A stretch of DNA of 64,000 bases, taken from positions 736,001 to 800,000 of the forward strand of contig JBBCGK010000001.1 in the NCBI GenBank assembly GCA_037200965.1, in the 5' to 3' direction. This document shows positions 1 to 64,000 of this stretch, piece after piece; positions within the stretch are counted from its first letter, which is position 1; each line of letters begins with the position of its first letter. The position numbers and the translations under genes were made by a program. Below the pieces are notes generated by a model, which saw nothing but the letters and a program-made list of their open reading frames with translations, did not search any database and had not been told where the DNA came from. This DNA is from a bacterium. Its GTDB lineage: Bacteria > Patescibacteriota > Minisyncoccia > Phycocordibacterales > Phycocordibacteraceae.

Positions 1-940
1 GCTCCTGTGCCTCGCGATCTTCTGGCCGTACGCGGGCGTGATCACGGTCTCCGCGGCGCTTGCGGTCGCGCTCTCGCCGGTATTCCGCTGGTTCGACAGG
101 CGCGTGACCCGCGGCATCCGCTGGCTCTCCTCGCTCCTTACCGTCCTCGCGTTTGCCCTGATCCTCGGCGTCCCGCTCGTGTTTCTCGGCACGATGATAT
201 TTGCGCAGGCCGAAGGCCTTTTCACCGCCCTCGTCCACGGCGGTTCCCCGGCCTGGCTCGATTCGCTCATCCCGGCGCTCAAGGGCCTTAACATCGGGGA
301 TTATGTCGGCGAGATCGCGTCATTTCTTCTGGGACACGCGGTGAGCATATCGGCATCGACCCTGGGCCTCCTATTCTCGCTCCTCCTTGCGCTCCTTTCG
401 CTTTTCTTCTTCCTCAAGGACGGCAGGGCCTTTATCGAATATCTCTCCGTGCTCTCCCCGCTTACGGAAGTCCAAAGCCGCAAGATATTCGACCAGCTTG
501 CCGCATCGATCGACGGCGTAATGCGGGGCTATATCATCATCGGCCTCGTGCAGGGAATCCTCGCGGGCGTCGGGCTGTGGCTGTTCGGGGTGCCAAACGC
601 GCTGTTGTGGGGATTCGTGGCGGCCTTCGCTTCGATGATACCGACGATCGGCACGGCGACGATATCCGTACCGGCCATTCTCTATCTCTTCGCGGTGGGG
701 GAGACGGTGTCGGCCATCGGCCTTGCGGCCTGGGCGGTCGTGGTCGTCGGGACGGTGGATAATTTCCTCAATCCCCTCATCGTCGGGAACCGGCTCGCCC
801 TTCCGCCGCTTGCCGTGCTCTTCGCGGTACTTGGCGGCATCGCGCTCCTCGGTCCCGTCGGGATACTCGAGGGGCCGATCGTCGTGAGCCTCCTCCATAC
901 CCTCGTCGTGATTTATAAGGAGGACTTCAAGCCCGCATGA
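1..940 (+). CDS. AI-2E family transporter (PerM/UPF0118-like permease), 5' end truncated by window edge
   Basis: The reading frame is open from nt 2 (LLCLAIFWPYAGVITVSAAL...). It encodes a multi-TM hydrophobic protein with the typical AI-2E family C-terminal half. The stop overlaps the next ORF's start as ATGA. Confidence 0.6.
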   Translation, partial: LLCLAIFWPYAGVITVSAALAVALSPVFRWFDRRVTRGIRWLSSLLTVLAFALILGVPLVFLGTMIFAQAEGLFTALVHGGSPAWLDSLIPALKGLNIGDYVGEIASFLLGHAVSISASTLGLLFSLLLALLSLFFFLKDGRAFIEYLSVLSPLTEVQSRKIFDQLAASIDGVMRGYIIIGLVQGILAGVGLWLFGVPNALLWGFVAAFASMIPTIGTATISVPAILYLFAVGETVSAIGLAAWAVVVVGTVDNFLNPLIVGNRLALPPLAVLFAVLGGIALLGPVGILEGPIVVSLLHTLVVIYKEDFKPA

Positions 941-1455
941 AGAAGATACGCCTCAAGATAGCGTCGCTTGACGCCGTATTCGACCCGCTTGATCCGGAAG
1001 CGATACCGAACCGAAGGCTCTCCGCCGACTGGCTCGAATATGTGTTCGAGATGATGGAAGAGCGCGACCGCGAGTTCGGCGGCCTCTCGCTCGTCATCCC
1101 GCCGGACGTGCTCGGTCCGCGCGCTCCGCAGGAGATCGTCGACGACATGAAGCGCCAGCTCATCGCGCACGACGAGTCGCTCCGGGTGAAGCTCAAGAAG
1201 AATTTCCGCACCGGAAGGGTGACGCTCCTCCTTGCGCTCGTCGTGCTCGCGGTATTCGAAAGCCTCTCGGTCCTTTCGGGCGACTTCAATCTGGGACCGT
1301 TCCAGCAGACCTTCTCCGAAGGGTTTCTCATCATCGGCTGGGTCGCGCTCTGGCGGCCCGTCGAAATACTCCTCTACGATTGGTGGCCGATCGTCGACGA
1401 GCGCCGGAAAGTCCGCAAGCTTCTTAACGGGAAGATCGAGGTCGTAAGCCCGTAG
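937..1455 (+). CDS. hypothetical membrane protein (2 C-terminal TM helices)
   Basis: ATGA overlap with the upstream gene and coding-like composition. No recognisable family. Confidence 0.45.
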   Translation: MKKIRLKIASLDAVFDPLDPEAIPNRRLSADWLEYVFEMMEERDREFGGLSLVIPPDVLGPRAPQEIVDDMKRQLIAHDESLRVKLKKNFRTGRVTLLLALVVLAVFESLSVLSGDFNLGPFQQTFSEGFLIIGWVALWRPVEILLYDWWPIVDERRKVRKLLNGKIEVVSP

Positions 1456-1861
1456 GGTCGCACTTTTCGCACCGGCAGCCGTGCGGCTTGATGTGCTCGT
1501 CCCAGTATTCTTTTCCATAGTCGTACGTGAGTTCCTCGCCTTCGCGTATCGCGCGTATCGATTCGATGAACACATGCCCGCGGACCGTATGCGGCTCGCA
1601 GTTCGGGCGGCAGGAGTGGTTTATGTATCCGGCCGTATTGACGCGCGGCTTTCCGTCTATCGTCTTGCGTTTGTTCACCTCGAAGAGATATTTGCTCCGG
1701 CTCGTATAGGTTTCCGCTTCCGAAAGGGTGCGGCCGACGTATTCGATGATGCGCTCTCCTTTTTTGAACGGGCGAAGGGCGAAGAGCCCGAGGCCCGCGC
1801 TTGAGCGCCGGACTGCGAGACCGTCCGAAGGGTGTTTCTTATCCCGCTTCCTGGATTTCAT
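1424..1861 (-). CDS. SET-domain protein (putative protein-lysine methyltransferase)
   Basis: Motifs GLGLFALRPFKKGERIIEYVG, NHSCRPNCEP and EELTYDYG, followed by a post-SET Cys cluster (CRCEKC). Confidence 0.75.
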   Translation of the reverse strand: MKSRKRDKKHPSDGLAVRRSSAGLGLFALRPFKKGERIIEYVGRTLSEAETYTSRSKYLFEVNKRKTIDGKPRVNTAGYINHSCRPNCEPHTVRGHVFIESIRAIREGEELTYDYGKEYWDEHIKPHGCRCEKCDPTGLRPRSSR

Positions 1862-1885
1862 CCCGTTCTTTATACCGCACGCCGC

Positions 1886-2380
1886 TCAGTTGAGCATCCA
1901 GATCGCGTAGTTGAGGTATGCGGCGAAACTTACCCACAGCACATACGGGAGGAGAAGATACGCGGCACCCTTCGAAACTTTGCAGAACGCGGCGACGGTC
2001 GCGAGGATCGCGAGCCAGAGGAGGACGATCTCGATAAGCGCCCCGGCGGGATTATGGAAGCCGAAGAATATGACGGACCACAGCGTATTGAGGACAAGCT
2101 GGACTGCGAAAATAGAAAGCGTGGTGCGTACGCGTCTTCGGGCGAGCCCTTCGTTCCATATGAGAAACGCGGCGACGCCCATGAGCGCGAACAGGATGGT
2201 CCAGACCGGAGCGAAGATCCAAGAAGGCGGCGCGAACGCGGGCAGGACAAGCGTTGCATACCAGGTCGGGATCGCGGGGATGGTGAACAGGGAACCGATA
2301 ACGCCCGCGAGTTCGGAGACGGCAATTGCGATGACGAGCTTAAGCCAAGATGAGATGTTCATGCGGATAGTGTAGCGCAT
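1886..2380 (-). CDS. tspO: TspO/MBR family tryptophan-rich sensory protein
   Basis: Five-TM, Trp-rich protein of 164 aa with the TspO signature (…WYATL…PSWIFAPVWTILFALMGVAAFLIW…). Confidence 0.8.
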   Translation of the reverse strand: MRYTIRMNISSWLKLVIAIAVSELAGVIGSLFTIPAIPTWYATLVLPAFAPPSWIFAPVWTILFALMGVAAFLIWNEGLARRRVRTTLSIFAVQLVLNTLWSVIFFGFHNPAGALIEIVLLWLAILATVAAFCKVSKGAAYLLLPYVLWVSFAAYLNYAIWMLN

Positions 2381-2424
2381 CGTTATCAGCTAGTTTCACT
2401 GCACGCCGCGTGCGGAGAGTCTTC

Positions 2425-2454
2425 TTGCAAAATTCATACGCCTGCGGTTATAGT
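2425..2454 (+). promoter_or_regulatory. candidate sigma70-like promoter (TTGCAA-18-TATAGT)
   Basis: -35 TTGCAA at 2425-2430 and -10 TATAGT at 2449-2454, immediately upstream of the structured RNA. Confidence 0.35.
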
Positions 2455-2460
2455 CTATTG

Positions 2461-2549
2461 GTGCCTGTGGGCGCAAGCCCCGTTCGGCGATGGTACACCC
2501 AAGCTGAAGAGCAGGCACAACAAAGGAGCCGCCTCGCGCGGCTTTTTTG
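2461..2549 (+). ncRNA. candidate small structured RNA (unknown family) ending in an intrinsic terminator
   Basis: GUGCCUG…CAGGCAC closing helix with an internal GGGC-GCAA-GCCC tetraloop hairpin. It is followed by a GC stem (AGCCGC/GCGGCU) plus a U6 tract at 2527-2549. No + strand ORF precedes the terminator. Confidence 0.35.
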
Positions 2550-2555
2550 TTGTGC

Positions 2556-3017
2556 CTATTCGGGATCGGCTTTTGCCAAATAGTCCGGGGCCCTGAACGG
2601 CATCACGCTGTAGAAATTAAGGGCGCCGTTTCCGATTTTCCGTACGACGACTTTAAGCTCGATGTTGACTCCCGGACGAGAAGCAATGAGTGCGACGAAA
2701 CACCAGTCCTCGATTACCTTGGCTATCCTGAAGCCGTCACCTTTGGGTCTTCCGATCGGCCCAAAATATCTCCGATGCTGTTGTACGGTTCCGGCTTTCT
2801 TGAGCACGTACGGAGCAAGCGGAAATGTCCTGTATCTTCTGATCTGGGCTTTTTTCGAACGTTCCGAACCCGCGGTGTTGTATTGGAAGTGATGGAAACC
2901 GTCCGAATTGAAACCGACATCCTGGTTAAAGTACGGACAAAATACTTTCTTGGTGCTTTCATACAGGGCCCTGGTCTGCGCTTTAAGCTGAGCACAGCAT
3001 TCGTTTTCCGTAGCCAT
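2556..3017 (-). CDS. hypothetical protein (lower-GC segment)
   Basis: Its composition is more protein-like than the overlapping + strand ORF. No family recognised. Confidence 0.3.
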   Translation of the reverse strand: MATENECCAQLKAQTRALYESTKKVFCPYFNQDVGFNSDGFHHFQYNTAGSERSKKAQIRRYRTFPLAPYVLKKAGTVQQHRRYFGPIGRPKGDGFRIAKVIEDWCFVALIASRPGVNIELKVVVRKIGNGALNFYSVMPFRAPDYLAKADPE

Positions 3018-3077
3018 AGCGACATGGTACGTATGAAGTATAAGAAGTTTATAAAATTACGTATCGGTAGTTAGCGG

Positions 3078-3701
3078 TCAATGCGCGAGCGCGACGGGAA
3101 GAACGCGCTTCGCGCCCGCATCAAGAAGTGCGTCCGCGGCGGAGCCAAGCGTTGCTCCCGTCGTCACGACATCGTCAAGGAGGATATAGGTATAGGAAGG
3201 ATCGATAGGATTTGTTGCCGCGAAAGCCCCGCGAAGATTCTCCCTGCGTCCGGCTCCCGTAAGGGTGGTCTGCGGCGCAGTATCGCGGGTACGCGCGAGG
3301 ATATCGGCGCGAACCTCAATTCCGGCATGTTTCGCGGCCCGAAGCGCGATTGCTTCGGCCTGATTGTAGCCGCGGGAGCGAAGGCGCTCGCGCGAAAGGG
3401 GGATAGGAACGAGAACGGCCTTGCCAAAGCTCTCCTCGCTTCCCAGGTCAAGAAGATACTCGCCAAGCACTTCGCCAAGAAGCCCGAAGGCCCTCCGTCT
3501 CCCGTGATATTTCGCTTCGTGCACGAGTGCCCGGACGCGCTCGTTACCAAACGGAAGGAGTCCCGTCACAACGGGCTTGGTGCCGGGAACAAGCACTGGC
3601 TTTACAAGCCCTGCCAACAGCTCCTCGGAAACCCCGCGCACCACCCGTTCGTCGACGCGGGGAGGGAAAAGAAGATCAAGGAGCGAAGCGAACACCGGCA
3701 T
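3078..3701 (-). CDS. comFC: ComF family phosphoribosyltransferase-domain competence protein (ComFC-like)
   Basis: C-terminal PRTase motif ILLDDVVTTGATL plus a RGYNQAE motif. The rest of the 588-aa ORF is an R-rich antisense artefact of pilM. Confidence 0.6.
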   Translation of the reverse strand: MPVFASLLDLLFPPRVDERVVRGVSEELLAGLVKPVLVPGTKPVVTGLLPFGNERVRALVHEAKYHGRRRAFGLLGEVLGEYLLDLGSEESFGKAVLVPIPLSRERLRSRGYNQAEAIALRAAKHAGIEVRADILARTRDTAPQTTLTGAGRRENLRGAFAATNPIDPSYTYILLDDVVTTGATLGSAADALLDAGAKRVLPVALAH

Positions 3702-3734
3702 GTTCCACAGGATAGCGCATGCTAAAATGAGCCC

Positions 3735-4823
3735 ATGAGTTTCTGGAGTTCGCTTTTCGGCGGAAAGAAAGGCACGAGCGTGCTTGGCGTCGACATCGGC
3801 TCGTCTTCGCTCAAGGTCGTGCAGCTGCGCTCCGATAACGGCGTCGCCGTGCTTGAGACCTATGGCGAACTCGCGCTTGGCCCGTACGGCGGGTTCGAAG
3901 TCGGTCAGGCGACCAACCTCCCGGCGGATAAGATCGCGGAGACGCTCCGGGATCTCCTTCGCGAAGCGAACGTAACGACGAAAGACTGCGGCGTCTCGAT
4001 CCCGTTCTCCCGCTCGCTTCTCACGCTCGTCACGCTCCCCAAGCGCGAGGATCAGGCCGAGCAAAAGACGGTCATCGAGCTCGAAGCCCGCAAATACATT
4101 CCCGTGCCGGTTTCCGAAGTGCAGCTTGACTGGTTCATCGTTCCCGAAAACGACCCGGCGGGTTCCGCGAACAAGACGCAGGTGGACGTGCTTCTGGTCG
4201 CCGTGCATAACGATGAGCTCAAACTGCTTGAAGCGGTCGTTAAGGGCGCGGAACTTGCCGCGTCGTTTTATGAGATAGAGATATTCAGCACGATACGTTC
4301 CGTCGTCGACGAGCCCGTAAAGCCGATTCTCGTGCTCGACATCGGCGCGTCCGCTACCAAAGCATATGTGGTCGAGCACGGCATCGTCGCGTTCTCGCAC
4401 AACATCACGAACGGCGGACAGGATGTCACCCAGGCCATCGCGAGCGCGCACGATCTTCCGATAGCGAAAGCGGAGGAGCTTAAGAAAGCGCACGGTTTCA
4501 CCCCGAGCACGGATGCCAAATACGGGCGCGAGTCGATCGAGCTCGTCTTCTCCCGTATTTTCTCCGAAGCGCGCCGCGTCCTGGTGCAGTATGAAACCGC
4601 GCACGAGAAATCCGTTTCCGCGATCGTCCTTACCGGCGGCGGGGGAGTCACCAAAGAGCTCGGCGCGTACGCGGGCACCTTCTTCTCGATGCCGGTGCGC
4701 GTGGCCGACCCGTTCGCGAAAACGGAAGCGCCGCAATTCATGCGGCCTATCCTCGAGGCCATAGGGCCGGAGTTCGCGGTCGCGGTCGGCGTGGCGATGA
4801 GGAAACTCGAGGAACTGCGCTGA
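3735..4823 (+). CDS. pilM: type IV pilus assembly protein PilM (actin-like ATPase fold)
   Basis: N-terminal LGVDIGSSSLKVVQL motif. Its length and position at the head of the pilMNO-B operon fit PilM. Confidence 0.8.
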   Translation: MSFWSSLFGGKKGTSVLGVDIGSSSLKVVQLRSDNGVAVLETYGELALGPYGGFEVGQATNLPADKIAETLRDLLREANVTTKDCGVSIPFSRSLLTLVTLPKREDQAEQKTVIELEARKYIPVPVSEVQLDWFIVPENDPAGSANKTQVDVLLVAVHNDELKLLEAVVKGAELAASFYEIEIFSTIRSVVDEPVKPILVLDIGASATKAYVVEHGIVAFSHNITNGGQDVTQAIASAHDLPIAKAEELKKAHGFTPSTDAKYGRESIELVFSRIFSEARRVLVQYETAHEKSVSAIVLTGGGGVTKELGAYAGTFFSMPVRVADPFAKTEAPQFMRPILEAIGPEFAVAVGVAMRKLEELR

Positions 4824-4888
4824 TGCGCCGTCCGTTATACACACGAACGCAAGGGATGGCGAGCGCGTAGGCTATACTCAAGACAGCG

Positions 4889-5560
4889 ATGCCTCCAACG
4901 ATTCCAACCTCATTCGTTCCCAAGCAGCCGGTACGCTCCGGCAGCAGCCGACCGACCGGATTCAACCTCCAGGGGCTTTTTCTCCTCGTCTCGCTCGTGC
5001 TTCTTGGCCTGTCGCTTGCGGCGTCCGCGGGCGTCTTCGCCTACGGGCGCTATCTTGAGGGTCAGGCGAGCGCCAAGTCCGAAGAGCTCGCCCGTGCCCG
5101 GGCAAGCACGAGCGAGAGTACGGTCGAGGAATTCCTTCGGCTCCGGAACCGCCTCTCCGCAAGCGAAGGCCTTCTTGACCGGCACGTGACCCTCTCCTCT
5201 TTCTTTTCGCTCTTCGAGAGCCTTACCATAGAACGGGTCCGCTTCACGGCTCTCAACCTCGCCGTGAAGGACGACCAGACGGCGATGCTCCAGGCGAACG
5301 GCCAGGCGGCGAACTTCAACGCGCTCGCCGCCGAGTCGCATGAATTCTCGGGAAGCCCGCACGTGAAGAACGCCATTTTCGGCAACTTTACCAATGAGAA
5401 GAACGGCGCCGTTAATTTCGCGCTCACGGCGACGATACTTCCGGGAGCGATCGCCGCGTTTTCGGCGGCGTCTTTCGCTGCTCCGGTTCAGGAAACCCCC
5501 GTTGCGGCCACTTCGACGGCAAGCACGACGCCAAGGGCGGCCACAACCACTTCGCTATGA
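4889..5560 (+). CDS. pilN: PilN-like pilus assembly protein (single TM + coiled coil)
   Basis: Single N-terminal TM then a coiled-coil periplasmic region, sitting directly after pilM. Confidence 0.55.
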   Translation: MPPTIPTSFVPKQPVRSGSSRPTGFNLQGLFLLVSLVLLGLSLAASAGVFAYGRYLEGQASAKSEELARARASTSESTVEEFLRLRNRLSASEGLLDRHVTLSSFFSLFESLTIERVRFTALNLAVKDDQTAMLQANGQAANFNALAAESHEFSGSPHVKNAIFGNFTNEKNGAVNFALTATILPGAIAAFSAASFAAPVQETPVAATSTASTTPRAATTTSL

Positions 5561-6096
5561 CCAGAAGCCCGCTCGTACCCATAGCGCTCATCCTCATCGC
5601 GACGGGGATATTTTTCCTGTATGTCCGCCCGACCTATAACGGTTCGGTTGCCGCGATGCAGGCTCAGATCGCCGGGTACGACGACGCGCTTACCGCCGCC
5701 GCGGCATACTCGGCCAAAGCGAACGAGCTTGCCGCCGCGAGAAACTCCATTCCTCCCGAAAACCTCAAGCGGCTCGAGACATTCCTTCCCGACGGCGCGG
5801 ATAATGTCCAGATCATCCTCGATCTCGACGCGCTCGCGGCGCGCTCGGGCCTTTCGCTCGCGGACTTCACGACGAGCGCGCCCCGGGCCGAAGACGCGAA
5901 CGCGCCCACGGGGAACCAGATCGAACCCGTGGACCTTACGGTAACCGCGACCGGAACGTACGGGGCGCTGCGCACCTTCATGGCCGGGGTCGAGAAGAGC
6001 CTCCGGCTTATCGACATCATGAACCTGACCGTAAAGCAGGCCGATTCCGGCGTGTACACGTACCAGCTGGGACTGCGCTTCTATTCCCTCCACTGA
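5557..6096 (+). CDS. pilO: PilO-like pilus assembly protein
   Basis: ATGA overlap with pilN. N-terminal TM, then coiled coil and a C-terminal domain, in the gene order expected for pilO. Confidence 0.55.
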   Translation: MTRSPLVPIALILIATGIFFLYVRPTYNGSVAAMQAQIAGYDDALTAAAAYSAKANELAAARNSIPPENLKRLETFLPDGADNVQIILDLDALAARSGLSLADFTTSAPRAEDANAPTGNQIEPVDLTVTATGTYGALRTFMAGVEKSLRLIDIMNLTVKQADSGVYTYQLGLRFYSLH

Positions 6097-6097
6097 T

Positions 6098-6421
6098 ATG
6101 AACCTCAAACTTCCAAACAACGGAGCCGCGATCATAGGATTCATCGTCGTACTCGTGCTTGGCGGCGGGTATCTGTTCTTTTTCAGTACTCCCGCGGATG
6201 CGCCGCTCTCCGAGACGAACGTCGCTGGAAACGAAGCAGAGCAGCGCTTCGCTTCGCTTGTCACGCAACTCACCTCCATCAGTTTCGATACGCGTATTTT
6301 CTCCGACCCGCGTTTCGGCGCGCTCACCGACATGACGACGCCGGTAACCCCGGAAGCGGCCGGGCGGGCCGACCCGTTCGCCCCGTTCCCGGGAGCTTCC
6401 CGCACGACGACGGGACCGTAG
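6098..6421 (+). CDS. small membrane protein in pilus operon (PilP-like position)
   Basis: It starts 2 nt after the pilO stop. It has an N-terminal TM and a Pro-rich tail. Confidence 0.4.
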   Translation: MNLKLPNNGAAIIGFIVVLVLGGGYLFFFSTPADAPLSETNVAGNEAEQRFASLVTQLTSISFDTRIFSDPRFGALTDMTTPVTPEAAGRADPFAPFPGASRTTTGP

Positions 6422-6425
6422 CCGC

Positions 6426-8189
6426 ATGAATCTCGTACCGCTTCTCGTCGAGAAGGGACTTCTGAAGCCGGGCGACAGCGCGGCGGTACTCGAAGAATCC
6501 AAGGACGGCACTCCCATCGAGCGCGTGCTTGAAAAGCACGGCGTTCAGACCTCGGACGTCCTTAAGGCGCTCGGCGAGCACTACGAGCTCCCGGTGCGCA
6601 CCTTTTCGGAAGCGCCGCTTGACCAGTCGGCGCTCGCCTATATTCCCGAAGAATCGGCCAGGCACTACGGATTCGCGCCGCTTGGCGTTGCCGACGGAGC
6701 GCTCGAAGTCGGCGTCGTCGACCCCGACAATATCGAGGCCCTCGACGCGCTTCATTTCATTTCGACCAAGATCGGGATGCCGTACAAGCTGTTCGTCATC
6801 TCCCAAAACGATTTCGACCAGGTGATGCAGGAATACCGTAACCTCACCGGAGAAGTCGGGCAGGCGCTCTCCGAACTCGACGACGCGCCCGTCGGAAGGA
6901 AGCGCGGCGTGCCCGAAACCCCGCTCTCGGCGCCCGAGGAAGCGGTGCCGACCGAAGAGAACGGAGCGATCAAGGCTGACGCGCCGGTGACGAAGATCGT
7001 CGCGACGATACTCCGGTATGCGGTCGAGGGCGGCGCTTCCGATATCCATATCGAGCCGACACGGGAGAAAACGCGGGTGCGCTTCCGCATGGACGGCGAT
7101 CTCCACACGTCGCTCGAGCTTCCGCTCAAAGTGCACCCGTCGGTCGTCGCGCGCATCAAAATACTTTCGTCCTTGCGGCTTGACGAGAAGAGGAAGCCCC
7201 AGGACGGGCGCTTCTCGGCGAAAGTCGAAAAGCGGCAGATCGACTTCCGCGTGTCGACCTTCCCGACGGAATACGGCGAAAAGGTCGTGATGCGTATTCT
7301 CGACCGCTCGAAATCGACCGCGACCCTCGACACCGTGGGCCTTTCTCCCGACCATCTCGCGTCGATCCGCGAAATGCTCAAGACCCCATACGGCATCATC
7401 CTCCTCTCGGGCCCGACGGGCTCCGGAAAATCGACGACTCTCTTCGCCATGCTCTCGGAAGTCGACCGCGAGACGCAGAACGTCGTGTCGCTTGAAGATC
7501 CGGTCGAGTACGAGATCGCGGGCGTCGCGCAGTCGCAGGTGAAGGAGGATATCGGCTACACCTTCGCTTCGGGGCTCCGCTCGATACTCCGCCAGGACCC
7601 GGACGTGATCATGGTGGGAGAGATCCGCGACAAGGAGACCGCGCAGCTCGCGATCCAGGCCGCGCTCACGGGACACCTGGTGCTCTCGACGATCCACACC
7701 AATACCGCTTCGGGCGTCGTCCCGCGCCTCATCGACATGGGCGTCGATCCGTATCTCATCGCGCCGACGCTTATCGCCGCCGTGGGGCAGCGCCTGGTGA
7801 GGAAGCTCTGCCCCGGGGCAGGAGAGCCGATGCCTATTTCCGAAAGCATCCAGGGCCTTCTCACCCGGGAATTCGCGGACCTTCCGGAGCAGTTCCGGTC
7901 GAAGATACCGGAATTCAGGCAGTTCTATAAGGCGGTGCCGACGCCGGACTGTCCGAACGGAACGCGGGGCCGCACCGCCGTGTTCGAGATCCTCAAGATG
8001 GACAAGGACCTTGAGCACGTCGTCCTCACCGAGCCCGTCGAGGAGAAAGTGTATGCCGCCGCGCGCGCGAAAGGGCTCATCACCATGCGCGAGGATGGTA
8101 TACTCAAAGCGCTTGCCGGAGAGATCCCGTTCGAGGAGGTGAACACGCTCGGGGGAGAACTCTTTTTCGATAGCGAAGCCGAAACCTAA
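6426..8189 (+). CDS. pilB: type IV pilus assembly ATPase PilB (GspE family)
   Basis: N-terminal T2SS-E N domain, Walker A LSGPTGSGKST, and His/Asp boxes. Confidence 0.9.
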   Translation: MNLVPLLVEKGLLKPGDSAAVLEESKDGTPIERVLEKHGVQTSDVLKALGEHYELPVRTFSEAPLDQSALAYIPEESARHYGFAPLGVADGALEVGVVDPDNIEALDALHFISTKIGMPYKLFVISQNDFDQVMQEYRNLTGEVGQALSELDDAPVGRKRGVPETPLSAPEEAVPTEENGAIKADAPVTKIVATILRYAVEGGASDIHIEPTREKTRVRFRMDGDLHTSLELPLKVHPSVVARIKILSSLRLDEKRKPQDGRFSAKVEKRQIDFRVSTFPTEYGEKVVMRILDRSKSTATLDTVGLSPDHLASIREMLKTPYGIILLSGPTGSGKSTTLFAMLSEVDRETQNVVSLEDPVEYEIAGVAQSQVKEDIGYTFASGLRSILRQDPDVIMVGEIRDKETAQLAIQAALTGHLVLSTIHTNTASGVVPRLIDMGVDPYLIAPTLIAAVGQRLVRKLCPGAGEPMPISESIQGLLTREFADLPEQFRSKIPEFRQFYKAVPTPDCPNGTRGRTAVFEILKMDKDLEHVVLTEPVEEKVYAAARAKGLITMREDGILKALAGEIPFEEVNTLGGELFFDSEAET

Positions 8190-8195
8190 CACACT

Positions 8196-8579
8196 ATGGC
8201 GAAAACGTACCGAATCTATCTCACCGACGACGACCGCTTCCTGCTTGATATGTATGCGGTCAAGTTCAAAGGCGCGGGACACGATGTAAGCGCGTTTCAG
8301 GGCGGCGAGCCGCTGCTCGGGCAGCTGCGCTCCGCTCCTCCTCCCGACGCGATCCTCCTCGACATCGTCATGCCCGGCATGGACGGCTTTCAGGTGCTTG
8401 AGGCCATCAAGAAGGAGAATCTCGCGCCGGGGGCGAAAGTGATCATCCTTTCGAACCAGGGGCAGGACAGCGATATCGAGCGCGCGAAGGCGCTCGGGGC
8501 CGCGGGCTATATCGTGAAAGCTTCGGCTATCCCGTCCGAAGTTCTCGCGGAGACGATCGCGATACTCGAGAAACAATAA
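8196..8579 (+). CDS. single-domain response regulator (CheY-like receiver)
   Basis: Receiver-domain motifs: DDD…, LLDIVMPGMDGF, and a conserved K. Confidence 0.8.
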   Translation: MAKTYRIYLTDDDRFLLDMYAVKFKGAGHDVSAFQGGEPLLGQLRSAPPPDAILLDIVMPGMDGFQVLEAIKKENLAPGAKVIILSNQGQDSDIERAKALGAAGYIVKASAIPSEVLAETIAILEKQ

Positions 8580-8586
8580 CGCCGCC

Positions 8587-9645
8587 ATGCCTACCACTCA
8601 CATGAAGGAATTGCTCGACACCGTCATCGACGAAGGCGGTTCCGACCTGCACATCTCGGCGGGGAACCATCCGGTGCTCCGGATCGCGGGCGCGCTCGTT
8701 CCCCTGATGCAGCGGCCGGTCCTTACGGCCGCGGACACCGACGCCCTGCTTGCGGAAATACTTCCTCCCGAGCGCCTCGCGGCTTTCAAGGAGCATCAGA
8801 GCATCGACTTTTCATACGCGCACGGGACCAAGGGACGCTTCCGCGTGAACGGCTACGTCGTCGCGGGGACGACCGCTATCGCACTCCGGCTTATTCCGCA
8901 CACGATCCGCACCTTCACGGAACTTAACCTGCCGCCCATCCTCGAGGTGTTCGCGCAGCGCCAGCAGGGCTTCTTCCTCGTCGTCGGACCCGTGGGGCAG
9001 GGGAAGTCGACCACGCTCGCGGCCATGATCGAGCGCATCAACGAGACGCGCGCCGAGCACATCGTCACGATCGAGGATCCGGTCGAGTACATTTTCGAAC
9101 CGAAGAAATCGCTTATCCACCAAAGAGAGGTGCGCGTCGACACGCCGAATTTTCCGACCGCGCTCACGGCCGCCTTCCGCGAGGACGTGAACGTGCTCAT
9201 GGTGGGGGAGATGCGCGGGCACGAGACCATTTCCGCCGCCGTCACCGCCGCCGAGACCGGGCACCTCGTCTTCTCGACGCTCCATACGAACGACGCGGCC
9301 CAGACGGTCGACCGCATCATCGACATGTTCCCGGCGAACCAGCAGGGGCAGGTGCGCGTGCAGCTTGCGGGATCCCTCGCGGGCATCTTTTCCCAGCGCC
9401 TCGTGCCGCGGATCTCCGGGGGCCTCGTCCCAGCCTTCGAGCTTCTCATAAACAACAGCGCGGTTTCGAACCTGATCCGCGACGGGCGTACCCACGAGAT
9501 CAGCACCGTGATCCAGACTTCTTCCCAGGAGGGAATGATCGACATGGACCGCTCGCTCGCCGAACTCGTCCGCAAGGGCGAAGTCACCGTCGAGCATGCG
9601 TACGAGCGCGCGCTCGATCCGAAGACGTTCGAACGGTATCTCTAA
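8587..9645 (+). CDS. pilT: twitching motility ATPase PilT
   Basis: Walker A GPVGQGKSTT, a length of 352 aa, and PilT family C-terminal motifs. Confidence 0.9.
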   Translation: MPTTHMKELLDTVIDEGGSDLHISAGNHPVLRIAGALVPLMQRPVLTAADTDALLAEILPPERLAAFKEHQSIDFSYAHGTKGRFRVNGYVVAGTTAIALRLIPHTIRTFTELNLPPILEVFAQRQQGFFLVVGPVGQGKSTTLAAMIERINETRAEHIVTIEDPVEYIFEPKKSLIHQREVRVDTPNFPTALTAAFREDVNVLMVGEMRGHETISAAVTAAETGHLVFSTLHTNDAAQTVDRIIDMFPANQQGQVRVQLAGSLAGIFSQRLVPRISGGLVPAFELLINNSAVSNLIRDGRTHEISTVIQTSSQEGMIDMDRSLAELVRKGEVTVEHAYERALDPKTFERYL

Positions 9646-9648
9646 ACC

Positions 9649-10854
9649 ATGCTTTTTAACTACCACGCACTCGACAAGGACGGGCACGAACGGGAGGGGA
9701 CCATCGAAGCCCTCTCGATGGATGTCGCGGTTTCCGCGCTCCAGCGCCGGAGCCTTATCGTCTCCTCGATAGCCCCCATAGAGAACAAAGGGATCCTCGG
9801 TGTCGAGATATCTTTTTTCAAGGGCGTCTCGAACAAGGATGTCGTGATTCTCTCGCGGCAGATCGCGACCTTGTTTGAGGCGCAGGTATCGGCGCTCCGC
9901 GTTTTCCGGCTCATCGCTTCCGAGGTCGATAACAAATATCTCGGCGAGGTGCTGACCCAGGTCGCGGACGATCTGCAGGGCGGAAGCCCGATCTCCCGGG
10001 CGCTCGCGCGCCATCCGAAGGTCTTCAGTCTTTTCTACGTGAACATGGTGCGCGCGGGCGAGGAGTCCGGGAAGCTCTCCGACACGTTCGTGTATCTCGC
10101 CGACTACCTCGACCGCAACTACGCCGTCGTCTCGAAGGCGAAGAACGCCCTTATCTATCCGGCGTTCGTCATCGCGACCTTCATCGCGGTGATGTCGCTC
10201 ATGCTCACGCTCGTGATCCCGAAAATCAGCGCCATTCTCGTCGATTCGGGGCAGCCGATCCCTATCTATACGAAGATCGTGATCGGGCTCTCGGACGCGA
10301 TCACGCACTACGGCATCATCCTGCTTCTTATAATCGCGGCCGCCGTATTTTTCGCATACCGCTCGATCCAGACGCCGGAAGGGCGGTTGTTCTTCAACCA
10401 GCTGCTCCTCTCGGTTCCGTATCTCGGCGGGCTCTATAAGAAGCTCTATCTCTCGCGCATCGCGGACAACCTCTCGACCATGCTTCTCTCGGGCGTTCCC
10501 ATCATCGAGGTGGTCGAGATCACGGGCTCGGTCGTCGGAAGCGCCGTGTACGAGGATATCCTCAAGCAAGTTGCGACCGACGTGAAGGGCGGAGCCTCGC
10601 TTTCTGAAGCGCTCGGAAAGCACCCGGAGATCCCGGGCATCATGATCGCCATGATCCGGGTCGGCGAGGAGACGGGCGAGCTCGGCAATATCCTCACGAC
10701 TCTCGCCAAATTCTACGAGCGCGAGGTGACGACCGCGGTCGATACGCTCGTCGATCTCATCGAACCGATCATGATCGTGATGCTCGGCCTTGGCGTCGGA
10801 ACGCTTTTGGCCGCCGTGCTCATCCCGATCTATAATCTCGCGGGCAGCTACTAG
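9649..10854 (+). CDS. pilC: type IV pilus platform protein PilC (GspF family)
   Basis: Two T2SS-F repeats and multi-TM topology. Confidence 0.85.
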   Translation: MLFNYHALDKDGHEREGTIEALSMDVAVSALQRRSLIVSSIAPIENKGILGVEISFFKGVSNKDVVILSRQIATLFEAQVSALRVFRLIASEVDNKYLGEVLTQVADDLQGGSPISRALARHPKVFSLFYVNMVRAGEESGKLSDTFVYLADYLDRNYAVVSKAKNALIYPAFVIATFIAVMSLMLTLVIPKISAILVDSGQPIPIYTKIVIGLSDAITHYGIILLLIIAAAVFFAYRSIQTPEGRLFFNQLLLSVPYLGGLYKKLYLSRIADNLSTMLLSGVPIIEVVEITGSVVGSAVYEDILKQVATDVKGGASLSEALGKHPEIPGIMIAMIRVGEETGELGNILTTLAKFYEREVTTAVDTLVDLIEPIMIVMLGLGVGTLLAAVLIPIYNLAGSY

Positions 10855-10953
10855 GCTTTTTATCCACAGGGTGCTTACTTATTTGCGCCGCGCTCTGTAC
10901 AATGATGGGAACGGCCATTCTTATTACTAAGCCGCATATCCATTTTTATCACC

Positions 10954-11430
10954 ATGACCAATTCCCGTACACTCGCGCTCCGGGGCTTCACCCTCATCGA
11001 GCTTCTCGTCGTGATCGCCATCATCGGCATTCTCTCTGCGGTGGTGCTCGCTTCCCTTAACACCGCGAGAAGCAAGGGGAACGATGCGGCGGTGAAATCG
11101 AACCTGGTGACCGTCCAAACCCAGGCCGAGCTCTTCTACGACAGCAACGGCAGCAAATACAATACGGACGGCTCGACCGGCGTTGCGGTTGCGACCTGTC
11201 CGACAACCGGCGCGACGATGTTCGCCGCGGACCCGACTATAAAGGCGGCAATCGCGGCCGCGACAAGCGCAGGCGGCACGGCGGTCTGCTATATGAAAAC
11301 GGACGGCCAGGCGTATGCGATCCAGGTTCCACTTAAGGCAGTCGCGAACACGTATTGGTGCGTCGACAGCACGGGCCAGGGCAAGCAGGAGGGCGCGGCG
11401 ATGGCAACCGGTGCGACCGCCTGTCTCTAG
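10954..11430 (+). CDS. type IV major pilin (PilA-like), class III signal peptide
   Basis: N-terminal …RG|FTLIELLVVIAIIGIL with E5, four Cys, and a strong terminator immediately downstream. Confidence 0.85.
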   Translation: MTNSRTLALRGFTLIELLVVIAIIGILSAVVLASLNTARSKGNDAAVKSNLVTVQTQAELFYDSNGSKYNTDGSTGVAVATCPTTGATMFAADPTIKAAIAAATSAGGTAVCYMKTDGQAYAIQVPLKAVANTYWCVDSTGQGKQEGAAMATGATACL

Positions 11431-11450
11431 CATTTCTTAAAGAAAAGAGC

Positions 11451-11480
11451 AGCAAACGGCCTCAAGAGAGGCCGTTTGCG
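11451..11480 (+). terminator. hairpin terminator after pilin gene
   Basis: Stem CAAACGGCCUC-aaga-GAGGCCGUUUG directly after the pilin stop. The T-tract is weak. Confidence 0.45.
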
Positions 11481-11496
11481 CGTTATACTTGACTCC

Positions 11497-12267
11497 GTGG
11501 AAGTTCTTCTCCCCATCTTTTTCTTCTGTCTCGGCGCGATCATCGCGAGCTTTATGGGCGTTGTCGTCGAGCGGATCAATACCGGGGGATCGTGGGTCGG
11601 CGGCCGTTCCCGCTGCGATGCGTGCGGGAAAACGCTTCGTGCGTTCGATATCGTTCCGGTTCTTTCGTACGCTGCGGCGCGCGGGCGCTGCCGGATGTGC
11701 GGCACGCGCGTTTCCTGGTACGGAAGCGCATCCGAAATAGTTCTCGGAACGCTGTTCGTTCTCGCATATCTCAAGCTCGGCCTCTCAAACGGACTTCCGG
11801 TCTTCCTGTTCCTTCTTTCGTCCCTGCTCGCGACCGTGCTCTATGACCTCCGTCATATGTTCGTCCCGCGGCCGTTTTTCCTCGCGGTAGCGGGAAGCGC
11901 GCTCGTATTCGCCGTACTGGTTGCGCCTTCAGCCATGATGCTTGGCGCATGGCTTCTTGGCGCGACCGCCATCGGTCTCGCGTTCTTCCTCCTGTTCTTC
12001 CTTTCCGGCGGGCGCGCCATGGGGCTCGGGGACGCACCGATAGCGCTTTCGCTCTCGCTTGCGGCCGGTTCCGCAGCGCTTTCCGGCCTCATCTTTTCCT
12101 TCTGGATCGGCGCGGTTGTCGGCATAGGGCTCTTGGTGCTTGTGCCGCGTACGCGTAGAATGGGGGTCGAGGTGCCTTTCGTCCCGTTTCTCGCCGCCGG
12201 CTTCCTCCTCGCCTACTTCACCACATGGGAACCCTTTTCGATCATCGCGTCGTTGCTCGGTACGTAA
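11497..12267 (+). CDS. pilD: prepilin peptidase PilD (A24 family)
   Basis: CDAC…CRMCG tetracysteine motif and multi-TM topology. A GTG start is chosen downstream of the pilin terminator; an alternative TTG at 11476 exists. Confidence 0.8.
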   Translation: MEVLLPIFFFCLGAIIASFMGVVVERINTGGSWVGGRSRCDACGKTLRAFDIVPVLSYAAARGRCRMCGTRVSWYGSASEIVLGTLFVLAYLKLGLSNGLPVFLFLLSSLLATVLYDLRHMFVPRPFFLAVAGSALVFAVLVAPSAMMLGAWLLGATAIGLAFFLLFFLSGGRAMGLGDAPIALSLSLAAGSAALSGLIFSFWIGAVVGIGLLVLVPRTRRMGVEVPFVPFLAAGFLLAYFTTWEPFSIIASLLGT

Positions 12268-12950
12268 CCGGCATAGCCCGTGCCCGCGGCTTCACGCTGA
12301 TCGAGATGCTCGCGGTGCTCGCGATCATCGTCATCATCACCGCGATCGCGTTTACCGGCCAGAGCATCTTCAACCGGACGCTTACGCTCGCGAACACCGC
12401 TTATAACGTCGCGCTTTCGATACGCCAGGCGGAAAACTACGGCATCGCGAGCCGCACGTTCGGGTCGGTGCGAAACGCGGGGTACGGCGTGCGCTTTGAG
12501 GCGGCGGTCAAAAACGCGTACTATTTCTATGCCGACGTGAATCCGGTCCCGGGCATCTCCGGCAACTGCCACTGCGCGGACACGAATTGCGCCGCGCTCC
12601 CGGACGCGAAGCCCGGGAACTGCGTCTATGACGCGTCGTACGGGACGCCCGTAAGAAGCGAACTCGTGAGCCAGTATACCTTCGGTTCCGGCATCAGCGT
12701 CAAGGACTTCTGCGGCACGGCCGCAAGCGGCGGCGCAACACACTGCGCGGCGGCGGCTCCAAACGACCTCCGGGCGCTCGATATCGTCTTCGTGCGGCCG
12801 AACACGCAGGTGACGCTTACCGCGACCCAGAATAACGGCACCCGCCTGCCGCTCTCGCAGGCAACCGTTTACCTTGGCGCCGGTACCGGGCAGCGCTGCG
12901 TGACCGTGAGCGCGATCGGCCAGGTGTCGGTGCCTCTTGCCTGCCCATGA
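12225..12950 (+). CDS. minor pilin / pseudopilin (prepilin-type N-terminus)
   Basis: …ARG|FTLIEMLAVLAIIVIIT N-terminal motif. It overlaps the 3' end of pilD. Confidence 0.65.
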   Translation: MGTLFDHRVVARYVTGIARARGFTLIEMLAVLAIIVIITAIAFTGQSIFNRTLTLANTAYNVALSIRQAENYGIASRTFGSVRNAGYGVRFEAAVKNAYYFYADVNPVPGISGNCHCADTNCAALPDAKPGNCVYDASYGTPVRSELVSQYTFGSGISVKDFCGTAASGGATHCAAAAPNDLRALDIVFVRPNTQVTLTATQNNGTRLPLSQATVYLGAGTGQRCVTVSAIGQVSVPLACP

Positions 12951-13471
12951 TGACTTCCCGCACCCGGGGCTACACGCTCCTTGAAATGATCGTCGCCGTC
13001 GCGATTTTCGCGGTGGTGATGCTTCTTGCAAGCGGCGCGTACTACACCCTTATCGCGCTCGCGCGCGACGCGCGCGCGACCACGAACGCCGTCAACACGC
13101 TCTATTTCGCGGTCGAGGACATGACCCGCTCGATACGCACGGGCACCCAGTACTGCACGACGGGCTGCTTTCCCTCCTCCTTTTCTTTCGTCGACGACGA
13201 GAACCGGACCGTCACGTACAGCAAGAACGGGACGACCTTGTACCGGAGCGTCGCGGGAGCGGGCGGGACGGCGCTCACCGGCGTACTTACCGATCCCAAC
13301 GTGACGATTACCAAACTCGATTTCAGCCTTGCGAACCTGGGCGCGTTCCCGCAGCCGAGAGTCCGCATCATCATCCAGGGATCGGTCGAGACGGGTCCGG
13401 GAAAGACGCAGTCCTTTTCGCTTGAGACAAGCGCGACCCAGCGCACGCTTGAGGCCGGCAGCGGACTATAG
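12947..13471 (+). CDS. minor pilin / pseudopilin
   Basis: RG|YTLLEMIVAVAIFAVV prepilin motif and ATGA coupling. Confidence 0.65.
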   Translation: MMTSRTRGYTLLEMIVAVAIFAVVMLLASGAYYTLIALARDARATTNAVNTLYFAVEDMTRSIRTGTQYCTTGCFPSSFSFVDDENRTVTYSKNGTTLYRSVAGAGGTALTGVLTDPNVTITKLDFSLANLGAFPQPRVRIIIQGSVETGPGKTQSFSLETSATQRTLEAGSGL

Positions 13472-13473
13472 CC

Positions 13474-13964
13474 ATGAAAGCCTTCACGCTCGTCGAAACC
13501 CTGGTCGCCGTCACCATTCTCACGATCGCCATCGTGGGCCCGTACTCGTCCGCCCAGCATTCGCTCATCGCCGCGCTTGCCGCGCGGGATCAACTGACGG
13601 GCTCGACGCTCGCGGAAGAGGGGGTCGAATACGTGCGCAGCGTCCGCGACAGCAACTATTTCCTCGGCGAGCCGTGGCTTGAAAACCTCGACGCCTGCAC
13701 GCCGGGGCCCTGCGTGATCGATCCCACCGACAACACGGAAAGCGGGGTCATAAAGCCTTTGACACTTGACGCGAACGGCGTCTACAGCCAGCGTGCGGTC
13801 TCGGCGGCGAACAAGGCGACGATCTTCACGCGGACCGTGAGCCTTACGCCGATACCCGACGACGCCGAGAATCCGACGGAGGTGCTCGTCACGGTTACGG
13901 TAAGCTGGAAGGAGCACGGCACGCCCTTTAGTGCGAAGATATTCGCGCACCTCACGAACTGGCA

Positions 13965-13968
<4 letters not shown>
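13474..13968 (+). CDS. minor pilin / pseudopilin (PilV/GspI-like)
   Basis: MKAFTLVETLVAVTILTIAI prepilin-like N-terminus. Confidence 0.6.
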
Positions 13969-16500
<2,532 letters not shown>

Positions 16501-16576
16501 TACTGTTTTGACGAACCTTTCCCGAAAGGGCATACTGCCTGCGGGTTGAATATCGGCGCAACAGAGGGAGTTACCG

Positions 16577-17089
16577 ATGAATATCGCTACCATCATCCGC
16601 GTTAGCGGGGTCGTGCTTCCGGATGTCGTCGACCTGATCGGTCGCGGCACGGATTTCTGGAAAGGACCGCTCGATGGCGACGGCCGCGACGGGGACTACG
16701 TCCGCGACCTGATCGCGTGCGACCTCGCCGAGATCGATACGCTTAAGCTTACCCATGACACGTTCTTGGTCGCCCGCGAAACGGCGATGACGGGTCTCGA
16801 GCGCTTGCAGCGTCTCGAAGCGCTCCGGCACAAGGGCTGGTTCATTCCCGGCGCGGCGCTCGCTCTCGCGTTCAAAGAGCGCCCATCGCTGTATCCGTCG
16901 CTCTGGAAAGAACCCGTGCACGGATCCGCGCTGGTCATTTCCTTCGACGGGCAGGTGTTCCGGAGCGTCACGGGCAAGCCTTGCACGATCCATTCGCACT
17001 GGGACGGAAGGCGCGTCAATCTCCATTATTCCTCCCTTCTCGCGGAACGCGGCAGGCGCAATCCTTCCGCGCTTCTCAAGGCCTCGTGA
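16577..17089 (+). CDS. hypothetical protein
   Basis: Coding-like ORF that is better supported than the antisense alternatives. No family recognised. Confidence 0.4.
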   Translation: MNIATIIRVSGVVLPDVVDLIGRGTDFWKGPLDGDGRDGDYVRDLIACDLAEIDTLKLTHDTFLVARETAMTGLERLQRLEALRHKGWFIPGAALALAFKERPSLYPSLWKEPVHGSALVISFDGQVFRSVTGKPCTIHSHWDGRRVNLHYSSLLAERGRRNPSALLKAS

Positions 17090-17176
17090 TCCCGAAACAT
17101 CGTTATGGGCCTCGTACCGGCAGCGGTGCGGGGCTCATAATCTTTACCCGCACCGGACACGTGATAGAGTGGCGCT

Positions 17177-17470
17177 ATGGCGACGAAGGAAGACGTGCAA
17201 AAGCTCGCAAGCCTTGCCCGCATCAGGGTGGTCGAGGAGGAACTTCAGAAATTCACCGAAGAATTCGACTCCATTCTCGCGTACGTGGGGAAGCTCGAGG
17301 AGCTTGCGATCGATACGAAAGGGGCGCAGGGGCTTCCGGCGCTCCGGAACGTATTTCGCGAAGACGGCGAACCGCACGAGTCCGGGGCGTACACCGGAAA
17401 GCTTGTCGAGGCATTTCCCGGGAAGGAGGGCAATCTGCTTTCCGTAAAGCAGATCATCACGCATGACTAA
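17177..17470 (+). CDS. gatC: Asp/Glu-tRNA amidotransferase subunit C
   Basis: 97 aa with a LARIRV…EEL…ILAYV motif. It overlaps gatA by 8 nt. Confidence 0.8.
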   Translation: MATKEDVQKLASLARIRVVEEELQKFTEEFDSILAYVGKLEELAIDTKGAQGLPALRNVFREDGEPHESGAYTGKLVEAFPGKEGNLLSVKQIITHD

Positions 17471-18884
17471 GCCGAACGAACTTTCGATAACGGAAGCCGC
17501 GCGCGCTTTGCGCGCCGGGGAATTCTCCGTGCGCGAACTCTGGGATGCGTGCGCCTTAGCCGCGCGCGAAAGGAACCCGGAGCTCAATGCCTATCTCGAA
17601 TTGTTTGAAGCGGACGAGGAAGCGATAGCGTCCGCGCAAAAGCGCATCGACGAAGAAGGGGATGGGGCGCCCATGCTCTGCGGCATTCCGCTTGCGATCA
17701 AAGACAACATCATGATCGAGGGCAGGGTCGCGAGCGCCGCCTCGAAGATGCTTGAGAATCACCGGGCGGCGTATGACGCGACTGTTATCAAAAAGCTTAA
17801 GGAGGCGGGCGCGCTCTTCGTCGGCCGCACGAACCTCGATGAATTCGCGATGGGAAGCTCGACCGAGAGTTCCGCATTCGGCCCTTCAAGAAATCCCTAT
17901 GACACCTCGAGAGTTCCCGGCGGTTCTTCCGGCGGCTCGGCGAGCGCAGTCGCCGCGCATATGGCGCTCGGCGCGCTTGGGACCGACACTGGCGGATCCA
18001 TCCGGCAACCCGCGGCGCACACGGGCCTTGTCGGCCTCAAGCCGACTTACGGTGCCGTTTCCCGTTCCGGCCTCATCGCGCTCGGCAGCAGCCTCGACCA
18101 GGCCGGGCCTCTTGCGAAAACCGTTGCCGACGCGAAAGCGATCTTTGACGCGATTCGCGGCGCGGATCCGCTTGATGCGACCAGTGTCCCGAACGGACTG
18201 TATGCGCCGCGAGCGCTTAGCCAAACGCTTCGCATCGGCGTGCCGCGCCATCTGCTTGAATCGGGCATCGACGAAGACGTAAAGGCTTCTTTTGAGGCCG
18301 CCCTTGCCGTTCTCCAGAAAGCCGGGCATCAAATCGTCGACGTGTCGCTTCCGACGAGCTCCTATGCGCTTCCCGTGTATTACGTCATCATGCCAGCTGA
18401 GGCGTCGACCAATCTCGCCCGCTACGACGGCATACGGTACGGTCTTGCGAAACGCGGCGAGACGCTGCTTTCGGACTATATCGAAAGCCGGTCAAAAGGG
18501 TTCGGTCCCGAAACGCGCCGCCGCATTCTTCTTGGCACCTTCGTACTTTCTTCCGGTTATATCGACGCGTATTACCGCAAGGCGCATGCGGCACGCACGC
18601 TTCTGACTTCCGAATACGGCGCGGCGTTCGAGGCGTGCGATGTGATCGCGTTTCCGACGACGCCATCCCCGGCATTCAAATTCGGCGAGAAGAGCGATCC
18701 GGTTTCCATGTACCTTGAAGATATCTTTACGGTCACGGCGAACCTTACAGGCATGCCGGCAATTTCCGTCCCTATGGGGACCGTGGAGCGGGATGGAAAG
18801 GCCCTTCCGGTCGGCATCCAGTTCACCGCACCCAAGGGCGGGGAAGACTCCTTGTTTACAATCGGCGCGGCTGTGACCACATAG
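17463..18884 (+). CDS. gatA: Asp/Glu-tRNA amidotransferase subunit A (amidase family)
   Basis: Amidase signature GGSSGGSASAVAA and a length of 473 aa. Confidence 0.9.
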   Translation: MTKPNELSITEAARALRAGEFSVRELWDACALAARERNPELNAYLELFEADEEAIASAQKRIDEEGDGAPMLCGIPLAIKDNIMIEGRVASAASKMLENHRAAYDATVIKKLKEAGALFVGRTNLDEFAMGSSTESSAFGPSRNPYDTSRVPGGSSGGSASAVAAHMALGALGTDTGGSIRQPAAHTGLVGLKPTYGAVSRSGLIALGSSLDQAGPLAKTVADAKAIFDAIRGADPLDATSVPNGLYAPRALSQTLRIGVPRHLLESGIDEDVKASFEAALAVLQKAGHQIVDVSLPTSSYALPVYYVIMPAEASTNLARYDGIRYGLAKRGETLLSDYIESRSKGFGPETRRRILLGTFVLSSGYIDAYYRKAHAARTLLTSEYGAAFEACDVIAFPTTPSPAFKFGEKSDPVSMYLEDIFTVTANLTGMPAISVPMGTVERDGKALPVGIQFTAPKGGEDSLFTIGAAVTT

Positions 18885-18900
18885 CGGTTATACTTAGGGA

Positions 18901-19482
18901 ATGCAAACCACGGGCGACGTCAACTTTCTCAACCTCGAGTGGTGGTTCCGCCTCATCTACGAACTTGCGTTCGGCTCCCATTCCTTCTCGTCCGCCGGTT
19001 TCGGCGCCTTCCTTTCGCGGGTGTGGCTGTGGGTGACGGTCGTCGGCTCGATCGTCGCGGTTCTCTCGCTCGTCGTAATCGCGTATTGCATCATGCGGCT
19101 CTTCGAACTCCGGAAGAAGGAATCCGAAGCGCTCGGGCCCGTTATCCATCTCGCAAAAGATAACGGTGCGAATCCTCGCTGGGTCCATATACAGTCGCTC
19201 ATGGACGGCGCGAATCCGAGCCAGTGGAGAGAAGCGATACTCGAAGCCGACATCCTGCTTGAGGATATGCTTAAGGAGCAGCGCTATACGGGCGCCGGAG
19301 TGGGGGAGATGCTTAAACAGGTTGAGCGCTCGGATTTCAATACGCTCGACGCGGCGTGGGAGGCACACCGGGTCAGAAACGACATCGCGCACCGCGGCTC
19401 TACGATCGAGCTCACCGAACAGCTCGCCCGGCGTACCATCGCCAAGTATGAATCCGTATTCAGGGAGTTCGACATGATTTAG
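18901..19482 (+). CDS. hypothetical membrane protein
   Basis: One TM helix and coding-like composition. Confidence 0.4.
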   Translation: MQTTGDVNFLNLEWWFRLIYELAFGSHSFSSAGFGAFLSRVWLWVTVVGSIVAVLSLVVIAYCIMRLFELRKKESEALGPVIHLAKDNGANPRWVHIQSLMDGANPSQWREAILEADILLEDMLKEQRYTGAGVGEMLKQVERSDFNTLDAAWEAHRVRNDIAHRGSTIELTEQLARRTIAKYESVFREFDMI

Positions 19483-19580
19483 GGCGGCGGGTTGCAAAGC
19501 CCATTTTAGAGGTGTAGTCTTGGTGTATAGCGGAACAGATGAGTAGCTATTCCGTGGGGAAGAAATCAGCGTGTGCCTAC

Positions 19581-19872
19581 TCAAAAAGACAGCGGGGTAG
19601 AGGAGTGGTACCTCGGGAGGCTTGAATTATTCGGGCGTGCGCGCGAGCAATTGCGCGTAAGATCATCTGCCAAATTCGGTGAAACCCTCCTGCGCGAAAG
19701 CACAGACGGCAACGCCGAGCCAAGCCCTAAGAGCAATCGAAGGGAAGGTGTAGAGACTAGACGGTAGACATCCCGCAGGGGATGAAGGCATAGTCCAGAC
19801 CACAAATCATTCGTGCGAGAGCGGCGAAAGCCGTAGTGGTAGGCATAACCTCCAGACTCGGGTTCGAATCCC
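19581..19872 (+). tRNA. split tRNA(CAU) (Met or Ile2) gene. Exon 1 is 19581-19612, exon 2 is 19834-19872. The CCA end is not encoded
   Basis: Exon 1 supplies the acceptor strand AGCGGGG, U8, D-arm GAGG/AGUGGUA/CCUC, anticodon-stem strand GGAGG and loop CU. Exon 2 supplies CAUAA, anticodon-stem strand CCUCC, T-arm UCGGG-UUCGAAU-CCCGA and acceptor strand CCCCGCA + A73. Joining the exons gives a canonical cloverleaf with anticodon loop CU-CAU-AA. Confidence 0.75.
19613..19833 (+). ncRNA. group I self-splicing intron (IC3-like, Azoarcus tRNA-Ile intron-like) in the anticodon loop
   Basis: The intron follows a U and ends with G. It contains CAAAUUCGGUGAAACC, GGCAACGCCGAGCCAAGC and AAGGUGUAGAGACUAGACGG, recalled from memory as near-identical to the Azoarcus group I ribozyme. 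A P2-like hairpin GCGCGAGCAAUUGCGCG is present. Confidence 0.7.
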
Positions 19873-19946
19873 GACCCCGCAACAAGCTTGTGATAGTGGA
19901 ACCCAGACCGGTGCGCCTGCAAAAGCAGTTCAGTATCGGTCCGGAT

Positions 19947-19975
19947 CAAAAACAGAAAAGACGCCCACGGGCGTC
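19947..19975 (+). terminator. rho-independent terminator downstream of intron-tRNA
   Basis: Stem AAAAGACGCCC-acg-GGCGUCUUUU followed by a U-tract. Confidence 0.7.
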
Positions 19976-20054
19976 TTTTCTGTTGGAATATAAATAAAAG
20001 GAGCATATAAACGACAAGGCCCCGATATACATCGGAGCCTCTAGGCGTCGCACT

Positions 20055-20471
20055 TTATGCAGACTTTCGTCTACGATACGCTGGAATATTCAATCCGCCA
20101 TACATCTTGCGGTACTCGGCTGTATCCACTTCGGGATCGCGGTCAAGTCGCTCGTAAATAACGGACGAGAGAAAATACGCCACTACTTTGCGGAGACACT
20201 CCACAGGCGAACTCCAAGTCTTCGCAAACTCAATCATTTCCTGTGGAAGAACCATAAACGCTTCGTCTTGTTCGAGCGCTCCCATGATTTTGCCCAGGGT
20301 TTCCGGGCTCATCTTGGCAACGTCACCTGCGAGCAGGCCAGGAAAAATCTGGTGGAGAAACAAATGGCGCTTGCCAAGCTGATAATCCTCCGGGTAAGGC
20401 TGATCGTAGACTTGGTCGAAGCGATTGCGACGAATCAGGTCGTTGGTGAGGTCTTCAATGTACTTCCTCAT
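20055..20471 (-). CDS. hypothetical protein (low-GC islet)
   Basis: 138-aa ORF in an AT-richer segment between the tRNA and the IS. Confidence 0.4.
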   Translation of the reverse strand: MRKYIEDLTNDLIRRNRFDQVYDQPYPEDYQLGKRHLFLHQIFPGLLAGDVAKMSPETLGKIMGALEQDEAFMVLPQEMIEFAKTWSSPVECLRKVVAYFLSSVIYERLDRDPEVDTAEYRKMYGGLNIPAYRRRKSA

Positions 20472-20640
20472 TTTTATCTCCTTTCAGAGATTTCCCGCGC
20501 CCGAAAATTCGGTTCGCACTAGCCGGAAATCCGGCACAGCGAAGGGAAGCAGAGGGGCTTCCTGGGCGGTCCGACGGGTCATGCCTGTCGATATTTACTA
20601 TATACCATGCCATGACACTATAGTCAATAGCCGATGGTGG

Positions 20641-21482
20641 GGCATTCAGACTCAGTTGGCACAGCTCCCATACCATGGAAGCTATGTACACTCTCAAACA
20701 GATACCGAGCGAAGCGCAGATTCGGAAGTTCTTGCGCCGTACGCTCTTCGGCAAGAACGTGTTCTGTCCTTCGTGCCGGTCACGAAGGATCGAAAAGCAA
20801 CAGGAGCGGTATCGGTGCCGCACGTGCCGCATCCGCTTCTCCCTCACCTCGCACACCTGGCTCTCGAATCTGAAGCTCCCCCTCGAGCAGTGGTGGGTGC
20901 TGCTCTGGTGCTGGACCATACAAGAGCCGGTACGCCAAGCCGTCACGCTCTCTGGCCTTCCGGAACGCACGGTCAGGCGTTGGTATGCCACCTTCAGGCT
21001 CCATTTGCCCCAGGAAACCCATGTGCTCGAACGTATCGTCCAAATGGACGAAGCGTACTTCAAAAACGCCGCGCTCGTCATGGCCAAGCAGAAAGGTACG
21101 AGAAAGCTCGCCTTCGAGGTATTCCACGGCAGGTACCCAACCAAGACTGATGCCGTCTCATTCCTGTTCGAGCATGTGGCGCCGGGAAGCGAGCTCTGGA
21201 CCGATGGCGGGTCGATATACAAGAACATCAGCCAACGCTGGCCGGTGTCGCACCAGCGAGATATTCACTCCAAATTCGAGTTCGAGCACACCTCTGAGAT
21301 CGAGGGAATGTTCGGGGTATACCGCACCTTCGTGCGCAGGATGTATCATCATCACTGGAGCGAGAACTTGGAGGAATACGTGAGGGAATTCTGCTTCAGA
21401 TTTTCCTCGCCGGAAATCTTCAATTCGCCCCGTATTTACTTAACGAAATCACTCACGCTTGTGCCAACTTGTTCTTAATACC
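20641..21482 (+). mobile_element. IS1595-family insertion sequence (~842 bp) with ~25-bp imperfect terminal inverted repeats and 10-bp flanking direct repeat CCGATGGTGG
   Basis: The left end GGCATTCAGACTCAGTTGGCACAG matches the reverse complement of the right end (GGTATTAAGAACAAGTTGGCACAAG). Direct repeats lie at 20631-20640 and 21483-21492. Confidence 0.7.
20675..21478 (+). CDS. IS1595 family transposase (ISXO2-like DDE, N-terminal zinc ribbon)
   Basis: N-terminal CPSC…CRTC zinc ribbon. Length and layout match the ISXO2-like transposase domain. Confidence 0.75.
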   Translation: MEAMYTLKQIPSEAQIRKFLRRTLFGKNVFCPSCRSRRIEKQQERYRCRTCRIRFSLTSHTWLSNLKLPLEQWWVLLWCWTIQEPVRQAVTLSGLPERTVRRWYATFRLHLPQETHVLERIVQMDEAYFKNAALVMAKQKGTRKLAFEVFHGRYPTKTDAVSFLFEHVAPGSELWTDGGSIYKNISQRWPVSHQRDIHSKFEFEHTSEIEGMFGVYRTFVRRMYHHHWSENLEEYVREFCFRFSSPEIFNSPRIYLTKSLTLVPTCS

Positions 21483-21580
21483 CCGATGGTGGTTCCATAC
21501 CGGCCCGTCTCGGTCGTCTGCAAAGAGATCGAAGGTCTTCTGGAAGGCAGGTAGCTTCATATGTTGAACAGTGGGCGGAA

Positions 21581-21608
21581 GAGCGGCACACAGAGTGCCG
21601 CTCTTTTC
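21581..21608 (+). terminator. rho-independent terminator
   Basis: Stem GAGCGGCAC-acaga-GUGCCGCUC followed by UUUU. Confidence 0.55.
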
Positions 21609-21830
21609 CTTTGCATGTCGTCACTAAGCCAGGGGACATGACATCAAGGGGAGCCCCTCTCTCGTTTTTCGAGCATCCTGTGCGTTGGCACAGAACAGAG
21701 CATCAAGACAGGGCATTCCTGAAAAGGGTATCTGTGGCGTATACTGTGGCTACTTAATGCGGGTGCGTTAAGGGCCGGGTTGCGACGGCGTGGAAGCCGT
21801 TATTCACGTTAGCAACTTACCTTCTGCACT

Positions 21831-22289
21831 ATGAACGATTCCATGGGGATGATGGTCGGCGGCGCCATGATGCTGCCCTCCAAGAATATCGTCGAGAATG
21901 CGATGATGGCGAACAACGTCACGACGCTCGTCGCCGCCGTCAAAGCGGCGGGGCTCGCCGAGACGCTTTCCGGTGCCGGGCCCTTTACCGTCTTTGCTCC
22001 CACAAACGATGCGTTCGCGAAACTGCCCGCGGGTACCGTCGAAACGCTGCTCATGCCGGAAAACAAGGAACGGCTGGTTGGCATTCTAACGTACCATGTC
22101 GTGCCGGGCTCCTGGATGGCGGGCTCCCTTGCCGAAGGGGAACAGAAAGTCAAAACGGTGAACGGCAAGGAGCTCACGATCACCAAAAAGGGCGGGACAG
22201 TGTGGGTAAACGAAGCGATGGTAGAGATGGCGGACATCGTTTCTTCAAACGGCGTTACCCACCTTATCGACACGGTTCTGATGCCGTAA
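21831..22289 (+). CDS. fasciclin (FAS1) domain protein
   Basis: FAS1 motifs …TVFAPTNDAF…LTYHVVPG…THLIDTVLMP. Confidence 0.8.
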   Translation: MNDSMGMMVGGAMMLPSKNIVENAMMANNVTTLVAAVKAAGLAETLSGAGPFTVFAPTNDAFAKLPAGTVETLLMPENKERLVGILTYHVVPGSWMAGSLAEGEQKVKTVNGKELTITKKGGTVWVNEAMVEMADIVSSNGVTHLIDTVLMP

Positions 22290-22314
22290 CTTTCCGGCTC
22301 GTCCTCCGGATACC

Positions 22315-22342
22315 GCGAAACCGCCGTCAGGCGGTTTCGTCG
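22315..22342. terminator. bidirectional hairpin terminator between convergent genes
   Basis: Stem GAAACCGCC-guca-GGCGGUUUC. Confidence 0.5.
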
Positions 22343-22433
22343 CGTTACGAAAGAGCCGCTATCGCTTTCACTGCAATCCCGTACGGATATGCCCCGTACC
22401 AGGCATCTGTCTGATAGATGGTCATACGCATAT

Positions 22434-24401
22434 TTACTTTCGATCAGGGAACCGTATCCGCATTCTCGTGCCTTCGCCGAGCTCGCTTTCGACGGCGATC
22501 GATCCGCCCTGCTGTTCGATGATGCGCTTCGCGAACGCGAGACCGAGGCCGGTGCCTCGCGCGTCATAGGGTGTGTTCTTGCCGCGGTAAAAGCGCTCGA
22601 AAACGCGTTCCCGGTCCTCCGGCAGGATGCCGATGCCCGTATCGGATATGGAGAGCTCGGTTCCGCCGTCTGCCCGCGCGAGCGCGATCCGTATTTCTTT
22701 ACGGCCTTCGGCGCGCATGTACTTGACCGCGTTGCTCGCGATGTTCATGACCGCCTCGCGCAGCCGTTTTGCGTTTCCGCGGACGACGATGCCGGGCTCG
22801 ATGGCGCTCGTGACCTCTATGCCGCGCGGCGCGGCGATGATAACGAGTTCCTCCGCGATCTCCGCGCACAACTGCGTAAGCGGGACGTCTTCCGTCCCCT
22901 CGCTTGCGGCCTGGTCGAGGTTCGCGAGCGACAGGAGGTCGTAGATGAAGTTCGAGAGCGCCGAGAGCGACTGCTCGAAGCCCGCAACCTCGCCGTCGTT
23001 CACGAGAATGCGCTTCAGCCGTTCGATCTTGGTCTGGAAAATGGCGAGCGGGGTCTGGAGATTATGGGAAATATCGTTAAGCATCTGCCGCTGGCTTTCC
23101 TGCGCCCGGCGCAGTTCCTCGGTACGCTCCGCGACTTTTTGCTCGAGCTCTTCGGCATGCCGCTTGACCTGCTCGTACAGGCGGGCGCGCGAAAGCGCGG
23201 TCGCGGCCTGGTACGCGAACGTGGCGAGCAGTTTGGCGTCCTCGCTCGTGTACGCGTCTCCCGATCGTTTCTCGCCGATGCGTATGGCGCCGACGGTCGC
23301 GCCTTCGAACGCTATCGGCACGTACATCGTTCTTCCGCTCGGGTCTTCTTCATCCGCGTCCGAATCGGGAACGGAGATGCGGACGGACGATGCGCGGAAG
23401 ATGGTAATAAGCGCGGCCTCGGCCCTGGCGGTGAGTTCGCCGAAGTCGACGCTCGTGTAGAGCACCTCGCTCAGGTTCCGGAGCGCCTCGGCATAGTCGT
23501 AGGTGTCCTTGAAGAAAATCCTGTCGGTCATCCTGCGGAAGCAGCGCTCAATGAGGGGAGCGCTGAAGATGCCGACCGCGGCCGTGACGGTGCCGCCAAG
23601 GAATGCGGCGGTACCCGACTGCGCCCCGAGCGAGCCGAATGCGGTGATGGCCACGAGATAGAACCCGGTGATAAGACCGAGAAGCGCGCTGTAGATAAGA
23701 CCGCGCTGGATGACGACGCGGATATCCATGAGCTGATGCCGGACGATGGCGTAGGCCGTAAGGGCGACGAACGCGATCGAGGAGGCCGGTCCAAGCAGGT
23801 TGAGCTGGTACATGCCGAGATACGGGAAAATGAGATCGAACACGATGAAGCTTCCGGCAAAAATGAATATGCCGACCGCGAGGTAGAGGATCTGCATCCG
23901 CTGCTTCCCGCGCGCAACGGAGAGATTCCGGCTCAAAAACCACAGCGTCGCGGACACGTGTCCGATATTGGCGAGCGCGTAGACGGGAAAGAGGGGCCCG
24001 AGAATCGCGTGGATGATACCGTTTTCGTCGACGACGATGCCGAGTATGTAGAGGCCGAACGGCAGAAGGAGCGCCGTACACGCAAGCGGAAGGAAGAACC
24101 AGGCGAATCGGAATGATACGGGTTCCCGGGAAGCGAAGGTCCGCGCGAAGAGCGTCATGCCAAAGAGCATCACGATCCCGCCGCCAAGCGCCATCTTGTC
24201 GAACGCGAAGTTGTGCGTGACATAGAGAAGCGAAATACCGGACATCCAGAGCGCCGTGCCAAGCACGAACGCGAAGAAGGACATGTTCACGACGTTTTTC
24301 GGGTTCTTGGAGAGCACGAGCGCGCCGATAGAGAGATTGACCGCGGCGATGGCGAACAGGATCGCCTGTTCAAGACCGAGCGTAATCACGGGCAGATGCA
24401 T
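22434..24401 (-). CDS. sensor histidine kinase with N-terminal multi-TM sensor region
   Basis: HisKA block (…LSHNLQTPLA…) and a C-terminal HATPase_c (ISDTGIGI…GTGLGLA). The start is chosen at MHLPVITL; a longer ORF runs to 24467. Confidence 0.8.
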   Translation of the reverse strand: MHLPVITLGLEQAILFAIAAVNLSIGALVLSKNPKNVVNMSFFAFVLGTALWMSGISLLYVTHNFAFDKMALGGGIVMLFGMTLFARTFASREPVSFRFAWFFLPLACTALLLPFGLYILGIVVDENGIIHAILGPLFPVYALANIGHVSATLWFLSRNLSVARGKQRMQILYLAVGIFIFAGSFIVFDLIFPYLGMYQLNLLGPASSIAFVALTAYAIVRHQLMDIRVVIQRGLIYSALLGLITGFYLVAITAFGSLGAQSGTAAFLGGTVTAAVGIFSAPLIERCFRRMTDRIFFKDTYDYAEALRNLSEVLYTSVDFGELTARAEAALITIFRASSVRISVPDSDADEEDPSGRTMYVPIAFEGATVGAIRIGEKRSGDAYTSEDAKLLATFAYQAATALSRARLYEQVKRHAEELEQKVAERTEELRRAQESQRQMLNDISHNLQTPLAIFQTKIERLKRILVNDGEVAGFEQSLSALSNFIYDLLSLANLDQAASEGTEDVPLTQLCAEIAEELVIIAAPRGIEVTSAIEPGIVVRGNAKRLREAVMNIASNAVKYMRAEGRKEIRIALARADGGTELSISDTGIGILPEDRERVFERFYRGKNTPYDARGTGLGLAFAKRIIEQQGGSIAVESELGEGTRMRIRFPDRK

Positions 24402-24479
24402 ATGGTTCTTATATATTCGCACGCTTTGAGGCAAAAAAATGCGCCCCGGGAATCTCCGTGGGCGCAAGTACGCATGTGG

Positions 24480-25034
24480 TTATTCCCCGAACGCCTGCCG
24501 GAGTTCCATGAGATAGAGCGTCGGCACGGGAGGCTCGGTGAAGTAGAGCATCCCCGCTTCGCCGACCATGGCAAGCACTTCGTCCGCGCGGAGCCGGGCA
24601 TTCCCGATTTCCCGGCAGACGATGCCAAGTTCGCCAAGACGCTTGACGCTGTACGGCTTCGCTTCGATGAGCATGTGCCGCTTGCCAAGCTCGTACGCGA
24701 CGCGCATGGCCGTACGGACCAGGAGATTCGATACTCCCGGCGCCGTCGCGATCCATCTCGTCCCCTGCACGATGTACGGACGGTCGAAGGGATACGGCGC
24801 GTCCTTCGGATCGAATGCGTAACGGCCTTCGATAGGGAAGGGAGAAGCGTCGGCCATTCCTTCAAGCACGATACTTCCGACGATCGCGCCCTTGGCGCGG
24901 GCAATGAAGATAAGCCCGCGCGTCGGGGGAGGCTCGCATTTAAAGCGCTCGCGCATCACCGGCTCGATATAGCCGATCGCTTCGAGGCGCTCCGTTTCGG
25001 AAAGGGCGAGGGAGACTTCAGCGCCGGACTGCAC
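24480..25034 (-). CDS. hypothetical protein (downstream of E1-like gene, overlapping stop/start)
   Basis: 184 aa with coding-like composition. The overlapping + ORF is R-rich antisense. No family recognised. Confidence 0.45.
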   Translation of the reverse strand: MQSGAEVSLALSETERLEAIGYIEPVMRERFKCEPPPTRGLIFIARAKGAIVGSIVLEGMADASPFPIEGRYAFDPKDAPYPFDRPYIVQGTRWIATAPGVSNLLVRTAMRVAYELGKRHMLIEAKPYSVKRLGELGIVCREIGNARLRADEVLAMVGEAGMLYFTEPPVPTLYLMELRQAFGE

Positions 25035-26016
25035 GGGGCACCCACCCTTCCGAGACGACCTTCGCCTGCATGGTTGCGGCGTCGAACTGCATATATCCGG
25101 CCATCGGAGGTACGTGCGCGATGTTGCGCCTGACGCCCGAATTCCGGAGCAAATGCAGGAGGACGCGGTTCGCGAGAAAACCCGCCGCCATTATCGGATT
25201 CGTAGCGATGATCGGCGCTTTCCCTTCCTCGAAGATCCGGCGGTAGAAGGCCGCGGCGTTCGCTTCCGCTGTCTCCGGGCTGTATTCCGGAAGATCCGGA
25301 ACCACCGCTCCGAGAATCGCTTCCGCGATCATGCGCCCCGCCTCCGTATCGCCCGCGCCAGCGCTCGCGCGCAGCCGCTTCGCTTCTTCGTAGCCGAATC
25401 CGACCGCTTCTTCCATCGTCATGCTCTGCGGCGTGTAGAGGAAGAGGTTAGTGCAGAATCCGACCGTGTTGCAGTTGAAGAGCGGTACACCCTCCGCCCT
25501 TCCCCGCTCATGGAGCAGGATGCGCGCGTCAAGCGTGAGGAGCTCGATCTCGTCGAGCACCACGTCGCAGCCCGCAAGGAAGTGATCGACGGTCGTCTCG
25601 TCGATTCCCTGCGGATAGACGACGACCGTCGTGTCGTCGGTGACTTCGCGCGCATCGCGCGCGGTCGTGAGCGCCTTCGACATGCCGACCGTCCGGCGCT
25701 TCGCGCCGAACTGCCGGTTGATATTCGAGACATCGAACGTCTCGCAATCGGCCGTACGCACTTCGCCGACGCCCGCCCGCAGGAAGGCTGGCAGAAGCAG
25801 CCCTCCCATCCCCCCGCAGCCGGCGATGCCGACGACGGCGTCCTGGAGCATGGCCTGCTCGTTTCTCGTGATCCAACCCCAGTTCCGGTCGGTGCGGTTG
25901 CGGTAGTACTCTTCGTCTGCGTCTTTCGGAAGCAGCCGAAGCACGCTTGCTTGCGGCAGATCTTCCGGGATGTCCATCCCCTCGATAACCGTAAGCGAAT
26001 TGTGTTGCCCAGACAT
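25018..26016 (-). CDS. E1-like / ThiF-MoeB family adenylyltransferase with ~65-aa N-terminal extension
   Basis: Rossmann motif GIAGCGGMGG at aa ~60-70 and ThiF-family core. GGAG RBS 7 nt upstream of ATG 26016. Confidence 0.7.
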   Translation of the reverse strand: MSGQHNSLTVIEGMDIPEDLPQASVLRLLPKDADEEYYRNRTDRNWGWITRNEQAMLQDAVVGIAGCGGMGGLLLPAFLRAGVGEVRTADCETFDVSNINRQFGAKRRTVGMSKALTTARDAREVTDDTTVVVYPQGIDETTVDHFLAGCDVVLDEIELLTLDARILLHERGRAEGVPLFNCNTVGFCTNLFLYTPQSMTMEEAVGFGYEEAKRLRASAGAGDTEAGRMIAEAILGAVVPDLPEYSPETAEANAAAFYRRIFEEGKAPIIATNPIMAAGFLANRVLLHLLRNSGVRRNIAHVPPMAGYMQFDAATMQAKVVSEGWVPRAVRR

Positions 26017-26152
26017 CAGATAGCTCCTTAGGTTTGCGATACGGCCCTGACAGAACAAGACCGCTCCCGATCATAGGAAGCGCGCGCTTCACGCCCGTTC
26101 AAGCGCCGCTCACGTTCCGCTTCGCTTGAAGTGAACGGTGGATGATTCGTGC

Positions 26153-26182
26153 ATAAAAATGCGTCCCGCCGAAGCGGGACGC
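26153..26182 (-). terminator. rho-independent terminator (minus strand) after methyltransferase gene
   Basis: Stem GCGUCCCGC-uucg-GCGGGACGC followed by AUUUUUA on the minus strand. Confidence 0.65.
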
Positions 26183-26200
26183 AAAGAAGGGCGTATGCGG

Positions 26201-26896
26201 TCATTTCGTTCCGGTAACGATAAGCGCATACGGCTGGACGCTTGCCATCCGCAGAATCGCGACTTCGTCCTCGTCGCGTGCGGTTTCGAGCAGGCTGGTG
26301 AGCGCGCTTCGCGGCGCGGTTACGGGAAGAGCGCGTGCGTTTAAGAAGCCGCATGCGCCGAAGAGTTTTTCAAGACTCTCTTTCGGACGCGGGTAAAGCC
26401 GAAACGCTTCCCCGAGCGTCGAGAACGTTAGCCCGCCCGGCACTTCGTTCAAAGCGAAGAAGCATGCGGCAAGGACCGTACCTCCGGGGCGTAGCACGCG
26501 CCACTGCTCCGCAACCGCGGCTCCTTGTTCCTCGTACGGCAGGTAGTTGAGCGAATGGAAAGAAACCGCCGCATCGAAGGACTGGTCGGCATAGGGAAGC
26601 GCGAGCATCGAACCTTCCATAAGCGGGAGCCCGCGCGCCGTTCCGCGCGCGATGAAGCTTGGCGAGAGGTCGATGCCGCGGCAGATGGCCCCCGTTTTTT
26701 CGAGCGCCTCGACGAGACCGCCCGAACCGCAGCCGACATCGAGCAACGTTTTTCCGGCAAGCGAACCGAGCCGTTCCGTAAGCATGGCCGCGATATCCGG
26801 ATACGCGATCCTGTCCTTGAACGCCGCGGTCTGCCGGTCGTAGCGTTCTCCCGCGCGCTCGTAGGCATCAAGCGCGTCTTGTTCATATGCACGCAT
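26201..26896 (-). CDS. class I SAM-dependent methyltransferase
   Basis: Motif I LLDVGCGSGGL and post I/II motifs (…LRPGGTVL…). Confidence 0.8.
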   Translation of the reverse strand: MRAYEQDALDAYERAGERYDRQTAAFKDRIAYPDIAAMLTERLGSLAGKTLLDVGCGSGGLVEALEKTGAICRGIDLSPSFIARGTARGLPLMEGSMLALPYADQSFDAAVSFHSLNYLPYEEQGAAVAEQWRVLRPGGTVLAACFFALNEVPGGLTFSTLGEAFRLYPRPKESLEKLFGACGFLNARALPVTAPRSALTSLLETARDEDEVAILRMASVQPYALIVTGTK

Positions 26897-27007
26897 CGCA
26901 CATCACTCCTCAGGTTTGGATGGTGAACAATCTGCTCCAAGCCTATGCAGTGCGGCATGAAGAAAACGTGCGCTTCGAATGAGGCGTGCGTAAAGTTCCG
27001 TTCAATA

Positions 27008-27679
27008 TCAGCGCGCTTCGATCTTGTAGCCTCTGCCGGGCACGGTGCGGATGAGCCGGTCCTTTCCGGTGTCGCCGATTTTCTTCCGGAGGCTCAGGAT
27101 GTGCGATTCGATGGTGTTCGAGAAGATGTCGATATTCATGTCCCAGACATGCTCGAGGATCATGCCGCGGGAGAGCACGATGCCTTCGTTTTTCATGAGG
27201 TATTCGAGCAGCATAAACTCCTTGCGCGTGAGGGTGATCGATTTCTTCCCGCGCGTCACCGTGCAGCCCTTGGTGTCGAGCGTCAGGTCTTCCACCCTGA
27301 GGACTTCCTTTTCGATGGCCGCCGGACGCCGCAGAAGCGCGCGGATACGGGCTAGAAGTTCCTCGAGCGCGAAAGGCTTTGCGAGATAATCGTCCGCCCC
27401 GGCATTCAGAAGGGCGATTTTCCGGGTCGTGTCGGTTTTGACCGAGACCACGAGTATCGGCATGGTCTTGCCGCTCGCGCGTATCTCGGTGCATACCTGG
27501 AGCCCTTCCTTCTTCGGCAGCATGTTGTCGAGCACGACGAGATCGTAGTCGTTTATCCGGCCGAGATACGAACCTTTCTCGCCGTCTTCGGCGATGTCGA
27601 CCGCGAAATACTCGGACTCGAGCGAGTCCTTGAGAAAGCGGGCTATTTTCGGTTCATCTTCGACAACGAGTATTCTCAT
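27008..27679 (-). CDS. OmpR/PhoB-family response regulator
   Basis: Receiver domain (ILVVEDEP…) plus a winged-helix C-terminal domain (…RTVPGRGYKI). Confidence 0.85.
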   Translation of the reverse strand: MRILVVEDEPKIARFLKDSLESEYFAVDIAEDGEKGSYLGRINDYDLVVLDNMLPKKEGLQVCTEIRASGKTMPILVVSVKTDTTRKIALLNAGADDYLAKPFALEELLARIRALLRRPAAIEKEVLRVEDLTLDTKGCTVTRGKKSITLTRKEFMLLEYLMKNEGIVLSRGMILEHVWDMNIDIFSNTIESHILSLRKKIGDTGKDRLIRTVPGRGYKIEAR

Positions 27680-28025
27680 GCCAGGAGGTAGTTAGGTCCC
27701 GTCTTCCTCTTTATCTCGCCATCATCAGACATTGGATAGTATTTTATCACGGCGACGGTACGCTTCATATCGCCCGCTGCGTTTACGCCTCGTTTATGCG
27801 CTGATACCGGGCTCGCTCGCGCAACACCTGCCTCGAAAGAGGACGGATAGAAGCGAGCCCGATATCACCGCGCAAGCGACGCATACTCGTACCATATAGT
27901 CCGCGTTCTCCTATGGCAACTCTTAATGGTGTGGACTCGCGTATTCGCGCTCGCCGTCCTGCTATACTGAAAACCGTTCTGGTGTTGCGTACCAGCTCTA
28001 TTCCGGAGAACGGCATCCGTCGTTC

Positions 28026-31000
28026 ATGCTCTTCCTCCTTGTACGCACACTCATAAGACCGCATACGTCCCTTCGCGCCTTTCCTTCCTTGGCAGGGAAG
28101 GGCTTCCTGTTCTTGTTCGTGCTTTGGTCCTGTTCGATAAGCGCGCTGCCTGCATACGCGGCATGGGACGGACAGCCCTATGCGCCGGGCGCAACGCTTG
28201 ACCCGGAGTGCGGGCCGAGCGACTCTAATTGCAAGACGCTTGCGAGCGCGGACGCGACGACGCTTGAAGGCAGGTCCGGAAGCTATTACCTTGCCAACTC
28301 CTTCTCGACGACCTCGGCCGCGTATTTCCTTTCTGACAATCCGGGGCTCTCGTTCGCGACCACCAGTTCTGACTATTGGCTCGCGCATCGGTCCACGTCC
28401 GACCTTCCGGAAGGCTCGCGCCTCTACTACACCGATGCCCGCGCGGACGCGCGCATTCTTGCGACAACTACTCTTGCGAATATCATCTCGCTTCCGGGCT
28501 TGTCTTTGTCCGCGTCGCAGCTTACTGGCTTCGGTATTCCTTTCTACAATTTCTTTCACGCGACGACGACCGATGCGCTCGCGGAAGGTTCCCTGCATCG
28601 CTACTACAGCGACGTGCTCGCCCGCGGAGCGCTTGGCGTATCTGCCGGGGCTCTCGCGTATGACAGCGGCACGGGAATCCTTTCGGTTGCGGGCGGATAT
28701 ACGATTCCTTTATCAGCGTCCACGACGGAGTGGGGCGAGGCATATGACAACCGCATCACGTCGGCCTCGGCGCCTCTCACGATCGCGAACCGCGAGATAA
28801 GCCTCGGCATTGTTGATGCGGGGCACGGCGGCACCGGCCTCGCCTCGTACAATCCGGGCGCACTTCTGTATGCCGATGCCGACGGAAACCTCACGACGCT
28901 TTCGCCCGGTTCTTCCGGTACCGTGCTTAAGATCGCGGGCGGCGTCCCGACCTGGGGCACGGATCTTTCAAGCGGCGGCGGGGGAGGAGCCGTAGCCTGG
29001 GCGACGACATCCGACAGCCTCGCGATCTATCCGATGGACAGCACGAACGTCGTCATCGTGGGCGCAAGCGCGACATCGTCGGCGACGAGCGTCTTTGAAG
29101 TGCACGGGAGGTCGTATTTCACGACCAATGTCGGCATCGGCACGACTTCTCCGCTCTCGGCGCTTTCCGTCGCGGGGAGCGGCTTCTTCACCGGCAACCT
29201 GACTTCGGCCAATATCACCGCCACCGGAACGCTTTCAGTCTCGGGTGCTGGCACGTCGACGTTTGCCGGGCCGTTCTTAGCAGGGAATCTTGCGGTCGCC
29301 GGACTTCCCGCGGGCCTTATAAAGGCCGGGGCGGGCGGGTATCTCCGGGGCGCCGTCGCGGGAACGGATTATTTCGATCCTGCCGCGTTCGGTTCAACTT
29401 TCTATTCTTTTTTTCACGCGACGACGACCGATGCGCTTGCCGAAGGTTCGGTGCATAAGTATTGGAGCGATACGCTCTTCGACAACCGCCTCTCCGCGAC
29501 CACGTCGCTTCCGGGCCTCTCTTCCATCGGTTCGTATACCGGGCTCATCGGCGCGAACAACGGTTCCATGTACCAAATCGCCACTTCGACCAACTTCGTG
29601 ACATCGATCGCGGCCGCATACCCGCTCTCCGTTTCCGGACCAGCCGGGGCGGTGACAATCTCGACCGCGCTCGCTACCACCACATTCCAGCACTCATACG
29701 GTTCCGCGCAGATCGGACAAATCATCCTTGCCACTTCAAGCGCGGCAACGAGTAACGGCATCACGGTGGGGCAGACCATCACGAACTCCGGCGGCGTCTT
29801 CACGTTCGCTCCGGCGGTATCCGTATCGAACATCCCCAATGCCGCCCTGCAGAATTCCGCCGTCACCGTCAACGGCACCCTGATCCCGCTTGGCGGCTCG
29901 GGTACTGTCGCCGCCGCTTCTTCCACGCTCCTTGGAGATAACAATACTTTCTCGGGCGGCAATACGTTTTTGAGCACCATCACCGGCTCCGTTTCTGGCA
30001 ATGCCGGCACCGTTACGAACGGCGTATACACGACTACTTTCGGCGGCCTTTTCGACAACCGCCTCTCCGCGACCACGTCGCTTCCGGGCCTTACGGCGGT
30101 TTCGTCCGGCCTCACGGGCGTCCTTAAGGCGGCGGCGGGCTCTCTCTCGGCGGCGGCACCGGGGATCGATTTCGAAAATCCGCTTTCGTTCCTCTATCCG
30201 CTCGCGCGCACCGCAAACAGCGTAAGCCTTGCCTTCGGGACGACAACTTCAAACACTTGGGGAGGAACCCAGACTTTCACCAACAACCCGATACTCGGCA
30301 CTCTCACCGGTCTCTTCTACGGAAACAACGGATCGCTTGCGGCGACGGCGACATCCTCCGTCACCAGCGGCACCGGCATCGGCTTTTCAGGCACGCCGGG
30401 AGCGCTTGTCGGCGGTACTCCGCTTACGATTACGAATACCGGCGTGACGTCGAATATTGCCGGGACCGGCATCAGCGTCTCGGGCGCGACCGGCGCCGTT
30501 ACGATAAGCGCGGCGAACGTGCCGAACAGCGCGCTTGAGAACTCGACGATCGGGCTTGCTTCGGGCGACTCCTCCCTTACGGTTTCCGGCTCGCCCGCCT
30601 CTCTTGGAGGCTCGCTTTCCGCCTCCCTTAACACCGCGCATCCGAATACGTTCACCGCGCTTCAGCAATTCAGCGCAAATGCGTCGACGACGGGAATCTC
30701 TTCTTCGTATGCGTCCTCGACCAAAGCCTTCCTTGGAAGCCTGTCGATAGGGAATCTGACCGGCATCCTGCGCGCGGCCGGGGGTGCCGTATCGGCCTCG
30801 CTCGTGTCCCTCGCTTCCGACGTGACCGGAGTGCTCGGCGTTATAAACGGCGGGACGGGATGGGATTCGATACAGTCCGGCAGCATCCCGTACGGAAACG
30901 GCGCCGGGGCGCTCGCCACCACGAGCCCGGGAACCAACGGGCAGACGCTCGCGCTTGTCGCCGGAGTTCCGGCCTGGATCGCGACGACAACCGCGGGCAC

Positions 31001-34000
31001 CGGCCTTACGTATTCCGGCGGCAGCTTCAATGTGAATACGGCGCAGAATGTCGCGAAGCTTTCGAACCTCACGGGGAACGGATTCGTCAAAACTATAAAC
31101 GGCGACGGCACGCTTTCGGTCGATACCAATACCTACCTCGCCTCCATTGGTCCCGCAGGACAAAGCCAGAGCGGTCCTGCGGTCGCCATTGCCTCCTCGA
31201 CCGATTCTGCGACCGGCCTTATCTCGGGCGTCGTGATAACCGGAAGCGCGAATACGCTTACCTGGAAGGCCGTGCTCTCCGGCGTCTTGAGTGCCGCAAA
31301 CGGCGGCACCGGATCGACGACGCTTTCGGGAATCCTCAAAGGAAACGGCACGGGAGTGCTTATGACCGCGGTTCCGGGAACCGACTATCAGGCGGCGGGG
31401 AACTATCTCACCGCGCTTACCGGTGACATCTCCGCGTCGGGTCCGGGTTCCGCCGCCGCGACGCTCGCGACCGTGAACGCGGATACGGGGTCGTTCGGGG
31501 GTTCGACCGCCATCCCGACTTTTGTCGTAAACGGGAAAGGGCTCGTCACATCCGCGGGCACCGCGGCGGTTATCGCGCCCGCGGGAACGCTCACCGGAAC
31601 CGTACTTGCTTCGAACATCCTCGCTTCTTCGCTTACATCCGTCGGAACGCTCGGCACGCTCTCCGTTTCCGGCCAGGCTTCGCTTGCGGGCGCGAGCTCG
31701 ACCGCCTTTTCCTCGTCCTATGCGTCTTCGACCAGTGCGTTCTTCGGAAACCTGTCCGTCGGAAGTCTTTCGGGAATACTGCGCGCGACCGCCGGAGCGG
31801 TCTCCGCGGGCGCGGTGAATCTTGCCTCGGAAATATCCGGGATGCTCGGCGTCGCAAACGGCGGCACGGGCGCGGGCTCGTTTGCGGCAGGCTCCCTCAT
31901 CTACGGAAACGGTACGGGCCCGCTTCAGAGCGCCGCGACCTCGTCCGTTTCAAACGGCGCTGGCATCTCGGTCTCGGGCGCCGCCGCCGTGGTCGGGAGC
32001 GGGGGACTCACCATCACCAACACGGGCATCACGTCCGTCACGCCGCAATTCGGTGCGGCCATCAGTAACGGCGGGCTAACCGTCGCGTCCTCGACGGCGG
32101 GCACCGACTTTTCGATAACCGGATCGGGAAGCACGATCACGTTCAATCTTCCGACCGCGTCTGCCGCAAACCGCGGCTTGCTTTCCTCCGCCGACTGGAG
32201 CGCCTTCAGCGCCAAGCAGGGCGCGCTTACGTTCGCGTATCCGCTCCAGAATAGCGCGAATACCGTATCGCTCGCCTTCGGGACGACGACCGCGAATACC
32301 TGGGGACCGGTGCAAACTTTCACGAACGTTCCCGTGCTCGGCACTCTTTCGGGAATCATTTATGGGAATAACGGATCGCTTGCCGCGACCGCCACTTCGA
32401 CGCTTGGCGTCGCGCTTGCGGACACTACGGGCTCGCTCCCGGTCGACCGGGGAGGCACCGGATCGACGACGCTCGGCGGCATTTTGAAGGGAAACGGAAC
32501 TTCCGGCATCGCGACCGCCGTCCCCGGCATCGATTATCAGCCCGCCGGGAGCTATCTCACCGGCAACCAGACGGTTACGCTTTCGGGCGACGTCTCGGGA
32601 AGCGGCGCCACTTCGATCACGACCGCGATCGGGGCGGGGAAGGTGACGAATGCGATGCTCCTGGGCGCTATTGCCGCCGCGAAGCTCATCGGAACCGATA
32701 TCACGACCGTCGGGACGATCGTAAGCGGCGTGTGGCAGGGCTCCGTGATCGGATCAGCCTACGGCGGGGCGGGAGCCGTAAGCGGAATACTCAAAGCGAA
32801 CGGTTCCGGCAACGTCTCCGCCGCCTCCGCCGGAACCGACTACGTCGCTCCGAACTCCTCGCCCACATTTGCGGGCCTCACGCTCCTAAGCGCGCTTCCC
32901 GTCGCAAGCGGCGGGACGGGCTGGAGCGCGATACAGTCCGGCAGCATCCCGTACGGAAACGGTTCCGGTGCCCTCGCGACTACCTCGAGCGGGGCGGCGG
33001 GGAGCGTGCTCGCGCTTGTCGCCGGAGTTCCGGCCTGGGTCGCGACGACCACGTTCTCCACGGGCCTTACGTATACGGCCGGAAGCGTGACCGTGAACAC
33101 CGCACAGAGCATCGCGAAGCTTTCGAACCTGACAAGCAATGGATTCGTCAAAACTATAAACGGCGACGGCACGCTCTCGGTCGATACGAACACCTACCTC
33201 GCCTCCATTGGTCCCGCAGGACAAAGCCAGAGCGGCCCCGCAATTACGATCGCAACTTCGACCGCGGGAACCGACATATCGGTGACGGCTTCCGGCAATA
33301 CGATCACGTTCAACCTCCCGACCGCATCTGCCGCAAACCGCGGCTTGCTTTCCTCGTCCGATTGGACGACATTCAACGGCAAAGTGTCGACCGGCGCGTT
33401 CACATCCTCCGGCCTCACCCTTTCGACCGGTAAGCTTCTCGGAAGAAGTTTGGACGGTACGGGAGCGGCCGAAGAGATAACGGTCGGGAGCGGCCTCTCT
33501 CTTTCTGGCGGGACTCTCTCCGCGTCTGGGAGCGGCATCAGCGCACTTGGTCCTTCGGGACAAACCCAAAGCGGTGCGACGGTCACCATTGCCACCTCGA
33601 CAAGCCTTGCAAACGGCGTCACGTCCGCGCTTGTGGTCGTGGGTTCTTCGAACACGCTTATGTTCACTCCTTCCGTTTCCGGCGTGCTCACGGTTCCTGG
33701 GGGAGGCACCGGTGCCGGTACGCTCACGGGACTCGTTTCGGGAAACGGCACGAACGCTTTCACCGCGACCGCGAACGGCGCAAACGGCCAGGTGCTTGCT
33801 ATGTCCGCCGGAGCGCCGACCTGGGTCGCAACGACCACGTTCTCGACCGGACTTACGTACACGGCGGGCACGGTGACGGTCAACACGGTGCAAAGCGTCA
33901 CGAAGCTTTCGAATCTCGCCACGAACGGATTCGTGAAAACGATCAACGCCGACGGCACGCTCTCGATCGACACCAACACCTATCTCACCTCTGCCCTCAC

Positions 34001-35105
34001 CTCAATAGGTCCCGCCGGTCAGGTACAGAACGGCCCGGCTATCGTTATCGCCACCTCGACGACCGCATTTAACGGCATTACGGTGGGCGACACGATAACC
34101 GGTTCGGGGAACACGCTTACGTGGAAGCCCAGCTGGAGCGGTTCGCTCAGCGTCCCTGGCGGCGGCACGGGGGCGACTTCGTTCGGGCAGGGCTGGATAT
34201 TCTCAAGCGGCGGCACGGGTGCCCTTGCTGCCTCGACAAGCCCGACCGTGAACTATCTTATCGCCACCTCGACGACCGCCGCTTCGATCTTCAATTACCG
34301 CGTCGGCATCGGTACGAACGCCCCCGCAACCGCGCTTGACGTGAACGGCGATATCACGATCGAGACCTTGACCTGCAACACATCGCTCGTCGGACTGGGC
34401 ACCGACGCGAACGGCAAGATCTATTGCAAGAGCGTCGTAGGTTCCGATGAGCGGCTTAAGTCGAATATCGAAAGTCTCGGCGACGAAAATGGCCTTGCTC
34501 TCATAGACTCGCTGCGCCCTGTCTCCTATGACTGGAAGGACCCGAACGTGTATGGCGGCATGTCCGGCCTCCAGTACGGGTTCATCGCGCAGCAGGCGCT
34601 TTCTGCCGCGCCGACTCTCGTCGGCACGACGTCGCCGACAGAACTGACGCCCGACGTCACGTACACGTTCAACTATTTCGGCCTCATCGCGCCCCTCGTG
34701 AAAGCGACACAGCAGCTTGACGCGCGGTTCGGCGCGATTGCTTCAACGAGCGCGGATGCGTCTCCGACGTCTTTTGCTCAGGCATTCTTTGGCCGTCTTC
34801 GGGAATGGTTCGCCGACGCGGCAAACGGAATCGAGGACTTCTATGCGAATCGTGTCCATACTTCGCAACTATGCTTAGCAGTCTCCGGCGGGGAAGAGGA
34901 ATGCTTTACGGGCGACGAGCTGAAAGCCCTTAAGGAGAAAGCCGGACAGCATGACAAGGTTCCGCCGCCCGGCATCGGGCCTGTCATCATCGAGGATGTT
35001 CCGCCGCCGGACACCACTGCCTCATCGTCCGAGCCGGAATCAGAAGCCGCTGCGGCTATGCCAGTGCCTCCCGATCCCGCTACTGACTTACCCGCGCCCG
35101 AGTAA
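28026..35105 (+). CDS. giant (2359 aa) secreted surface protein, Gly/Thr/Ser-rich repeat region, C-terminal intramolecular-chaperone (peptidase S74-like) domain and Pro-rich tail
   Basis: Signal-peptide-like N-terminus, then an AAWDGQPYAPGATLDPECGPSDSNCK module. Long near-identical internal repeats. C-terminal VVGSDERLKSNIESL…LRPVSYDWK…GFIAQQ resembles the autoproteolytic tail-fibre chaperone domain, followed by a PPPG/PPPD tail. Confidence 0.8.
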   Translation: MLFLLVRTLIRPHTSLRAFPSLAGKGFLFLFVLWSCSISALPAYAAWDGQPYAPGATLDPECGPSDSNCKTLASADATTLEGRSGSYYLANSFSTTSAAYFLSDNPGLSFATTSSDYWLAHRSTSDLPEGSRLYYTDARADARILATTTLANIISLPGLSLSASQLTGFGIPFYNFFHATTTDALAEGSLHRYYSDVLARGALGVSAGALAYDSGTGILSVAGGYTIPLSASTTEWGEAYDNRITSASAPLTIANREISLGIVDAGHGGTGLASYNPGALLYADADGNLTTLSPGSSGTVLKIAGGVPTWGTDLSSGGGGGAVAWATTSDSLAIYPMDSTNVVIVGASATSSATSVFEVHGRSYFTTNVGIGTTSPLSALSVAGSGFFTGNLTSANITATGTLSVSGAGTSTFAGPFLAGNLAVAGLPAGLIKAGAGGYLRGAVAGTDYFDPAAFGSTFYSFFHATTTDALAEGSVHKYWSDTLFDNRLSATTSLPGLSSIGSYTGLIGANNGSMYQIATSTNFVTSIAAAYPLSVSGPAGAVTISTALATTTFQHSYGSAQIGQIILATSSAATSNGITVGQTITNSGGVFTFAPAVSVSNIPNAALQNSAVTVNGTLIPLGGSGTVAAASSTLLGDNNTFSGGNTFLSTITGSVSGNAGTVTNGVYTTTFGGLFDNRLSATTSLPGLTAVSSGLTGVLKAAAGSLSAAAPGIDFENPLSFLYPLARTANSVSLAFGTTTSNTWGGTQTFTNNPILGTLTGLFYGNNGSLAATATSSVTSGTGIGFSGTPGALVGGTPLTITNTGVTSNIAGTGISVSGATGAVTISAANVPNSALENSTIGLASGDSSLTVSGSPASLGGSLSASLNTAHPNTFTALQQFSANASTTGISSSYASSTKAFLGSLSIGNLTGILRAAGGAVSASLVSLASDVTGVLGVINGGTGWDSIQSGSIPYGNGAGALATTSPGTNGQTLALVAGVPAWIATTTAGTGLTYSGGSFNVNTAQNVAKLSNLTGNGFVKTINGDGTLSVDTNTYLASIGPAGQSQSGPAVAIASSTDSATGLISGVVITGSANTLTWKAVLSGVLSAANGGTGSTTLSGILKGNGTGVLMTAVPGTDYQAAGNYLTALTGDISASGPGSAAATLATVNADTGSFGGSTAIPTFVVNGKGLVTSAGTAAVIAPAGTLTGTVLASNILASSLTSVGTLGTLSVSGQASLAGASSTAFSSSYASSTSAFFGNLSVGSLSGILRATAGAVSAGAVNLASEISGMLGVANGGTGAGSFAAGSLIYGNGTGPLQSAATSSVSNGAGISVSGAAAVVGSGGLTITNTGITSVTPQFGAAISNGGLTVASSTAGTDFSITGSGSTITFNLPTASAANRGLLSSADWSAFSAKQGALTFAYPLQNSANTVSLAFGTTTANTWGPVQTFTNVPVLGTLSGIIYGNNGSLAATATSTLGVALADTTGSLPVDRGGTGSTTLGGILKGNGTSGIATAVPGIDYQPAGSYLTGNQTVTLSGDVSGSGATSITTAIGAGKVTNAMLLGAIAAAKLIGTDITTVGTIVSGVWQGSVIGSAYGGAGAVSGILKANGSGNVSAASAGTDYVAPNSSPTFAGLTLLSALPVASGGTGWSAIQSGSIPYGNGSGALATTSSGAAGSVLALVAGVPAWVATTTFSTGLTYTAGSVTVNTAQSIAKLSNLTSNGFVKTINGDGTLSVDTNTYLASIGPAGQSQSGPAITIATSTAGTDISVTASGNTITFNLPTASAANRGLLSSSDWTTFNGKVSTGAFTSSGLTLSTGKLLGRSLDGTGAAEEITVGSGLSLSGGTLSASGSGISALGPSGQTQSGATVTIATSTSLANGVTSALVVVGSSNTLMFTPSVSGVLTVPGGGTGAGTLTGLVSGNGTNAFTATANGANGQVLAMSAGAPTWVATTTFSTGLTYTAGTVTVNTVQSVTKLSNLATNGFVKTINADGTLSIDTNTYLTSALTSIGPAGQVQNGPAIVIATSTTAFNGITVGDTITGSGNTLTWKPSWSGSLSVPGGGTGATSFGQGWIFSSGGTGALAASTSPTVNYLIATSTTAASIFNYRVGIGTNAPATALDVNGDITIETLTCNTSLVGLGTDANGKIYCKSVVGSDERLKSNIESLGDENGLALIDSLRPVSYDWKDPNVYGGMSGLQYGFIAQQALSAAPTLVGTTSPTELTPDVTYTFNYFGLIAPLVKATQQLDARFGAIASTSADASPTSFAQAFFGRLREWFADAANGIEDFYANRVHTSQLCLAVSGGEEECFTGDELKALKEKAGQHDKVPPPGIGPVIIEDVPPPDTTASSSEPESEAAAAMPVPPDPATDLPAPE

Positions 35106-36162
35106 GGGGGCCGAAGTATCCTGCGGCCGGAGCTATACCGTTTGCGACCTGATATTCCGCAAGCGCGGCCTGCGTGACCGGGCCGAAGTATCCCGTCGCT
35201 CCGGCTGCCGCGAGCGCGCGGGCTCCCGGCCCGCTGTTTTTCCCTATGAGAAATGCCTGAAGCGCGGTCACGTCGCTTCCGCGCGCGCCGACGATCAGGT
35301 CGCGATAGAAAGTTGAGGTGGTCACCGCCGTGTTTCCCGCTGCTTCAAGCGCGTCATCGATCGCGGAGGGAAGGTTCATGCCAAGCGCGAGCGCTCCGAG
35401 GAAGGTTCCGCGATAGTTTCGCACGAGCATTTCGGCATCCTCGTCTTCGTCTTCGTCATCGGCATCCTTAAGCGCGTCTTCGACCGCATCGATGCGCTCG
35501 TCGAGCGTGAATTCGCGGGCTAGGCGAGGGAACGGATCGGTCGCCGTCCTTCCGTGGCGTATCTCGAAATGGAGATGGGTTACTCCGCCTTTCGCGTCCC
35601 CGGTGTCTCCCACATACCCGATGAGGTCGCCTTTCTTGAGCACCGAGCCTCTCTTAAGCCCTTCGGCGAATTTGTCGAGATGCATGTACGCGAATGTCTC
35701 GTCCCCGGGATTCGCCGTATAGACATAGTTTCCGGCGCTCGAGCCCGTGCCCATGCTCGTCACCACCGCGTCGGTGGGGGAGACGATGTAGTCGTCCTTG
35801 GGCGCAAGGATGTCCTCGCCCTCGTGCTTGCGCGCCCCGCCGTCGCGCGGGTCGCCGAAGTTCGGCGTGATGTCCACGAGCGAAACGCCAAGCAGCACGG
35901 GTATCGGAAGGTTCTTGACGGGATCGTCGTCAAGCGCGTCGATGGCCTTCTGCGCCGCGGAAGATATGCCGCGGCGGGACGTCGCGCGTTCGATCGTCTC
36001 CTGGCTCGCGCTCCCTTCCGAGGAATTGCGCCAATAGTCGTATGTTCTCGAATACTGCGGCCGTGTCGCCGCCTGTGCGGCCGGCGGGCAAGCGGCCGCG
36101 AAGACGAACGCGCTGATAAAGGAAACGGCAAGCACCGCCCGTGCCCGGTAAGCGTATGTCAT
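35080..36162 (-). CDS. M23 family metallopeptidase with C-terminal peptidoglycan-binding repeats
   Basis: Signal peptide, LytM motifs HEGEDI…GDTGDAKGGVTHLHFEI, and two PG_binding_1-like repeats (…TALQAFLI…GYFGPVTQAAL…). Confidence 0.8.
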   Translation of the reverse strand: MTYAYRARAVLAVSFISAFVFAAACPPAAQAATRPQYSRTYDYWRNSSEGSASQETIERATSRRGISSAAQKAIDALDDDPVKNLPIPVLLGVSLVDITPNFGDPRDGGARKHEGEDILAPKDDYIVSPTDAVVTSMGTGSSAGNYVYTANPGDETFAYMHLDKFAEGLKRGSVLKKGDLIGYVGDTGDAKGGVTHLHFEIRHGRTATDPFPRLAREFTLDERIDAVEDALKDADDEDEDEDAEMLVRNYRGTFLGALALGMNLPSAIDDALEAAGNTAVTTSTFYRDLIVGARGSDVTALQAFLIGKNSGPGARALAAAGATGYFGPVTQAALAEYQVANGIAPAAGYFGPLTRARVSQ

Positions 36163-36214
36163 GCGCGAAGTATAGCCCGGATCTCCGTGAGATATGCGTG
36201 AAGAAAAGGGGAGC

Positions 36215-36745
36215 TTACCGCAATTTTTTAAATTCCCGGATTATCGGAGTATGCTCGCCTCGCGTTTCAGCACGTTTCAACTGTTGTAATTCGCCTATAT
36301 CGAAGACGCTGTCGAATCCGTCTTCAACCACAGGAGGAGTACGGATAAGCATATTGTGCATGCGCCTGATCGCGTGTTCGGGAACCATAGGTTCACGTAA
36401 ACGATTACGTTCGAGGGCGACCTCCATGGGAACGGCGGCCACCATGCCTTGCACCTTGCTTGCGCCATGTTCGCGGGCGAAGCGAATAAACTCCTTGCGT
36501 TCGAAGTCTTTGGCGAATGTCGCATCGAATACGACCGTCTCCCCGCGCCGCAACGCATCGGCGGTTCTTCGATGTGCTTCTTCCCACACTTCCTTGTTTT
36601 TTGACTGCTCAGTCGCATCGCCAAGCATTTCGAATCGTATATCATCGGGGGAGATGTAGGTATAGGAATTTTCTTCCGCAAAAGGTTTCAGAATTGTCGT
36701 TTTCCCGGAACCGGGAACGCCGATGCCCATAATAAGCTTTGCCAT
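36215..36745 (-). CDS. P-loop ATPase/kinase (AAA_33 / polynucleotide-kinase-like)
   Basis: Walker A GIGVPGSGKTT near the N-terminus and Walker B VVFDATF. The start is chosen at MAKLIMG; a longer ORF runs to 36823. Confidence 0.65.
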   Translation of the reverse strand: MAKLIMGIGVPGSGKTTILKPFAEENSYTYISPDDIRFEMLGDATEQSKNKEVWEEAHRRTADALRRGETVVFDATFAKDFERKEFIRFAREHGASKVQGMVAAVPMEVALERNRLREPMVPEHAIRRMHNMLIRTPPVVEDGFDSVFDIGELQQLKRAETRGEHTPIIREFKKLR

Positions 36746-36960
36746 GTTCTTAAGTATACCTGTGGTCAAAGTCTTATCCCCACGCGAATCATAGGAGGCC
36801 GCGCGCCTGCGGCTATACTTCAAGTACCACGGTGTTGCGCACCGAGTCTCTCCGGACCCGAAAGGGAGTGGTCCGCGTCATGCGCACCCAAACGCTCAAG
36901 CGATTCAGTCTTTATAAACATATCTCCGCGAAGCGGGGCTAACTTCATATATACCGGCGT

Positions 36961-37500
36961 ATGCGCCGCACTCGTCCTATGGCAGCTAAGAATGAAAAGA
37001 TGGATATAGATGTCTCCGAGCCAGTGCCCGAAGCGCCGTGGCCTCCGGCCGCGCCGGGACCAAGGAACGGGCGCAGGATGCGGCGCGGATGGTCCAAGAT
37101 TCTCGCCGCGCTCATCCTGGTCCTCGTCCTCGCCGCGCTTGCGTACTATTTTGTGCAATACCAGCGCCTCAGCCGCGACCCGGCGGTGGTCGCGCGGGCC
37201 GAAGACGCGAAAGTCATACAGGAACTTTCGAAGGTGATGGTGGTCCCGAACGATCCGAGCCCCGTCATTGCGACCGTGTCCGACAAAAGCAAGCTTGCCG
37301 ACCAGCCTTTCTTCGCGCAGGCGCAAAACGGCGACCAGGTCATCATCTTCCCGGTTTCGATGAAAGCCGTGCTCTATCGTCCGTCGGCCCGAAAAATAAT
37401 CGACATCGCGCCGCTTGCAACCGGTGCCTCGGCGTCTGCCGCCGCCCCGTCTCCCGTACCCGCAAAGGCGAAGGCGGCCGCGACGAGCACGACTCCTTAA
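36961..37500 (+). CDS. hypothetical membrane-anchored protein (first gene of a 5-gene + strand operon)
   Basis: One TM helix and an Ala/Pro-rich C-terminus. The antisense ORF is R-rich. Confidence 0.45.
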   Translation: MRRTRPMAAKNEKMDIDVSEPVPEAPWPPAAPGPRNGRRMRRGWSKILAALILVLVLAALAYYFVQYQRLSRDPAVVARAEDAKVIQELSKVMVVPNDPSPVIATVSDKSKLADQPFFAQAQNGDQVIIFPVSMKAVLYRPSARKIIDIAPLATGASASAAAPSPVPAKAKAAATSTTP

Positions 37501-37504
37501 ACGC

Positions 37505-38689
37505 ATGAATATCCGACTCGGCACCATTTCGCTCGTCGCACTCATTTTCTTTTCCTTCGCGCTTCCCGCGTTCGCGTCGGAAACATCCGGAACGGTGCTC
37601 GATTCGCAGAAGTTCGGATGGGGCGACAAGATCGGGTGGATCAATTTCGCACCGACCGACGGCTCCGAGTACGTCGGCCTCGTGATCACCGACAGCGCGG
37701 TGACGGGCTTCGCGTGGAGCAGGGATTTCGGATGGATACGGTTCGATCCGCCGAATTCCGGACAGGGGGTTACGAACACGCCGGAAGGCGTTCTTGGCGG
37801 TTCCGCATGGGTCGCGTCGCTCGGATGGATATCGATGGAGGGCGTAACGATAAATCAAAACGGCGAGTTCACGGGCATCGCCGGAGTCGCTGGCACCGAT
37901 ACCGCGCGTATTTCCTTCGATTGCTCGCGGTGCGGCGTGCAGACTGACTGGCGCCCGGCATCCGTGCGAGGCGGCGGCGGAAACAACGGGGGAGGCAGCG
38001 GCAACAACGGGCGTTCCGGCAGTTCCGTTCCGGACGCATCCTCGCCAGAACCCTCCTCAAGCGGTGGCGGGATCGGTATCGTGCCGTTCTTTCAGAACTT
38101 ATTTACGGGCATCTTCGGCGCAGCTCCCGGGACGAACGCCGGTACCGCTGGCGCGGCGGGCGCTGCCGTTCCGAACAGCCTGTTCGACATTTCGCTCGCG
38201 CTTGAAAAGAGCGTCGTGCCCGCAGGCGAGCCGCTCGTCGCGCTCGTCTCGTTCGCGAACTTCGGAAAGGTTACTACCGCGGCCGACCTCGCCTTCTCCA
38301 TCGTCAACGGCGAGGGAACCGTATTCGCGACATCGACCGCGCGCACGAGCGTCGAAACCGAGAACCTCGTGCGGCAGACGTTTGCTACGACGGCATTCTC
38401 TCCCGGAACGTACTGGATAAAGCTCAGGGTCACGTACGGTTCGCCCGTCATCACCGAAGACTTCAACCAGCAGTTCACAATCACGGCCGCGCAGACGTTC
38501 GCCGGGCGGTGCGGGTTCCCGTGGCCGCTGTCGTATGCCGTGGATCACATCGCGTTCCTCGCCTGGTTCGGCTGTGTATTCCCGTGGATCATCATTATCG
38601 TCACGATACTGATGATCGTCGCTCTCTTCTATTATCTTGTTCATCCGCGTGGAAAGGACCGGCATGCGGCCCGCGCTTTCTCCCGATGA
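37505..38689 (+). CDS. secreted protein with triplicated GW-containing repeats, Gly/Ser-rich linker and C-terminal TM anchor
   Basis: Signal peptide MNIRLGTISLVALIFFSFALPAFA. Repeats FGWGDKIGWINF / FAWSRDFGWIRF / SAWVASLGWISMEG. The C-terminal TM segment is hydrophobic. Confidence 0.6.
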   Translation: MNIRLGTISLVALIFFSFALPAFASETSGTVLDSQKFGWGDKIGWINFAPTDGSEYVGLVITDSAVTGFAWSRDFGWIRFDPPNSGQGVTNTPEGVLGGSAWVASLGWISMEGVTINQNGEFTGIAGVAGTDTARISFDCSRCGVQTDWRPASVRGGGGNNGGGSGNNGRSGSSVPDASSPEPSSSGGGIGIVPFFQNLFTGIFGAAPGTNAGTAGAAGAAVPNSLFDISLALEKSVVPAGEPLVALVSFANFGKVTTAADLAFSIVNGEGTVFATSTARTSVETENLVRQTFATTAFSPGTYWIKLRVTYGSPVITEDFNQQFTITAAQTFAGRCGFPWPLSYAVDHIAFLAWFGCVFPWIIIIVTILMIVALFYYLVHPRGKDRHAARAFSR

Positions 38690-39693
38690 AGTACCTGCGC
38701 ATCACGATAACGGCAGGACTTCTGTTTCGCGGTCTTGCGCTCCTGCTCGTCATTCTCGCGGTCTCGCTTACGATCCACGAGTGGGCGCTCATGGCCGAGC
38801 GGGACCACCTGTACCAAGCGGCCGCGAACGAAGCCCTCGATGAGCGGCTCGAGTCTGTCGGCGACGGGCTCACGGAGGTTTTCGCGAGCGCTCGTGAAGG
38901 GCTCCGGTCGCTTTCGTCCGTACTCGCGGTCTATTCGGGAGTATCTGACGGCCGCGCGGGCGCCGAACAGGCGCTCCGCATCGCGCGGGACGCCCACCCC
39001 GAGTATTATTTCGTTCGTTATATAGGCGCGGACGGGTCCGCGTTCGTCACGCTTTCGCCGCCCGGCATGTCGGTGGGGGACGAGACGGTATTCGATGCCG
39101 GATTCGACGGCCTCCTGCAGGACGCGCAAAATTCAATCACCGGGGACATTCTCGTGTCGGGGCTCTCGTGGTATCCCGTCATCGGCGGCACGAAGATTCC
39201 GCTCGTGTATGCAATTACGCCGGTTGTGGCGGCAGGGAAAACGTACGGATATCTCGAAGTGGCGCTTGATATACGCAACTCGTTCACGGCGGTGACGCAG
39301 GCGCAGCGCGCCGAAGACGTCCTGTTCCTTCTGGATAGCGAAGGGAAATACCTTGTCGCGCCGCACGGTACGCCAGTTCCGGAAGATACGGTCACGAGCC
39401 GGTATCCAAAAGAGGTGGTTGACCACCTGTACGGGCCGGACACAGTCGGTGCCTTCACGTACGGCGATCGGGTCTTCGCGTATGAGCACTTGCGGACGAC
39501 CGGCGTCGGCATGCGGTCGGGTGATCCCGAATTTTGGGTGCTCGTCAGCGTGTCCGATACCCGCTCCGTCTTCAGCGCGGCGCGGCGCGCGAGAAACGAA
39601 TCGGTCTTTTCCCTGGCCGTGTTCCTTCTGCTTGCGGGTCTCGCCGGCCTCTTGGTGTACCGCCTGCGCATGATGCTGCACACTCATCTATGA
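38686..39693 (+). CDS. membrane protein with periplasmic Cache-like sensor domain and no output domain
   Basis: ATGA coupling. An N-terminal TM and a C-terminal TM bracket a ~270-aa extracytoplasmic domain. Confidence 0.5.
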   Translation: MKYLRITITAGLLFRGLALLLVILAVSLTIHEWALMAERDHLYQAAANEALDERLESVGDGLTEVFASAREGLRSLSSVLAVYSGVSDGRAGAEQALRIARDAHPEYYFVRYIGADGSAFVTLSPPGMSVGDETVFDAGFDGLLQDAQNSITGDILVSGLSWYPVIGGTKIPLVYAITPVVAAGKTYGYLEVALDIRNSFTAVTQAQRAEDVLFLLDSEGKYLVAPHGTPVPEDTVTSRYPKEVVDHLYGPDTVGAFTYGDRVFAYEHLRTTGVGMRSGDPEFWVLVSVSDTRSVFSAARRARNESVFSLAVFLLLAGLAGLLVYRLRMMLHTHL

Positions 39694-40187
39694 AGCGGAT
39701 CCTGAAGCTGTCGGCGGGCCTGGGTGCGGTCCTGCTGTGCGCGGGTATCGTTCCAGCATCCGTACATGCGGCGAGCGTGGCGCTTTCCATCCCCGACCGG
39801 TACGCGCAAGTGGATCCCGACGACCGTTTTTACTACCAGCTTAACGTCCTGTATCCGGAAAACGTCCAGCGGAGGGACCTCACCGTCACTTACCGCGTCG
39901 AGGAGGGGCAGGCGACGATCGTCAGCGGCCAGTACCTGCGGGCAGTCGAGACGCAGGCATCCTTCTCCGATTACATCGTCATTCCGACCGACGCCCGGGA
40001 AGGCCTCCATACGATAGAGATCGCGGTCACCGACGGCGACAAGCCGCTCGCGCAGGTGAGCGGAAGCTTCCAGGTCAATCCGCAGGAAGACTGGGTCATG
40101 ATCTACTTCTCGATACTTCTTGCCGCCGTGCTGCTGGTCGGCGTCGGCCTGTTCGTCGAGATCCTTATCGTGTCCCGCCGCGCATGA
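39690..40187 (+). CDS. secreted hypothetical protein with C-terminal TM anchor
   Basis: ATGA coupling and signal peptide MKRILKLSAGLGAVLLCAGIVPASVHA. Confidence 0.5.
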   Translation: MKRILKLSAGLGAVLLCAGIVPASVHAASVALSIPDRYAQVDPDDRFYYQLNVLYPENVQRRDLTVTYRVEEGQATIVSGQYLRAVETQASFSDYIVIPTDAREGLHTIEIAVTDGDKPLAQVSGSFQVNPQEDWVMIYFSILLAAVLLVGVGLFVEILIVSRRA

Positions 40188-40291
40188 CTTGTCCACACCG
40201 CGAATGCTTGAACGGGACAGGTGCTGCTAGACTCAAGAGTGTTCCGGTGTTGCGCACCGCATCTGTCCCGGGGACGATTAATTCTCGTCTC

Positions 40292-43282
40292 ATGCGCACC
40301 ATCTTCACCTCTCCTTTGCTAGCGTTCGCGGGACGCTTCACCGCGGTTTTCTTTTTCGTATTTGCAGCAAACGGTATCGTCGGTTTTCCCGCCGCGCATG
40401 CGGCATGGGACGGTAATCCGTACGAGCCCGAGGAAACACTCGATCCGGAATGCTCGCCGAATCAGGGGCAGTGCCGTATCACGCAGCCCGTCAGCGCCGG
40501 AGAGAGCGTACCGGCAGGCTCGCTTCTCTATACCGACGGTACGGATTCATGGACGACGCTTCCCATCGGCAGCGACGGCAAGGTGCTCAAGATAAGCGGC
40601 GGTTCGGTCGTCTGGGGAGACGATAACGGCGGCATCTCGTACAGCGCATCCGAACAGGGGCTGCACCTTGATGCGGGCACGCACGTGCTCTCTATCACGC
40701 TTGACGGCTCGACGCTCTCCGCGTCCGGAAGCGGACTCCGGCTTGCGGCCGCCTATCCCGGTCAGGCATCCATTACGACGCTCGGTACCATTACGACCGG
40801 CACGTGGCATGGTTCCGCAGTAGCTCCGGCCTATGGCGGTACGGGCGCGTCGTCAGCTCCCGCAAACGGCCAGCTTCTCATCGGCAACGGATCGACGTAT
40901 ACGGTCGCGAACGCGAGCGGCTCGGGCGGCATACAAATCACGAACGGTTCGGGATCGCTTGGCATCGGCCTTTCCATAAGCGGATTGTCGGCAGTCTCAA
41001 GCGCCGCGAACGGCGATTATCTCGCGCTCTACGATGACAGCGCGGGGGCGAACAGGAAGATCAGCATCAGCGACCTGTTCGCGAACGTTATCGGCTCTCT
41101 TAATTTCCAAGGCACGTGGGATGCGGATGCGAACAGCCCGTCCCTTTCCGACGGCATGTGCACGGCAAGCGAAAACGGATACTTCTATATCGTCGGCACG
41201 TCCGGAGCGACGACTCTGGGCGGCGTGTCCTCATGGGACGTGGGCGACTGGCTTATCTGCGACGGCACGGGCTGGGGCAAGGTCGCGGATACGAGCGCCA
41301 TCGCGAGTGTGTTCGGGCGCACCGGCGCGGTCACTGCTCAGAGCGGGGACTATACCGGCGACCAGATCATCAATGTCGCGGCGGGCACGATCGCCTCGAC
41401 GAACGTGCAGGGCGCCATTAACGAGCTCGCAAGCGAGAAAGAAGCGGCGATAGCGTCGGGCCTTACGACCCAGTACTGGCGCGGCGACAAGACGTGGCAG
41501 ACCTTGAATACGCTCGCGGTGGCCGAGAATCCCGCCCACCTCTATTACACCGACGCCCGCGCGAGAAACGCGTTTTCTTCGGGCAGTGCATCGCTTTCGT
41601 ACGATTCCTCGACCGGCGTCATCGCCGTTACGGGCGGATACAGCATTCCGGAATCGGGGACCATCGAAGGGGATACGCTCGTCTGGGACGGATCGAACTG
41701 GGTTCCGACCGAGGGCGCGATGTCGTTCTCTTTGTCCACCGGCCTTCTCTCGATCGATGGCACCGCCTCGTCTACCGACCTTTATATCGCGGATGATGCC
41801 ATCATAGCCTCCGCCGATATCGGATCGCTTTCCGCCGATTCGCTCTCGCTTTCCGCCGCCCTTGGCGCAGGGTCAGGCGGTACCGGCATCACGAGTCCTG
41901 TCTCGGCCGGAATTCTTATCGGTACGCAGGGAGGCGGAGCGTGGCAGCAGGTCGCGACCTCGACGCTCCGCATCGCGCTTGCCGATACGACCGGAACCCT
42001 TTCGGTCGTCAAGGGCGGTCTTGGTCTCACTGCCGCGCCTTCGTTCGGGAATCTCCTCATGGGTAACGGTTCGGGCGGCTATACTTCGGTCGCGACTTCT
42101 TCGCTCGGCCTTACGTTCTCTTCGATCGCGGGGACGCTCGGGGTTTCCGCGGGAGGAACCGGCGTAGTTTCCGCGCCTTCATTCGGGGAGCTCCTGCTTG
42201 GAAACGGCTCAGGAGGATATGCGCTCGCCGCCACCTCGACTCTCGGTCTCAATCTCTCCTCGCTTACCGGAACCCTTGGCGTCGCCGCAGGCGGTACCGG
42301 AGCGGCGAGTCTTGGCCAAGGATGGCTCTATTCGACCGGCGGCGGCATCGCGCTCTCCGCGTCCACGTCGCCGACCGTGAACTACCTTCTCGCCACCTCG
42401 ACGACGCAAGCATCCGCGATTGCCTACCGTCTCGGCGTCGGGAGTACGACGCCGCTTGCGACCCTTGCGGTTAAGGGTGCGGGAACCGGCGCGGGCGTCA
42501 CGCTTCAGACGACCGACAGCGCCGACATCGCGGGCCTTACGGTTCTCGACAAGGGATTCGTCGGCATAGGCACGACATCTCCGGTGGCTGCGCTTGCGGT
42601 GAGCGCGGCGGCCGGCGTCGCGCCGTTCGCGGTGGGTTCGTCGACGGGGGGAATCAAGCTCACCGTCGCCGCGAACGGCTTCGTCGGCGTCGGCACCTCA
42701 AGCCCTACGTATCCGCTCGACGTGCGGGGAGATGTCGGCGGAACGGTCGCGCGTTTCCAGACTACGACAAATTCGCTCTTCTGCCTCCTCTCCTCGATTA
42801 CCGGGCTTTTGAGTTGCGCATCGGACGAGCGGCTCAAGAAGGACATTACGCCGCTTGACGCGTCGACGCTCGACCAGGTCCTCGCGCTCAAGCCGGTTTC
42901 GTACCACTGGAAGACCGATGATTCTTCCGCCGGACTCAAGTATGGATTCATCGCGCAGGATGTCGAGAAGATATTTCCCGAACTCGTTTCCGCCGATCCC
43001 ACCACCGGCTACAAGTCCCTTTCCACCGGCGGCATGATGCCATACGTCGTGAAAGCTCTTCAAGAGCAGCAAGTCGAAATCGAGGATCTCAAGGCGCAGA
43101 TAGCGGTGCTTGCCGCTCATCTTCCGCATGTGTCCGGAGATGACGAAACTCCCGCACCGGTTCCTCCTTCCGGGCCCGAAGAGGAGGAAGGAAGCGTGAC
43201 CCCTCCTGTTCCTGAGGAGGAAGTTCCGGCTCCCGTACCGCCGACCGTGAATACTGACGATGCTCCGGTCGCAACTCCGTAG
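40292..43282 (+). CDS. giant (~1000 aa) secreted surface protein, paralogous architecture to 28026-35105 (shared N-terminal module, C-terminal S74-like chaperone domain, Pro-rich tail)
   Basis: Signal peptide MRTIFTSPLLAFA…AAHA|AWDGNPYEPEETLDPECSPNQGQC. C-terminal CASDERLKKDITPL…LKPVSYHWK…GFIAQD, a coiled coil, then PAPVPP repeats. An alternative ATGA-coupled start lies at 40184. Confidence 0.8.
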   Translation: MRTIFTSPLLAFAGRFTAVFFFVFAANGIVGFPAAHAAWDGNPYEPEETLDPECSPNQGQCRITQPVSAGESVPAGSLLYTDGTDSWTTLPIGSDGKVLKISGGSVVWGDDNGGISYSASEQGLHLDAGTHVLSITLDGSTLSASGSGLRLAAAYPGQASITTLGTITTGTWHGSAVAPAYGGTGASSAPANGQLLIGNGSTYTVANASGSGGIQITNGSGSLGIGLSISGLSAVSSAANGDYLALYDDSAGANRKISISDLFANVIGSLNFQGTWDADANSPSLSDGMCTASENGYFYIVGTSGATTLGGVSSWDVGDWLICDGTGWGKVADTSAIASVFGRTGAVTAQSGDYTGDQIINVAAGTIASTNVQGAINELASEKEAAIASGLTTQYWRGDKTWQTLNTLAVAENPAHLYYTDARARNAFSSGSASLSYDSSTGVIAVTGGYSIPESGTIEGDTLVWDGSNWVPTEGAMSFSLSTGLLSIDGTASSTDLYIADDAIIASADIGSLSADSLSLSAALGAGSGGTGITSPVSAGILIGTQGGGAWQQVATSTLRIALADTTGTLSVVKGGLGLTAAPSFGNLLMGNGSGGYTSVATSSLGLTFSSIAGTLGVSAGGTGVVSAPSFGELLLGNGSGGYALAATSTLGLNLSSLTGTLGVAAGGTGAASLGQGWLYSTGGGIALSASTSPTVNYLLATSTTQASAIAYRLGVGSTTPLATLAVKGAGTGAGVTLQTTDSADIAGLTVLDKGFVGIGTTSPVAALAVSAAAGVAPFAVGSSTGGIKLTVAANGFVGVGTSSPTYPLDVRGDVGGTVARFQTTTNSLFCLLSSITGLLSCASDERLKKDITPLDASTLDQVLALKPVSYHWKTDDSSAGLKYGFIAQDVEKIFPELVSADPTTGYKSLSTGGMMPYVVKALQEQQVEIEDLKAQIAVLAAHLPHVSGDDETPAPVPPSGPEEEEGSVTPPVPEEEVPAPVPPTVNTDDAPVATP

Positions 43283-43288
43283 CAGGTC

Positions 43289-44122
43289 TTGGTTTGGGAG
43301 CAGCGCGCCACGCTATTCATGAGATTGTCGTTCCCCATTCGTTTTTTGTTTGTTCTGCTCGCAGCGGCAGTCCTGTCGGGGCTGTCGGTTCCTATGGAGC
43401 GGGCTTTTGGCGCGAACCAGGAAGACGGTATCCGGGCGACAGCCGCGAGCCTCGTATCCCGCGTGGCGCCCGGCGGGACGCTCTCGTTCTCGCTCACGCT
43501 TCTTAACTTCGGCACGGCGCGCCGGGCCGATGTCGTCATCACATACCGGATACTCGATGCGGCGGGCGCCGAAGCCTATTCGCAGCAGGAGACCGTCGCG
43601 GTCGACACGACCGCGAGCGTTGTGCGGCACGTGGAAGTGCCGGGGACCCTCGCGCCCGGACGCTATACGCTCGAAAGCGAAGCGCGCTATCCCTTTCAGG
43701 AAGCGCCCGCCGTCTCCCGCTTCTCGTTCACCGTCGAGCGCGCGTATCTGGGCGTCTATATCACGGACTGGCTCCGATACGGCGGCCTCGCCCTTCTTCT
43801 GGCGCTCGCGTCGTTTATCGGCGGCCGGCTCCTCATCCGGGCCAGGGCCCGCCGCGCCGTGCTCCATGACTACGCGGACAAGCCCAAAGACGAACGCATC
43901 TATTACGAAATCATAAGCGACACCGTAAGCCAGATGCGCCAGCGGGCGGGCGACCGGGCGCTTGAGATCGCGGCGAAAACGAAGGGTCTTTCCATCGATT
44001 CCGATACCGGCAAAGTTCTCAAAATCACGGAGAACCCCGCGCAAGTCGTCGCGGCGCTCGTGTCCGGGTACGAAGCGGCGCTCGGGAAGAAGGTGAGCTT
44101 CGCGCTCAGAAAGAACGGCTGA
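43289..44122 (+). CDS. hypothetical secreted/membrane protein
   Basis: Signal-like N-terminus (MRLSFPIRFLFVLLAAAVL, internal start possible at 43319) and a TM segment. Confidence 0.45.
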   Translation: MVWEQRATLFMRLSFPIRFLFVLLAAAVLSGLSVPMERAFGANQEDGIRATAASLVSRVAPGGTLSFSLTLLNFGTARRADVVITYRILDAAGAEAYSQQETVAVDTTASVVRHVEVPGTLAPGRYTLESEARYPFQEAPAVSRFSFTVERAYLGVYITDWLRYGGLALLLALASFIGGRLLIRARARRAVLHDYADKPKDERIYYEIISDTVSQMRQRAGDRALEIAAKTKGLSIDSDTGKVLKITENPAQVVAALVSGYEAALGKKVSFALRKNG

Positions 44123-44140
44123 TCACGTAATCCATATTCT

Positions 44141-44524
44141 ATGAACCAAAAAACCATACTCATCGTCGAAGACGAAAAAGATATCAGGGAAGCGCTTCGG
44201 GACATGCTCGCCGACAAGGGATACCGCGTCCTTGAGGCCGGAAACGGGCGGGAAGGCGCGGCAAGCGCTCTTGCCGAGCACCCCGACCTCATCCTTCTCG
44301 ATCTCCTCATGCCCGAAGTGGATGGCATGACAGCGCTCGGACAGATCCGGGAGGATTCGTGGGGGAAGGGCGCATCCGTCATGATCCTCACGAACGTGAA
44401 CGCGAGCAGCGAACAGGTCGTCAAGGATATCGTGACGCACAAGCCGCTTGAATACCTCATCAAGTCGGACTGGAAGATCGCCGATGTCCTGAGGAAAGTC
44501 GAGCGGGTGCTCGCGGGGAAGTAG
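44141..44524 (+). CDS. single-domain response regulator (CheY-like receiver)
   Basis: ILIVEDE…ILLDLLMPEVDG… It is a paralogue of 8196-8579. Confidence 0.8.
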   Translation: MNQKTILIVEDEKDIREALRDMLADKGYRVLEAGNGREGAASALAEHPDLILLDLLMPEVDGMTALGQIREDSWGKGASVMILTNVNASSEQVVKDIVTHKPLEYLIKSDWKIADVLRKVERVLAGK

Positions 44525-44565
44525 CTTCCGCCATGGCGCCGTTTCTTGCTCGTTTCGGCCGCACC

Positions 44566-44606
44566 TATACGACAACGGACTCCGTGCGGAGTCCGTTGTC
44601 GTATAG
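44566..44606. terminator. 19-bp perfect inverted repeat hairpin between convergent genes
   Basis: UAUACGACAACGGACUCCG-ugc-CGGAGUCCGUUGUCGUAUA. Confidence 0.5.
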
Positions 44607-44631
44607 AGTCCTCTTAGAGAAAACGATCTGA

Positions 44632-45096
44632 CTATTGATAGTCCGACGCCGTGCGTTGAGGATTCGAGAGCGCCGCGACGCCAAGCGCTACGATCGCGAG
44701 GAGCACGATGAGGGAGAGCCAGAGGAGCGGGGAAGAGAAGTCCCAGAAAGATACCGGAACATTCGCCGCGTTCGTGGTTTCCGGTATCGTCGCGTCGTTC
44801 GTGTATTCGATGACGGCCGGGGCCGCTGCCGCAGGGGCGGTCGTGTCTATCGCTCCTGGAGCCGGATAATCCTCTGCCGCAGTGTCGGCCGCTACGACGT
44901 TTCCGGTCGCGCCGTAATCGGCCGTGAGAGCCCCTCCCGCGCCGGTCGCGAGCCCCTGCGTGTATGCGTATCCCGTCTCATATCCGGTCGTGTCCGCAGC
45001 CGCGGGGCTCGCGAAGAGCAGCCCGCTTACCGCGAGAAGGCCAAGCGCGCTTATCGCCGCGCCGCTTCCGACTGCTATGCGTTTGACTGCTTGCAT
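44632..45096 (-). CDS. secreted Ala/Thr-rich protein with C-terminal TM anchor
   Basis: Signal peptide MQAVKRIAVGSGAAISALGLLAVSGLLFASPAAA. The start is chosen at the internal Met. Confidence 0.45.
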   Translation of the reverse strand: MQAVKRIAVGSGAAISALGLLAVSGLLFASPAAADTTGYETGYAYTQGLATGAGGALTADYGATGNVVAADTAAEDYPAPGAIDTTAPAAAAPAVIEYTNDATIPETTNAANVPVSFWDFSSPLLWLSLIVLLAIVALGVAALSNPQRTASDYQ

Positions 45097-45221
45097 ATGG
45101 GTGTTAGGCGTTAGGCTTCTAAACCGCTGCCGTGTGGCCCTTATGTGGCCCTGGCTAATCGGTGCGCCTAGTATGCGAAACACGCCATGAACGGTGTGTG
45201 AAAGATGGTTTGTATACTAAT

Positions 45222-46388
45222 CTATACAAACTTCGGGCTGACTGCCCGCCTAAAAAATACAGTGAAAAGCCTGTTCGAGAGGATGCCAAGCGTATTGAAC
45301 ATGCGTTTGGCGAAGGGCCCGTATTCCTTCCTGACGGCATTTGCTCGCGGGAGCGAGTTTTTGATTACCACGTCCTGGAGCGCATAAAGCTGCTCCACTC
45401 TTTTATTGCGTGCCCGGGAAAACTCCTCAAGCAGAATTTCTATGCGCCCGCTCCACGAGTCGCCATCAAGCTGATTCAGGGATCTGGCCAAATAAAAAGC
45501 ATCTTCCGTAGCGAGCGTCGTGCCGACGCCAAGCACCGGCAATCTCCCGTGCGCGGCATCTCCGAGCAGGATCATCCTATTGGCATGAGAGTTCGGGACA
45601 TGCACGTCTTTTAATTCGAATACTCTCGTGGTTCCCCGGTATACCGGCCTGCACTGCGGCCCGTAGATGCGGACAAGCATCTTCTCCAAGCCTTCTCGCA
45701 TCACGTCTCTTTGGGCCGCATACTCCGGTTCTTTCGCGAAAAAGAAATGCGCGATCATGGCGCTCGTCGGCGAGGTCATTAGGACCCCCGTCATGTTATT
45801 GATGCCGAAGACGACGTTTTCTCCCTCGAGCATCGGGATTCGTTCGATTTCCGCATATTCGACCGCGTAATCCGAAGGTGAGATCCCGACGCCCTCGAAA
45901 CAGCCGCTCCGAGTTAGCGAGCTGATGCCTTCGGCCACAACGACCAGGTCGTACGCATCGTTTTGACCGGTGCTGAGTGTCACTATATGCTTTCCGTCCC
46001 TGACCACCGTGGAAGGGATAGCCGTGTCGAGAATCATGCGTCCTTCCATATTCCGCGCTTCGGCGAGGAGCATATCGTGAAACGCTTCCCGATCAACGAT
46101 GTATCCGAGATCCTTCAAGGAATACAAGCTTTCGGGGAAAGTCGACTCGTTGAGCATGAGGGTTCTCTTGAGCTTGATGAAGCGATTCTCATATGCGCCG
46201 CGCCGCATCAGCGTTCTCTTTAGGAGATCATAGCCACAGCTCCAAATCGTGATCGCATATCCAACCGAGCGGAATTGCTCGCCTTTTTCGATCAGTGTCA
46301 TCTCGTATTTACTCCGGTCCAGGTAGATGTAGGTAAGTAATCCGGCTATCCCGGCTCCCGAGATCAGAACTTTCTTCTTAGAAGTCAT
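45222..46388 (-). CDS. FAD-dependent monooxygenase (UbiH/aromatic-ring hydroxylase-like)
   Basis: N-terminal dinucleotide-binding motif VLISGAGIAGL plus …DAAH…G.G FAD-binding fingerprints. Lower-GC block. Confidence 0.7.
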   Translation of the reverse strand: MTSKKKVLISGAGIAGLLTYIYLDRSKYEMTLIEKGEQFRSVGYAITIWSCGYDLLKRTLMRRGAYENRFIKLKRTLMLNESTFPESLYSLKDLGYIVDREAFHDMLLAEARNMEGRMILDTAIPSTVVRDGKHIVTLSTGQNDAYDLVVVAEGISSLTRSGCFEGVGISPSDYAVEYAEIERIPMLEGENVVFGINNMTGVLMTSPTSAMIAHFFFAKEPEYAAQRDVMREGLEKMLVRIYGPQCRPVYRGTTRVFELKDVHVPNSHANRMILLGDAAHGRLPVLGVGTTLATEDAFYLARSLNQLDGDSWSGRIEILLEEFSRARNKRVEQLYALQDVVIKNSLPRANAVRKEYGPFAKRMFNTLGILSNRLFTVFFRRAVSPKFV

Positions 46389-46461
46389 GCGAACGAAGGA
46401 TAGCACGATCACTCAACTCCAAAGCGGACCCTTGAAAACTTCGCGTATGGATGAGTGTTCA

Positions 46462-47514
46462 CTACTTAAGCGAGCCGTATACACTCGGAATTTCAAGGCC
46501 AAGCGTCCAGAGCGAAACGCCGCGGAGCCCGTGGCTCTTCGCGAGCGCGACCTTCACTGCGACGCTCCGCGCGTTTTCATACCAAATCGTGTACCCGGTG
46601 GGGCCGTTGAAATAATGAAGGTACGGAGCCTGTGCCGTTTCGTCATAGATCATGAACGCGTCGTTCGGGTGATTCTTAAATACGTTCTGTATGCCCTCGT
46701 TCCCCCCGATGCCGACCAGCTTTCCGGTCATGTCGTTCCATTGCCAGTAGTAGAGAGGGATGCCAAGCGAGAGTTTTTCGGGTGGGATATGCGCGAGCGC
46801 GTAGTCAAGGACGCGCGTAAGCCAGGGATAGGGAGCGATAGCGCCTTTCGAGTCCGGCGCGTCATAGGACATGAGGCTTATGAAATCCGCGGAGCGCGCA
46901 AGGGCGTCGTAGTCATAAACGCCGATGAGCTTGTTCCAGAGGTCGTTCTTATAGTCGCTTGGCGTATCGGACACTTTTGAAATGACGGCGACCGAAAGCA
47001 TAAGGCCGTGCGCATGGAGCGCTTTCGCCGTTTTGGCGACGAAGGCGGAAAATCCATCCTTGTCGGCAAGTTCCATCTGCTCGAAATCTATCTGCCAGCC
47101 GATATAGCCCCGATCTTTCGCTTCGGTTATGAGCGCGCTTATGGCGGTGTCCTGCTTTTTTATATCGGTGAGGAGCGCTTTGTACGCGGCGGGGCTGAAG
47201 CTTCCGTTCGTTACGAGCGGCATCACTTGGATATTATTCTTCTTCGCGAAATCGAGTATGTCCTGATCGAGGGTTCCCGAAAGCGTGCCGTCTTCGTTTA
47301 TCGCGTACACTTGCGGCGCGAAAATGTCGATCGAGTCCGCGTGCGCGAAGAAAGACTGTTTCGCGAGCTCGCCGTCGCGATAATAGAAGAGGCGTTCGTA
47401 GTGGGGTGCGGCCGGGGTTGCTGCTAGGGCAGGTAAAGGAAGGTATACCGCTCCAAAAAACGATACAAGCACAAGGAGAACGGCCGTACGCTGCATGAGA
47501 GAGAGGGTAATCAT
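46462..47514 (-). CDS. secreted glycoside hydrolase family 18-like protein
   Basis: Signal peptide and a catalytic-region motif GYIGWQIDFEQME (DxxDxDxE variant). Confidence 0.6.
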   Translation of the reverse strand: MITLSLMQRTAVLLVLVSFFGAVYLPLPALAATPAAPHYERLFYYRDGELAKQSFFAHADSIDIFAPQVYAINEDGTLSGTLDQDILDFAKKNNIQVMPLVTNGSFSPAAYKALLTDIKKQDTAISALITEAKDRGYIGWQIDFEQMELADKDGFSAFVAKTAKALHAHGLMLSVAVISKVSDTPSDYKNDLWNKLIGVYDYDALARSADFISLMSYDAPDSKGAIAPYPWLTRVLDYALAHIPPEKLSLGIPLYYWQWNDMTGKLVGIGGNEGIQNVFKNHPNDAFMIYDETAQAPYLHYFNGPTGYTIWYENARSVAVKVALAKSHGLRGVSLWTLGLEIPSVYGSLK

Positions 47515-47609
47515 ATTTGTAGTATACGCCCTGCATATCTGTTTGTATTGCTTTCGAAATGAATTCCGGATGAGGACGTAGTATTAGTCATACGATTCAC
47601 CCGTTCTTC

Positions 47610-48374
47610 ATGAAGAATTTTGCTCGCTCTCGGAAAAGATTTCATACCATGGCCGCATGTTCGGTCCTCGCCTTCGGGGCTTTTCTTTTTATCCAAAGCT
47701 TCGTTCCTGCGGCATTTGCCGCTCCGCTGGCTGCCCTTAACAGCGCCGCCGGTCCCGGTGTTTCTCATAACTGGGCCGGATACGCGGCGACCGACGGAAC
47801 CTATACTGCCGTGCGTGGGAGCTGGATCGTCCCCGAATCTCGGGCTACGGAGGCCGTTTCCGGCGATTCAACCTGGGTTGGTATCGGCGGGGCCGAATCG
47901 ACGGATCTCATACAAGCCGGGACAGAGGCCATCACCGACTCCAAAGGGAGGATGCGGTATTTCGCGTGGTACGAGCTTTTGCCGGAGACCGCAAAGCGCA
48001 TTTCCTCGCTTTCCGTGCGTCCGGGCGACGAGATCAGCGTATCGGTCGGGAAGCAGTCCGGAAACGACTGGCTCATCCGCATCGAAAACCGTACGACGGG
48101 CGATACGTTCGAGAAAAACGTCTCCTATGAATCCTCGCTATCTTCGGTGGAGTGGATACAGGAACGCCCGACGGGAAAAGATAGGCTTGTGGCACTCAAT
48201 GATTTCGGCGATGTGACTTTCAGCGCCGCAGGAGCCGTAGCGGACGGGGAAGAGGCGACAATAGAGGAAGCGGGCGCCAAACCCCTGTCGCTTATCGGAG
48301 AGCGTAAAGAGTCCCTGGCCATGCCTTCCGCTCTCAGCGCTTCAAAATCGGGGTTTACCGTTTCCCGCCGATAA
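47610..48374 (+). CDS. secreted peptidase G1 (eqolisin / scytalidoglutamic peptidase)-like protein
   Basis: Signal peptide, then …SHNWAGYAA…GSWIVPE… typical of G1/A4-family peptidases. Confidence 0.55.
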   Translation: MKNFARSRKRFHTMAACSVLAFGAFLFIQSFVPAAFAAPLAALNSAAGPGVSHNWAGYAATDGTYTAVRGSWIVPESRATEAVSGDSTWVGIGGAESTDLIQAGTEAITDSKGRMRYFAWYELLPETAKRISSLSVRPGDEISVSVGKQSGNDWLIRIENRTTGDTFEKNVSYESSLSSVEWIQERPTGKDRLVALNDFGDVTFSAAGAVADGEEATIEEAGAKPLSLIGERKESLAMPSALSASKSGFTVSRR

Positions 48375-48511
48375 TAAGCGAGGACTAAAGGAACTGCTTG
48401 CGTTACAGACATATATATGTTATAGTCAGGCCTGGTAGGCACGCGGAGGAATTCGTTTGCCGTGAACCGTATAAATAGGCCCCTCGCGGCCTTACGAAAG
48501 GAAAGCGCCTC

Positions 48512-49063
48512 ATGACGCACTGGTATAGCCGGTTCTCCGGCTGGCTGGTCCGCCATCGGGTGCGGATCAAGACAATAGGTACGGGGTTGTTTCTCTATGA
48601 ATCCTACAACGTCCTATACGACTATGGGTTCTATGCGTTCGCGATCCTTCAGTGGGGGCTCGTGATCGGCAGCATCATCGCCACGCTCGGGTCGCTCATT
48701 CAGAACGGACTTATGTTCTGGCTCTATGACCGGCAGGGGATCGACTGGCTCGGGGCTCATATACTCCGCGAACTCGAAGCAAAGGAGAATAAAAATCGCT
48801 TTGAGCGCCTTGCCGTCTGGCTCGGCAAAGCGGAAAAGACGCGAGCGGAGGTGGTTCTCGCTGCTGTCGCGTTCGTCGGCCTCCTCTGGCGCGTCGATCC
48901 ACTTATCGTTGCGGTTCATTTCCGCCGGGAGCATTTCCGAGGGCTCACGGCCAAAGACTGGGGCATTCTTCTGGCAGCAGTCGCCGTGGGGAATGCCTGG
49001 TCAATTCTTGAAATGGGAATCATCGTCGAGACCTTTCGTTTCGGCTGGGAGGCGGTCTTCTGA
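48512..49063 (+). CDS. hypothetical multi-TM membrane protein
   Basis: Four predicted TM helices and coding-like composition. Confidence 0.45.
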   Translation: MTHWYSRFSGWLVRHRVRIKTIGTGLFLYESYNVLYDYGFYAFAILQWGLVIGSIIATLGSLIQNGLMFWLYDRQGIDWLGAHILRELEAKENKNRFERLAVWLGKAEKTRAEVVLAAVAFVGLLWRVDPLIVAVHFRREHFRGLTAKDWGILLAAVAVGNAWSILEMGIIVETFRFGWEAVF

Positions 49064-49131
49064 TCGGCGGCAACGCATACGTTGCCGCCGAATTTTTATC
49101 TTTACTCAAATAAATATGGTATAACTTTTAT

Positions 49132-49500
49132 ATGGAGAATCCCCCGAAGCAGCCTGTTCCTTGGCTTGCGTGGCTGCTTCTTCTTTCAGTGCTCGTGGGC
49201 TTCGGCGTCAGCATCTATAGATACGACATCGCGAAGAATTATTCTCTTTTTGTGGAAGCCCCTTGCGATCCTCTCACTAACGAATGCTATGTCCGGGATT
49301 GTGATAACGACGGTTGTCCGCCAAACGATCTCGCGGTATATCGAACATTTACTTTGCCAGCTCAGGAATTCGCGCATTGCACCGATAATTCGTGTCTCAG
49401 TATTTGTCCGTCGGAAGCGCACTCTTGCACGGAAATTATGTGTTCTGATCAAGACGACGTTTCATGCGAAGGCCCTGGCGCGGTATCTGGTGCCGAATAA
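49132..49500 (+). CDS. small Cys-rich membrane-anchored secreted protein (12 Cys)
   Basis: N-terminal TM/signal anchor, then CDPLTNECYVRDCDNDGCP…CTDNSCLSICPSEAHSCTEIMCSDQDDVSCEG. Confidence 0.5.
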   Translation: MENPPKQPVPWLAWLLLLSVLVGFGVSIYRYDIAKNYSLFVEAPCDPLTNECYVRDCDNDGCPPNDLAVYRTFTLPAQEFAHCTDNSCLSICPSEAHSCTEIMCSDQDDVSCEGPGAVSGAE

Positions 49501-49505
49501 TTGAA

Positions 49506-50336
49506 ATGAAAACGAACAAGCAAACGATCGACGACGTGAAGTATTCTATAAACGGGGTCATTCGCTTCGATGCGTTTGATTATTTCCATACCGAACCGCG
49601 CATGGCCTTATGGGAGCTCGCTCAGCGTAGGAAAGAATCAGGACTTAAAGAAAAAGTGCGGCAAACACTTGGCTCTACTGCCGAGACCATATTGAAGAAG
49701 TTTATTCAGCCCCGGGCGGTACTCTTCCGCCAGGTAGCAACGCCGACGCATGAGATCATCCGTTTTTTGCGGCTAGCGAAGCATATGAAGCTCAAGCCGC
49801 TCATACTTGAGTACCATGGCGATAAGTTTGTGAGCTCAGACAACCGCTATAAGCGTTCCTTGGGCAAAATGCCCATCTATGAACATACCGGTTCCGACGG
49901 CCGCGACATGGTTCGATACGAAACAGTATGCGACTTCAATACGTCGACCGGCAAGCCGTTTACCGACATACAGTGCCTTCATGGGGAATCCCTTATCGCA
50001 TTCCATCACCGCCTCTTTCGCGCCATAACGGGTCTTAATCCAAAAACGCATTGTGTCGATGCGACGCATTGGTTCGATGCGAACGGAAGGAAGGCGGTCG
50101 ATTACTACGAACATCTCCTTACCTTATTCGTGCGCGACGGCATTTTGTTCGAAAACTACTTCACTACCAAGAGCGAAGGGCCGTTCGTGACCGAATCGGT
50201 CCTCCCCGCGTTCAAGCGTATTCAGCAAACATACGGATATTCGCCGCTCATTGTCCGGCTGTTGCCAAGCAACGAGGAACTTAGGCTCTTTTGGGATGCG
50301 TATCCGAAGAAGGTACGGCGCGCCCTCGCGCGATAG
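49506..50336 (+). CDS. hypothetical protein
   Basis: 277 aa from MKTNKQT; a longer ORF starts at 49464. No family recognised. Confidence 0.4.
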   Translation: MKTNKQTIDDVKYSINGVIRFDAFDYFHTEPRMALWELAQRRKESGLKEKVRQTLGSTAETILKKFIQPRAVLFRQVATPTHEIIRFLRLAKHMKLKPLILEYHGDKFVSSDNRYKRSLGKMPIYEHTGSDGRDMVRYETVCDFNTSTGKPFTDIQCLHGESLIAFHHRLFRAITGLNPKTHCVDATHWFDANGRKAVDYYEHLLTLFVRDGILFENYFTTKSEGPFVTESVLPAFKRIQQTYGYSPLIVRLLPSNEELRLFWDAYPKKVRRALAR

Positions 50337-50349
50337 TATACTTATCCGC

Positions 50350-51978
50350 ATGGACATCAATACCTGCTTCGCTACGACAAGCGCATTTCGTGAACTGGCC
50401 CTCTATTCCCACCTCGTTCCAGGGGTTGCGAGCCTTATTCTCGGAGCAGTTGCCTATTTCAATGCGCCGAATAGGTACAAAGCCGTTTTCTTCTTCGGTT
50501 TTACCATTGCGTTCGCTCTCTGGCTCGGCGGAGACTTAATCAATTGGGTGGCGAATGACTATCATCTCGTCGCGGCCACCTGGGCGCCGCTCGACTATAT
50601 CAATATCGTATTTTTCGCGCTCCTCTTCGGTTTTGTCTATACTGACCTGTCTTCGCGCCCGATGCCGGTGTGGCTCTCGGGACTTCTGATTCTCTCCGCC
50701 GTTGTGCCTTTTTTCCTTACGGTAACCGGTCAGGCCGTCTTTCAGCTGAACCAGCCGCAATGCGAAATGGTCGATAACGAATTTCTTGCGAACTACAAGG
50801 CGATATTTGAAGCCCTGATTTTGGGAGCGACGCTCCTGTTCGGTATATATCGAATGATACAGTCATGGAAAAATCGCCGTGAACGGATTCGCGTACTGCT
50901 TGTCGTTGGCTCCATCGTTTTGTTCATGGGCATTTTTGCCGGAGCAGAATACGTGTCGACAGCGACTTCCATATTCGAAATAACCTTGTATTCACTCTTC
51001 GCTCTTCCGTTTTTCATCCTTTTCCTGACTATTGCGATTACCAATTACGAAACATTCAAGATCGGCGATAAGGGAGTCCAGGTACTTTTCTACATATTCA
51101 TTCTGATCGGCGGCGCTGAGTTCTTCTTCGTTCAAAATCCTACCGATCTTCTCCTGACCATTTTAGGATTTGCCGTAACCCTCGGATTCGGTGCACTCCT
51201 TTTTCAGTCGGCCAAGCGAGAGATACGCAACAGGCACGAGATCGAAGAACTGGCTGGGAATTTGGAGGCCGCGAACGCGCGGCTCAAGGAGCTCGACCAG
51301 CTCAAGAGCGAATTCCTTTCGATCGCGTCGCACCAGCTGCGCGCCCCGCTTACCGCTATTCGCGGCTACGCCTCTCTCGTTGTCCAGGGCGACTACGGGA
51401 CTGTTCCGGAGGCCCTCAAAGAGCCGCTGGATCGCATTGCCGAGTCTTCGCGCGTCATGGCGTCCTCTATTGAGGATTATCTGAATATCTCCCGCATCGA
51501 GCAGGGAAGGCTCAAGTACGAAATGGCGCCCGTCGCGCTTGGCGACCTCGCGCGCAAAGTCACCGACGAGCTGCGACCCGTCGCGACGGAACACGGACTT
51601 GCGCTCACTTATCTCGCTCCTCCTCAGGAAGTCACGGTGACGGCGGATGTTGGGAAGGTAAAACAGGTTATCACCAACCTCGTCGACAACGCGATCAAGT
51701 ACACGCCCGCCGGAAGCGTATCGGTCGCCGTTGAAAGGGCTGGTGTCGGCGCCCGCGTCACCGTTTCCGATACGGGCATCGGCATCGGGAAAGATGAGAT
51801 CGGCGGGCTCTTCGAGAAATTCAAGCGCGCCCGCGACGCGAACAAGGTGAACACGACCGGAACCGGGCTCGGGCTCTATGTCGCCAAGCAGCTGGTCGAG
51901 GGTCATAAGGGGAAGATATGGATCGAGTCCGAAGGCACAGGCAAGGGCACGAAGTTTATCGTTGAGCTTCCGGCGTAG
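50350..51978 (+). CDS. sensor histidine kinase with N-terminal multi-TM domain
   Basis: HisKA LKSEFLSIASHQLRAPLTAI and HATPase_c (…VSDTGIGI…GTGLGLYVAK…). Confidence 0.85.
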   Translation: MDINTCFATTSAFRELALYSHLVPGVASLILGAVAYFNAPNRYKAVFFFGFTIAFALWLGGDLINWVANDYHLVAATWAPLDYINIVFFALLFGFVYTDLSSRPMPVWLSGLLILSAVVPFFLTVTGQAVFQLNQPQCEMVDNEFLANYKAIFEALILGATLLFGIYRMIQSWKNRRERIRVLLVVGSIVLFMGIFAGAEYVSTATSIFEITLYSLFALPFFILFLTIAITNYETFKIGDKGVQVLFYIFILIGGAEFFFVQNPTDLLLTILGFAVTLGFGALLFQSAKREIRNRHEIEELAGNLEAANARLKELDQLKSEFLSIASHQLRAPLTAIRGYASLVVQGDYGTVPEALKEPLDRIAESSRVMASSIEDYLNISRIEQGRLKYEMAPVALGDLARKVTDELRPVATEHGLALTYLAPPQEVTVTADVGKVKQVITNLVDNAIKYTPAGSVSVAVERAGVGARVTVSDTGIGIGKDEIGGLFEKFKRARDANKVNTTGTGLGLYVAKQLVEGHKGKIWIESEGTGKGTKFIVELPA

Positions 51979-52060
51979 TGTAATAATCCCCCCCATCTCT
52001 TTTTCTCCAGCTGTGGAGAAAAGTACTTTAGTTATATAGAATCGAGGTTACTATATACCT

Positions 52061-52735
52061 ATGGCTAAGAGCGATAGAAAACAAGAAGCAAGGCGACTTC
52101 GCGCCCGCGGACTTATGTTTGCTGAGATTGCAAAGCGGTTGAATATTTCAAAGTCCACGGCGGGGCTTTGGTGTAAAGATTTGAAGCTCACTTCGATCGC
52201 TTTAGCAAAGCTTGCAAAAAAAGCTGGAGACGGACGCCAAAGAGGAAGGCTACTCGGTTCTCAAGCGATCAAGCGGGCAAGACTCGAAAGAGTGAATCAG
52301 GCAGAAACAGAGGCCAGGAAACTCATTGGAATGATCAATGCCCGCGATTTACTGGTAGCAGGTGCTGCGTTGTATTGGGGTGAAGGAAGTAAAGATAGAA
52401 AGCTAACTTTTACCAACACCAATCCTCACATGTTGCGATTTGTTCTTAAGTGGTTTTTCGATTCCTTGAACGTTGCTCATGAGGACATTCGTGTCTGGAT
52501 ATACATTAATTCTACTCACGCGGATAGAAGCACCCAGATTTTCCGTTTTTGGAGACGCGAACTGGGATTGCCAGCTGCTCAATTTGCCAATCCGGTTTTA
52601 CTTAAAGCAAGACAAGGAAAGGTTTACGAAAAACGCGAAACGTATTATGGTGTAGTATCGCTTCGGATAAAGAAAAGTACCGAATTGCAGTACAAGATTC
52701 TTGGTCTTATAAAAGCGATGCAATTGCCGGCGTAG
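52061..52735 (+). CDS. HTH + LAGLIDADG-like (I-CreI-like single-motif) putative homing-endonuclease-family protein
   Basis: Low-GC ORF with an N-terminal HTH (MFAEIAKRLNISKSTAGLW), then LLVAGAALYWGEGSK and LTFTNTNPHMLRFVLKWFFDSL. These resemble the I-CreI LAGLIDADG and following strands. The stop codon lies inside the next tRNA. Confidence 0.45.
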   Translation: MAKSDRKQEARRLRARGLMFAEIAKRLNISKSTAGLWCKDLKLTSIALAKLAKKAGDGRQRGRLLGSQAIKRARLERVNQAETEARKLIGMINARDLLVAGAALYWGEGSKDRKLTFTNTNPHMLRFVLKWFFDSLNVAHEDIRVWIYINSTHADRSTQIFRFWRRELGLPAAQFANPVLLKARQGKVYEKRETYYGVVSLRIKKSTELQYKILGLIKAMQLPA

Positions 52736-52800
52736 TTCAAGGGTTAGAACGAGACACTCATAAAGTCTAGACGGTGGCTCGACTCCACCCGCCGGCACCA
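52726..52800 (+). tRNA. tRNA(CAU) (Met/Ile2) with genomically encoded CCA
   Basis: Acceptor GCCGGCG/CGCCGGC, D-arm GUUC…GAAC, anticodon loop CU-CAU-AA, T-arm GGUGG-CUCGACU-CCACC, then A-CCA. The T-loop is non-canonical and positions 31-39 form an A·A mismatch. Confidence 0.6.
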
Positions 52801-52833
52801 AGATTCGGGCAGGACACGGTATACTGGGGGTGA

Positions 52834-53088
52834 ATGGACATACCTCTCCTCATCATCGGCACGATCGGCGCAGCAGTCCTTCTTGCGGCGTTCGCGCTTG
52901 AGCAAACGGGCGTGATTACTGACAAATCCTATGCCTACGACTGTGCCAATGTCATCGGTTCGGGGCTTTTGGGCTGGTATGCGTTCGTGGGCCACGTCTA
53001 CCCATTCGTCGTGCTTGAGGTGGTATGGGCTACGGTTGCCCTATACTACATCCTCGGCCGTCTTGCCGGGAAGGGCAAAGGCGGGTAA
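52834..53088 (+). CDS. small 2-TM membrane protein
   Basis: 84 aa, hydrophobic, with a GKGKGG tail. Confidence 0.45.
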   Translation: MDIPLLIIGTIGAAVLLAAFALEQTGVITDKSYAYDCANVIGSGLLGWYAFVGHVYPFVVLEVVWATVALYYILGRLAGKGKGG

Positions 53089-53150
53089 AGTATCGAAGCT
53101 GCGAGAACGCGATGCCCGCGTCGTCTCGCGGCATAAGCTGGTTTTCAATT

Positions 53151-53222
53151 GCGGCTGTAGCTCAACGGTAGAGCGCCGCCCTGTCACGGCGGAGGCCGTG
53201 GGGTCAGCACCCATCAGCCGCG
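53151..53222 (+). tRNA. tRNA-Asp(GUC) with atypical T-loop (GUCAGCA)
   Basis: Acceptor GCGGCUG/CAGCCGC, D-arm GCUC-AACGGUA-GAGC, anticodon stem-loop CCGCC-CUGUCAC-GGCGG. The T-arm is GUGGG…CCCAU with a G·U pair. Confidence 0.6.
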
Positions 53223-53266
53223 CAAAATGAATGAGCCCCGTACGGGGCTCATTCATTTTGCGCGGC
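53221..53266. terminator. ~20-bp perfect palindrome hairpin (bidirectional terminator)
   Basis: GCGCAAAAUGAAUGAGCCCC-guac-GGGGCUCAUUCAUUUUGCGC. It lies between the tRNA-Asp and a convergent minus-strand gene. Confidence 0.65.
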
Positions 53267-53281
53267 GCTTAGCAGCAAACG

Positions 53282-53662
53282 CTACGCCCCTCTCCTGTGC
53301 CGCTGTGCGTCGAGTTCCCGGAGTTCCTTGAATTCCTCCTGGAGCACGTCGAGCGCCTTATCCTCAAGATCCTCCGCATCGATAAATGAGTTGCGCGCGG
53401 GCTTGATAGCGCGGATGACCTCGTCAAGCTTCAGGTGTATCGCATGCGCGTCGCGGTTCTGCGTATTTTGGATGAGAAAGACCATGAGGAAGGTGAGGAT
53501 GGTCGTTCCCGTGTTAATGACGAGCTGCCAGGTGTCCGAGAAGCCGAAGACAGGTCCTGTTGCTCCCCAGACGACGATCGCAAGCACGGCGACGACAAAA
53601 GCTCCCGGCGAGCCGGTAGCCTTGCTGGTCCAGTGCGCGATGCGCCTGAAGAGGCTGCTCAT
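53282..53662 (-). CDS. low-affinity iron permease family protein
   Basis: …GSPGAFVVAVLAIVVWGATGPVFGFSDTWQLVINTGTTILTFLMVFLIQNTQNRD…HLKLDEVIRA matches the conserved core of this family. Confidence 0.7.
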   Translation of the reverse strand: MSSLFRRIAHWTSKATGSPGAFVVAVLAIVVWGATGPVFGFSDTWQLVINTGTTILTFLMVFLIQNTQNRDAHAIHLKLDEVIRAIKPARNSFIDAEDLEDKALDVLQEEFKELRELDAQRHRRGA

Positions 53663-53678
53663 GAATATCGCTGGCAGC

Positions 53679-53906
53679 CTACGACCACTTCGCCCCCTGG
53701 TGGTTTTCCTTGCAGCACTTGCAGCCTCCGAGCTTTACGGCGCCGATGACGATGAGAAGGACCGGCCAGATAACGGCAACGGCTCCCATGGTGAGGATAT
53801 CCCAAGTCTGAAGTAGGAATGCGAGACCGATGAGAATGATGGCGACCGGCACGACCTTGTGGTGCGGGCACTTGCAGACTTTCATTTCCATATGATTGTT
53901 TTCCAT
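53679..53906 (-). CDS. small 2-TM protein with CxC…HH and CKCC motifs
   Basis: 75 aa. A Cys/His cluster flanks two TM helices. It lies just upstream of the iron permease on the same strand. Confidence 0.4.
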   Translation of the reverse strand: MENNHMEMKVCKCPHHKVVPVAIILIGLAFLLQTWDILTMGAVAVIWPVLLIVIGAVKLGGCKCCKENHQGAKWS

Positions 53907-54037
53907 GCGGTACGGTTACGGTTTATAAGCAACGCTTTAAGGATAGCACGTGGGCTTTAGGCGCCAGCGGGCCGGGTGCGTTACTTTGGCTTCACTGCGT
54001 TACGTGCTAGCATCGGCTAGTTCCTTTCGGGGAACAT

Positions 54038-54110
54038 GCCGATGTAGCTCAGCTGGTAGAGCAACTCCATGGTAAGGAGTAGGTCCCCGGTTCAAATCCG
54101 GGCATCGGCT
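54038..54110 (+). tRNA. tRNA-Thr(GGU)
   Basis: Canonical cloverleaf: acceptor GCCGAUG/CAUCGGC, D-arm GCUC-AGCUGGUA-GAGC, anticodon loop AU-GGU-AA, T-arm CCCGG-UUCAAAU-CCGGG. Confidence 0.9.
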
Positions 54111-54180
54111 CAGAGGTAAAAAGCACTCGTAGTCCAGCTCACTGTTGTGAGAGTGCGTTCTGTGGTAAAAATCTAGGTAC

Positions 54181-54253
54181 GCCGGAGTAGCTCAGTTGGT
54201 AGAGCACGTCATTCGTAATGACGGGGTCGTCGGTTCAATCCCGACCTCCGGCT
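54181..54253 (+). tRNA. tRNA-Thr(CGU)
   Basis: Acceptor GCCGGAG/CUCCGGC, anticodon stem-loop CGUCA-UUCGUAA-UGACG, T-arm GUCGG-UUCAAUC-CCGAC. Confidence 0.9.
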
Positions 54254-54260
54254 CAAGCAC

Positions 54261-54293
54261 AAAAGGCGCAGCTCTTTTAGCTGCGCCTTTTGT
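54261..54293 (+). terminator. rho-independent terminator after tRNA-Thr pair
   Basis: 9-bp stem GGCGCAGCU/AGCUGCGCC followed by a U-tract. Confidence 0.7.
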
Positions 54294-54305
54294 TATACTC
54301 GGCAG

Positions 54306-55184
54306 ATGACGGACGGCGAGAAACGGCTTGCGGAACTCGAAGCGCTCATGGCCTCGGGCGATTTCTGGCTTGATAAGGAGAAGGCGCAGGCTTTGGTGCG
54401 CGAATACCAGATTCTTAAGGAAAGCGGCGGAGAAGAGGGGCATGACGGAGGGGGTGCGACCCTTGCGGTTCTTGCGGGCGCCGGGGGCGACGATGCGGAG
54501 GATTTCGCGCGCATGCTTTTGCATATGTATCGCGGATACGCGGCCGCGAAGGACTGGGGCGTAAAGCTTCTCGATGATACTGAAAACGACAATGGCGGAT
54601 ACCGCAGCGCGCTTCTTGAGATAAGCGGCAAGGGCGCATACGGACGCCTCAAGCATGAAGCGGGCGTGCACCGGCTCGTACGGCAGTCCCCGTTCAATTC
54701 CCAGGCAAAGCGGCAGACCAGCTTCGCGCTCGTTGAAGTGCTTCCCAAGCTCGCACCTTCGGAAGGAATAGTCTTTTCTCCGGACGACATCGAAATACAG
54801 TTCGCCAAATCAGGCGGAGCGGGCGGACAAAATGTGAACAAGCGCGAGACCGCGGTGCGCATCCTCCACAAAGCATCAGGTATTTCAGTACATGTTTCAA
54901 GCGAACGCAGCCAGCAGGCAAACCGCGAGAAGGCACTCGAACTCCTGCGCGCCAAACTCTTCACGGCCCAGGAAGAGCAGGCCAAGGCCGAGAAGGAAGG
55001 CCGCTCCATCGCGAAGACGACCGCGAACGAGTGGGGAAGCCAGATACGCTCCTACGTGCTCCATCCGTACAAGCTCGTGAAGGATCACAGGACGAATCAT
55101 GAGTCGCATGATCCCGAGCGGGTACTTGAGGGGGATTTGGACGGATTCATAGACGCGGTTGCGAATCTACAGCCCGGGGAGTAA
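54306..55184 (+). CDS. prfB: peptide chain release factor 2 (short form, no programmed +1 frameshift site apparent)
   Basis: SPF tripeptide (RQSPFNSQ) and GGQ motif ([11 protein letters not shown]). The protein is 292 aa and begins at a position equivalent to ~aa 30 of E. coli RF2, directly after a terminator. Confidence 0.85.
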
Positions 55185-55806
55185 CCTGCGCTGCAGGCGA
55201 ATGATCACAGGAGATGACCCGTGGCAACACAAAGCACTGTTTTTACCGTTACCCAGTACGCAAAAAGACCGCGCTTCCGTCAGGGCGAGCTGAATCCCAT
55301 CCATGTCGATTGCCTCCTCCCGTTCGTGCTTGGTGCCGGCGCGCGCGTTCGGATCATCCGGAATCATTTGATGTTCGATACCGGCTCGGTTCGGTGGGAA
55401 GGCGGAATCGGCGGTCGGCGCAACTTTTGCGGGCTGGGCAAGCTCTTCGACGCGCTCCCGGATTCGTGCGCCGTGATCAAAACGACGCGGCTTGCCCCGA
55501 TGCTCGCGGCGGAATGGTTCGAGCCGGATGACGTCGTCAAGCTCGAGATCTCGCCCGCTGCTTTCAGAGCACACTATCACGCGGAGCCCGGGCGTTGGCG
55601 GATGTAGGAGCGCAAACTATTTAACCGGCAGGCGGCCTAGTGCCGCCTGCTTTCTTTTGTCGGGTATCCGCGCGACTTTACGTATACGAAGCGCTCAGCG
55701 AAGCCGACAGTCGGGCAACGCTTTCTTTATCCCCACCTCGGCCCGTGCGTTTCCTTCATGTTTCTAGACGAGCGGTTTTCGAATAGGGTACAATGGTACG
55801 AACGGC

Positions 55807-56487
55807 ATGATTTACTTCGACAAGGTCACCAAGATCTATAACGGCAGCGAACCCGCGCTTGAGGACATAACTCTCTCCATCGCCCCCAAGGAATTCGTTT
55901 CCATCGTCGGGCACTCGGGCGCGGGGAAGACAACGCTCCTCAAGATGCTCCTTGCGGAAGAGAAGCCCACCGACGGCTCGATATTCTTCGAATCGATCGA
56001 CGTGCATGCTCTTCCTTCCGCGGCGCTTCACCACTACCGCCGCAAGATCGGCGTCGTATTCCAGGATTTCCGGCTCATCCCGACGAAGACCGCGTACGAG
56101 AACATCGCCTTCGCGATGGAGGCCGCGGGACGCCCCGACGACGAGATCGCCTCCGATGTACCGTATATCCTCGAGCTCGTCGATCTCGCGAATAAAGCGA
56201 ACCATTTCCCTTCGCAGCTCTCGGGCGGCGAGAAGCAGCGCGTGGCGATCGGAAGGGCGATCGTAAACCAGCCAGAGCTTATCGTTGCCGACGAGCCGAC
56301 GGGGAATCTCGATCCGATCAACACCTATGAGATCGTCGAGATACTCAAGAAGATCAACGAGCTTGGCACCACGGTCGTGATCACGACGCACAACAAGGGT
56401 GTCGTCGACGCCGTCGGAAAGCGGGTCGTGACTATGGACCGCGGGAAAGTGGTGCGCGATGATCCGCAAGGCGCCTACGTCTTATAA
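55807..56487 (+). CDS. ftsE: cell-division ABC ATPase FtsE
   Basis: Walker [10 protein letters not shown], signature LSGGEKQRV, Walker [13 protein letters not shown]. Confidence 0.9.
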
Positions 56488-56497
56488 CGATATTTCT

Positions 56498-57424
56498 ATG
56501 AACTGGACCAACATCCGCCGCATACTTTCCCAGGGAGCAACTACGTTCGTACGTAGCGGCTCGGTGTCCTTTGCGACCGTGCTCATCATGACGGTGACGC
56601 TCGGCATCATCGCGTTCCTCATTTTCCTCTCGGCGGTACTCAACTTCACGCTCGACTCGATCAAGGACAAGGTGGACGTGAACGTGTATTTCGTCACGAC
56701 CGCGGCCACAAGTGATATCAACGCGCTTAAGGATAAGCTCGAGAAGCTTCCCGAGGTGCGGGAAGTGACCTATACCTCCCGCGAGCAGGCGCTCGCCGAT
56801 TTCACCGCGCGCCACGCAAGCGATCAGCTCACGCTCCAGGCGCTTGATGAGCTTGGCGAGAATCCGCTCGGTGCGAACCTTGCCGTGAAGGCCAAAGATC
56901 CTTCGCAGTACGAGGGGATCGTCAGCTTCCTTGGCGGCCAGCCGGCGCTTTCCTCCGACGGCGCGTCGATCATCGACCGCATCAACTACCAGCAGAATAA
57001 GACCGTGATCGACCGCCTCACGGGCGCCATCGACGCGACGAGGAAGGTCGGCGTCGTGATCGTCCTTCTCTTCGCTCTTGCTTCGATCACGATCGCCTTC
57101 GCTACCATCCGCCTCGCCATCTACACCGCGCGAGACGAGATCGGCGTGATGCGGCTCGTCGGGGCTTCGAACTCCTATATCCGCTATCCGTTTGTCGTCG
57201 CGGGCATGATCGCGGGGCTTCTTGCCGCGCTTATCGTGCTCTTCATCCTCTATCCGGCTACCTGGTACGCCGCGAGCGCAACGACGACATGGCTTGGGGG
57301 CTTCAGCCTCTTCTCGTACTACGCGGGCAACTTCGCCGCGATCTTCTTCGCGCTTGTCGGTTCGGGAGTGATCCTCGGAGGCCTCGCGAGCTTCCTCGCG
57401 GTGCGCCGGTATCTCAAGATCTAG
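56498..57424 (+). CDS. ftsX: cell-division permease-like protein FtsX
   Basis: It follows ftsE. N-terminal TM, an extracellular domain, and three C-terminal TM helices. An alternative overlapping start lies at 56459. Confidence 0.8.
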   Translation: MNWTNIRRILSQGATTFVRSGSVSFATVLIMTVTLGIIAFLIFLSAVLNFTLDSIKDKVDVNVYFVTTAATSDINALKDKLEKLPEVREVTYTSREQALADFTARHASDQLTLQALDELGENPLGANLAVKAKDPSQYEGIVSFLGGQPALSSDGASIIDRINYQQNKTVIDRLTGAIDATRKVGVVIVLLFALASITIAFATIRLAIYTARDEIGVMRLVGASNSYIRYPFVVAGMIAGLLAALIVLFILYPATWYAASATTTWLGGFSLFSYYAGNFAAIFFALVGSGVILGGLASFLAVRRYLKI

Positions 57425-57425
57425 T

Positions 57426-59081
57426 ATGGCAAAGCAGCCGCACAAATACATCTTCGTCGTCGGCGGGGTGATGAGCGGCGTGGGGAAAGGCGTCGCGACC
57501 GCGTCGATCGGGAAGATACTTTCCTCGCGCGGCTTCAAGGTGAACCTCGTCAAGATCGATCCGTACCTCAATGTCGATGCGGGCACGATGAATCCGACCG
57601 AGCACGGCGAAGTGTTCGTGCTCGACTCGGGGCTCGAGACCGACCAGGACATGGGCAACTACGAGCGCTTCCTCGGCCGCGGGCTCGGGCCCGAGGACTA
57701 TATGACTTCCGGGATGGTATACAAGGCGGTCATCGAGCGCGAGCGGGCGCTCGGGTACAAAGGCAAGTTCGTCGAAGCCATCCCGCACGTGCGCGACGAG
57801 ATCATCGAGCGGCTCGAGCGGGCAAGCGAGGCTGCAGGTTCCGATGTATCGGTCATCGAGATCGGCGGCACCGTGGGGGACTTCCAGAACGCCCTTTTCA
57901 TCGAGGCCGGACGCGTCATGCACATGCGGGATCCCCGGGACGTGCTTTTTATCATGGTCTCCTATCTTCCGGTTCCGGGCACCATCGGGGAAATGAAGAC
58001 CAAACCGACCCAAAGCGCGATACGGGATTTGAACCGCTATGGCGTGCAGCCCGAGATCATCATCGCCCGCTCGACGCACGCGCTTGACGCGAAGCGCAAG
58101 GAAAAGCTCGCCGTCTGGTGCAACGTCCTTCCCGAGCGCGTGATCTCCGCGCCGGACGTCAAAAGCGTGTATGACGTGCCGACGAATTTCGAGCGCGACC
58201 GGCTCTCCGATATCCTCCTTAAGATACTCGACCTCAAGACCCGGAAGAGCGCGGACCTCAGGGAATGGGAGCAGTTCGCGAAGCGCGCGCATAACGGCAA
58301 GTCAGCGGTCAAGATCGCGATTGTCGGAAAGTATTTCGATACGGGCGACTTCGTCCTCTCCGACGCCTATCTGTCCGTCATCGAGGCCATCAAGTATTCG
58401 GCGTACGCGCTTGGCGTCCGGCCCGAGCTCCATTGGCTTTCCTCGCACGAGTTCGAGAAGGACCCGAAGGCGGTCGCGAAACTGAAGTCGTACGACGGCA
58501 TCATCGTTCCCGGGGGCTTCGGCGAAAGCGGGATAGAGGGGAAGATACACGTGATCCGCTACGCGCGGGAGAAGAAGATCCCGTATTTCGGCCTCTGCTA
58601 CGGCATGCAGCTCATGACCGTCGAGTTCGCGCGAAACGTCGCGGGCCTCAAGGGCGCGAACACGACCGAGATCAACAAGGATACGCCGCATCCGGTGATC
58701 GATATCCTTCCGGAGCAGAAGGAAAAGCTTGAAAAGAAAGACTATGGCGGCTCCATGCGCCTTGGCGCCTATCCCTGCTACCTGAAGCCCGCAACCATCG
58801 CCCGCGCGGCATACGGGAAGGAAATGGTCGCCGAGCGGCACCGCCACCGCTACGAGGTCAATCCCGACTACGTCTATCGATTGCAGAAGGCGGGCCTCGT
58901 CTTTTCCGGCGTCTCTTCCTTCGCGCACGGGGGCGACCTCATGGAAATCGCGGAGCTTCCGAAATCGAAGCACCCGTTCATGCTCGGCACGCAGTTCCAT
59001 CCCGAATTCAAGGCGCGTCCGCTCTCGCCGCACCCGCTCTTCACCGCGTTCATCAAGGCCGCAAAGGGAAAAAAGAAATAG
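57426..59081 (+). CDS. pyrG: CTP synthase
   Basis: N-terminal YIFVVGGVMSGVGKG synthetase domain, a C-terminal class I glutamine amidotransferase (GLCYGMQ…H…E), and a length of 551 aa. Confidence 0.95.
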   Translation: MAKQPHKYIFVVGGVMSGVGKGVATASIGKILSSRGFKVNLVKIDPYLNVDAGTMNPTEHGEVFVLDSGLETDQDMGNYERFLGRGLGPEDYMTSGMVYKAVIERERALGYKGKFVEAIPHVRDEIIERLERASEAAGSDVSVIEIGGTVGDFQNALFIEAGRVMHMRDPRDVLFIMVSYLPVPGTIGEMKTKPTQSAIRDLNRYGVQPEIIIARSTHALDAKRKEKLAVWCNVLPERVISAPDVKSVYDVPTNFERDRLSDILLKILDLKTRKSADLREWEQFAKRAHNGKSAVKIAIVGKYFDTGDFVLSDAYLSVIEAIKYSAYALGVRPELHWLSSHEFEKDPKAVAKLKSYDGIIVPGGFGESGIEGKIHVIRYAREKKIPYFGLCYGMQLMTVEFARNVAGLKGANTTEINKDTPHPVIDILPEQKEKLEKKDYGGSMRLGAYPCYLKPATIARAAYGKEMVAERHRHRYEVNPDYVYRLQKAGLVFSGVSSFAHGGDLMEIAELPKSKHPFMLGTQFHPEFKARPLSPHPLFTAFIKAAKGKKK

Positions 59082-59092
59082 GCTTGCGTGTG

Positions 59093-59139
59093 TAAAGCGA
59101 AGGGGCGGCACCGGGATGAAACCCGGCGCCGCCCGTTTC
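59093..59139. repeat. GC-rich hairpin repeat copy 1 (bidirectional terminator between pyrG and NDK-like gene)
   Basis: UAAAGCGAAGGGGCGGCACCGGG-augaaa-CCCGGCGCCGCCCG. A near-identical copy lies at 60246-60293. Confidence 0.6.
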
Positions 59140-59575
59140 AGAAGAATATCCTGATGTCGCGTATTGCCTCGTTTGCGTCACGCGGCCGATGCAGCGCGTT
59201 TCGCCAGTATTTCCGCCTGCCGCCGATGATATCGGCGTTCGGAATGCCGAACTGCCGGCGCAGCGTCGATTCATGGCATTTGCCCGGATTGGTTTCTTTT
59301 CCCGCGAGCGCGAAGAAACGACGTATCGCGTCTTTGCCCTCGAGGAGGAGGACCGGAGTCGCATGGCCGAGATAGTGGTCGACAGTCGCTTCCACGATCT
59401 CCTCGGGGCATCGCGGGTACATGCTCTGGATGGTGTTTAGCGCGTTGGCTCGGAAATCCCAGCGATATTCCCGCTGACCCACCACCATAAGTCCGATATT
59501 GGCGATACGGCGCCGTATTTCGGGCGCATACCGCACCGCCTCAGGTTTCAGCAGTGCAACAGTGTGTTCACGCAT
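59138..59575 (-). CDS. nucleoside diphosphate kinase family protein (divergent, catalytic His retained)
   Basis: It aligns to NDK: ALLKPEAV (≈FSIIKPNAV), VLLLEGKDAIRRF…TNP…TLRRQFG, and NALHRPRDANEAIRDIRIFF (≈[20 protein letters not shown]). There is a GGGAG RBS. Confidence 0.65.
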   Translation of the reverse strand: MREHTVALLKPEAVRYAPEIRRRIANIGLMVVGQREYRWDFRANALNTIQSMYPRCPEEIVEATVDHYLGHATPVLLLEGKDAIRRFFALAGKETNPGKCHESTLRRQFGIPNADIIGGRRKYWRNALHRPRDANEAIRDIRIFF

Positions 59576-59663
59576 GGTGTTCTCCCGGAACTGTCTCGGA
59601 TTGCATCGTAACTCGTATGTAAGTTCGTGTCAAGCTCTGCTTCGTGCTGTATACTCGTGCGTA

Positions 59664-60248
59664 ATGGAGGAGATAGAAGCTAAGTTTCTTGGGATAGATA
59701 CCGAGACCATCGAAAAGAGACTTCAGGAGTTAGGGGCGATATTCGAAAAGGAACGCCTCATGTACGCGATATCGTTCGATTTTCCGGGATTTCCGCTCGA
59801 CGCGAACTCCGCGTGGGTCCGGCTCCGCAACGAAGGGGATGTAATCAAAATCGCGTTCAAACAACGGCTTGGGGTAAAGGCCGACGGCGGGAACGACGAC
59901 GGCATGAGAGAAATAGAAACCGAAGCAGGGCACTTTGAGGACATGCGTCAGATATTGCTTGCGATCGGAATGGTGGAGAAGTTCGTTATGGAAAAGAAGC
60001 GCCGTTCCTGGGTTAAGGATGGTATCCGTTACGATATCGATTTCTGGCCGCGGCTCGATCCGTATCTTGAGATCGAGACTGACAGCTGGGACAGGCTCGA
60101 GGAAGCCGCCCGCGAACTGGGCCTCAAGCCCGAAGAGAAGAAGATTTTCTCCGCAAGCCAGATTTATAAAATGGCGGGAATCAACGACACCGACTATGTT
60201 CAGATGACTTTTGCAGAGTGGGTGCCGAGAGATCCGTCCGCTTCGTAA
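59664..60248 (+). CDS. CYTH-domain protein (triphosphate tunnel metalloenzyme; class IV adenylate cyclase / triphosphatase family)
   Basis: N-terminal EIEAKF (ExExK) motif and a later …E.E.E…W…D…E pattern. The start is taken at the internal Met because the upstream part of the ORF overlaps the convergent NDK-like gene. Confidence 0.6.
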   Translation: MEEIEAKFLGIDTETIEKRLQELGAIFEKERLMYAISFDFPGFPLDANSAWVRLRNEGDVIKIAFKQRLGVKADGGNDDGMREIETEAGHFEDMRQILLAIGMVEKFVMEKKRRSWVKDGIRYDIDFWPRLDPYLEIETDSWDRLEEAARELGLKPEEKKIFSASQIYKMAGINDTDYVQMTFAEWVPRDPSAS

Positions 60249-60293
60249 AGCGAAAGGGCGGCACCGGGATGAACCCAGTGCCGCCCCGTAACA
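60246..60293. repeat. GC-rich hairpin repeat copy 2 (bidirectional terminator)
   Basis: GUAAAGCGAAAGGGCGGCACCGGG-augaa-CCCAGUGCCGCCCCG. Confidence 0.6.
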
Positions 60294-60296
60294 TCT

Positions 60297-60740
60297 CTAC
60301 GCCCAACATTCGAAGAGCGACGCATCCCAGCGGGCTTCGTCCTGATTTGCCGGACGAAGAACGCCGTTCTTCCAGTATCGCAGGCCATCGCCGAGGTCGT
60401 CAGGGTGATGCACGCCGTACAGATAGCGGAGGGTACGTGTTCCGCATTCGCCAGGGCTCATCTGCGCGCCCGCAAGTTCGCGGAATCTTTCGATCGCATC
60501 GCGCCCGGTGATCAAGAGCATGGAGACGCGATAACCAAGAAAGCTTTGAACCGTCGCCTCGATGACATCGCCCGGGACGCGATACAGCAGATGACCCACG
60601 TATTCTTCGGTCTTCGCGCGGTTGTCGCAGTAAAAACTGGTTTCCCGCGAGATGGTCAGGCCGCTTACCGCGATGTTGCCGCGGATGGCAGGGAGGCGGC
60701 CGATAGCTTCCGGGCGGATAATGGCCACGGTGGATTGCAT
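60297..60740 (-). CDS. NDK-family paralogue with catalytic His replaced (NGVLRP), likely pseudo-enzyme
   Basis: Paralogous to 59138-59575 (AIIRPEAI…MLLITGRDAIERFRELAG…TLRYLYG…NGVLRPANQDEARWDASLF). There is a strong AAGGAG RBS. Confidence 0.6.
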   Translation of the reverse strand: MQSTVAIIRPEAIGRLPAIRGNIAVSGLTISRETSFYCDNRAKTEEYVGHLLYRVPGDVIEATVQSFLGYRVSMLLITGRDAIERFRELAGAQMSPGECGTRTLRYLYGVHHPDDLGDGLRYWKNGVLRPANQDEARWDASLFECWA

Positions 60741-60872
60741 GGGATACTCCTTACGCAGAGGAACTGTTGCGGTCCGTACCATACACCCCGCAGGAGTGGA
60801 TTGTCGAGCGGACGAAACCGATATCGTTTATGAAAAAAAGGACGGGCCCGAAAGCCCGCCCTCCATCTGCCT

Positions 60873-61508
60873 TTAGACCCTAGCAATCCGCGCCCAGAAC
60901 GTTTCACCGTCCTCCTCCGATCCCAGCTGCAAAGCAAACCCGCAAGCCGCAAGATGCGGAGTGAGGGTCTCCAGCGTCCAGTCGGTAACGAGCATCCTAT
61001 GCTCCGAAGGAATAAGGGGATTGTCGGCGCTCGTCAGTATCCGGTCACCCGTTCCTGACGAACCGATGATAATACCGGATGCCTCTGGCTTGAGGATCCG
61101 GCGGATGCTCGTAAGCGCGGCTTCTATGTTATGGCGCCGGATATGAGCCAACGAGAATGCCGCGACGAATCCGTCGCACCGTTCCGTGACGACCGATGCC
61201 AGATTAAGCACGTTTCCGATCCGGAAGTCGTTTTTCGGATAGCGGAAACGGGCGATAGCGACGAGTTCGGGGCAGGGATCCACCCCTATCGGGTGCCGTA
61301 TTCCGAGTTCGCCGAATGCTTCCATGGCGCCTCCGAACCCGCATCCGATATCCGCAACGACCGGATGCTCGGGTAGGGCATACCGCCAGTGCCATAAAAA
61401 CGAAGTGGCGGTCATGCGGTCGTCGAAGCTTGCGTAGGCAGCGGCCGTGGCGCCGTATGCGGCGAGTGTCGCCCGTTCCATTTCGTCCTGCGGTATGTGC
61501 GCGTTCAA
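60873..61508 (-). CDS. class I SAM-dependent methyltransferase
   Basis: Motif I VVADIGCGFGG. Confidence 0.7.
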   Translation of the reverse strand: MNAHIPQDEMERATLAAYGATAAAYASFDDRMTATSFLWHWRYALPEHPVVADIGCGFGGAMEAFGELGIRHPIGVDPCPELVAIARFRYPKNDFRIGNVLNLASVVTERCDGFVAAFSLAHIRRHNIEAALTSIRRILKPEASGIIIGSSGTGDRILTSADNPLIPSEHRMLVTDWTLETLTPHLAACGFALQLGSEEDGETFWARIARV

Positions 61509-61587
61509 GGGAACCTCCCCAATGTTTTTCCTGCCTCAATATAACTGTATATCTCTGTATGTCAAATAGCGACTCTTTGTCTGATTT

Positions 61588-62364
61588 CTATTGCCTCAGC
61601 CCAAGTCCTTTCTTTATGAAATACCAGTTGACGGCAAGGAGGATGCCCGCAAGCGCGACCAGAACTCCGGTCGAAGCGAAGATGGAGACGTCGGCAAAGC
61701 CGAGGAAGCCGTACCGGAATCCGTTCACGATATAGAAGATCGGATTGAAAAGCGTCGCTGTCTGCCACCAGTCCGGGAGCGTCCCGATCGAATAGAAGAC
61801 GCCGCCGAGATAGACGAGCGGGGTGAGGACGAAGGTCGGTACGATGGTGATGCCGTCGAAGTTCGTCGCATAGATGCCGTTTATGAGTCCGCCAAGGGCG
61901 AATACGAGGCTTGCGAGCACGAGGAAGAGAAGAACGATGAGCGGATGCGCGATCGAGGGGAGCGCGAAGAAAAGCGAAACCAGAAGCACGAGAATGCCGA
62001 CGAGGACGCCGCGGACGATGCCGCTCGCCACGTACCCGGCGATAAGCGTCACGGGAGAAGTGGGTGAGACAAGCACTTCGTCGATGTTGCGCGAGAAGAA
62101 CTTGGACGTGAAGAAGGTGGTCGCCACGTCGGTATACGCGTTCGTGATCACGGCGAGCATCACGAGTCCCGGGACGACGAAGAGGATATACGGCACGCCC
62201 TCGATGGTGCCGATCCGTGAGCCGAGGATCGCCCCGAAGACCGCGAAATAAAGCACGGACGTGACGAGCGAGGGAAGAAGCGTCTGCGACCAAATGCGGA
62301 TGATGCGCATCACGCCTTTGCGGAGGATCGTATAGAAGGAAACGAGCTGCTGGTCGAAGGGCAT
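61588..62364 (-). CDS. ABC-2 family transporter permease
   Basis: Six TM helices and the ABC-2 permease signature region. Confidence 0.8.
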   Translation of the reverse strand: MPFDQQLVSFYTILRKGVMRIIRIWSQTLLPSLVTSVLYFAVFGAILGSRIGTIEGVPYILFVVPGLVMLAVITNAYTDVATTFFTSKFFSRNIDEVLVSPTSPVTLIAGYVASGIVRGVLVGILVLLVSLFFALPSIAHPLIVLLFLVLASLVFALGGLINGIYATNFDGITIVPTFVLTPLVYLGGVFYSIGTLPDWWQTATLFNPIFYIVNGFRYGFLGFADVSIFASTGVLVALAGILLAVNWYFIKKGLGLRQ

Positions 62365-62365
62365 A

Positions 62366-63124
62366 TCAGTTCTGGGTGAGCTTCACGAAAATATCCTCGA
62401 GCTTGCCGCCGCCGTAGCCGCTCGCGGGCGCGCTGTCGTCGTGAAGCGCGAGGATTTCCTGCATCGTGCCCTTGGCGACGATCTCGCCCTTGTTGATGAT
62501 CGCCACGTGCTTCGCGAGCCGCTCCGCTTCCTCGAGATAATGGGTCGTGAGGAGGATGGTGATGCCTGCTTTGGTAAGGGTCGTGAGATAGTCCCACATG
62601 CTTCTTCGAAGTTCCACGTCGACGCCTGCCGTCGGCTCGTCGAGGATGAGGAATTTCGGCTCATGGATGAGCGCGCGGGCGATCATGAGCCTTCGCTTCA
62701 TGCCGCCCGAGAGCTTGAAGCCGATCTGGCCGAGCTTATCGGAGAGTCCCATGTCGGCGAGGAGCTTCTCGGCGCGCGGTATCGCGATCTTTCTCGGGAT
62801 ACCGTAGTACCCCGCCTGGTTTACGAGAATATCCAAAGGCTTCTCGAAGGGATTGAAGTTGATCTCCTGCCCGCAGACTCCGATCATGGTACGTGCCTTT
62901 CCTGAATCCGTATCGATATCGTGCCCGAAGACCTTCACGCCGCCGCCTGTCTTGTTCACGAGTCCCGTGACGATGCCGATGATGGTCGTCTTCCCGGCAC
63001 CGTTGGGGCCAAGGAGCGCAAAGAAGTCGCCTGCGGGGACGGTGAGGGAGACGCCCTTGAGGGCTTCGGTGCCGGTATCGTATTTCTTCTTGAGGTCGGT
63101 AAGGACGAGCGCGGGTTCCTGCAT
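62366..63124 (-). CDS. ABC transporter ATP-binding protein
   Basis: Walker A GPNGAGKTT, signature LSGGMKRRL, Walker B ILDEPTAGVD. Confidence 0.9.
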   Translation of the reverse strand: MQEPALVLTDLKKKYDTGTEALKGVSLTVPAGDFFALLGPNGAGKTTIIGIVTGLVNKTGGGVKVFGHDIDTDSGKARTMIGVCGQEINFNPFEKPLDILVNQAGYYGIPRKIAIPRAEKLLADMGLSDKLGQIGFKLSGGMKRRLMIARALIHEPKFLILDEPTAGVDVELRRSMWDYLTTLTKAGITILLTTHYLEEAERLAKHVAIINKGEIVAKGTMQEILALHDDSAPASGYGGGKLEDIFVKLTQN

Positions 63125-63310
63125 GAGGTTAGGAGTATAGCATATGCGACTTTTCCGGATTTTCTATGAATCTACGAAACGACCCTTGTTTCATAGGATG
63201 TGGAGAACTTTGCTTTCCGGGACCGGAAGAGTATAATAGAGGTCTAACAGCACCACCTCTGTCCTCACGGGCAGGGGTGGTTCTTTGTCTGGCTGGCTTA
63301 TAATTATCAA

Positions 63311-63603
63311 ATGGCGAAAGAACGAGTTGCGGTGTACATCGACGGAGGCAACACCTAGATGTAAAGATCGCCGTGGATGTGGTCATCGGAGCCGCCGACG
63401 ACCTGTACGATACGGCGATTATCGTCAGTTCCGATACGGACCTCATACCGGCAGTTAAATATGTGCGCAACGGGAAGAAGAAGGCGGTCGAATACGTTGG
63501 CTTTGCAGGCTCGCCCTCGCTCGGCATGATCAAGGAGTGTAATCAGCAACGCCTTCCGGCGAAGGAAGACTTGTTGCCCTTTCAATATACAAAAGAGTCG
63601 TAA
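63311..63603 (+). pseudogene. NYN/LabA-like (PIN-fold) domain gene remnant with internal deletion and frameshift
   Basis: The N-terminal fragment MAKERVAVYIDGGNT ends in a stop at 63356-63358. The C-terminal fragment …KIAVDVVIGAADDLYDTAIIVSSDTDLIPAVKYVRNGKKKAVEYVGF is in another frame. The central ~70 aa of the domain are missing. Confidence 0.55.
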
Positions 63604-63618
63604 ACGACCGAAGGCGTT

Positions 63619-64000
63619 TTAGAGCGTGCGAAGTTCCTCGGTAAGCCGGTCTACGTAGGAAAAGAATTCCGGAGAGCGCGGATTGCGCGGCCGGGGAAGA
63701 TCGATCGCGATGGTCTTCCGTACCATCCCCGGATGTGCGCCCATGATGAGTATCTCGTCGGAGAGCTCTATCGCGTCCGGAATCAGGTGGTTCACCATCA
63801 GTATCGTCATGCCGTACTGCTTCCAGAGCTTAAGGAGGTCGGCTTTGAGTTCCTCGGCGGTGATGGTATCGAGGTTCGAGAACGGCTCGTCCATAAGGAG
63901 AAGATCGGGCGAGACGGCGAGCGCCCGGGCAAGCCCGACCCTCTGGCGCTGGCCGCCCGAGAGCGCGCCTGGATAGTGGCGCTCGAGGTGCGGAAGACCT
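63619..64000 (-). CDS. ABC transporter ATP-binding protein (NitT/TauT-like), 5' end beyond window
   Basis: LSGGQRQRV signature and LLLMDEPFSNLD Walker B. The ORF is open to the window edge. Confidence 0.75.
   Translation of the reverse strand, partial: GLPHLERHYPGALSGGQRQRVGLARALAVSPDLLLMDEPFSNLDTITAEELKADLLKLWKQYGMTILMVNHLIPDAIELSDEILIMGAHPGMVRKTIAIDLPRPRNPRSPEFFSYVDRLTEELRTL

Follow-up and report, generated by a model that had tools for sequence, protein, structure and literature searches.

The 64,000-nucleotide stretch of DNA analysed here (the window) carries a genuine and apparently intact gene for a 145-aa SET-domain methyltransferase, whose product we read, with a probability of roughly 60%, as a SAM-dependent lysine methyltransferase of the cytoplasm whose target is a conserved endogenous protein, perhaps one that associates with nucleic acid. 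The gene belongs to a well-known enzyme class and is already annotated, and its anatomy holds no surprises; a housekeeping-type protein modifier is more likely than a host-directed effector. Knowledge of bacterial SET proteins comes almost wholly from pathogens that inject SET enzymes into eukaryotic cells, and our literature searches for SET proteins in Patescibacteria or the candidate phyla radiation (CPR) found nothing relevant. The present family, with its compact SET plus post-SET enzyme, is widespread and strongly conserved in both Patescibacteria and free-living Alphaproteobacteria, and points to an unstudied endogenous lysine-methylation target.

To define the gene, we relied on its reading frame, homologues and domain matches. 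The open reading frame has exact boundaries on the minus strand, 1861 and 1424, and its length agrees with that given in an earlier note, made from the DNA letters alone, which had described a SET-domain protein encoded next to tspO in a small-genome bacterium. More than 2100 homologues (90%-identity clusters of the protein collection) speak for the frame, and support was found for neither of two competing overlapping frames, 913..1575 on the minus strand and 1481..1804 on the plus strand. The Pfam scan that the note had proposed returned a full-length match to the SET family PF00856 (79.7 bits, E 2.5e-22, model positions 1-105 of 105, residues 23-116), far beyond chance given a gathering score of 22.4. 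An identical protein is public as 'SET domain-containing protein' (P0001, on a 960-kb contig of NCBI MAG GCA_037975565.1), and its nearest relatives, which are 65-78% identical, bear the names of Minisyncoccia, Paceibacterota and Parcubacteria (Patescibacteria/CPR). The small genome and the tspO neighbour were also borne out: the source is a Patescibacteria-type MAG of about 1 Mb, and tspO lies on the same strand as the SET gene. Among solved structures, the best relatives are the SET domains of human KMT2C/MLL3 and MLL1, both when the single sequence is searched (E 1.5e-17) and when the family profile is used (E 1e-33). The coordinates of the gene, its motifs and the adjoining features are collected in Table 1.

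Table 1. Coordinates of the SET gene, its motifs and associated features (window positions unless a locus is named).
Feature	Position	Strand	Basis or remark
SET + post-SET methyltransferase gene, complete	1424..1861	-	ORF of 145 aa
N-terminal basic tail, residues 1-13, MKSRKRDKKHPSD	1823..1861	-	predicted disordered; pLDDT 58 (residues 1-10)
G23-L-G25, GxG motif of SET-N	1787..1795	-	alignment conservation; aligned to GLG of MLL3
NHSCRPNC, residues 81-88 (NHSCxPN signature)	1598..1621	-	DNA read and conservation
ELTYDYG, residues 110-116 (ELxYDY motif)	1514..1534	-	DNA read; aligned to ELCYDY of MLL3
CRCEKC, residues 129-134, post-SET cysteines (CxCxxC)	1460..1477	-	DNA read and conservation
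C-terminal tail DPTGLRPRSSR and stop, non-conserved	1424..1459	-	family consensus ends shortly past CxCxxC; pLDDT 63
tspO (TspO/MBR)	1886..2380	-	PF03073, 163.8 bits; 24 nt upstream of the SET gene
Long GC-rich terminator-like hairpin with flanking A and T runs	2513..2557	.	predicted site on minus strand, 2543..2527
Cupin_2 gene upstream of the SET gene in relatives	locus L005, 4599-4988		also in L006, L007, L008, L010, L013, L021, L030 and L038

The signatures that the earlier note had picked out, NHSCRPNC, ELTYDYG and the post-SET cysteines, can all be read directly from the DNA. We followed their conservation in two alignments, one of 29 CPR family members (A1, mean column identity 65%) and one of 90 homologues at 33-71% identity (A2). 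In A1, the invariant positions are G23, G25, Y41, Y52, N81-H82-S83, N87, E110, Y113, Y115, C129 and C131. Across A2, N81, N87, Y115 and C129 are still invariant, so that the hallmark Tyr and Asn residues are kept, and G23, G25, Y41, Y58, Y79, H82, C84, P86, E110, G116 and C131 are conserved in at least 90% of sequences. Position 134 is a cysteine in most A1 sequences, while three lack this third post-SET cysteine and have a nearby histidine instead. The conserved positions are the SAM-binding and lysine-channel positions known from DIM-5, SET7/9 and MLL1. The GxG loop binds SAM in characterised SET enzymes; Y115 holds the position of the catalytic tyrosine and Y113 that of the Phe/Tyr switch, corresponding to Y3942 of MLL1 and F281 of DIM-5, and C84 matches the ligand that the SET domain contributes to the post-SET zinc in DIM-5/MLL-type enzymes. 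An AlphaFold model built from the 90 diverse sequences reached a pLDDT of 90.5 and a pTM of 0.82, with low confidence in the two tails only, and the predicted SET beta-fold agrees with solved SET structures; an AF2 run with the 29 close homologues only gave a poor model (pLDDT 62).

The protein is very probably an active SET methyltransferase. In the mechanism that we propose, the stand-alone SET core with its predicted zinc-binding post-SET segment would work like the catalytic module of KMT2/MLL-, G9a- and SET8-type enzymes. The G23-x-G25 loop, N81-H82 and the post-SET segment would together form the pocket for SAM. On the opposite side, the target lysine would come in along a narrow channel whose lining includes the conserved tyrosines Y41, Y79, Y113 and Y115. 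Y115 would place the epsilon-amine for SN2 methyl transfer, and a zinc ion held by C84 together with C129, C131 and C134 would close the channel. Tyrosine at the switch position 113 predicts a mono- or di-methylated lysine product rather than a trimethylated one. The substrate would most likely be a conserved endogenous protein, perhaps a nucleoid-associated, ribosomal or translation protein.

Several differences separate the window protein from the KMT2/MLL/SET1 (COMPASS) enzymes that it matches best. It is a stand-alone protein of 145 aa that lacks further domains as well as a pre-SET or N-flanking region, and in the alignment to MLL3 its sequence has 14 gap positions in total, spread over several sites within and near the variable middle region. 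Moreover, KMT2/MLL enzymes carry the canonical post-SET spacing CxCx4C, whereas the window protein, from a bacterium without nucleosomes, reads CxCxxC, with C84 and C129/C131/C134 all present. This atypical spacing, together with a weak match to the Pfam PRDM2 PR domain (17.3 bits, under the cut-off of 27), could indicate a catalytically inactive SET-fold protein that serves as a reader or scaffold, as some PR/SET proteins do. We consider such an inactive role very improbable.

We next consider how widely the family occurs. The earlier note's description of bacterial SET proteins as sporadic does not hold for this family: in addition to the clusters that back the frame, it has at least 595 relatives among GTDB species representatives (one genome per species), of which the best 80 share 55-74% identity with the window protein. 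Those listed are mostly Paceibacteria-type CPR (Kaiser-, Vogel-, Adler-, Yonath- and Lloydbacteria), joined by Alphaproteobacteria (Methyloceanibacter, Hyphomonadaceae, Caulobacterales) on contigs of up to 622 kb, one gammaproteobacterial MAG and one Chloracidobacterium MAG. With a flank GC content of 0.60-0.71, where the CPR median is 0.49, the alphaproteobacterial loci are not mis-binned CPR DNA. Exact look-ups in RefSeq gave cluster-mates from cultured Methyloceanibacter superfactus and M. marginalis, and the M. superfactus protein shares 65% identity with the window protein over 122 residues, ungapped. Because a cultured Methyloceanibacter holds this orthologue, the substrate question is testable without culturing a CPR organism. 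An exhaustive search of 1.8 billion representatives of 50%-identity clusters returned 8572 relatives at E up to 1e-3 and just 38 at E up to 1e-30, a drop that fits an orthologous group which is compact and evolves slowly. The distribution of the family is patchy and not universal, so it is not an essential housekeeping gene. One member of the representative library, P0121 (264 aa), has two stretches of SET sequence with about 51% identity each to the window protein, and is apparently a tandem SET-SET fusion.

A rough NJ tree without support values places the alphaproteobacterial proteins in two clades nested among CPR branches, a pattern in which transfer of the gene between CPR and Proteobacteria is possible. 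Such a horizontal transfer, for which the nesting leaves room, weakens the argument that the same protein has the same endogenous substrate. As for mobility on phages or plasmids, no phage match was found for the family and the plasmid matches are distant only (35-44% identity, Burkholderia-group megaplasmids), so that this candidate explanation was rejected. Foreign origin of the SET gene by composition was likewise set aside: its GC of 0.575 and GC3 of 0.70, slightly under its neighbours and close to tspO, are not decisive.

The earlier note had also proposed a candidate effector or chromatin modifier. As an effector, the SET enzyme would be delivered by the CPR cell into a host, where it would methylate host histones or other chromatin proteins. 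According to reviews, the functionally characterised bacterial SET proteins are host-directed effectors only, and SET genes are also found in free-living bacteria. We found no positive evidence for delivery of the window protein, and consider it improbable. A Sec-type, signal-peptide-like hydrophobic segment is missing from all 86 family members, none of which has a hydrophobic run longer than 5 within the first 35 aa. Host-directed SET effectors reportedly include Chlamydia NUE/cpnSET, Legionella RomA/LegAS4, Burkholderia BtSET and Bacillus BaSET. RomA/LegAS4 combines SET with ankyrin repeats, whereas the window protein has neither ankyrin repeats nor other targeting domains; it is only 25% identical to LegAS4, and the AnkI/LegAS4 equivalog model NF043024 scores 23.1 bits against a cut-off of 550, with the SET part alone matching. 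By sequence and fold, the window protein is closer to KMT2 enzymes than to the one bacterial effector of known structure (37% versus 25% identity). Furthermore, cultured free-living Methyloceanibacter and Caulobacterales- and Hyphomonadaceae-labelled MAGs carry orthologues that are 61-66% identical and share its architecture and basic tail. Known hosts of Patescibacteria are mostly bacteria or archaea and offer no eukaryotic histones, which also counts against an effector.

The charge of the family bears on the class of its substrate. The whole family is strongly basic (median pI 9.5, median net charge +12), and its N-terminal tail has a median length of 13 aa with 4 K+R and 1 D+E, being basic in both CPR and proteobacterial copies. 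In several members the tails are extended and rich in Lys, and in some cases H1-like. As the enzyme is so strongly basic and carries Lys/Arg tails, its substrate may be bound to DNA or RNA. Extended Lys/Ala/Pro-rich tails were also observed in some alphaproteobacterial orthologues, at the C-terminus of L035, L041 and L063 and at the N-terminus of L039; these resemble histone H1 or the DNA-binding tails of bacterial H1-like proteins, examples being ...GKPLKRKSLKKKKKA and an N-terminus of 45 aa that is rich in K/T/A/P.

A macromolecular target is, however, not the only one known for SET enzymes. The stand-alone SET enzyme BurB of the bacterium Burkholderia thailandensis makes S-methylmethionine from free methionine, and the window protein might in the same manner be a SET-fold small-molecule methyltransferase rather than a protein-lysine methyltransferase. 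In identity, it stands at 25% to BurB over 106 aligned residues versus 36-37% to MLL1 and G9a. Whereas BurB methylates a free amino acid, the window protein has the full lysine-methyltransferase motif set, with lysine-channel tyrosines and post-SET cysteines invariant or nearly so, and a macromolecule suits a very basic enzyme with disordered Lys/Arg tails better than a metabolite does. The minimal metabolism of CPR genomes also speaks against a small-molecule substrate. The gene context offers one further point: in about 11 of 85 loci, all from the closest relatives, a same-strand gene for a 129-aa Cupin_2 protein precedes the SET gene at a distance of about 12 nt. The best solved match of this cupin is Bacillus halodurans BH2720 (PDB 2oa2, E 1e-31), a protein without assigned function, and it shows no NCBIfam match and no similarity to DMSP lyases. 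With a BH2720-like cupin that is unlike DMSP lyases and linked to so few of the SET loci, we dropped the idea of a sulfonium-metabolism pair like BurB and DddK, and we regard a small-molecule methyltransferase as quite improbable. The Cupin_2 proteins are 76-82% identical between genomes and are absent from the window.

Returning to a protein-lysine methyltransferase, we asked what the gene context across relatives says about its target. A cold-shock gene lies convergent and downstream of the SET gene in about 15 of 85 loci, again all from the closest relatives; both it and the cupin-SET operon were rejected as function clues, being confined to these relatives and thus a matter of lineage synteny. 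Adjacency of tspO and the SET gene was seen only in L001-L003, which are all one sequence, and in none of the other loci (about 82), so that a functional pair was rejected as private to this genome's contigs. Unbiased clustering of 538 flanking ORFs revealed no universal partner gene, only clade-specific blocks, and the context therefore names no substrate. Among these blocks, in one clade the SET gene is preceded by a PF10672 methyltransferase gene and followed by RuvB/RuvC-like genes, in Methyloceanibacter-type loci it is followed by an FAD amine-oxidase-like gene, and others feature a 207-aa protein without assigned function or VanY. The blocks coincide with the SET clades of the same rough NJ tree, which argues for vertical, stable inheritance within lineages. 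An orthologous family that is vertical in many Paceibacteria-type lineages and also shared with free-living Alphaproteobacteria most likely has an endogenous, conserved substrate.

Among endogenous targets, modification of the bacterium's own nucleoid or nucleic-acid-associated proteins is possible, and the basic character of the enzyme fits it. Small stand-alone prokaryotic SET enzymes have been described before. Methanosarcina mazei Go1-SET, itself such an enzyme, is the closest functional analogy to the proposed mechanism, but it is archaeal, as is its substrate MC1; according to reviews, it methylates its own DNA-associated protein MC1-alpha, and chlamydial cpnSET methylates the bacterial Hc1 protein. 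The vSET protein of Paramecium bursaria chlorella virus 1 is also listed among the closest known systems. More tentatively, and with considerable doubt on our part, the family might be a native bacterial 'chromatin-writer', a strongly basic enzyme that methylates a conserved nucleoid-associated or translation protein in both ultra-small Patescibacteria and free-living Alphaproteobacteria. Were this so, the unusually high identity across phyla (65%, ungapped) would reflect either co-evolution with a substrate present everywhere or a recent exchange of the gene between CPR cells and the Proteobacteria that live beside them or host them.

Within the window, the SET gene lies at the end of a short run of minus-strand genes, in the order ComF-family gene, low-GC ORF, terminator-like hairpin, tspO and SET gene, and over its final 32 nt, in the non-conserved tail, it overlaps the 3' end of a membrane-protein gene that converges on it (937..1455, plus strand). 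The tspO and SET genes are probably co-transcribed. The hairpin, which is nearly perfect, stands between the tspO-SET pair and the low-GC ORF (2556..3017, minus strand), and a small RNA upstream of tspO was considered and rejected, as the terminator-like hairpin alone is present there and no Rfam family matched. No PADLOC match marks the SET gene as a defence system. The low-GC ORF encodes 153 aa at a GC of 0.506 versus 0.594 for the window; it has no match in Pfam, NCBIfam or PADLOC, and may be an acquired orphan gene. At 3078..3725, the public gene call is a 214-aa plus-strand ORF without family match, while the minus strand encodes a ComF-family phosphoribosyltransferase-like protein (TIGR00201, 73 bits, E 2.9e-20; GntX model, 76.5 bits), so that the deposited annotation is probably on the wrong strand.

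Further along the window, a giant plus-strand ORF (28026..35105, 2359 aa) carries a Peptidase_S74 domain at residues 2140-2199. Peptidase_S74 is the endosialidase chaperone, an intramolecular chaperone auto-processing domain, and the ORF may encode a large protein of surface or fibre-like type. A plus-strand tRNA gene at 19582..19888, missed by ARAGORN, is split by a group I intron (Rfam RF00028, 19614..19815; 58.8 bits, with the gathering score at 50). The flanking tRNA exons are AGCGGGGTAGAGGAGTGGTACCTCGGGAGGCT and CATAACCTCCAGACTCGGGTTCGAATCCCGACCCCGCAA, which when spliced would form the anticodon loop CT-CAT-AA of a tRNA(CAU), for Met, fMet or Ile2, and position 1:72 of this putative tRNA would be an initiator-like A:A mismatch. 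An IS1595-family transposase gene (DDE_Tnp_IS1595 with a zinc ribbon; 20675..21478, plus strand) follows the intron-bearing gene at a distance of about 0.8 kb.

Follow-up and report, generated by a model that had tools for sequence, protein, structure and literature searches.

Group I introns found within the tRNA genes of bacteria

Bacterial tRNA introns of the class described here have been known since the 1990s. Two surveys have counted group I introns in bacterial tRNAs, with 5292 found in about 80,000 genomes (10.1101/2020.01.27.920355) and 333 in 4934 complete genomes (PMC13011429), and in view of these counts the description of such introns as rare, given in the initial annotation of the present DNA, did not stand. 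The class fMet.2Ug is one of the four classical IC3 classes, and every fMet.2Ug intron of the curated database belongs to IC3 (10.1101/2020.01.27.920355). Position 33/34 is the standard insertion site in tRNA-fMet (PMC13011429); we set this site from the two surveys together with the intron of relative L071 and the I-Ssp6803I homologue that it encodes. In the Patescibacteria, most tRNA introns belong to subgroup IA and interrupt tRNA-Asn or tRNA-Asp at 35/36 (Nakagawa et al. 2026, PMC13011429). Among the 95 complete Patescibacteria genomes of that survey no tRNA intron was assigned to IC, and in two Microgenomatia genomes a Met(CAU) gene was cut at 33/34 (PMC13011429).

We analysed a 64,000-nt stretch of DNA (the window), judged from relatives and from the sample to come probably from a Patescibacteria genome recovered from deadwood. 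An exact copy of its GatA was present in a metagenome of beech deadwood (run SRR10968228); the study naming this run has four samples and gives metatranscriptomes for two of them (SRR10968251 and SRR10968250). The window very probably holds, on a bacterial chromosome and in a probable patescibacterial host, an initiator-type tRNA(CAU) gene that is split between U33 and C34 by an ORF-less 221-nt IC3 group I intron of class fMet.2Ug.

Comparison with described introns

The window intron resembled the cyanobacterial tRNA-fMet intron of the Synechocystis PCC 6803 type in its apparent initiator tRNA(CAU) host, its U33/C34 site, the U before the intron (U-1) and the terminal omega G, as well as in the core and in a 3' end of the form ...GAAAGC.GUAGUGGUAAG followed by CAUAA. 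However, it carried no homing endonuclease gene and measured 221 nt compared with 639-655 nt, its host is probably a member of the Patescibacteria, and position 1 of the tRNA was A rather than C. In relative L071 the initiator tRNA is of the CGCGGGG type and is interrupted where the window tRNA is, and the intron encodes an I-Ssp6803I homologue (PDB 2OST, E 6e-47; Pfam PDDEXK_5). The 33/34 site in a tRNA(CAU) fits class fMet.2Ug, and removal of the intron leaves a canonical tRNA. The insertion after U33 had been correctly placed in the initial annotation and is not unusual, 33/34 being the standard tRNA-fMet site (PMC13011429, 10.1101/2020.01.27.920355).

For the Azoarcus intron, the comparison used Azoarcus-type introns from other Betaproteobacteria (L004, L055, L063, L067, and L087). 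These are likewise small and ORF-less (204-223 nt), lie in the anticodon loop of a CAU tRNA, and share the helix set P1-P9 and the GAAA tetraloop of L9. In contrast, they are inserted after U36, in agreement with the difference in position given in the initial annotation, and their L2 is a GAAA tetraloop and their P8 carries a CCUAAG/UAUGG receptor, neither of which was present in the window intron. Three core blocks had been quoted as near-identical to the Azoarcus ribozyme, and we located them at 19671-19686, 19708-19725, and 19745-19764; against what we take to be the Azoarcus sequence they showed 1, 0, and 0 mismatches. The term Azoarcus-type held for these three blocks, with 0-2 mismatches, but not for the intron as a whole, which was 53-57% identical overall and lacked the L2 tetraloop and P8 receptor.

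Identity was higher to tRNA-Leu introns (65-67% over aligned columns), which showed the same core and covarying helices but differed in host tRNA, in site (34/35), and in having both the L2 tetraloop and the P8 receptor. The window intron aligned at 57% identity with one that Table S5 of PMC13011429 labels IC3, and its probable membership of the IC3 family is judged by similarity to IC3-type cores. The Patescibacteria tRNA introns of the same survey (PMC13011429) probably come from the same phylum and include the two Microgenomatia 33/34 introns, with which the window intron aligned through P3-P8 at 50-54% identity. However, the window intron has the core of the introns labelled IC3 there.

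The interrupted tRNA(CAU) gene

Direct reading of the sequence and ARAGORN placed the tRNA(CAU) gene at 19591-19882, with a group I intron splitting the anticodon loop (Table 1). The initial annotation had reported the gene at 19581-19872, and all of its positions were 10 bases too low. The acceptor helix that it described exists and pairs 19592-19597 with 19875-19880, but the segments named for it (19582-87 and 19865-70) read CAAAAA and GAATCC and do not pair. By direct reading we found the other landmarks as described, namely U8, A14, the GG of the D loop, the GGAGG/CCUCC anticodon stem, and the T arm GGUUCGAAUCC. CCA is absent from the gene, and the bases after A73 are CAA.

ARAGORN made no tRNA call at the interrupted locus in default mode and named the joined exons tRNA-Met(CAU). 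Default tRNA finders overlook the interrupted gene and the ARAGORN intron mode misnames it tRNA-Ser(UGA), so that the genome would seem to be without an initiator tRNA or to have a spurious one.

Table 1. Positions in the window of the tRNA exons, the intron, its helices, and the downstream hairpin.
Feature	Position	Strand	Description	Basis
tRNA 5' exon	19591..19622	+	tRNA positions 1-33, AGCGGGGUAGAGGAGUGGUACCUCGGGAGGCU; acceptor, D arm, anticodon stem 5' strand, C32, U33	Direct reading, ARAGORN on joined exons
P1	19620..19636	+	7/7 pairs canonical	Recovered by MFE fold
Group I intron	19623..19843	+	221 nt, after U33, ends G19843 (omega G)	RF00028, U-1/omega-G rule, covariation
P2	19639..19658	+	Hairpin, 7 pairs, loop AGCAAU (not a GNRA tetraloop)	
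P3	19666..19768	+	19666-71 with 19763-68; encloses P4-P6 and the P7 5' strand	
P4, P5	19676..19718	+	P4 19676-81 with 19713-18; P5 19685-86 with 19708-09	Homologue alignment, MFE fold
P6, P6a	19719..19749	+	P6 19719-21 with 19747-49; P6a 19725-28 with 19741-44	Homologue alignment
P7	19755..19795	+	GACUA 19755-59 with UAGUC 19791-95; 5/5 pairs canonical	MFE fold
P8	19769..19784	+	Plain hairpin, 6 pairs, loop GCAG; without 11-nt tetraloop receptor	
P9.0	19799..19840	+	19799-803 with 19836-40; encloses P9	
P9	19821-25/19830-34	+	Hairpin, GAAA tetraloop 19826-29	
tRNA 3' exon	19844..19882	+	C34 A35 U36 to discriminator A73, CAUAACCUCC...CCCCGCAA	Direct reading, ARAGORN; junction same as in uninterrupted genes
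Hairpin, putative terminator	19954..19981	.	AGAAAAGACGCC-CACG-GGCGTCTTTTCT, A run before, T run after	Direct sequence reading

The covariance search proposed in the initial annotation returned a match of the intron to Rfam RF00028 (Intron_gpI) over the full model (1-253). The match scored 58.8 bits, above the gathering score of 50, with E 2.4e-12 in the 64-kb window. Relatives L105, L113, L071, and L050 likewise exceeded the gathering score. The intron starts UGAAUU and ends GUAGG. It had been described as having no ORF of its own, and we found none of 50 aa or longer inside it. On the minus strand, a 141-aa ORF (19581-20006) overlaps the tRNA gene and spans the intron; the public MAG record does not include it among the called genes, and Pfam and NCBIfam gave no family for it.

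Initiator features of the tRNA

The interrupted tRNA(CAU) looks like an initiator from its sequence features. A1 (19591) stands opposite A72 (19881), leaving no Watson-Crick pair at 1:72, and in about 110 intron-less alleles among the matches listed position 1 was A or C, neither of which pairs with A72. In the D stem, G10-A11-G12-G13 pairs with C22-C23-U24-C25, which gives A11:U24, an initiator feature known from E. coli tRNA-fMet. The acceptor GCGGGG/CCCCGC and A73 were the same as in L071. The window also contains a second CAU tRNA (52726-52797), which would be of the elongator type because of its G1-C72 and U11:A24.

Three consecutive G:C pairs (29:41, 30:40, and 31:39) are typical of bacterial initiator tRNAs. 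Two of the three were present (G30:C40 and G31:C39), with A-U at 29:41. The same A-U was found in L105, in L113, and in the intron-less alleles, and some Mycoplasma are known to have AU/GC/GC initiators. The incomplete set of G:C pairs would suit a host tRNA that is not an initiator, either an elongator tRNA-Met or, as in Azoarcus, a tRNA-Ile2 (CAU, lysidine-modified). Points on the same side are that several relatives with a 33/34 intron (L079, L022, and L050) have GGGCC-type, Ile2-like tRNAs, and that similar Patescibacteria genes are labelled just 'Met (CAU)' in the 2026 survey (PMC13011429). However, such a host is unlikely given the 1:72 mismatch kept among the listed intron-less alleles, the A11:U24 pair, the acceptor and discriminator shared with the classical initiator L071, and the separate elongator-type gene.

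Secondary structure and covariation of the intron

All of the listed P1-P9 pairs (56/56) were canonical in the window. Across 37 core pairs and 81 homologues among the matches listed, 92.4% of the cells were paired, compared with 26-44% when partners were slid and 80.9 ± 0.3% in column shuffles, and double changes occurred at 20 of the 37 pairs in the same homologues. The MFE fold by itself recovered P1, P2, P4, P5, P6a, P7, P8, and P9 (z = -2.7). The window matched 68 of the 72 columns that were conserved at 95% or more in the listed homologues. With every core helix pairing canonically and with covariation in the homologues at 20 of the 37 core pairs, the P3-P9 core is predicted to fold as the initial annotation had supposed.

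Every position of P3 was paired in 80 or 81 of the 81 listed homologues, with CG, GC, TA, and AT types at four of its six pairs, and P6a likewise showed several pair types among homologues. P7, which contains the guanosine-binding site, encloses the P3 3' strand and the entire P8; it was invariant in the homologues, partly by construction, as its 5' strand belonged to the search pattern. The extension of P5 bears a GAAA tetraloop (19696-99). Between the window and L105, four pairs of P2 differed either in both bases or by a G-U to A-U change, and P9 showed double changes at three pairs.

The loop of P2 differed from the GGAAAC found in about 95% of the listed homologues. Both the L2 tetraloop and the P8 receptor, which in the homologues read GGAAAC and CCUAAG...UAUGG, were absent from the window intron, while both occurred in about 95% of 80 homologues among the matches listed. 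As a result the window intron would be short of one tertiary clamp that the Azoarcus fold has. Relatives L105 and L113 shared this absence.

The missing tetraloop and receptor might mark the intron as a relic in decay that has lost the ability to splice. The gene would then be a pseudogene, and its work would fall to an intact initiator gene at another place in the genome. Intron-less alleles of this tRNA are indeed common in relatives among the matches listed, and the genome was viewed through 64 kb only, so a second intact initiator gene may lie outside the window. However, all helices were intact and canonical, the highly conserved columns were retained at 68 of 72, U-1 and omega G were kept, both exons were intact, and the anticodon arm was identical to that of working alleles. 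Moreover, L105 and L113 showed the same L2/P8 state with compensatory changes elsewhere, which suggests that the structure has been under selection across a lineage that has diverged. We consider a relic very unlikely. The window copy would instead be spliced in the cell.

Splice sites and predicted splicing pathway

P1 is formed by the exon bases G31-C32-U33 (19620-22) and an internal guide sequence, G-G-C (19634-36), through a U33 (19622)-G19634 wobble at the 5' splice site, C32-G19635, and G31-C19636, and the helix continues with four pairs inside the intron and a UUA loop. The guide base covaried with exon position 31, being G-C in the window and A-U in L079 and in the Acidobacteriota intron. 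By eye, we saw no convincing P10 pairing of the 3' exon with the guide region.

Eight cuts are possible in the loop, and the cut after U33 was the only one in which the 5' site follows a U and the intron ends in G. The U and terminal G named in the initial annotation correspond to U33 and G19843, and this cut gives CUCAUAA, the CU-CAU-AA loop that had been predicted. The introns of L113, L022, and L078 start with C, which leaves no alternative register, and align on the same guide-sequence Gs. A cut after the second U (19623), or at the 35/36 site of the tRNA-Ser(UGA) that ARAGORN -i reports, is hardly credible. The first intron base is a U like U33, each stands opposite a G in P1, and the Rfam alignment sets the conserved U-G on the second U, but that cut with omega G19843 would leave an 8-nt loop, and the C-initial introns of relatives fix the register after U33. 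With the ARAGORN cut, the intron would not follow a U and would not end in G, and the tRNA lacks the long variable arm of a tRNA-Ser. Moreover, the CUCAUAA junction is present in at least 120 uninterrupted genes. The main claim of the initial annotation, a tRNA(CAU) split after U33 by a group I intron, was thus borne out by the covariance model match, helix covariation, the U-1/omega-G rule, and the intron-less alleles.

Splicing is assumed to follow the standard group I pathway, from a precursor that was probably co-transcribed with gatC-gatA-orf193. The intron would fold into P1-P9, with U33 presented as a U-G wobble by pairing of the exon with the guide sequence, and a free guanosine held in P7 would attack after U33. 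The terminal G19843 would next take the same P7 pocket, and the freed 3'-OH of U33 would attack before C34, which would free the intron and leave a ligated tRNA of 71 nt whose loop reads CUCAUAA. CCA would be added after splicing.

Intron-less alleles and genomic locus

The predicted ligated junction is GGGAGGCU/CAUAACCUCC, also written GGGAGGCT/CATAACCTCCAGACTCGGGTTCGAATCCCGA. We found the junction CCTCGGGAGGCT/CATAACCTCCAGAC uninterrupted in at least 120 metagenome contigs, with gatA upstream in at least 79 and an orf193 homologue upstream in at least 95 of them, and most of the listed uninterrupted genes occupied the same gatA-orf-tRNA locus. The anticodon arm of the joined exons was identical to that of the intron-less alleles. 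Relatives have the predicted ligated product as a normal gene, and among the matches listed the relatives carry the intron only patchily. All counts of homologues and intron-less alleles refer to the matches listed and are lower bounds.

The intron is an ordinary new example, as its class, site, and mechanism are all established, and the gain for biology is small. Its interest lies in an IC3-like tRNA-fMet intron in a probable Patescibacteria lineage, compared with no IC intron among the Patescibacteria of the 2026 survey. The natural loss of one canonical tetraloop-receptor contact may be of interest for the folding of small group I ribozymes, and intron-plus and intron-minus alleles at one conserved locus could help to study how introns are gained and lost where there is no homing endonuclease. 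If this were the sole initiator tRNA gene of a reduced Patescibacteria genome, all translation initiation would depend on a guanosine-requiring ribozyme, which might act as an RNA-level gate tying the initiator supply to guanosine nucleotides, with the IC3 intron acquired from another phylum; we regard this as a long shot.

A blastn search of the locus against a phage collection gave no match, and against the plasmid collection the only matches were distant ones to gatA and fasciclin. The locus is accordingly chromosomal and belongs to no known mobile element. NCBIfam and Pfam gave no family for the flanking ORFs at 18901-19482 and 20055-20471. The promoter and terminator scan showed nothing above chance near the tRNA gene and no promoter-like site directly upstream of it. 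One promoter-like site was seen inside the intron, at chance level. The hairpin downstream of the gene is likely the terminator of the gatCA-orf193-tRNA unit, judging from its stem and flanking runs; the consensus scan omitted it because the stem extended into the T run.

The interrupted tRNA gene and its intron

Two halves of a tRNA were read from the window sequence 221 bases apart. ARAGORN in default mode missed the interrupted gene, but gave a 72-nt tRNA-Met(CAU) when the exons were joined, and CCA is not encoded at the 3' end. The initial annotation had identified a tRNA with a group I intron, and this interpretation was correct. The U8, A14 and D-loop GG, the GGAGG/CCUCC anticodon stem, the T arm GGUUCGAAUCC, the U before the intervening sequence and the G at its end were all seen in the sequence, and the three quoted core blocks were located. 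However, the interval 19581-19872 and the acceptor positions were all 10 bases too low, with the bases at 19582-87 and 19865-70 unpaired.

The Rfam Intron_gpI covariance search that had been proposed as a check matched the full model with 58.8 bits against a gathering score of 50 (E 2.4e-12, whole window). Since the P9 region in the window is longer than that of the model, the match ends short of the intron's actual 3' end. With the Rfam alignment and alifold on ten relatives as guides, we assigned helices P1, P2, P3, P4, P5, P6, P6a, P7, P8, P9.0 and P9, and all 56 pairs listed for P1-P9 were canonical. An unaided single-sequence fold found P1, P2, P4, P5, P6a, P7, P8 and P9, with an energy of -82.7 kcal/mol (z = -2.7 vs shuffles). 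Splicing of the window copy would follow the standard group I pathway.

Features in and around the interrupted tRNA gene (window positions)
Feature	Position	Strand	Remarks
LigA	14476-16500
GatC			downstream of LigA
GatA	17463-18884		downstream of LigA
193-aa ORF	18901-19482		after GatA; tRNA begins 109 nt further
tRNA 5' half	19591-19622	+	AGCGGGGUAGAGGAGUGGUACCUCGGGAGGCU
Acceptor helix	19592-97 with 19875-80	+	read from sequence
Intron_gpI match	19614-19815
Intron	19623-19843	+
Core blocks	19671-86, 19708-25, 19745-64
tRNA 3' half	19844-19882	+	CAUAACCUCCAGACUCGGGUUCGAAUCCCGACCCCGCAA
12-pair hairpin	19954-19981		AGAAAAGACGCC-CACG-GGCGTCTTTTCT, flanking A and T runs; between tRNA and convergent ORF
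267-aa ORF	20675-21478	+	0.8 kb downstream of tRNA gene
2359-aa ORF	28026-35105	+
1032-aa ORF	40184-43282	+
GH18 gene	46462-47514	-
Separate CAU tRNA	52726-52797
Four-tRNA cluster	52726-54254	+	Met(CAU) elongator type, Asp(GUC), Thr(GGU), Thr(CGU)

Relatives of the intron

The 18-mer GGTGTAGAGACTAGACGG was searched in 185,579 species genomes and yielded at least 120 loci, and split tRNA genes surround almost all of those listed (ARAGORN intron mode). Loci, given here as L-numbers, were classed by testing each of the eight possible anticodon-loop cuts for the two group I hallmarks, a U preceding the 5' site and a terminal intron G. The majority class among the loci listed was tRNA-Leu(UAA) cut after U34, and tRNA-Arg cut after U36 formed another. 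For tRNA(CAU), the cut was after U36 in the Azoarcus-type class (L004, L055, L063, L067 and L087) and after U33 in the class of the window (L016, L022, L050, L070, L071, L078, L079, L105 and L113).

In an alignment of 81 homologues projected on the window, 92.4% of cells in the 37 core pairs were paired, compared with 26-44% when the 3' partners were slid by 1-3 columns and 80.9 ± 0.3% in column shuffles. Double changes occurred in 20 of the 37 core pairs, and within P3 four of the six pairs showed CG, GC, TA and AT types. P7 was invariant in the 81 homologues, partly since its 5' strand belonged to the search pattern. Compared with L105, its closest relative among the matches listed, the window keeps pairs in P2, P3, P8 and P9 through double changes.

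The likeness to the Azoarcus intron that had been proposed held for the core, with 0-2 mismatches to Azoarcus-type introns in the first two blocks (the third matches by construction, as it was in the search pattern), but overall identity to these introns was just 53-57%. Identity to the window intron was 65-67% for tRNA-Leu introns, 66% for L113 and 74% for L105. Against what we take to be the Azoarcus sequence itself, the core blocks showed 1, 0 and 0 mismatches.

Conservation in 80 homologues reaches at least 95% at 72 columns; the window departs at 4 of them, all in L2, J2/3 and P8. An L2 GAAA tetraloop and the P8 11-nt receptor CCUAAG/UAUGG are present in about 95% of the 80. The contact between them is known from Azoarcus, but both partners are absent in the window (19639-19658 and 19769-19784), L105 and L113. 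Instead, the P5 extension bears a GAAA tetraloop in the window (19696-19699) and in L105.

Several other loci were observed during the survey. The L011 contig carries the core motif twice on opposite strands, about 460 bp apart (5654-5671, + and 6129-6146, -); one copy corresponds to a split tRNA-Leu and the other was not resolved by ARAGORN. The introns of L016 and L070 (620 and 622 nt) lie at 33/34 of an elongator-type tRNA(CAU), and their ORFs (150 aa, and 96 aa, truncated) run antisense to the tRNA. With CxxC and HH...CNCH motifs these ORFs look like HNH endonucleases, and a Pfam search with the 150-aa ORF found no family at E 0.01. A near-identical Ile2-like tRNA body, GGGCC...AGAGGACU-CAU-AAUCCUU, has the cut after U33 in L079 (a Candidatus Accumulibacter MAG) and after U36 in L004, L055 and L087 (Polynucleobacter and other Betaproteobacteria), so a single tRNA species can carry the intron at either of two sites.

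Splice sites

Of the eight possible cuts in the window, only that after U33 has both the preceding U and the terminal G, and it restores the loop CUCAUAA. A cut after the second U, which is the first intron base, also lies opposite a G and coincides with the conserved U-G of Rfam, was ruled out by three lines of evidence. The introns of L113, L022 and L078 begin with C and align to the same guide-sequence Gs as the window, which fixes the register after U33. The guide base covaries with exon position 31: it is C opposite G31 in the window, L105, L113, L022, L050 and L078, and U opposite A31 in both L079 and a published Acidobacteriota intron. At least 120 metagenome contigs contain the predicted 26-mer junction, CCTCGGGAGGCT joined to CATAACCTCCAGAC, without interruption. 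These contigs hold the same tRNA, AGCGGGG...CCCCGCAA, and those listed have upstream a gatA homologue in at least 79 cases (up to 77% amino-acid identity) and a homologue of the 193-aa ORF in at least 95. They are intron-less alleles of the window's locus.

Identity of the tRNA and class of the intron

The interrupted gene is very probably an initiator tRNA. Position 1:72 is unpaired (A opposite A), A11:U24, G30:C40 and G31:C39 are present, and the acceptor GCGGGG/CCCCGC with A73 is common to this tRNA and the classical initiator of L071. Position 1 in the intron-less alleles is A in most and C in about 14 of at least 120, both of which mismatch A72. The 29:41 pair is A-U across the whole lineage, intron-less alleles included, which removes one of the three hallmark G:C pairs. 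The separate CAU tRNA has G1-C72 and U11:A24, the elongator pattern. The four-tRNA cluster lies in a lower-G+C stretch (about 53% vs about 60% elsewhere).

Four classical bacterial classes, Leu.3Ug, Arg.5Ug, fMet.2Ug and Ile2.5Ug, all IC3, have been described, with 5292 split tRNA genes among about 80,000 genomes (Williams, 10.1101/2020.01.27.920355). A second survey found 333 split tRNAs among 4934 complete genomes, and 33/34 in tRNA-fMet is a common, already known site (Nakagawa et al., PMC13011429). As a check, L071 has a CGCGGGG-type initiator tRNA with a 639-nt intron after U33, whose 147-aa ORF matches I-Ssp6803I, the endonuclease that belongs to the tRNA-fMet intron of Synechocystis (PDB 2OST, E 6e-47; Pfam PDDEXK_5). 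The window intron therefore occupies the classical tRNA-fMet site. The initial annotation was right to place it 3 nt upstream of the Azoarcus position, but such a site is not unusual.

The intron adds one example to a classical, well-surveyed class and is of low to modest scientific interest. The practical value is in annotation, with an initiator tRNA missed or misnamed by default tools. The Nakagawa survey put no Patescibacteria tRNA intron in subgroup IC (PMC13011429); the window intron shares its core with introns labelled IC3 in that survey's own table.

Genomic context and distribution

The window is bacterial chromosome. A promoter scan found no promoter-like site between the 193-aa ORF and the tRNA, so the tRNA is likely to be co-transcribed with the gat genes. 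The strong hairpin probably ends this gat-tRNA unit and, from its sequence, looks like a two-way terminator; it is unlisted by the consensus scan, which carries the stem on into the T run.

The closest intron-bearing relatives among the matches listed, L105 (labelled Candidatus Saccharibacteria) and L113 (Candidatus Kaiserbacteria, a Patescibacteria group in NCBI), have the gatA-orf-tRNA order of the window, with GatA identities of 74% and 61%, respectively. Many of the intron-less alleles listed derive from 0.1-0.2 µm groundwater filter fractions. On these grounds, and from the deadwood genome described below, the host probably belongs to Patescibacteria. In a rough neighbour-joining GatA tree of the matches listed, the three intron-bearing loci were scattered among intron-less ones, and L204, the nearest neighbour of the window, lacks the intron. 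To explain this patchy pattern, several losses or several gains are required. The window intron contains no endonuclease gene, so any gain would be via reverse splicing or recombination with an intron-bearing allele.

A protein identical to the window's GatA occurs both in NCBI MAG GCA_015655515.1 and in run SRR10968228, the latter from beech deadwood (metagenome; PMC11613949). Further along the window, the 267-aa ORF has an IS1595-family transposase domain and a zinc ribbon. The 2359-aa and 1032-aa ORFs each have a Peptidase_S74 intramolecular chaperone domain near the C terminus as sole Pfam match and may encode self-processing surface or fibre-like proteins. The window has one glycosyl hydrolase family 18 (chitinase-type) gene, and the deadwood study describes a genome of Patescibacteria, order UBA9983_A, whose single chitinase is highly expressed (PMC11613949).

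Follow-up and report, generated by a model that had tools for sequence, protein, structure and literature searches.

A conserved gene module of Patescibacteria sets a ThiF-like adenylating enzyme and a GNAT-fold acyltransferase between two-component genes and probably makes a small lipid-like molecule

The window analyzed here is a 64-kb stretch of DNA in which five genes form a block on the minus strand, in the 5′ to 3′ order response regulator (RR), methyltransferase (MTase), ThiF/E1-like enzyme (E1), 184-aa GNAT, and histidine kinase (HK). An earlier sequence-only reading had picked out this set, with the HK and an OmpR regulator as its brackets, and all five genes were found with the domains that it described. 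The features of the locus are as follows.

27008..27679, minus strand: OmpR/PhoB-family response regulator, the first gene of the module (Response_reg 1.1e-26, Trans_reg_C 2.3e-25)
26897..27007, minus strand: RR-MTase spacer; low-confidence candidate for a regulator box (CTTTAC ... TTTCTTCAT), from k-mers
26201..26896, minus strand: class I SAM-dependent methyltransferase (Methyltransf_11 2.3e-20)
26160..26183, minus strand: terminator-like hairpin with a 10-bp stem, a TTCG loop, and a T-run, just past the MTase stop
25018..26016, minus strand: ThiF/E1-like ATP-dependent carboxylate-adenylating enzyme, 332 aa (PF00899 3.7e-27)
24480..25034, minus strand: GNAT-fold acyltransferase, 184 aa (AF2 pLDDT 90 and Foldseek)
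22434..24401, minus strand: sensor histidine kinase (Pfam GAF_3, HisKA, HATPase_c)

A giant surface-type protein (28026-35105) is transcribed divergently from the RR.

The E1 gene begins with the ATG at 26016, which is preceded by AAGGAG and agrees with the database protein P0006; these two points rule out the TTG at 26058 as the start. The ATP/adenylation motif of the ThiF-like domain, a trait of the oxazolone synthetases discussed below, is intact, with G66/G68/G69, D90, N98, R101, Q102, K114, and D155 invariant in 29/29 family members and D155 aligned with the conserved Asp of TcdA. The GCGGMGG motif starts at residue 66, and the earlier count of ~65 preceding residues was correct, but ~35 of these form the usual ThiF N-terminal helix and only ~30 are a true extension. 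In the AF2 model (pLDDT 93), this extension is predicted to be a β-hairpin of two short strands (E9-13 and E24-28), and the family alignment shows it cut short in three members (P0021, P0036, P0084).

The sequence-only reading had likened the extension to the peptide clamps of MccB-type enzymes and had speculated that the genes form a cassette, microcin-C-like or novel, for adenylation and modification of a peptide or small molecule. In the microcin-C-like version, a clamped precursor peptide would be adenylated and then methylated. An N-terminal extension is indeed present, MccB gives a marginal sequence match (E 1e-3), and some McC-like clusters include MTases (PMC4010828). An MccB-type system, however, would be expected to carry an RRE-like clamp domain of ~80-100 residues, and the hairpin of ~30 residues, missing from some family members, shows no clamp similarity. 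MccB reaches only rank 40 in Foldseek, and neither it nor PaaA is a privileged fold match; these RiPP adenylyltransferases have a ThiF-like core in common with the window E1, a weak likeness, but the module lacks their clamp domain and precursor peptide. Our scan of both strands within 19400-32700 found no Asn-terminated ORF of 5-40 aa with an ATG start, in agreement with the earlier search, and the obligatory partner of the E1 is a GNAT resembling N-acyl amino acid synthases (NAS). We regard the microcin-C-like or RiPP explanation as largely refuted.

The same E1 could be pictured as a housekeeping ThiF/MoeB activator of a sulfur carrier, or as a TcdA-type enzyme of tRNA ct6A formation, that lies between two-component genes by chance, given that TcdA is its best PDB sequence match (3e-10) and ThiF its best fold match. 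The scores fall far short of the equivalog cut-offs, at 66 bits against 275 for ThiF (TIGR02356), 33 against 377 for MoeB (TIGR02355), and 40.5 against 304 for TcdA (NF011696), and all three identities were rejected. No ThiS/MoaD-like GG-terminated ORF is present in the 64-kb window, where the three GG-terminated ORFs of 55-115 aa are neither near the cassette nor β-grasp-like, and no ThiS/MoaD-like partner was seen in related loci, as the earlier reading had stated for the locus itself. With the GNAT and two-component synteny conserved and the fusions described below, we consider a housekeeping role highly implausible.

The NCBIfam models nearest to the E1 are PRK08223 (1e-39), PRK14851, PRK14852, and the Rv1355c family (3.5e-21), all scoring below their cut-offs. 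For the Rv1355c (TrzS) family (NF005901), the score of 75 bits exceeds those for the ThiF, MoeB, and TcdA models; with the cut-off at 476, this sequence model would place the window E1 outside the TrzS/Rv1355c family. The comparison protein for the oxazolone systems was a TrzS-like member of the Rv1355c family, encoded in a Rhodococcus plasmid record; its ThiF domain is detectably related to that of the module, with 28% identity over the core (E 1e-19) and an N-terminal R-x-R-x-DRN...IT..EQ motif in common.

The 184-aa gene has a GTG start and shares its first 17 nt with the end of E1, an overlap that had been noticed before. The product had been called uncharacterized, which holds insofar as the window protein matches nothing in Pfam or NCBIfam; no NCBIfam model exists for its family, and the family profile gives nothing significant against PDB sequences. 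The AF2 model and Foldseek nevertheless allow us to assign it a predicted GNAT fold with confidence, with TofI, MesI, and LasI as the best PDB matches and RpaI/BjaI and FeeM lower. The family comprises 221 representatives, of which 89 were scanned at E ≤ 0.01. PF12261 (T_hemolysin) is matched by 30 of these (best 1.4e-8) and PF21926 (FeeM) by 21 (best 2.9e-6), in neither case including the window protein, which indicates a remote relationship of the family to the T_hemolysin and FeeM families. The LuxI-type profile PF00765 (Autoind_synth) matches neither the window GNAT nor its close homologs and is reached only by an alternative GNAT subtype fused to E1 (P0057, P0095). The likeness of the window GNAT to LuxI-type AHL synthases would thus be confined to the level of the modeled fold.

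Gene fusions tie the three enzymes together. E1::GNAT fusions occur in six proteins and take in two different NAS-type GNAT subfamilies, with the window type in P0019, P0067, and P0245 and an alternative subtype in P0057 and P0095; the sixth fusion is P0049. GNAT::MTase fusions occur in P0156 and P0244. The window MTase is 32-33% identical to the MTase halves of the latter two (E 3e-38 and 9e-42); the P0156 locus reads RR-ThiF-GNAT::MT, followed by a truncated unannotated ORF, and two other loci (L008, L055) have MTase homologs in the slot that the window MTase occupies. From the fusions and the overlapping E1 and GNAT frames, we infer that the enzymes are functionally linked, with the MTase in an accessory, tailoring role.

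Only two loci came from a scan of genome contigs with the single E1 sequence, and one of these (L007, Acidobacteriota), a fragment or a chimera, was left out of the analysis. The order regulator-E1-GNAT-kinase is found again across 58 distinct related loci. Upstream of E1, an RR homolog is present in 28 of the 44 loci with enough upstream sequence, and in 22 it directly adjoins E1 on the same strand, and the HK directly follows E1/GNAT in 23/29 loci with enough sequence; in three loci (L013, L049, L057), the HK follows E1 directly, with no GNAT. Because the pair of E1 and small protein, with its flanking RR and HK, is seen again in dozens of independent contigs, the gene set occurs far more often than chance would allow. 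Accessory genes of the related loci encode MTases, found in only a few of them, ADI/DDAH-like enzymes, and GT1 glycosyltransferases. The module is a self-contained, conserved unit of Patescibacteria-type genomes in which the MTase is optional. Of the proposed adenylation-modification cassette, then, the association of MTase, "unknown" protein, and two-component genes survives, on the strength of the fusions and the RR-E1-GNAT-HK order, and the microcin-C and peptide-clamp part does not.

Could the E1 instead act on a protein, adenylating the C-terminus of a surface protein or of the kinase for transfer or acylation by the GNAT, in a ubiquitin-like or lipidation-type reaction? Protein C-termini are the classic substrates of E1-like enzymes, and the giant surface-type protein divergent from the RR would offer a target. 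That protein, however, is not conserved beside the module in related loci, and no ubiquitin-like or GG-terminated ORF lies near the cassette. In the family alignment, the crossover region of the E1 has neither a conserved catalytic Cys nor a CxxC Zn site, the CxxC motif being absent from the E1 sequence as well, and the accessory genes of related loci encode small-molecule enzymes. A protein-directed reaction therefore seems improbable to us.

The closest characterized systems are the oxazolone synthetases OxzA/OxzB of Pseudoalteromonas rubra and TyzA/TyzB/TyzC and TrzA/TrzS of Mycobacterium tuberculosis, with which we group the NasY, adenylyltransferase/cyclase, and nitroreductase set of stieleriacine producers. 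In OxzAB (bioRxiv 10.1101/2020.06.11.147165), TyzABC (PMC10404671), and TrzAS (PMC12856293), oxazolones are made by an N-acyl amino acid synthase together with a ThiF-like cyclase that depends on ATP. The module likewise joins an AHL-synthase/FeeM-like GNAT N-acyltransferase to a small-molecule ThiF-like ATP enzyme, and the fold neighbors of its GNAT include those reported for TyzA, namely, FeeM and BjaI (PMC10404671). It differs in that its GNAT comes from another, uncurated subfamily (the one remotely related to T_hemolysin/FeeM), E1 precedes GNAT in the gene order, the enzyme genes have an OmpR regulator on one side and a 7TM histidine kinase on the other, and optional accessories (SAM MTase, ADI/DDAH-like, or glycosyltransferase) occur. 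The oxazolone synthetases are from Proteobacteria, Actinomycetota, and Planctomycetota rather than from Patescibacteria. [quoted passage not shown] No flavin desaturase domain was found among the cassette genes, and phmmer with one TrzS-like FDO query, of limited sensitivity, matched nothing in the 64-kb window and left 56/57 related loci without a match, L039 being the exception. In TrzS, cyclization precedes desaturation, and a saturated cyclized intermediate has been observed (PMC12856293). TcdA (CsdL), the tRNA t6A cyclodehydratase, offers a second parallel, since this ThiF-like enzyme activates an N-carbamoylated amino acid moiety by adenylation of its carboxylate and then closes the ring, the same type of chemistry as we propose for the E1, although TcdA acts on a tRNA nucleoside and has neither GNAT nor two-component partners.

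Full-length ThiF relatives of ~30% identity are found on plasmids, namely, R. etli pRetIE4771a, Salmonella p28NP2, and plasmids of B. cereus, L. plantarum, and S. epidermidis. In all five annotated contexts inspected, an N-acyl-, N-formyl-, or N-carbamoyl-transferase adjoins the ThiF gene, and in four of them an exporter does as well; these clusters have ArsR- or LysR-type regulators and exporters in place of a two-component system. The Salmonella cluster also contains a SAM methyltransferase, which we rejected as a homolog of the window MTase (it is LCM-type and not homologous), and the "hypothetical protein" next to ThiF in S. epidermidis, for which hhalign was negative against the GNAT, proved to be a split carbamoyltransferase. 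The plasmid contexts are consistent with a ThiF clade whose substrates are N-acylated amino acids.

Taken with the gene content, these comparisons suggest that the module enzymes probably make a small lipid-like molecule that is linked to the sensor. On balance, we lean toward a pathway in which an N-acyl amino acid is made, activated or cyclized with ATP, optionally methylated, and coupled to a dedicated membrane sensor. The NAS-like GNAT would N-acylate an amino acid, for which the accessory genes of related loci hint at an arginine-like head group, and the ThiF-like enzyme would adenylate this product at its free carboxylate with ATP. Intramolecular attack on this acyl-adenylate would then lead, as with OxzB, TyzB, TrzS, and TcdA, to a 5(4H)-oxazolone (azlactone) or to some other derivative in activated or cyclized form. 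The ring would have no flavin desaturase to stabilize it, and the MTase, where present, may tailor or trap the product; saturated azlactones are prone to hydrolysis, so that the pathway may end in a different compound. The small lipophilic product would then be coupled to the 7TM-GAF kinase and the OmpR regulator, either as a ligand in an autoinducer-type loop or as a controlled output.

The placement of E1 ahead of GNAT in the genes, and N-terminal in all E1::GNAT fusions, would also fit an E1 that acts first. The ThiF-like enzyme would then adenylate a fatty or other acid, and the GNAT would transfer the acyl group from the acyl-adenylate, or from the E1, to an amine, with acyl-adenylate replacing acyl-CoA or acyl-ACP. 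Fatty-acid and CoA biosynthesis are missing from many Patescibacteria, a general point in favor of this order, and a fatty acid-CoA ligase accompanies the R. etli relative but not the Patescibacteria (CPR) loci. The formyl- and carbamoyl-transferases paired with other relatives argue the opposite, since their donors, formyl-THF and carbamoyl phosphate, need no adenylation. In every characterized pair of ThiF and NAS, moreover, the ThiF enzyme acts on the N-acyl amino acid (PMC10404671, PMC12856293, 10.1101/2020.06.11.147165), and activation of fatty acids is not known for any ThiF-like enzyme (review PMC12596934). We therefore consider the reverse order unlikely.

The HK that would be coupled to the product is polytopic in its sensor part, with ~8 TM segments and short loops by hydropathy. 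This region of the window HK has no direct Pfam match; residues 1-300 are homologous to HKs of 33 related loci (up to 266 bits), and HK orthologs match HisKA_7TM at 3e-12 to 1e-6. The window RR and HK fit the OmpR/HisKA_7TM two-component type, the 7TM part by way of these homologous orthologs. In Vibrio LuxM-LuxN, AinS-AinR, and CqsA-CqsS and in agrBDCA, an encoded membrane kinase senses a small signal made by neighboring genes. The module resembles them in placing putative signal-making genes beside a polytopic-membrane kinase with an almost wholly intramembrane sensor; LuxM, CqsA, and AgrB/D differ from its enzymes in fold and chemistry and are not homologous, and a ligand-receptor relation would be putative here. 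Co-location with two-component genes would fit either direction of information flow. We put forward tentatively, as a possibility, that the module is a lineage-wide signaling circuit of Patescibacteria, in which the GNAT and the ThiF-like enzyme would turn an N-acyl amino acid into an FDO-independent azlactone/oxazole-type signal or its methylated form, with the 7TM-GAF kinase as membrane receptor and the OmpR regulator closing the autoinduction loop.

Patescibacteria represent a large share of bacterial diversity, with ~1-Mb genomes and very little biosynthetic capacity, and to our knowledge, how they sense their hosts or one another is largely unknown. Literature searches found no ThiF enzyme or N-acyl amino acid synthase linked to histidine kinases or to Patescibacteria. 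A four- to five-gene module kept across many lineages of the group is a clonable candidate for a signal (or envelope lipid) and its receptor. If the signaling circuit is real, it would be an analogue of LuxM/LuxN or Agr built of unrelated parts and a cell-cell or host-sensing language for episymbionts. The clade has hundreds of members and would include a desaturase-free branch with new product chemistry; together with the plasmid relatives, it suggests a broader rule that ThiF-like enzymes activate N-acylated amino acids.

Two intergenic elements may bear on expression. Three words (TTCTTT, TTTCTT, TCTTTA) are present in 11-13 of 22 RR-E1 spacers of related loci, compared with ~3 expected from shuffles, with no consistent spacing among them. 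The RR-MTase spacer of the window contains words related to these k-mers, and we treat its box as a low-confidence lead to a regulator site. The hairpin at 26160..26183 is the highest-scoring terminator-like site within 22000-28200, and this candidate terminator may split transcription of RR-MTase from that of E1-GNAT-HK.

The module lies on the minus strand of the window, and all of the genes named by the sequence-only reading were found there. Its features are as follows:

27679-27008, minus: OmpR-type response regulator (RR)
26896-26201, minus: class I SAM methyltransferase (Methyltransf_11, 2e-20)
26183-26160: strong terminator-like hairpin, directly after the methyltransferase stop
26016 (ATG start), minus: ThiF/E1-like protein (E1), 332 aa, with AAGGAG ahead of the start
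25034-24480, minus: 184-aa ORF, with a GTG start and a 17-nt overlap with the E1 stop
24401-22434, minus: histidine kinase (HK)

Read from the ATG at 26016, E1 is sequence-identical to a database protein (P0006), and the named relatives come from the Patescibacteria/Parcubacteria group, Candidatus Liptonbacteria, and Candidatus Paceibacterota. E1 matches the ThiF family PF00899 at 4e-27 and scores far under the curated cut-offs for ThiF, MoeB, TcdA, and SAMP-E1. Its top NCBIfam match is an uncharacterised model, PRK08223 (1e-39); the other best matches are PRK14851 and PRK14852, both also uncharacterised, and the Rv1355c family (3.5e-21). With the ThiF domain of a Rhodococcus Rv1355c-family protein, E1 shares 28% identity (E 1e-19), and both proteins carry the N-terminal motif R-x-R-x-DRN...IT..EQ. 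In an alignment of 29 family members, the ATP-binding residues are invariant (GxGxxG, D90, N98/R101/Q102, K114, and D155), and no CxxC zinc site is present in E1.

The sequence-only reading had likened the region before the GxGxxG motif to the peptide clamp of MccB and had raised a microcin-C-like cassette, to be judged by the fold of the extension and by a nearby short ORF ending in Asn. An N-terminal extension does exist, but in the confident AF2 model (pLDDT 93) the canonical first helix is preceded by a short beta-hairpin (E9-13 and E24-28), so the true extension is only ∼30 residues long. The hairpin is kept in part (LP..., YRLLP) and is missing in several family members. ThiF is the best fold match, with PaaA 13th and MccB 40th, and the sequence similarity to MccB is marginal (1e-3). 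Within ∼5 kb of the cassette, a search for short ORFs with an ATG start and a terminal Asn was negative. Judged on these two points, the microcin-C or peptide-clamp idea fails. That the cassette has no ThiS/MoaD-like partner was borne out, since a search of the 64-kb window for a GG-terminated ORF of this type was negative.

The 184-aa protein has no Pfam or NCBIfam match, and a word-indexed search brought up only 4 relatives; an exhaustive profile search gave 221 cluster representatives. Its AF2 model (pLDDT 90) has a GNAT fold. The best PDB fold matches are the AHL synthases TofI, MesI, and LasI; RpaI, BjaI, and the N-acyl amino acid synthase (NAS) FeeM rank lower, mixed among generic GNATs. 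Among 89 family members scanned, 30 match PF12261 (T_hemolysin) and 21 match PF21926 (FeeM).

Gene fusions and synteny join these proteins. Some E1 homologues are ∼500-aa fusions, in which E1 carries either a C-terminal homologue of the 184-aa protein (database proteins P0019, P0067, and P0245) or another NAS-type GNAT (Acetyltransf_5/Autoind_synth/FeeM; P0049, P0057, and P0095). In P0156 and P0244, the 184-aa-type GNAT is instead fused to a Methyltransf_11 domain, and this domain and the window methyltransferase share 32-33% identity (E 3e-38 and 9e-42); the P0156 locus reads RR-ThiF-GNAT::MT, followed by a truncated ORF without domain annotation. A metagenome scan with the E1 alignment yielded 64 loci, or 58 distinct loci once pooled with the others. 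Of the 37 loci whose sequence extends far enough, most have a GNAT after E1 or fused to it: direct homology accounts for 22 and fusion for 3 (L028, L029, and L035). Among the divergent GNATs missed by direct homology, those of L030, L033, L037, L069, and L014 were run against Pfam and give weak T_hemolysin/FeeM matches, all under the gathering cut-offs.

Upstream of E1 there is a response regulator in 28 of the 44 loci that have sufficient sequence, directly adjacent and on the same strand in 22, and the histidine kinase is directly downstream in 23 of 29. The membrane sensor of the kinase (residues 1-300) has ∼8 hydrophobic segments joined by short loops and is homologous to the kinase sensors of 33 related loci, and orthologues of the window kinase match HisKA_7TM. 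This recurrence beside E1, together with the sensor homology, marks the two-component genes as an integral part of the module that is inherited with it, rather than as accidental neighbours.

A pairing of this kind is known from the oxazolone synthetases OxzA/OxzB (10.1101/2020.06.11.147165), TyzA/TyzB/TyzC (PMC10404671), and TrzA/TrzS, where TrzS is Rv1355c (PMC12856293), with which the predicted stieleriacine genes are grouped (PMC12479983). There, an AHL-synthase/FeeM-like acyltransferase converts acyl-CoA to an N-acyl amino acid, which a ThiF-like enzyme closes to a ring in an ATP-dependent reaction, and a flavin oxidase of the nitroreductase superfamily desaturates the ring to a stable 4-arylidene oxazolone (10.1101/2020.06.11.147165, PMC10404671, PMC12856293, PMC12479983). 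For TrzS, cyclisation precedes desaturation, and the saturated ring is detectable (PMC12856293). The window module likewise holds an NAS-like and ThiF-like pair, but it lacks the flavin oxidase and is set inside a dedicated two-component system. A phmmer search with a single TrzS-like query found the defining oxidase neither in the cassette nor in the window, and among 57 related loci only in a soil contig (L039:1-5310), where a classical ThiF and nitroreductase pair is followed by a histidine kinase and then by an oxidase-less CPR-type E1. With the oxidase absent and the window E1 scoring under the cut-off of the Rv1355c (TrzS) family, the module is not a member of the oxazolone synthetases, although, as far as can be inferred, it resembles them in its working. 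In the literature we found no paper that connects histidine kinases or Patescibacteria with either ThiF-like enzymes or N-acyl amino acid synthases. The finding is an oxidase-less, oxazolone-synthetase-like NAS and ThiF pair within a dedicated two-component system, in a module conserved across a major uncultivated radiation (Patescibacteria).

Full-length plasmid-borne ThiF relatives (∼30% identity to E1) adjoin an N-acylating enzyme in every context inspected:

R. etli plasmid: GNAT (Acetyltransf_5/FeeM), DMT exporter, EctB, fatty acid-CoA ligase
B. cereus and L. plantarum plasmids: formyltransferase, MFS exporter, ArsR
S. epidermidis plasmids (small): carbamoyltransferase split in two ORFs, MFS exporter, ArsR
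Salmonella p28NP2 (L081, CP152067.1 8944-12144): uncharacterised GNAT - ThiF - LCM-type SAM methyltransferase - PEP-mutase-family operon

The regulators in the first three contexts (L072-L075) are of the ArsR/LysR types, and exporters are present. The Salmonella ThiF and the window E1 share 30% identity, but the methyltransferases of the two loci are unrelated. Formyl- and carbamoyltransferases come with activated donors of their own, so the reading that most simply covers all of these relatives is a ThiF clade whose target is the carboxylate of an N-acylated amino acid. TcdA acts likewise on the carboxylate of the t6A N-carbamoyl-threonine moiety (PMC12596934). These pairings and the TcdA precedent argue that the GNAT acts before E1, even though the genes stand in the opposite order.

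The accessory genes all encode small-molecule tailoring enzymes, and for a small molecule the earlier idea of an adenylation-modification cassette finds support. Next to the regulator there is a slot that the methyltransferase fills in the window, in L008, and in L055. Eight of the 57 related loci (L012, L014, L016, L019, L046, L054, L060, and L064) have an arginine-deiminase/DDAH-superfamily gene in this slot, beside the regulator or E1 (L046:1415-2254, Pfam ADI 5.7e-10, DDAH_eukar 1.9e-5), which hints at a guanidino (arginine-like) substrate or head group. A GT1 glycosyltransferase (EryCIII-like/Glyco_transf_28) lies between E1 and the GNAT at L019:4340-5620, consistent with a small-molecule product open to glycosylation. 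A separate ORF on an Acidobacteriota MAG contig (L007:9849-10420) starts like the N-terminus of the module methyltransferase and runs into an E1 fragment (residues 69-186, 54% identity), with an acyl-CoA-synthetase-like gene adjoining; it has the look of a remnant left by a deletion or of a chimera made in assembly.

The domain identities, the folds, the gene fusions, the synteny, and the lack of a peptide or Ubl partner were observed directly; beyond these, we infer the following scheme. The GNAT would N-acylate an amino acid, perhaps with an arginine-like head group, and E1 would adenylate the carboxylate of this product; the adenylate could then cyclise to a 5(4H)-oxazolone or be captured by another nucleophile. 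With the desaturase absent, the methyltransferase might conceivably tailor or trap a labile product, for example by O-methylation of the 5-hydroxyoxazole tautomer or by C- or N-methylation. The product would be either a ligand of the 7TM-GAF kinase or an output under the control of kinase and regulator. LuxM/LuxN, CqsA/CqsS, and agrBDCA are cases in which the genes for making a signal adjoin the gene of a polytopic membrane kinase, and on this analogy the module may plausibly be an autoinducer system.

As to regulation, the RR-E1 spacers show an enrichment of the words TTTCTTTA and TTCATAA; TTCTTT, TTTCTT, and TCTTTA occur in 11-13 of 22 spacers against ∼3 expected, and TCATAA is enriched too. 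Consistent spacing of these words was not found in the ∼22 related loci (window spacer 26897-27007). They could represent a candidate regulator-binding box. The terminator after the methyltransferase suggests, as a lead only, that E1, GNAT, and HK form a unit transcribed from a separate, regulated promoter.

Around the module, a highly repetitive 2359-aa protein rich in Gly/Ser/Thr/Ala (28026-35105, plus) is divergent from the response regulator gene and is not conserved beside the module in other loci. A fasciclin-domain protein (21831-22289, plus) is convergent with the kinase gene, and an IS1595-family transposase (20675-21478, plus; DDE_Tnp_IS1595 and Zn-ribbon) lies ∼1 kb past the kinase end. 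At 19591-19883 (plus), a group I intron (Rfam RF00028, 58.8 bits at 19614-19815) splits a tRNA gene, which ARAGORN finds only in intron mode or after in silico excision of the intron and whose identity, tRNA-Leu(tag) or Ser(tga), changes with the splice point chosen.

What the first reader, a model, noticed from the sequence alone, without database searches (positions are those of the whole stretch)
28026..35105. Giant 2359-aa surface protein with phage-tail-fibre-like C-terminal intramolecular chaperone (peptidase S74) domain
The C-terminus (…VVGSDERLKSNIESL…LRPVSYDWK…YGFIAQQ…) resembles the autoproteolytic chaperone domain that trimerises and then excises itself from tail spikes and endosialidases. 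Here it terminates a Gly/Thr/Ser-rich, β-rich extracellular protein carrying a signal peptide and a Pro-rich (PPPG/PPPD) tail. In a bacterium with a type IV pilus cluster and many small secreted proteins, such a fibre could be an attachment or host-recognition organelle.
Basis: partly seen in the sequence, partly recalled or inferred. Interest (0 to 1): 0.75.

Follow-up and report, generated by a model that had tools for sequence, protein, structure and literature searches.

The report
Cell-encoded phage-style fibre in a CPR bacterium
A tiny, probably host-dependent bacterium encodes on its own chromosome a giant secreted fibre protein that ends in the self-cleaving folding domain phages use for their tail fibres; the domain call holds up, but its role in attachment is only inferred.

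Summary
Window 28026..35105 (+) is one 2359-aa ORF, 54% Gly/Thr/Ala/Ser. It has a signal-peptide-like N-terminus and a Pfam Peptidase_S74 domain at aa 2140-2199 (52 bits against a cutoff of 22).

Ser2140, Arg2143 and Lys2145 (SDERLK) are invariant among relatives. They align with the catalytic motif of solved intramolecular chaperones, and the predicted fold matches MyRF ICA, endoNF and GA-1 chaperones.

The gene is cellular, not prophage. No phage structural gene was found among the ORFs I scanned. The organism is a Kaiserbacteria-like member of the CPR (Patescibacteria). A 1032-aa paralogue lies 5 kb downstream.

Only the roughly 100-aa chaperone resembles cultured-phage proteins. The 2,090-aa body has no Pfam or PHROG hit. 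A conserved 65-aa module without a Pfam family follows the chaperone.

The Pro-rich tail lies after the cleavage site, so it would leave with the chaperone rather than end the mature fibre.

Most likely the protein is Sec-exported, trimerised by the chaperone and self-trimmed into an adhesion fibre. Trimerisation, cleavage, surface location and host binding are all untested. NCBI already names it "tail fiber domain-containing protein". I rate it a new variant of a known kind, of moderate interest.

The parts
28026..35105 (+). Giant fibre gene, 2359 aa (NCBI MEJ0053947.1)
   Evidence: ORF list. Positive codon-usage score against a model trained on window housekeeping genes. Exact protein on record.
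28026..28160 (+). Signal-peptide-like N-terminus, aa 1-45 (basic n-region, hydrophobic core aa 26-42, AYA|AW)
   Evidence: Read from the sequence, plus hydropathy maximum 2.22 at aa 27-41. The paralogue has the same layout with AHA|AW. Cleavage is inferred, not predicted by a dedicated tool.
28161..28235 (+). Conserved mature N-terminal cap AWDGQPYAPGATLDPECGPSDSNCK, with Cys62/Cys69
   Evidence: 61% identical to the paralogue at the same position, and also visible as a DNA repeat (D7). The motif Y.PG.TL.P.C.P....C follows the signal peptide in P0040, P0074, P0109, P0110, P0374, P0394 and P0395.
28236..34178 (+). Fibre body, aa 71-2051: Gly/Thr/Ser/Ala-rich mosaic of diverged repeats, with at least 9 'GGTG...G.P.W' units
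   Evidence: Internal repeats of 40-84% identity. Unit HMM hits at aa 258, 931, 1082, 1268, 1465, 1569, 1618, 1882 and 2035. No Pfam or PHROG family.
30816..31280 (+). Long repeat copy 1 (aa 931-1085). Copies 2 and 3 are at 32877-33326 and 33669-34139.
   Evidence: Chunk BLAST gives 64-84% identity between copies. The DNA repeat family D1 lies within these copies at 84% and 63% identity. AF2 model mean pLDDT 77.6; unit residues 1-60 score 86-92 as a small beta domain. No PDB fold match. Weak matches to fibre-like proteins of uncultured phages.
34179..34442 (+). Pre-chaperone segment, aa 2052-2139: GQGW...STSPTVNYLIATSTT, VGIGT motif and Cys2117-Cys2134 loop, ending ...KSVVG just before the scissile bond
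   Evidence: 61% identical to the paralogue. A Cys-x(6-22)-Cys loop directly precedes the Ser in 59 of 100 S74 occurrences among relatives.
34443..34742 (+). Intramolecular chaperone / Peptidase_S74 domain, aa 2140-2239. Ser2140 is at 34443-34445, Arg2143 at 34452-34454, Lys2145 at 34458-34460.
   Evidence: PF13884 at 52 bits. S, R and K are invariant in 29- and 20-sequence alignments. The profile hits 8jov, 7dc3, 6f45 and 3gud with the motif aligned. AF2 pLDDT is 77-92, and Foldseek finds 7dc3 (E 5.5e-5, TM 0.67), 3gw6 and 3gud.
34743..34937 (+). Conserved post-chaperone module without a Pfam family, aa 2240-2304: F..W(F/L)ADAxNGI..FA helices plus a Cys2283/Cys2293 beta-hairpin plus helix
   Evidence: Alignment A3 has invariant N, G, A, C, C. 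2,061 cluster representatives at E<=1e-3. No significant Pfam family. AF2 pLDDT 72-81. Not found in IMG/VR pattern scans.
34938..35102 (+). Acidic Pro-rich low-complexity tail, aa 2305-2359
   Evidence: Read from the sequence. pLDDT below 50. Relatives carry analogous S/T/P/D/E-rich tails, often after a DUF5011 Ig-like domain that is absent here.
40184..43282 (+). Paralogous shorter fibre gene, 1032 aa as listed. It has the same N-terminal cap, pre-chaperone segment, S74 domain (aa 880-935; 42821-42988) and Pro/acidic tail, but no post-chaperone module.
   Evidence: PF13884 at 70.6 bits. PHROG tail-fibre hits. BLASTP against the giant. Translation.
37505..38689 (+). Secreted 'GWINF'-repeat protein with a C-terminal TM segment: a conserved neighbour of giant fibre genes. 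Its functional link is inferred.
   Evidence: Homologues (31-50% identity over the N-terminal ~150 aa) lie next to giant fibre genes in L013, L024/L029 and L005. No Pfam or PHROG family.
36961..37500 (+). Small single-pass membrane protein: a second recurrent neighbour. Its functional link is inferred.
   Evidence: Homologues near giant fibre genes in L020 and L024. No Pfam or PHROG family.

Best explanation
The gene encodes a chromosomally encoded, exported fibre of a Kaiserbacteria-like CPR bacterium that is assembled the way phage tail fibres are.

Proposed steps:
1. The N-terminal signal sequence takes the chain across the membrane through Sec (inferred from sequence).
2. Three chains are brought into register at the C-terminus by the Peptidase_S74 intramolecular chaperone. 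The domain, dyad and fold are shown here; trimerisation is inferred from what is established for the family.
3. Once folded, Ser2140 and Lys2145, with Arg2143 as oxyanion helper, cut the chain before Ser2140 (inferred).
4. A 220-aa, 23-kDa acidic fragment is released. It comprises the chaperone, the conserved 65-aa module and the Pro-rich tail.
5. A 2,094-aa, 202-kDa mature chain (aa 46-2139) remains. Its new C-terminal tip is a disulfide-closed loop, C2117...C2134-KSVVG.

The body is a string of small repeated beta units. The cell-proximal end is the N-terminus, because about a third of the giant relatives replace the signal peptide with a cytoplasmic HTH followed by a transmembrane segment.

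The most likely job is contact with, and adhesion to, another cell or surface, as part of a cell-envelope island. That island also holds a shorter paralogue, other secreted or membrane proteins, an M23 peptidoglycan peptidase, GH18 and A4 hydrolases, two-component regulators and, 14 kb upstream, the type IV pilus genes.
For: - Domain: PF13884 at 52 bits against a cutoff of 22.
- Catalytic residues: S2140, R2143 and K2145 are invariant in relatives and aligned to the motif in 8jov, 7dc3, 6f45 and 3gud. Chain 3gud begins at the equivalent SDERHK. The Ser/Lys dyad, the oxyanion Arg and trimerisation-dependent cleavage are described for the family in PMC3742443.
- Fold: the model matches 7dc3, 3gw6 and 3gud and nothing else.
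- Cellular, not phage: the neighbours are two-component systems, ThiF, a methyltransferase, M23, a kinase, LigA, GatCA and pilus genes. None of the unknown neighbours hits a PHROG family.
- Composition is native: gene GC 0.624 against 0.594 for the window, and GC3 0.73, like LigA.
- Taxonomy: all named best hits of PyrG are Kaiserbacteria or Paceibacterota at 74-76% identity. The fibre's relatives are giant proteins of Parcubacteria and other Patescibacteria.
- Exported: signal-peptide-like N-terminus. Cysteines occur only in the signal peptide and as three close pairs, at 62/69, 2117/2134 and 2283/2293.
- N-terminal anchoring in the family: 40 of 120 relatives carry an HTH, and 36 of those have a TM-like segment.
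- Paralogue with the same ends.
- Recurrent neighbour genes in other CPR genomes.
- Literature: large beta-rich repeat proteins of Parcubacteria were already proposed to be adhesins (PMC4508563).
Against: - No tool here tests trimerisation, cleavage, export or binding.
- The repeat unit of the body is modelled confidently as a monomer (pLDDT 86-92). The body therefore need not be an intertwined trimer.
- If the signal peptide is cleaved, nothing identified here holds the fibre on the cell.
- The chaperone is followed by a conserved extra module, which canonical phage chaperones lack. The released fragment may therefore have its own role.
- No expression data.
- The host-attachment role rests on analogy and on the assumed episymbiotic lifestyle of CPR bacteria.
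Confidence: 0.55

Rival explanations
1. It is a virion or tailocin/eCIS component: a tail-fibre gene of an integrated prophage, a phage-tail-like particle or a mis-binned phage contig.
For: PHROG tail-fibre families hit the C-terminal 230 aa. NCBI names it a 'tail fiber domain-containing protein'. The S74 literature is almost entirely about phages and eCIS fibres. An IS1595 transposase lies 6.5 kb upstream.
Against: - No capsid, portal, terminase, sheath, tube, baseplate or tape-measure gene among the ORFs I scanned in the window. The unknown neighbours have no PHROG hits.
- The protein has a secretion signal instead of a virion-attachment domain.
- Cultured-phage matches cover only aa ~2092-2240, at 36% identity or less.
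- No close relatives in 2.9 million IMG/VR contigs by pattern scan.
- Composition is like the host's.
- Housekeeping genes lie on both sides.
Confidence: 0.04
2. The S74 cut is a release switch rather than a discard step. The functional product is the C-terminal fragment (chaperone, conserved module, and in relatives an Ig-like DUF5011 domain, plus an acidic Pro-rich tail). It could be a wall-associated anchor whose cleavage sheds the fibre, or a piece that stays bound at the tip as the actual binding head.
For: The region after the chaperone is conserved and widespread: 2,061 protein clusters. It is modelled as folded at pLDDT 72-81. In many relatives a DUF5011 domain follows it. About 20 of the 94 top hits with at least 170 residues upstream of the module carry it without an S74 core. 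In MYRF the C-terminal fragment is retained and oligomeric (PMC3742443).
Against: The paralogue lacks the module altogether yet keeps the S74 domain and tail. There is no C-terminal TM segment, LPXTG or other known sorting signal. No toxin or enzyme domain is detectable.
Confidence: 0.15
3. It is a surface coat or matrix protein (S-layer-like, protective or aggregative fibre) with no specific host-recognition role.
For: Highly repetitive, acidic (pI 4.7), Gly/Thr/Ser-rich and without Pfam domains in the body. Several other secreted or membrane proteins of unknown function sit in the same island.
Against: The family is extremely variable in length and mosaic in repeat content, which is the pattern expected of recognition proteins rather than a lattice-forming coat. 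The assembly domain is one used for receptor-binding fibres.
Confidence: 0.15
4. It is a monomeric beads-on-a-string adhesin in which the S74 domain is a non-cleaving relic or merely an oligomerisation tag.
For: The repeat unit folds confidently as a monomer in AF2. No triple-beta-helix fold was recovered.
Against: Ser, Arg and Lys of the catalytic motif are invariant across 29 divergent relatives, which argues for selection on catalysis. AF2 monomer runs cannot show trimeric folds.
Confidence: 0.08

Closest known systems
C-terminal intramolecular chaperone domains of phage fibres and spikes (MEROPS S74 / Pfam PF13884): K1F endosialidase (PDB 3gw6), GA-1 neck appendage (3gud), long tail fibre distal subunit (6f45), putative tail fibre (8jov)
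   Same: Same domain by sequence, catalytic S-x2-R-x-K motif and predicted fold. Same position, C-terminal to a long fibrous region.
   Different: Those are virion parts encoded in phage genomes, with N-terminal particle-attachment domains and the chaperone as the last domain. This one is a chromosomal gene with a secretion signal, a body unrelated to any PHROG family, and a further conserved module and tail after the chaperone.
MYRF (myelin regulatory factor) ICA domain, PDB 7dc3
   Same: Best structural match (E 5.5e-5, TM 0.67). It is another case of the phage chaperone used by a cellular protein. Many giant CPR relatives combine a DNA-binding-type HTH, a TM segment and an S74 domain in one chain.
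   Different: In MYRF the order is DNA-binding domain, ICA, then TM, and cleavage frees the transcription factor. In the CPR relatives the order is HTH, TM, fibre, then S74, so the cut is at the far extracellular end. The window protein has no HTH at all.
Tail fibres of extracellular contractile injection systems and tailocins that carry S74 domains (PMC12923769, listed)
   Same: Bacterially encoded fibres ending in the same chaperone.
   Different: Those sit in sheath, tube and baseplate gene clusters and are not Sec substrates. No such genes are found among the scanned ORFs of this window.
Large (>1500 aa) beta-rich repeat proteins of Parcubacteria noted as putative adhesins (Nelson & Stegen 2015, PMC4508563)
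   Same: Same lineage, size class and repeat-rich beta character. This protein is one of them.
   Different: That paper gave no domain-level description. Here the C-terminal assembly domain, its catalytic residues, the N-terminal variants and the post-chaperone module are defined.
Trimeric autotransporter adhesins (YadA/AtaA type)
   Same: Works like them if the model is right: a long trimeric fibre used for adhesion, with trimerisation driven from the C-terminus.
   Different: No sequence or fold relation. Those are anchored by a C-terminal outer-membrane beta-barrel in diderm bacteria and are not self-trimmed (no such Pfam hit).

Membership tests
Peptidase S74 / intramolecular chaperone (CIMCD, ICA) domain | Sequence match to the family profile above the curated threshold | tested here: met
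   PF13884 at aa 2140-2199, 52 bits against 22, E 8.8e-14. The paralogue scores 70.6 bits.
Peptidase S74 / intramolecular chaperone (CIMCD, ICA) domain | Catalytic Ser and Lys five residues apart, with the oxyanion Arg between them (S-D-x-R-x-K), aligned with characterised members | tested here: met
   S2140, R2143 and K2145 are invariant in A1 and A2 and aligned to SDERLK/SDRRIK/SDERHK of 8jov, 6f45 and 3gud, and to the (mutated) motif of 7dc3. The roles of the residues are taken from PMC3742443.
Peptidase S74 / intramolecular chaperone (CIMCD, ICA) domain | Fold of solved chaperone domains | tested here: met
   AF2 model pLDDT 77-92 over aa 2140-2239. The only significant Foldseek PDB matches are 7dc3, 3gw6 and 3gud.
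Peptidase S74 / intramolecular chaperone (CIMCD, ICA) domain | Lies directly C-terminal to a trimeric fibre or beta-helix that it helps to fold | tested here: inconclusive
   It follows a 2,090-aa beta-rich repeat region with VGIGT-type motifs. The trimeric state cannot be modelled here, and the pre-chaperone part of the model has pLDDT below 50.
Peptidase S74 / intramolecular chaperone (CIMCD, ICA) domain | Trimerisation-dependent self-cleavage before the Ser, with release of the domain | not testable with these tools
   Needs biochemistry or proteomics.
Phage/tailocin/eCIS tail fibre (particle component) | Encoded within a cluster of phage or phage-tail-like structural genes | tested here: not met
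   Pfam and PHROG scans of the neighbours across about 45 kb show only cellular genes.
Phage/tailocin/eCIS tail fibre (particle component) | N-terminal domain that docks on a baseplate or tail, with no secretion signal | tested here: not met
   The N-terminus is signal-peptide-like. No PHROG hit in aa 46-2139.
Phage/tailocin/eCIS tail fibre (particle component) | Close relatives in viral genomes | tested here: not met
   Cultured phages match only the chaperone core, at 36% identity or less. IMG/VR pattern scans found no relative. The repeat unit has only weak structural matches in BFVD, none at E<=0.001.
MYRF-type membrane-bound transcription factor | DNA-binding domain N-terminal to the ICA domain, so that cleavage releases it | tested here: not met
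   No DNA-binding domain in the window protein. Relatives have HTH_17, but it is separated from S74 by a TM segment and the whole fibre.
Sortase-anchored (LPXTG) or other C-terminally sorted surface proteins | C-terminal sorting motif followed by a hydrophobic segment and basic residues | tested here: not met
   The protein ends in an acidic Pro-rich tail. No TM-like window lies anywhere after the signal peptide.
Diversity-generating-retroelement target protein | Nearby reverse transcriptase and a near-identical template/variable repeat pair | tested here: not met
   Only diverged in-gene repeats (63-85% identity), apart from one 44-nt in-frame duplication. No reverse transcriptase among the ORFs I scanned with Pfam.

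The most novel reading that the evidence does not exclude
CPR/Patescibacteria may have taken the phage tail-fibre assembly module into cellular service to build their own cell-borne 'tail fibres' for finding and holding host cells. On this reading the family has diversified into signal-peptide forms, such as this one, and forms fused through a membrane span to a cytoplasmic HTH domain. The latter could couple contact at the fibre to gene regulation, using the same parts list as eukaryotic MYRF. The conserved post-chaperone module, which has no Pfam family, would be a new functional element of this cellular lineage, since my scans did not find it in viral contigs.
Probability: 0.2. Interest if true: 0.8.

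Novelty: new variant of a known kind. Interest (0 to 1): 0.45.

Why it matters
How ultrasmall CPR bacteria recognise and hold their hosts is largely unknown beyond type IV pili. If these S74-terminated giants are cell-borne recognition fibres, they would be a second attachment system. Their tips could be read like phage receptor-binding proteins to predict host range.

They would also be a clear case of a phage assembly device reused by cells.

The finding gives concrete handles for testing: the cleavage site, the catalytic residues, the new C-terminal tip loop, a conserved module with no Pfam family, and recurrent neighbour genes.

On the other hand, the domain annotation itself is already produced automatically by NCBI. 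S74 domains in bacterial proteins are not rare, so the surprise to a specialist is moderate.

Tried and rejected
- Single-sequence phmmer of the last 350 aa against PDB found nothing. A profile of 29 relatives was needed.
- The look-up of encoding contigs had no record of the exact protein, so I annotated the context by hand.
- Tandem Repeats Finder found no tandem DNA repeats.
- Whole-protein self-BLAST returned only the identity hit. 100-aa chunks revealed the mosaic repeats.
- My first greedy ORF picking chose wrong strands in this high-GC DNA. I replaced it with a codon-usage score.
- NCBIfam gave no hit. Pfam and PHROGs on five body segments gave no hit. The weak Prok-E2_A and DUF5053 hits on the post-chaperone module are below threshold, and I rejected them.
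- A DGR-type hypervariation mechanism was rejected: no near-identical template repeat and no reverse transcriptase among the scanned ORFs.
- The word-indexed search with the post-chaperone module returned only 20 short fragments. The exhaustive profile search was informative.
- Viral-contig scans: alignment A1 had no stretch conserved enough to search with. The single protein and A3 gave pattern hits but no confirmed relatives. These scans are pattern-limited, so absence is only indicative.
- Foldseek of the repeat-unit model against PDB gave nothing below E = 2.5.
- The genome-contig scan did not recover the window's own genome, so I took taxonomy from PyrG relatives instead.
- Literature searches for S74 or tail-fibre domains in CPR found no dedicated paper. 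The library lacks most subscription journals.
Full report

Yes. Window 28026..35105 (+) is a single ORF of 2359 codons with an ATG start. The open frame begins at 27927 and holds no earlier start codon.

Gly, Thr, Ala and Ser make up 54% of the residues.

Pfam finds Peptidase_S74 (PF13884) at aa 2140-2199, with E 8.8e-14 and 52 bits against a gathering score of 22. PHROG tail-fibre families hit only the last ~230 aa. NCBIfam finds nothing.

The identical protein is in NCBI as MEJ0053947.1, 'MAG: tail fiber domain-containing protein [bacterium]', on a 960,259-bp contig. The domain-level annotation is therefore already made automatically.

**2. Does the S74 domain pass its membership tests?**

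I aligned the C-termini of 29 relatives. Ser2140, Arg2143 and Lys2145 of SDERLK are invariant, as are the G and A of GFIAQ and a Pro. A second, longer alignment agrees.

A single-sequence search of PDB found nothing. The profile found:
- a putative tail fibre, 8jov (E 1e-19);
- the MyRF ICA domain, 7dc3 (3e-15);
- a long tail fibre distal subunit, 6f45 (2e-13);
- the GA-1 neck-appendage chaperone, 3gud (7e-6).

The motif is aligned in every case. The 3gud chain, which is the released chaperone, begins at the equivalent SDERHK.

The family's chemistry is summarised in PMC3742443: a Ser/Lys dyad, an oxyanion Arg, and cleavage only after trimerisation.

An AlphaFold2 model of aa 2030-2359 has pLDDT 77-92 across aa 2140-2239. 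Its only meaningful Foldseek matches in PDB are 7dc3 (E 5.5e-5, TM 0.67), 3gw6 (endoNF chaperone) and 3gud.

Sequence, catalytic residues and fold are therefore met. Trimerisation and cleavage cannot be tested here.

**3. Whose gene is it?**

The neighbourhood is cellular.

Upstream:
- a type IV pilus cluster at 3735-14450, with PilM, PilB, PilT, PilC, pilins and prepilin peptidase;
- LigA and GatC/GatA;
- an IS1595 transposase and a fasciclin protein;
- a GAF histidine kinase, ThiF and a methyltransferase;
- a divergent OmpR-type response regulator at 27008-27679.

Downstream:
- a convergent M23 peptidase with a peptidoglycan-binding domain at 35080-36162, overlapping the fibre gene's 3' end by 26 bp;
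- an AAA_33 kinase;
- several secreted or membrane proteins of unknown function;
- a receiver domain, an FAD oxidoreductase, a GH18 hydrolase and a Peptidase_A4.

None of the unknown neighbours hits a PHROG family.

Gene GC is 0.624, against 0.594 for the window. GC3 is 0.73, like LigA.

Every named best hit of the window's CTP synthase is Candidatus Kaiserbacteria or Paceibacterota, at 74-76% identity. The fibre's own relatives are 1,300-3,900-aa proteins of Parcubacteria, Paceibacterota, Minisyncoccia, Saccharibacteria and other Patescibacteria.

In cultured phage genomes only aa ~2092-2240 finds matches, at 36% identity or less. Pattern scans of 2.9 million IMG/VR contigs confirmed no relative.

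I reject the prophage, tailocin and eCIS reading.

**4. Anatomy**

| Region (aa) | Feature | Evidence |
|---|---|---|
| 1-45 | Basic n-region, hydrophobic core, AYA\|AW | |
| 46-70 | Conserved cap AWDGQPYAPGATLDPECGPSDSNCK, Cys62/69 | |
| 71-2051 | Mosaic body of diverged repeats | |
| 2052-2139 | Pre-chaperone segment with VGIGT motif and Cys2117...Cys2134 loop | |
| 2140-2239 | Chaperone (S74) | |
| 2240-2304 | Conserved post-chaperone module | |
| 2305-2359 | Acidic Pro-rich tail | |

- **Cap.** It is shared with the paralogue and, as Y.PG.TL.P.C.P....C, with several relatives.
- **Body.** Three ~150-aa copies share 64-84% identity. There are at least nine 'GGTG...G.P.W' units. No Pfam or PHROG family hits it.
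- **Repeat-unit model.** An AF2 model of aa 931-1085 built on a 49-sequence alignment gives the ~60-aa unit as a small beta domain at pLDDT 86-92. It has no PDB counterpart. In BFVD it has only weak matches (E 3e-3 to 0.1, 25-42% identity over 45-75 columns) to fibre-like proteins of uncultured phages.
- **Pre-chaperone segment.** It is 61% identical to the paralogue. A Cys loop in this position precedes the Ser in 59 of 100 S74 occurrences among relatives.
- **Post-chaperone module.** It consists of helices bearing W(F/L)ADAxNGI, a two-Cys hairpin and a further helix, modelled at pLDDT 72-81. It has no significant Pfam family. It occurs in 2,061 cluster representatives at E<=1e-3, at a median 104 residues from the C-terminus. 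About three quarters of the hits with enough upstream sequence have an S74 core just before it.
- **Cysteines.** All seven are Cys36 in the signal peptide plus three close pairs. This fits an extracellular protein.

**5.

The Pro-rich tail is downstream of the scissile bond. If the domain acts as in phages, the products are:
- a mature chain, aa 46-2139 (2,094 aa, 202 kDa, pI 4.7);
- a released fragment, aa 2140-2359 (220 aa, 23 kDa, pI 4.2) that carries the tail.

The mature tip would be the disulfide loop ending ...KSVVG.

**6. Family context**

A 1032-aa paralogue at 40184-43282 has the same cap, pre-chaperone segment, S74 domain (70.6 bits) and Pro/acidic tail. It lacks the post-chaperone module. 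These are the only two S74 genes in the window.

Among the 120 best relatives, 40 begin with an HTH_17-type segment instead of a signal peptide. Of those 40, 36 have a TM-like segment at about aa 95-205. Several also end in S74. The family is therefore anchored at the N-terminus, with the chaperone end distal. This is the same polarity as a phage fibre on its baseplate.

A secreted 'GWINF'-repeat protein (window 37505-38689) recurs beside giant fibre genes in L013, L024/L029 and L005. A small membrane protein (36961-37500) recurs in L020 and L024.

**7. Mechanism and rivals**

The best-supported model has five steps:
1. Sec export.
2. C-terminal trimer nucleation by the chaperone.
3. Self-cleavage before Ser2140.
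4. Loss of the 23-kDa fragment.
5. A long, acidic, repeat-built fibre used for contact or adhesion within a cell-envelope island.

What is shown: the ORF, domain, catalytic residues, fold, cellular context, taxonomy, paralogy and family architectures.

What is inferred: export, trimerisation, cleavage, surface retention and function.

Rivals kept open:
- The C-terminal fragment is itself functional, or acts as an anchor whose cleavage sheds the fibre. The conserved extra module and the DUF5011 domains in relatives support this.
- The protein has a non-specific coat or matrix role.
- It is a monomeric adhesin with a non-cleaving S74. The monomer-confident repeat unit supports this.

**8. Comparison with what is known, and novelty**

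Large beta-rich repeat proteins of Parcubacteria were noted as likely adhesins in 2015 (PMC4508563). Of the 25 listed papers that mention Peptidase_S74 (30 in all), the great majority concern phages; two concern eCIS fibres and one polinton-like viruses. MYRF, the cellular use of this domain, came up in a separate search.

I found no paper on S74-terminated secreted fibres of CPR bacteria. The library omits most subscription journals, so this is absence in what I could search.

I rate the finding a new variant of a known kind. The assembly domain is classical and auto-annotated. The cellular, secreted deployment, the post-chaperone module and the HTH-anchored sister architecture are not described as far as I could find.

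Interest is moderate at 0.45: a useful, testable lead on CPR host contact, but not a surprise at the level of the domain.

Noticed in passing
window 40184-43282 (+): A second, shorter (1032 aa) Peptidase_S74 protein lies 5 kb downstream. It has the same post-signal-peptide cap (AAWDGNPYEPEETLDPEC...C), pre-chaperone segment and Pro/acidic tail, but lacks the post-chaperone module. Its likely true start is Met37.
   Followed up: yes
relatives P0002-P0120, e.g. P0022, P0026, P0028, P0061: About a third of the giant CPR relatives start with an HTH_17-type segment followed by a TM-like segment, and several end in an S74 domain. That gives HTH, TM, giant fibre and S74 in one chain: the MYRF parts list (DNA-binding-type domain, ICA domain, membrane span) in a different order. 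Whether the HTH binds DNA is unknown.
   Followed up: partly
window 34743-34937 (aa 2240-2304 of the giant protein): A conserved ~65-aa module (F..W[LF]ADAxNGI..FA, two-Cys hairpin, ..QL.ALL helix) has no Pfam family. It is present in 2,061 protein-cluster representatives, usually right after an S74 domain, though about 20 of the 94 top hits with enough upstream sequence lack an S74 core. Pattern scans did not find it in IMG/VR. A second, different two-Cys module (G.TM.D..TG..YCV.I.NG.W....G.CG) takes its place in L029, P0042, P0071 and P0086.
   Followed up: partly
window 37505-38689 (+) and 36961-37500 (+); L013 8776-10017; L029 14202-15284: A secreted protein with three 'GWINF' repeats, a C..C.V.TDW motif and a C-terminal TM segment, together with a small single-pass membrane protein, recurs next to giant fibre genes in several CPR genomes. 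Neither has a Pfam or PHROG family.
   Followed up: partly
window ~19591-19882 (+), intron 19614-19815: A group I intron (Rfam RF00028, 58.8 bits) interrupts a tRNA gene. Removing it in silico lets ARAGORN call a tRNA. The anticodon call (Cys-GCA or Leu-TAG) depends on the exact splice junction, which I did not settle.
   Followed up: partly
window 35080-36162 (-), 46462-47514 (-), 47610-48374 (+): Secreted hydrolases cluster around the fibre genes. An M23 peptidase with a peptidoglycan-binding domain is convergent with the giant gene and overlaps its 3' end by 26 bp. There is also a GH18 glycosidase and a Peptidase_A4. These could act on a partner's envelope, but no link was tested.
   Followed up: no
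window 27008-27679 (-) and 22434-24467 (-): An OmpR-type response regulator is transcribed divergently from the giant gene across a 346-bp intergenic region, with a GAF-domain histidine kinase further upstream. They are possible regulators of the fibre gene. Not examined.
   Followed up: no
window 20675-21478 (+): An IS1595-family transposase (DDE_Tnp_IS1595 plus a zinc ribbon) is the only mobile-element gene seen among the ORFs I scanned in the window.
   Followed up: no
giant protein aa 1357-1402 and 1122-1150 (window ~32094-32231 and ~31389-31475): Short motifs of the body, such as LPTASAANRGLLSSADWSAF, match at 60-80% identity in proteins of Bacteroidota, Verrucomicrobiota, Proteobacteria and others. 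Small fibre motifs are therefore shared far beyond CPR.
   Followed up: no
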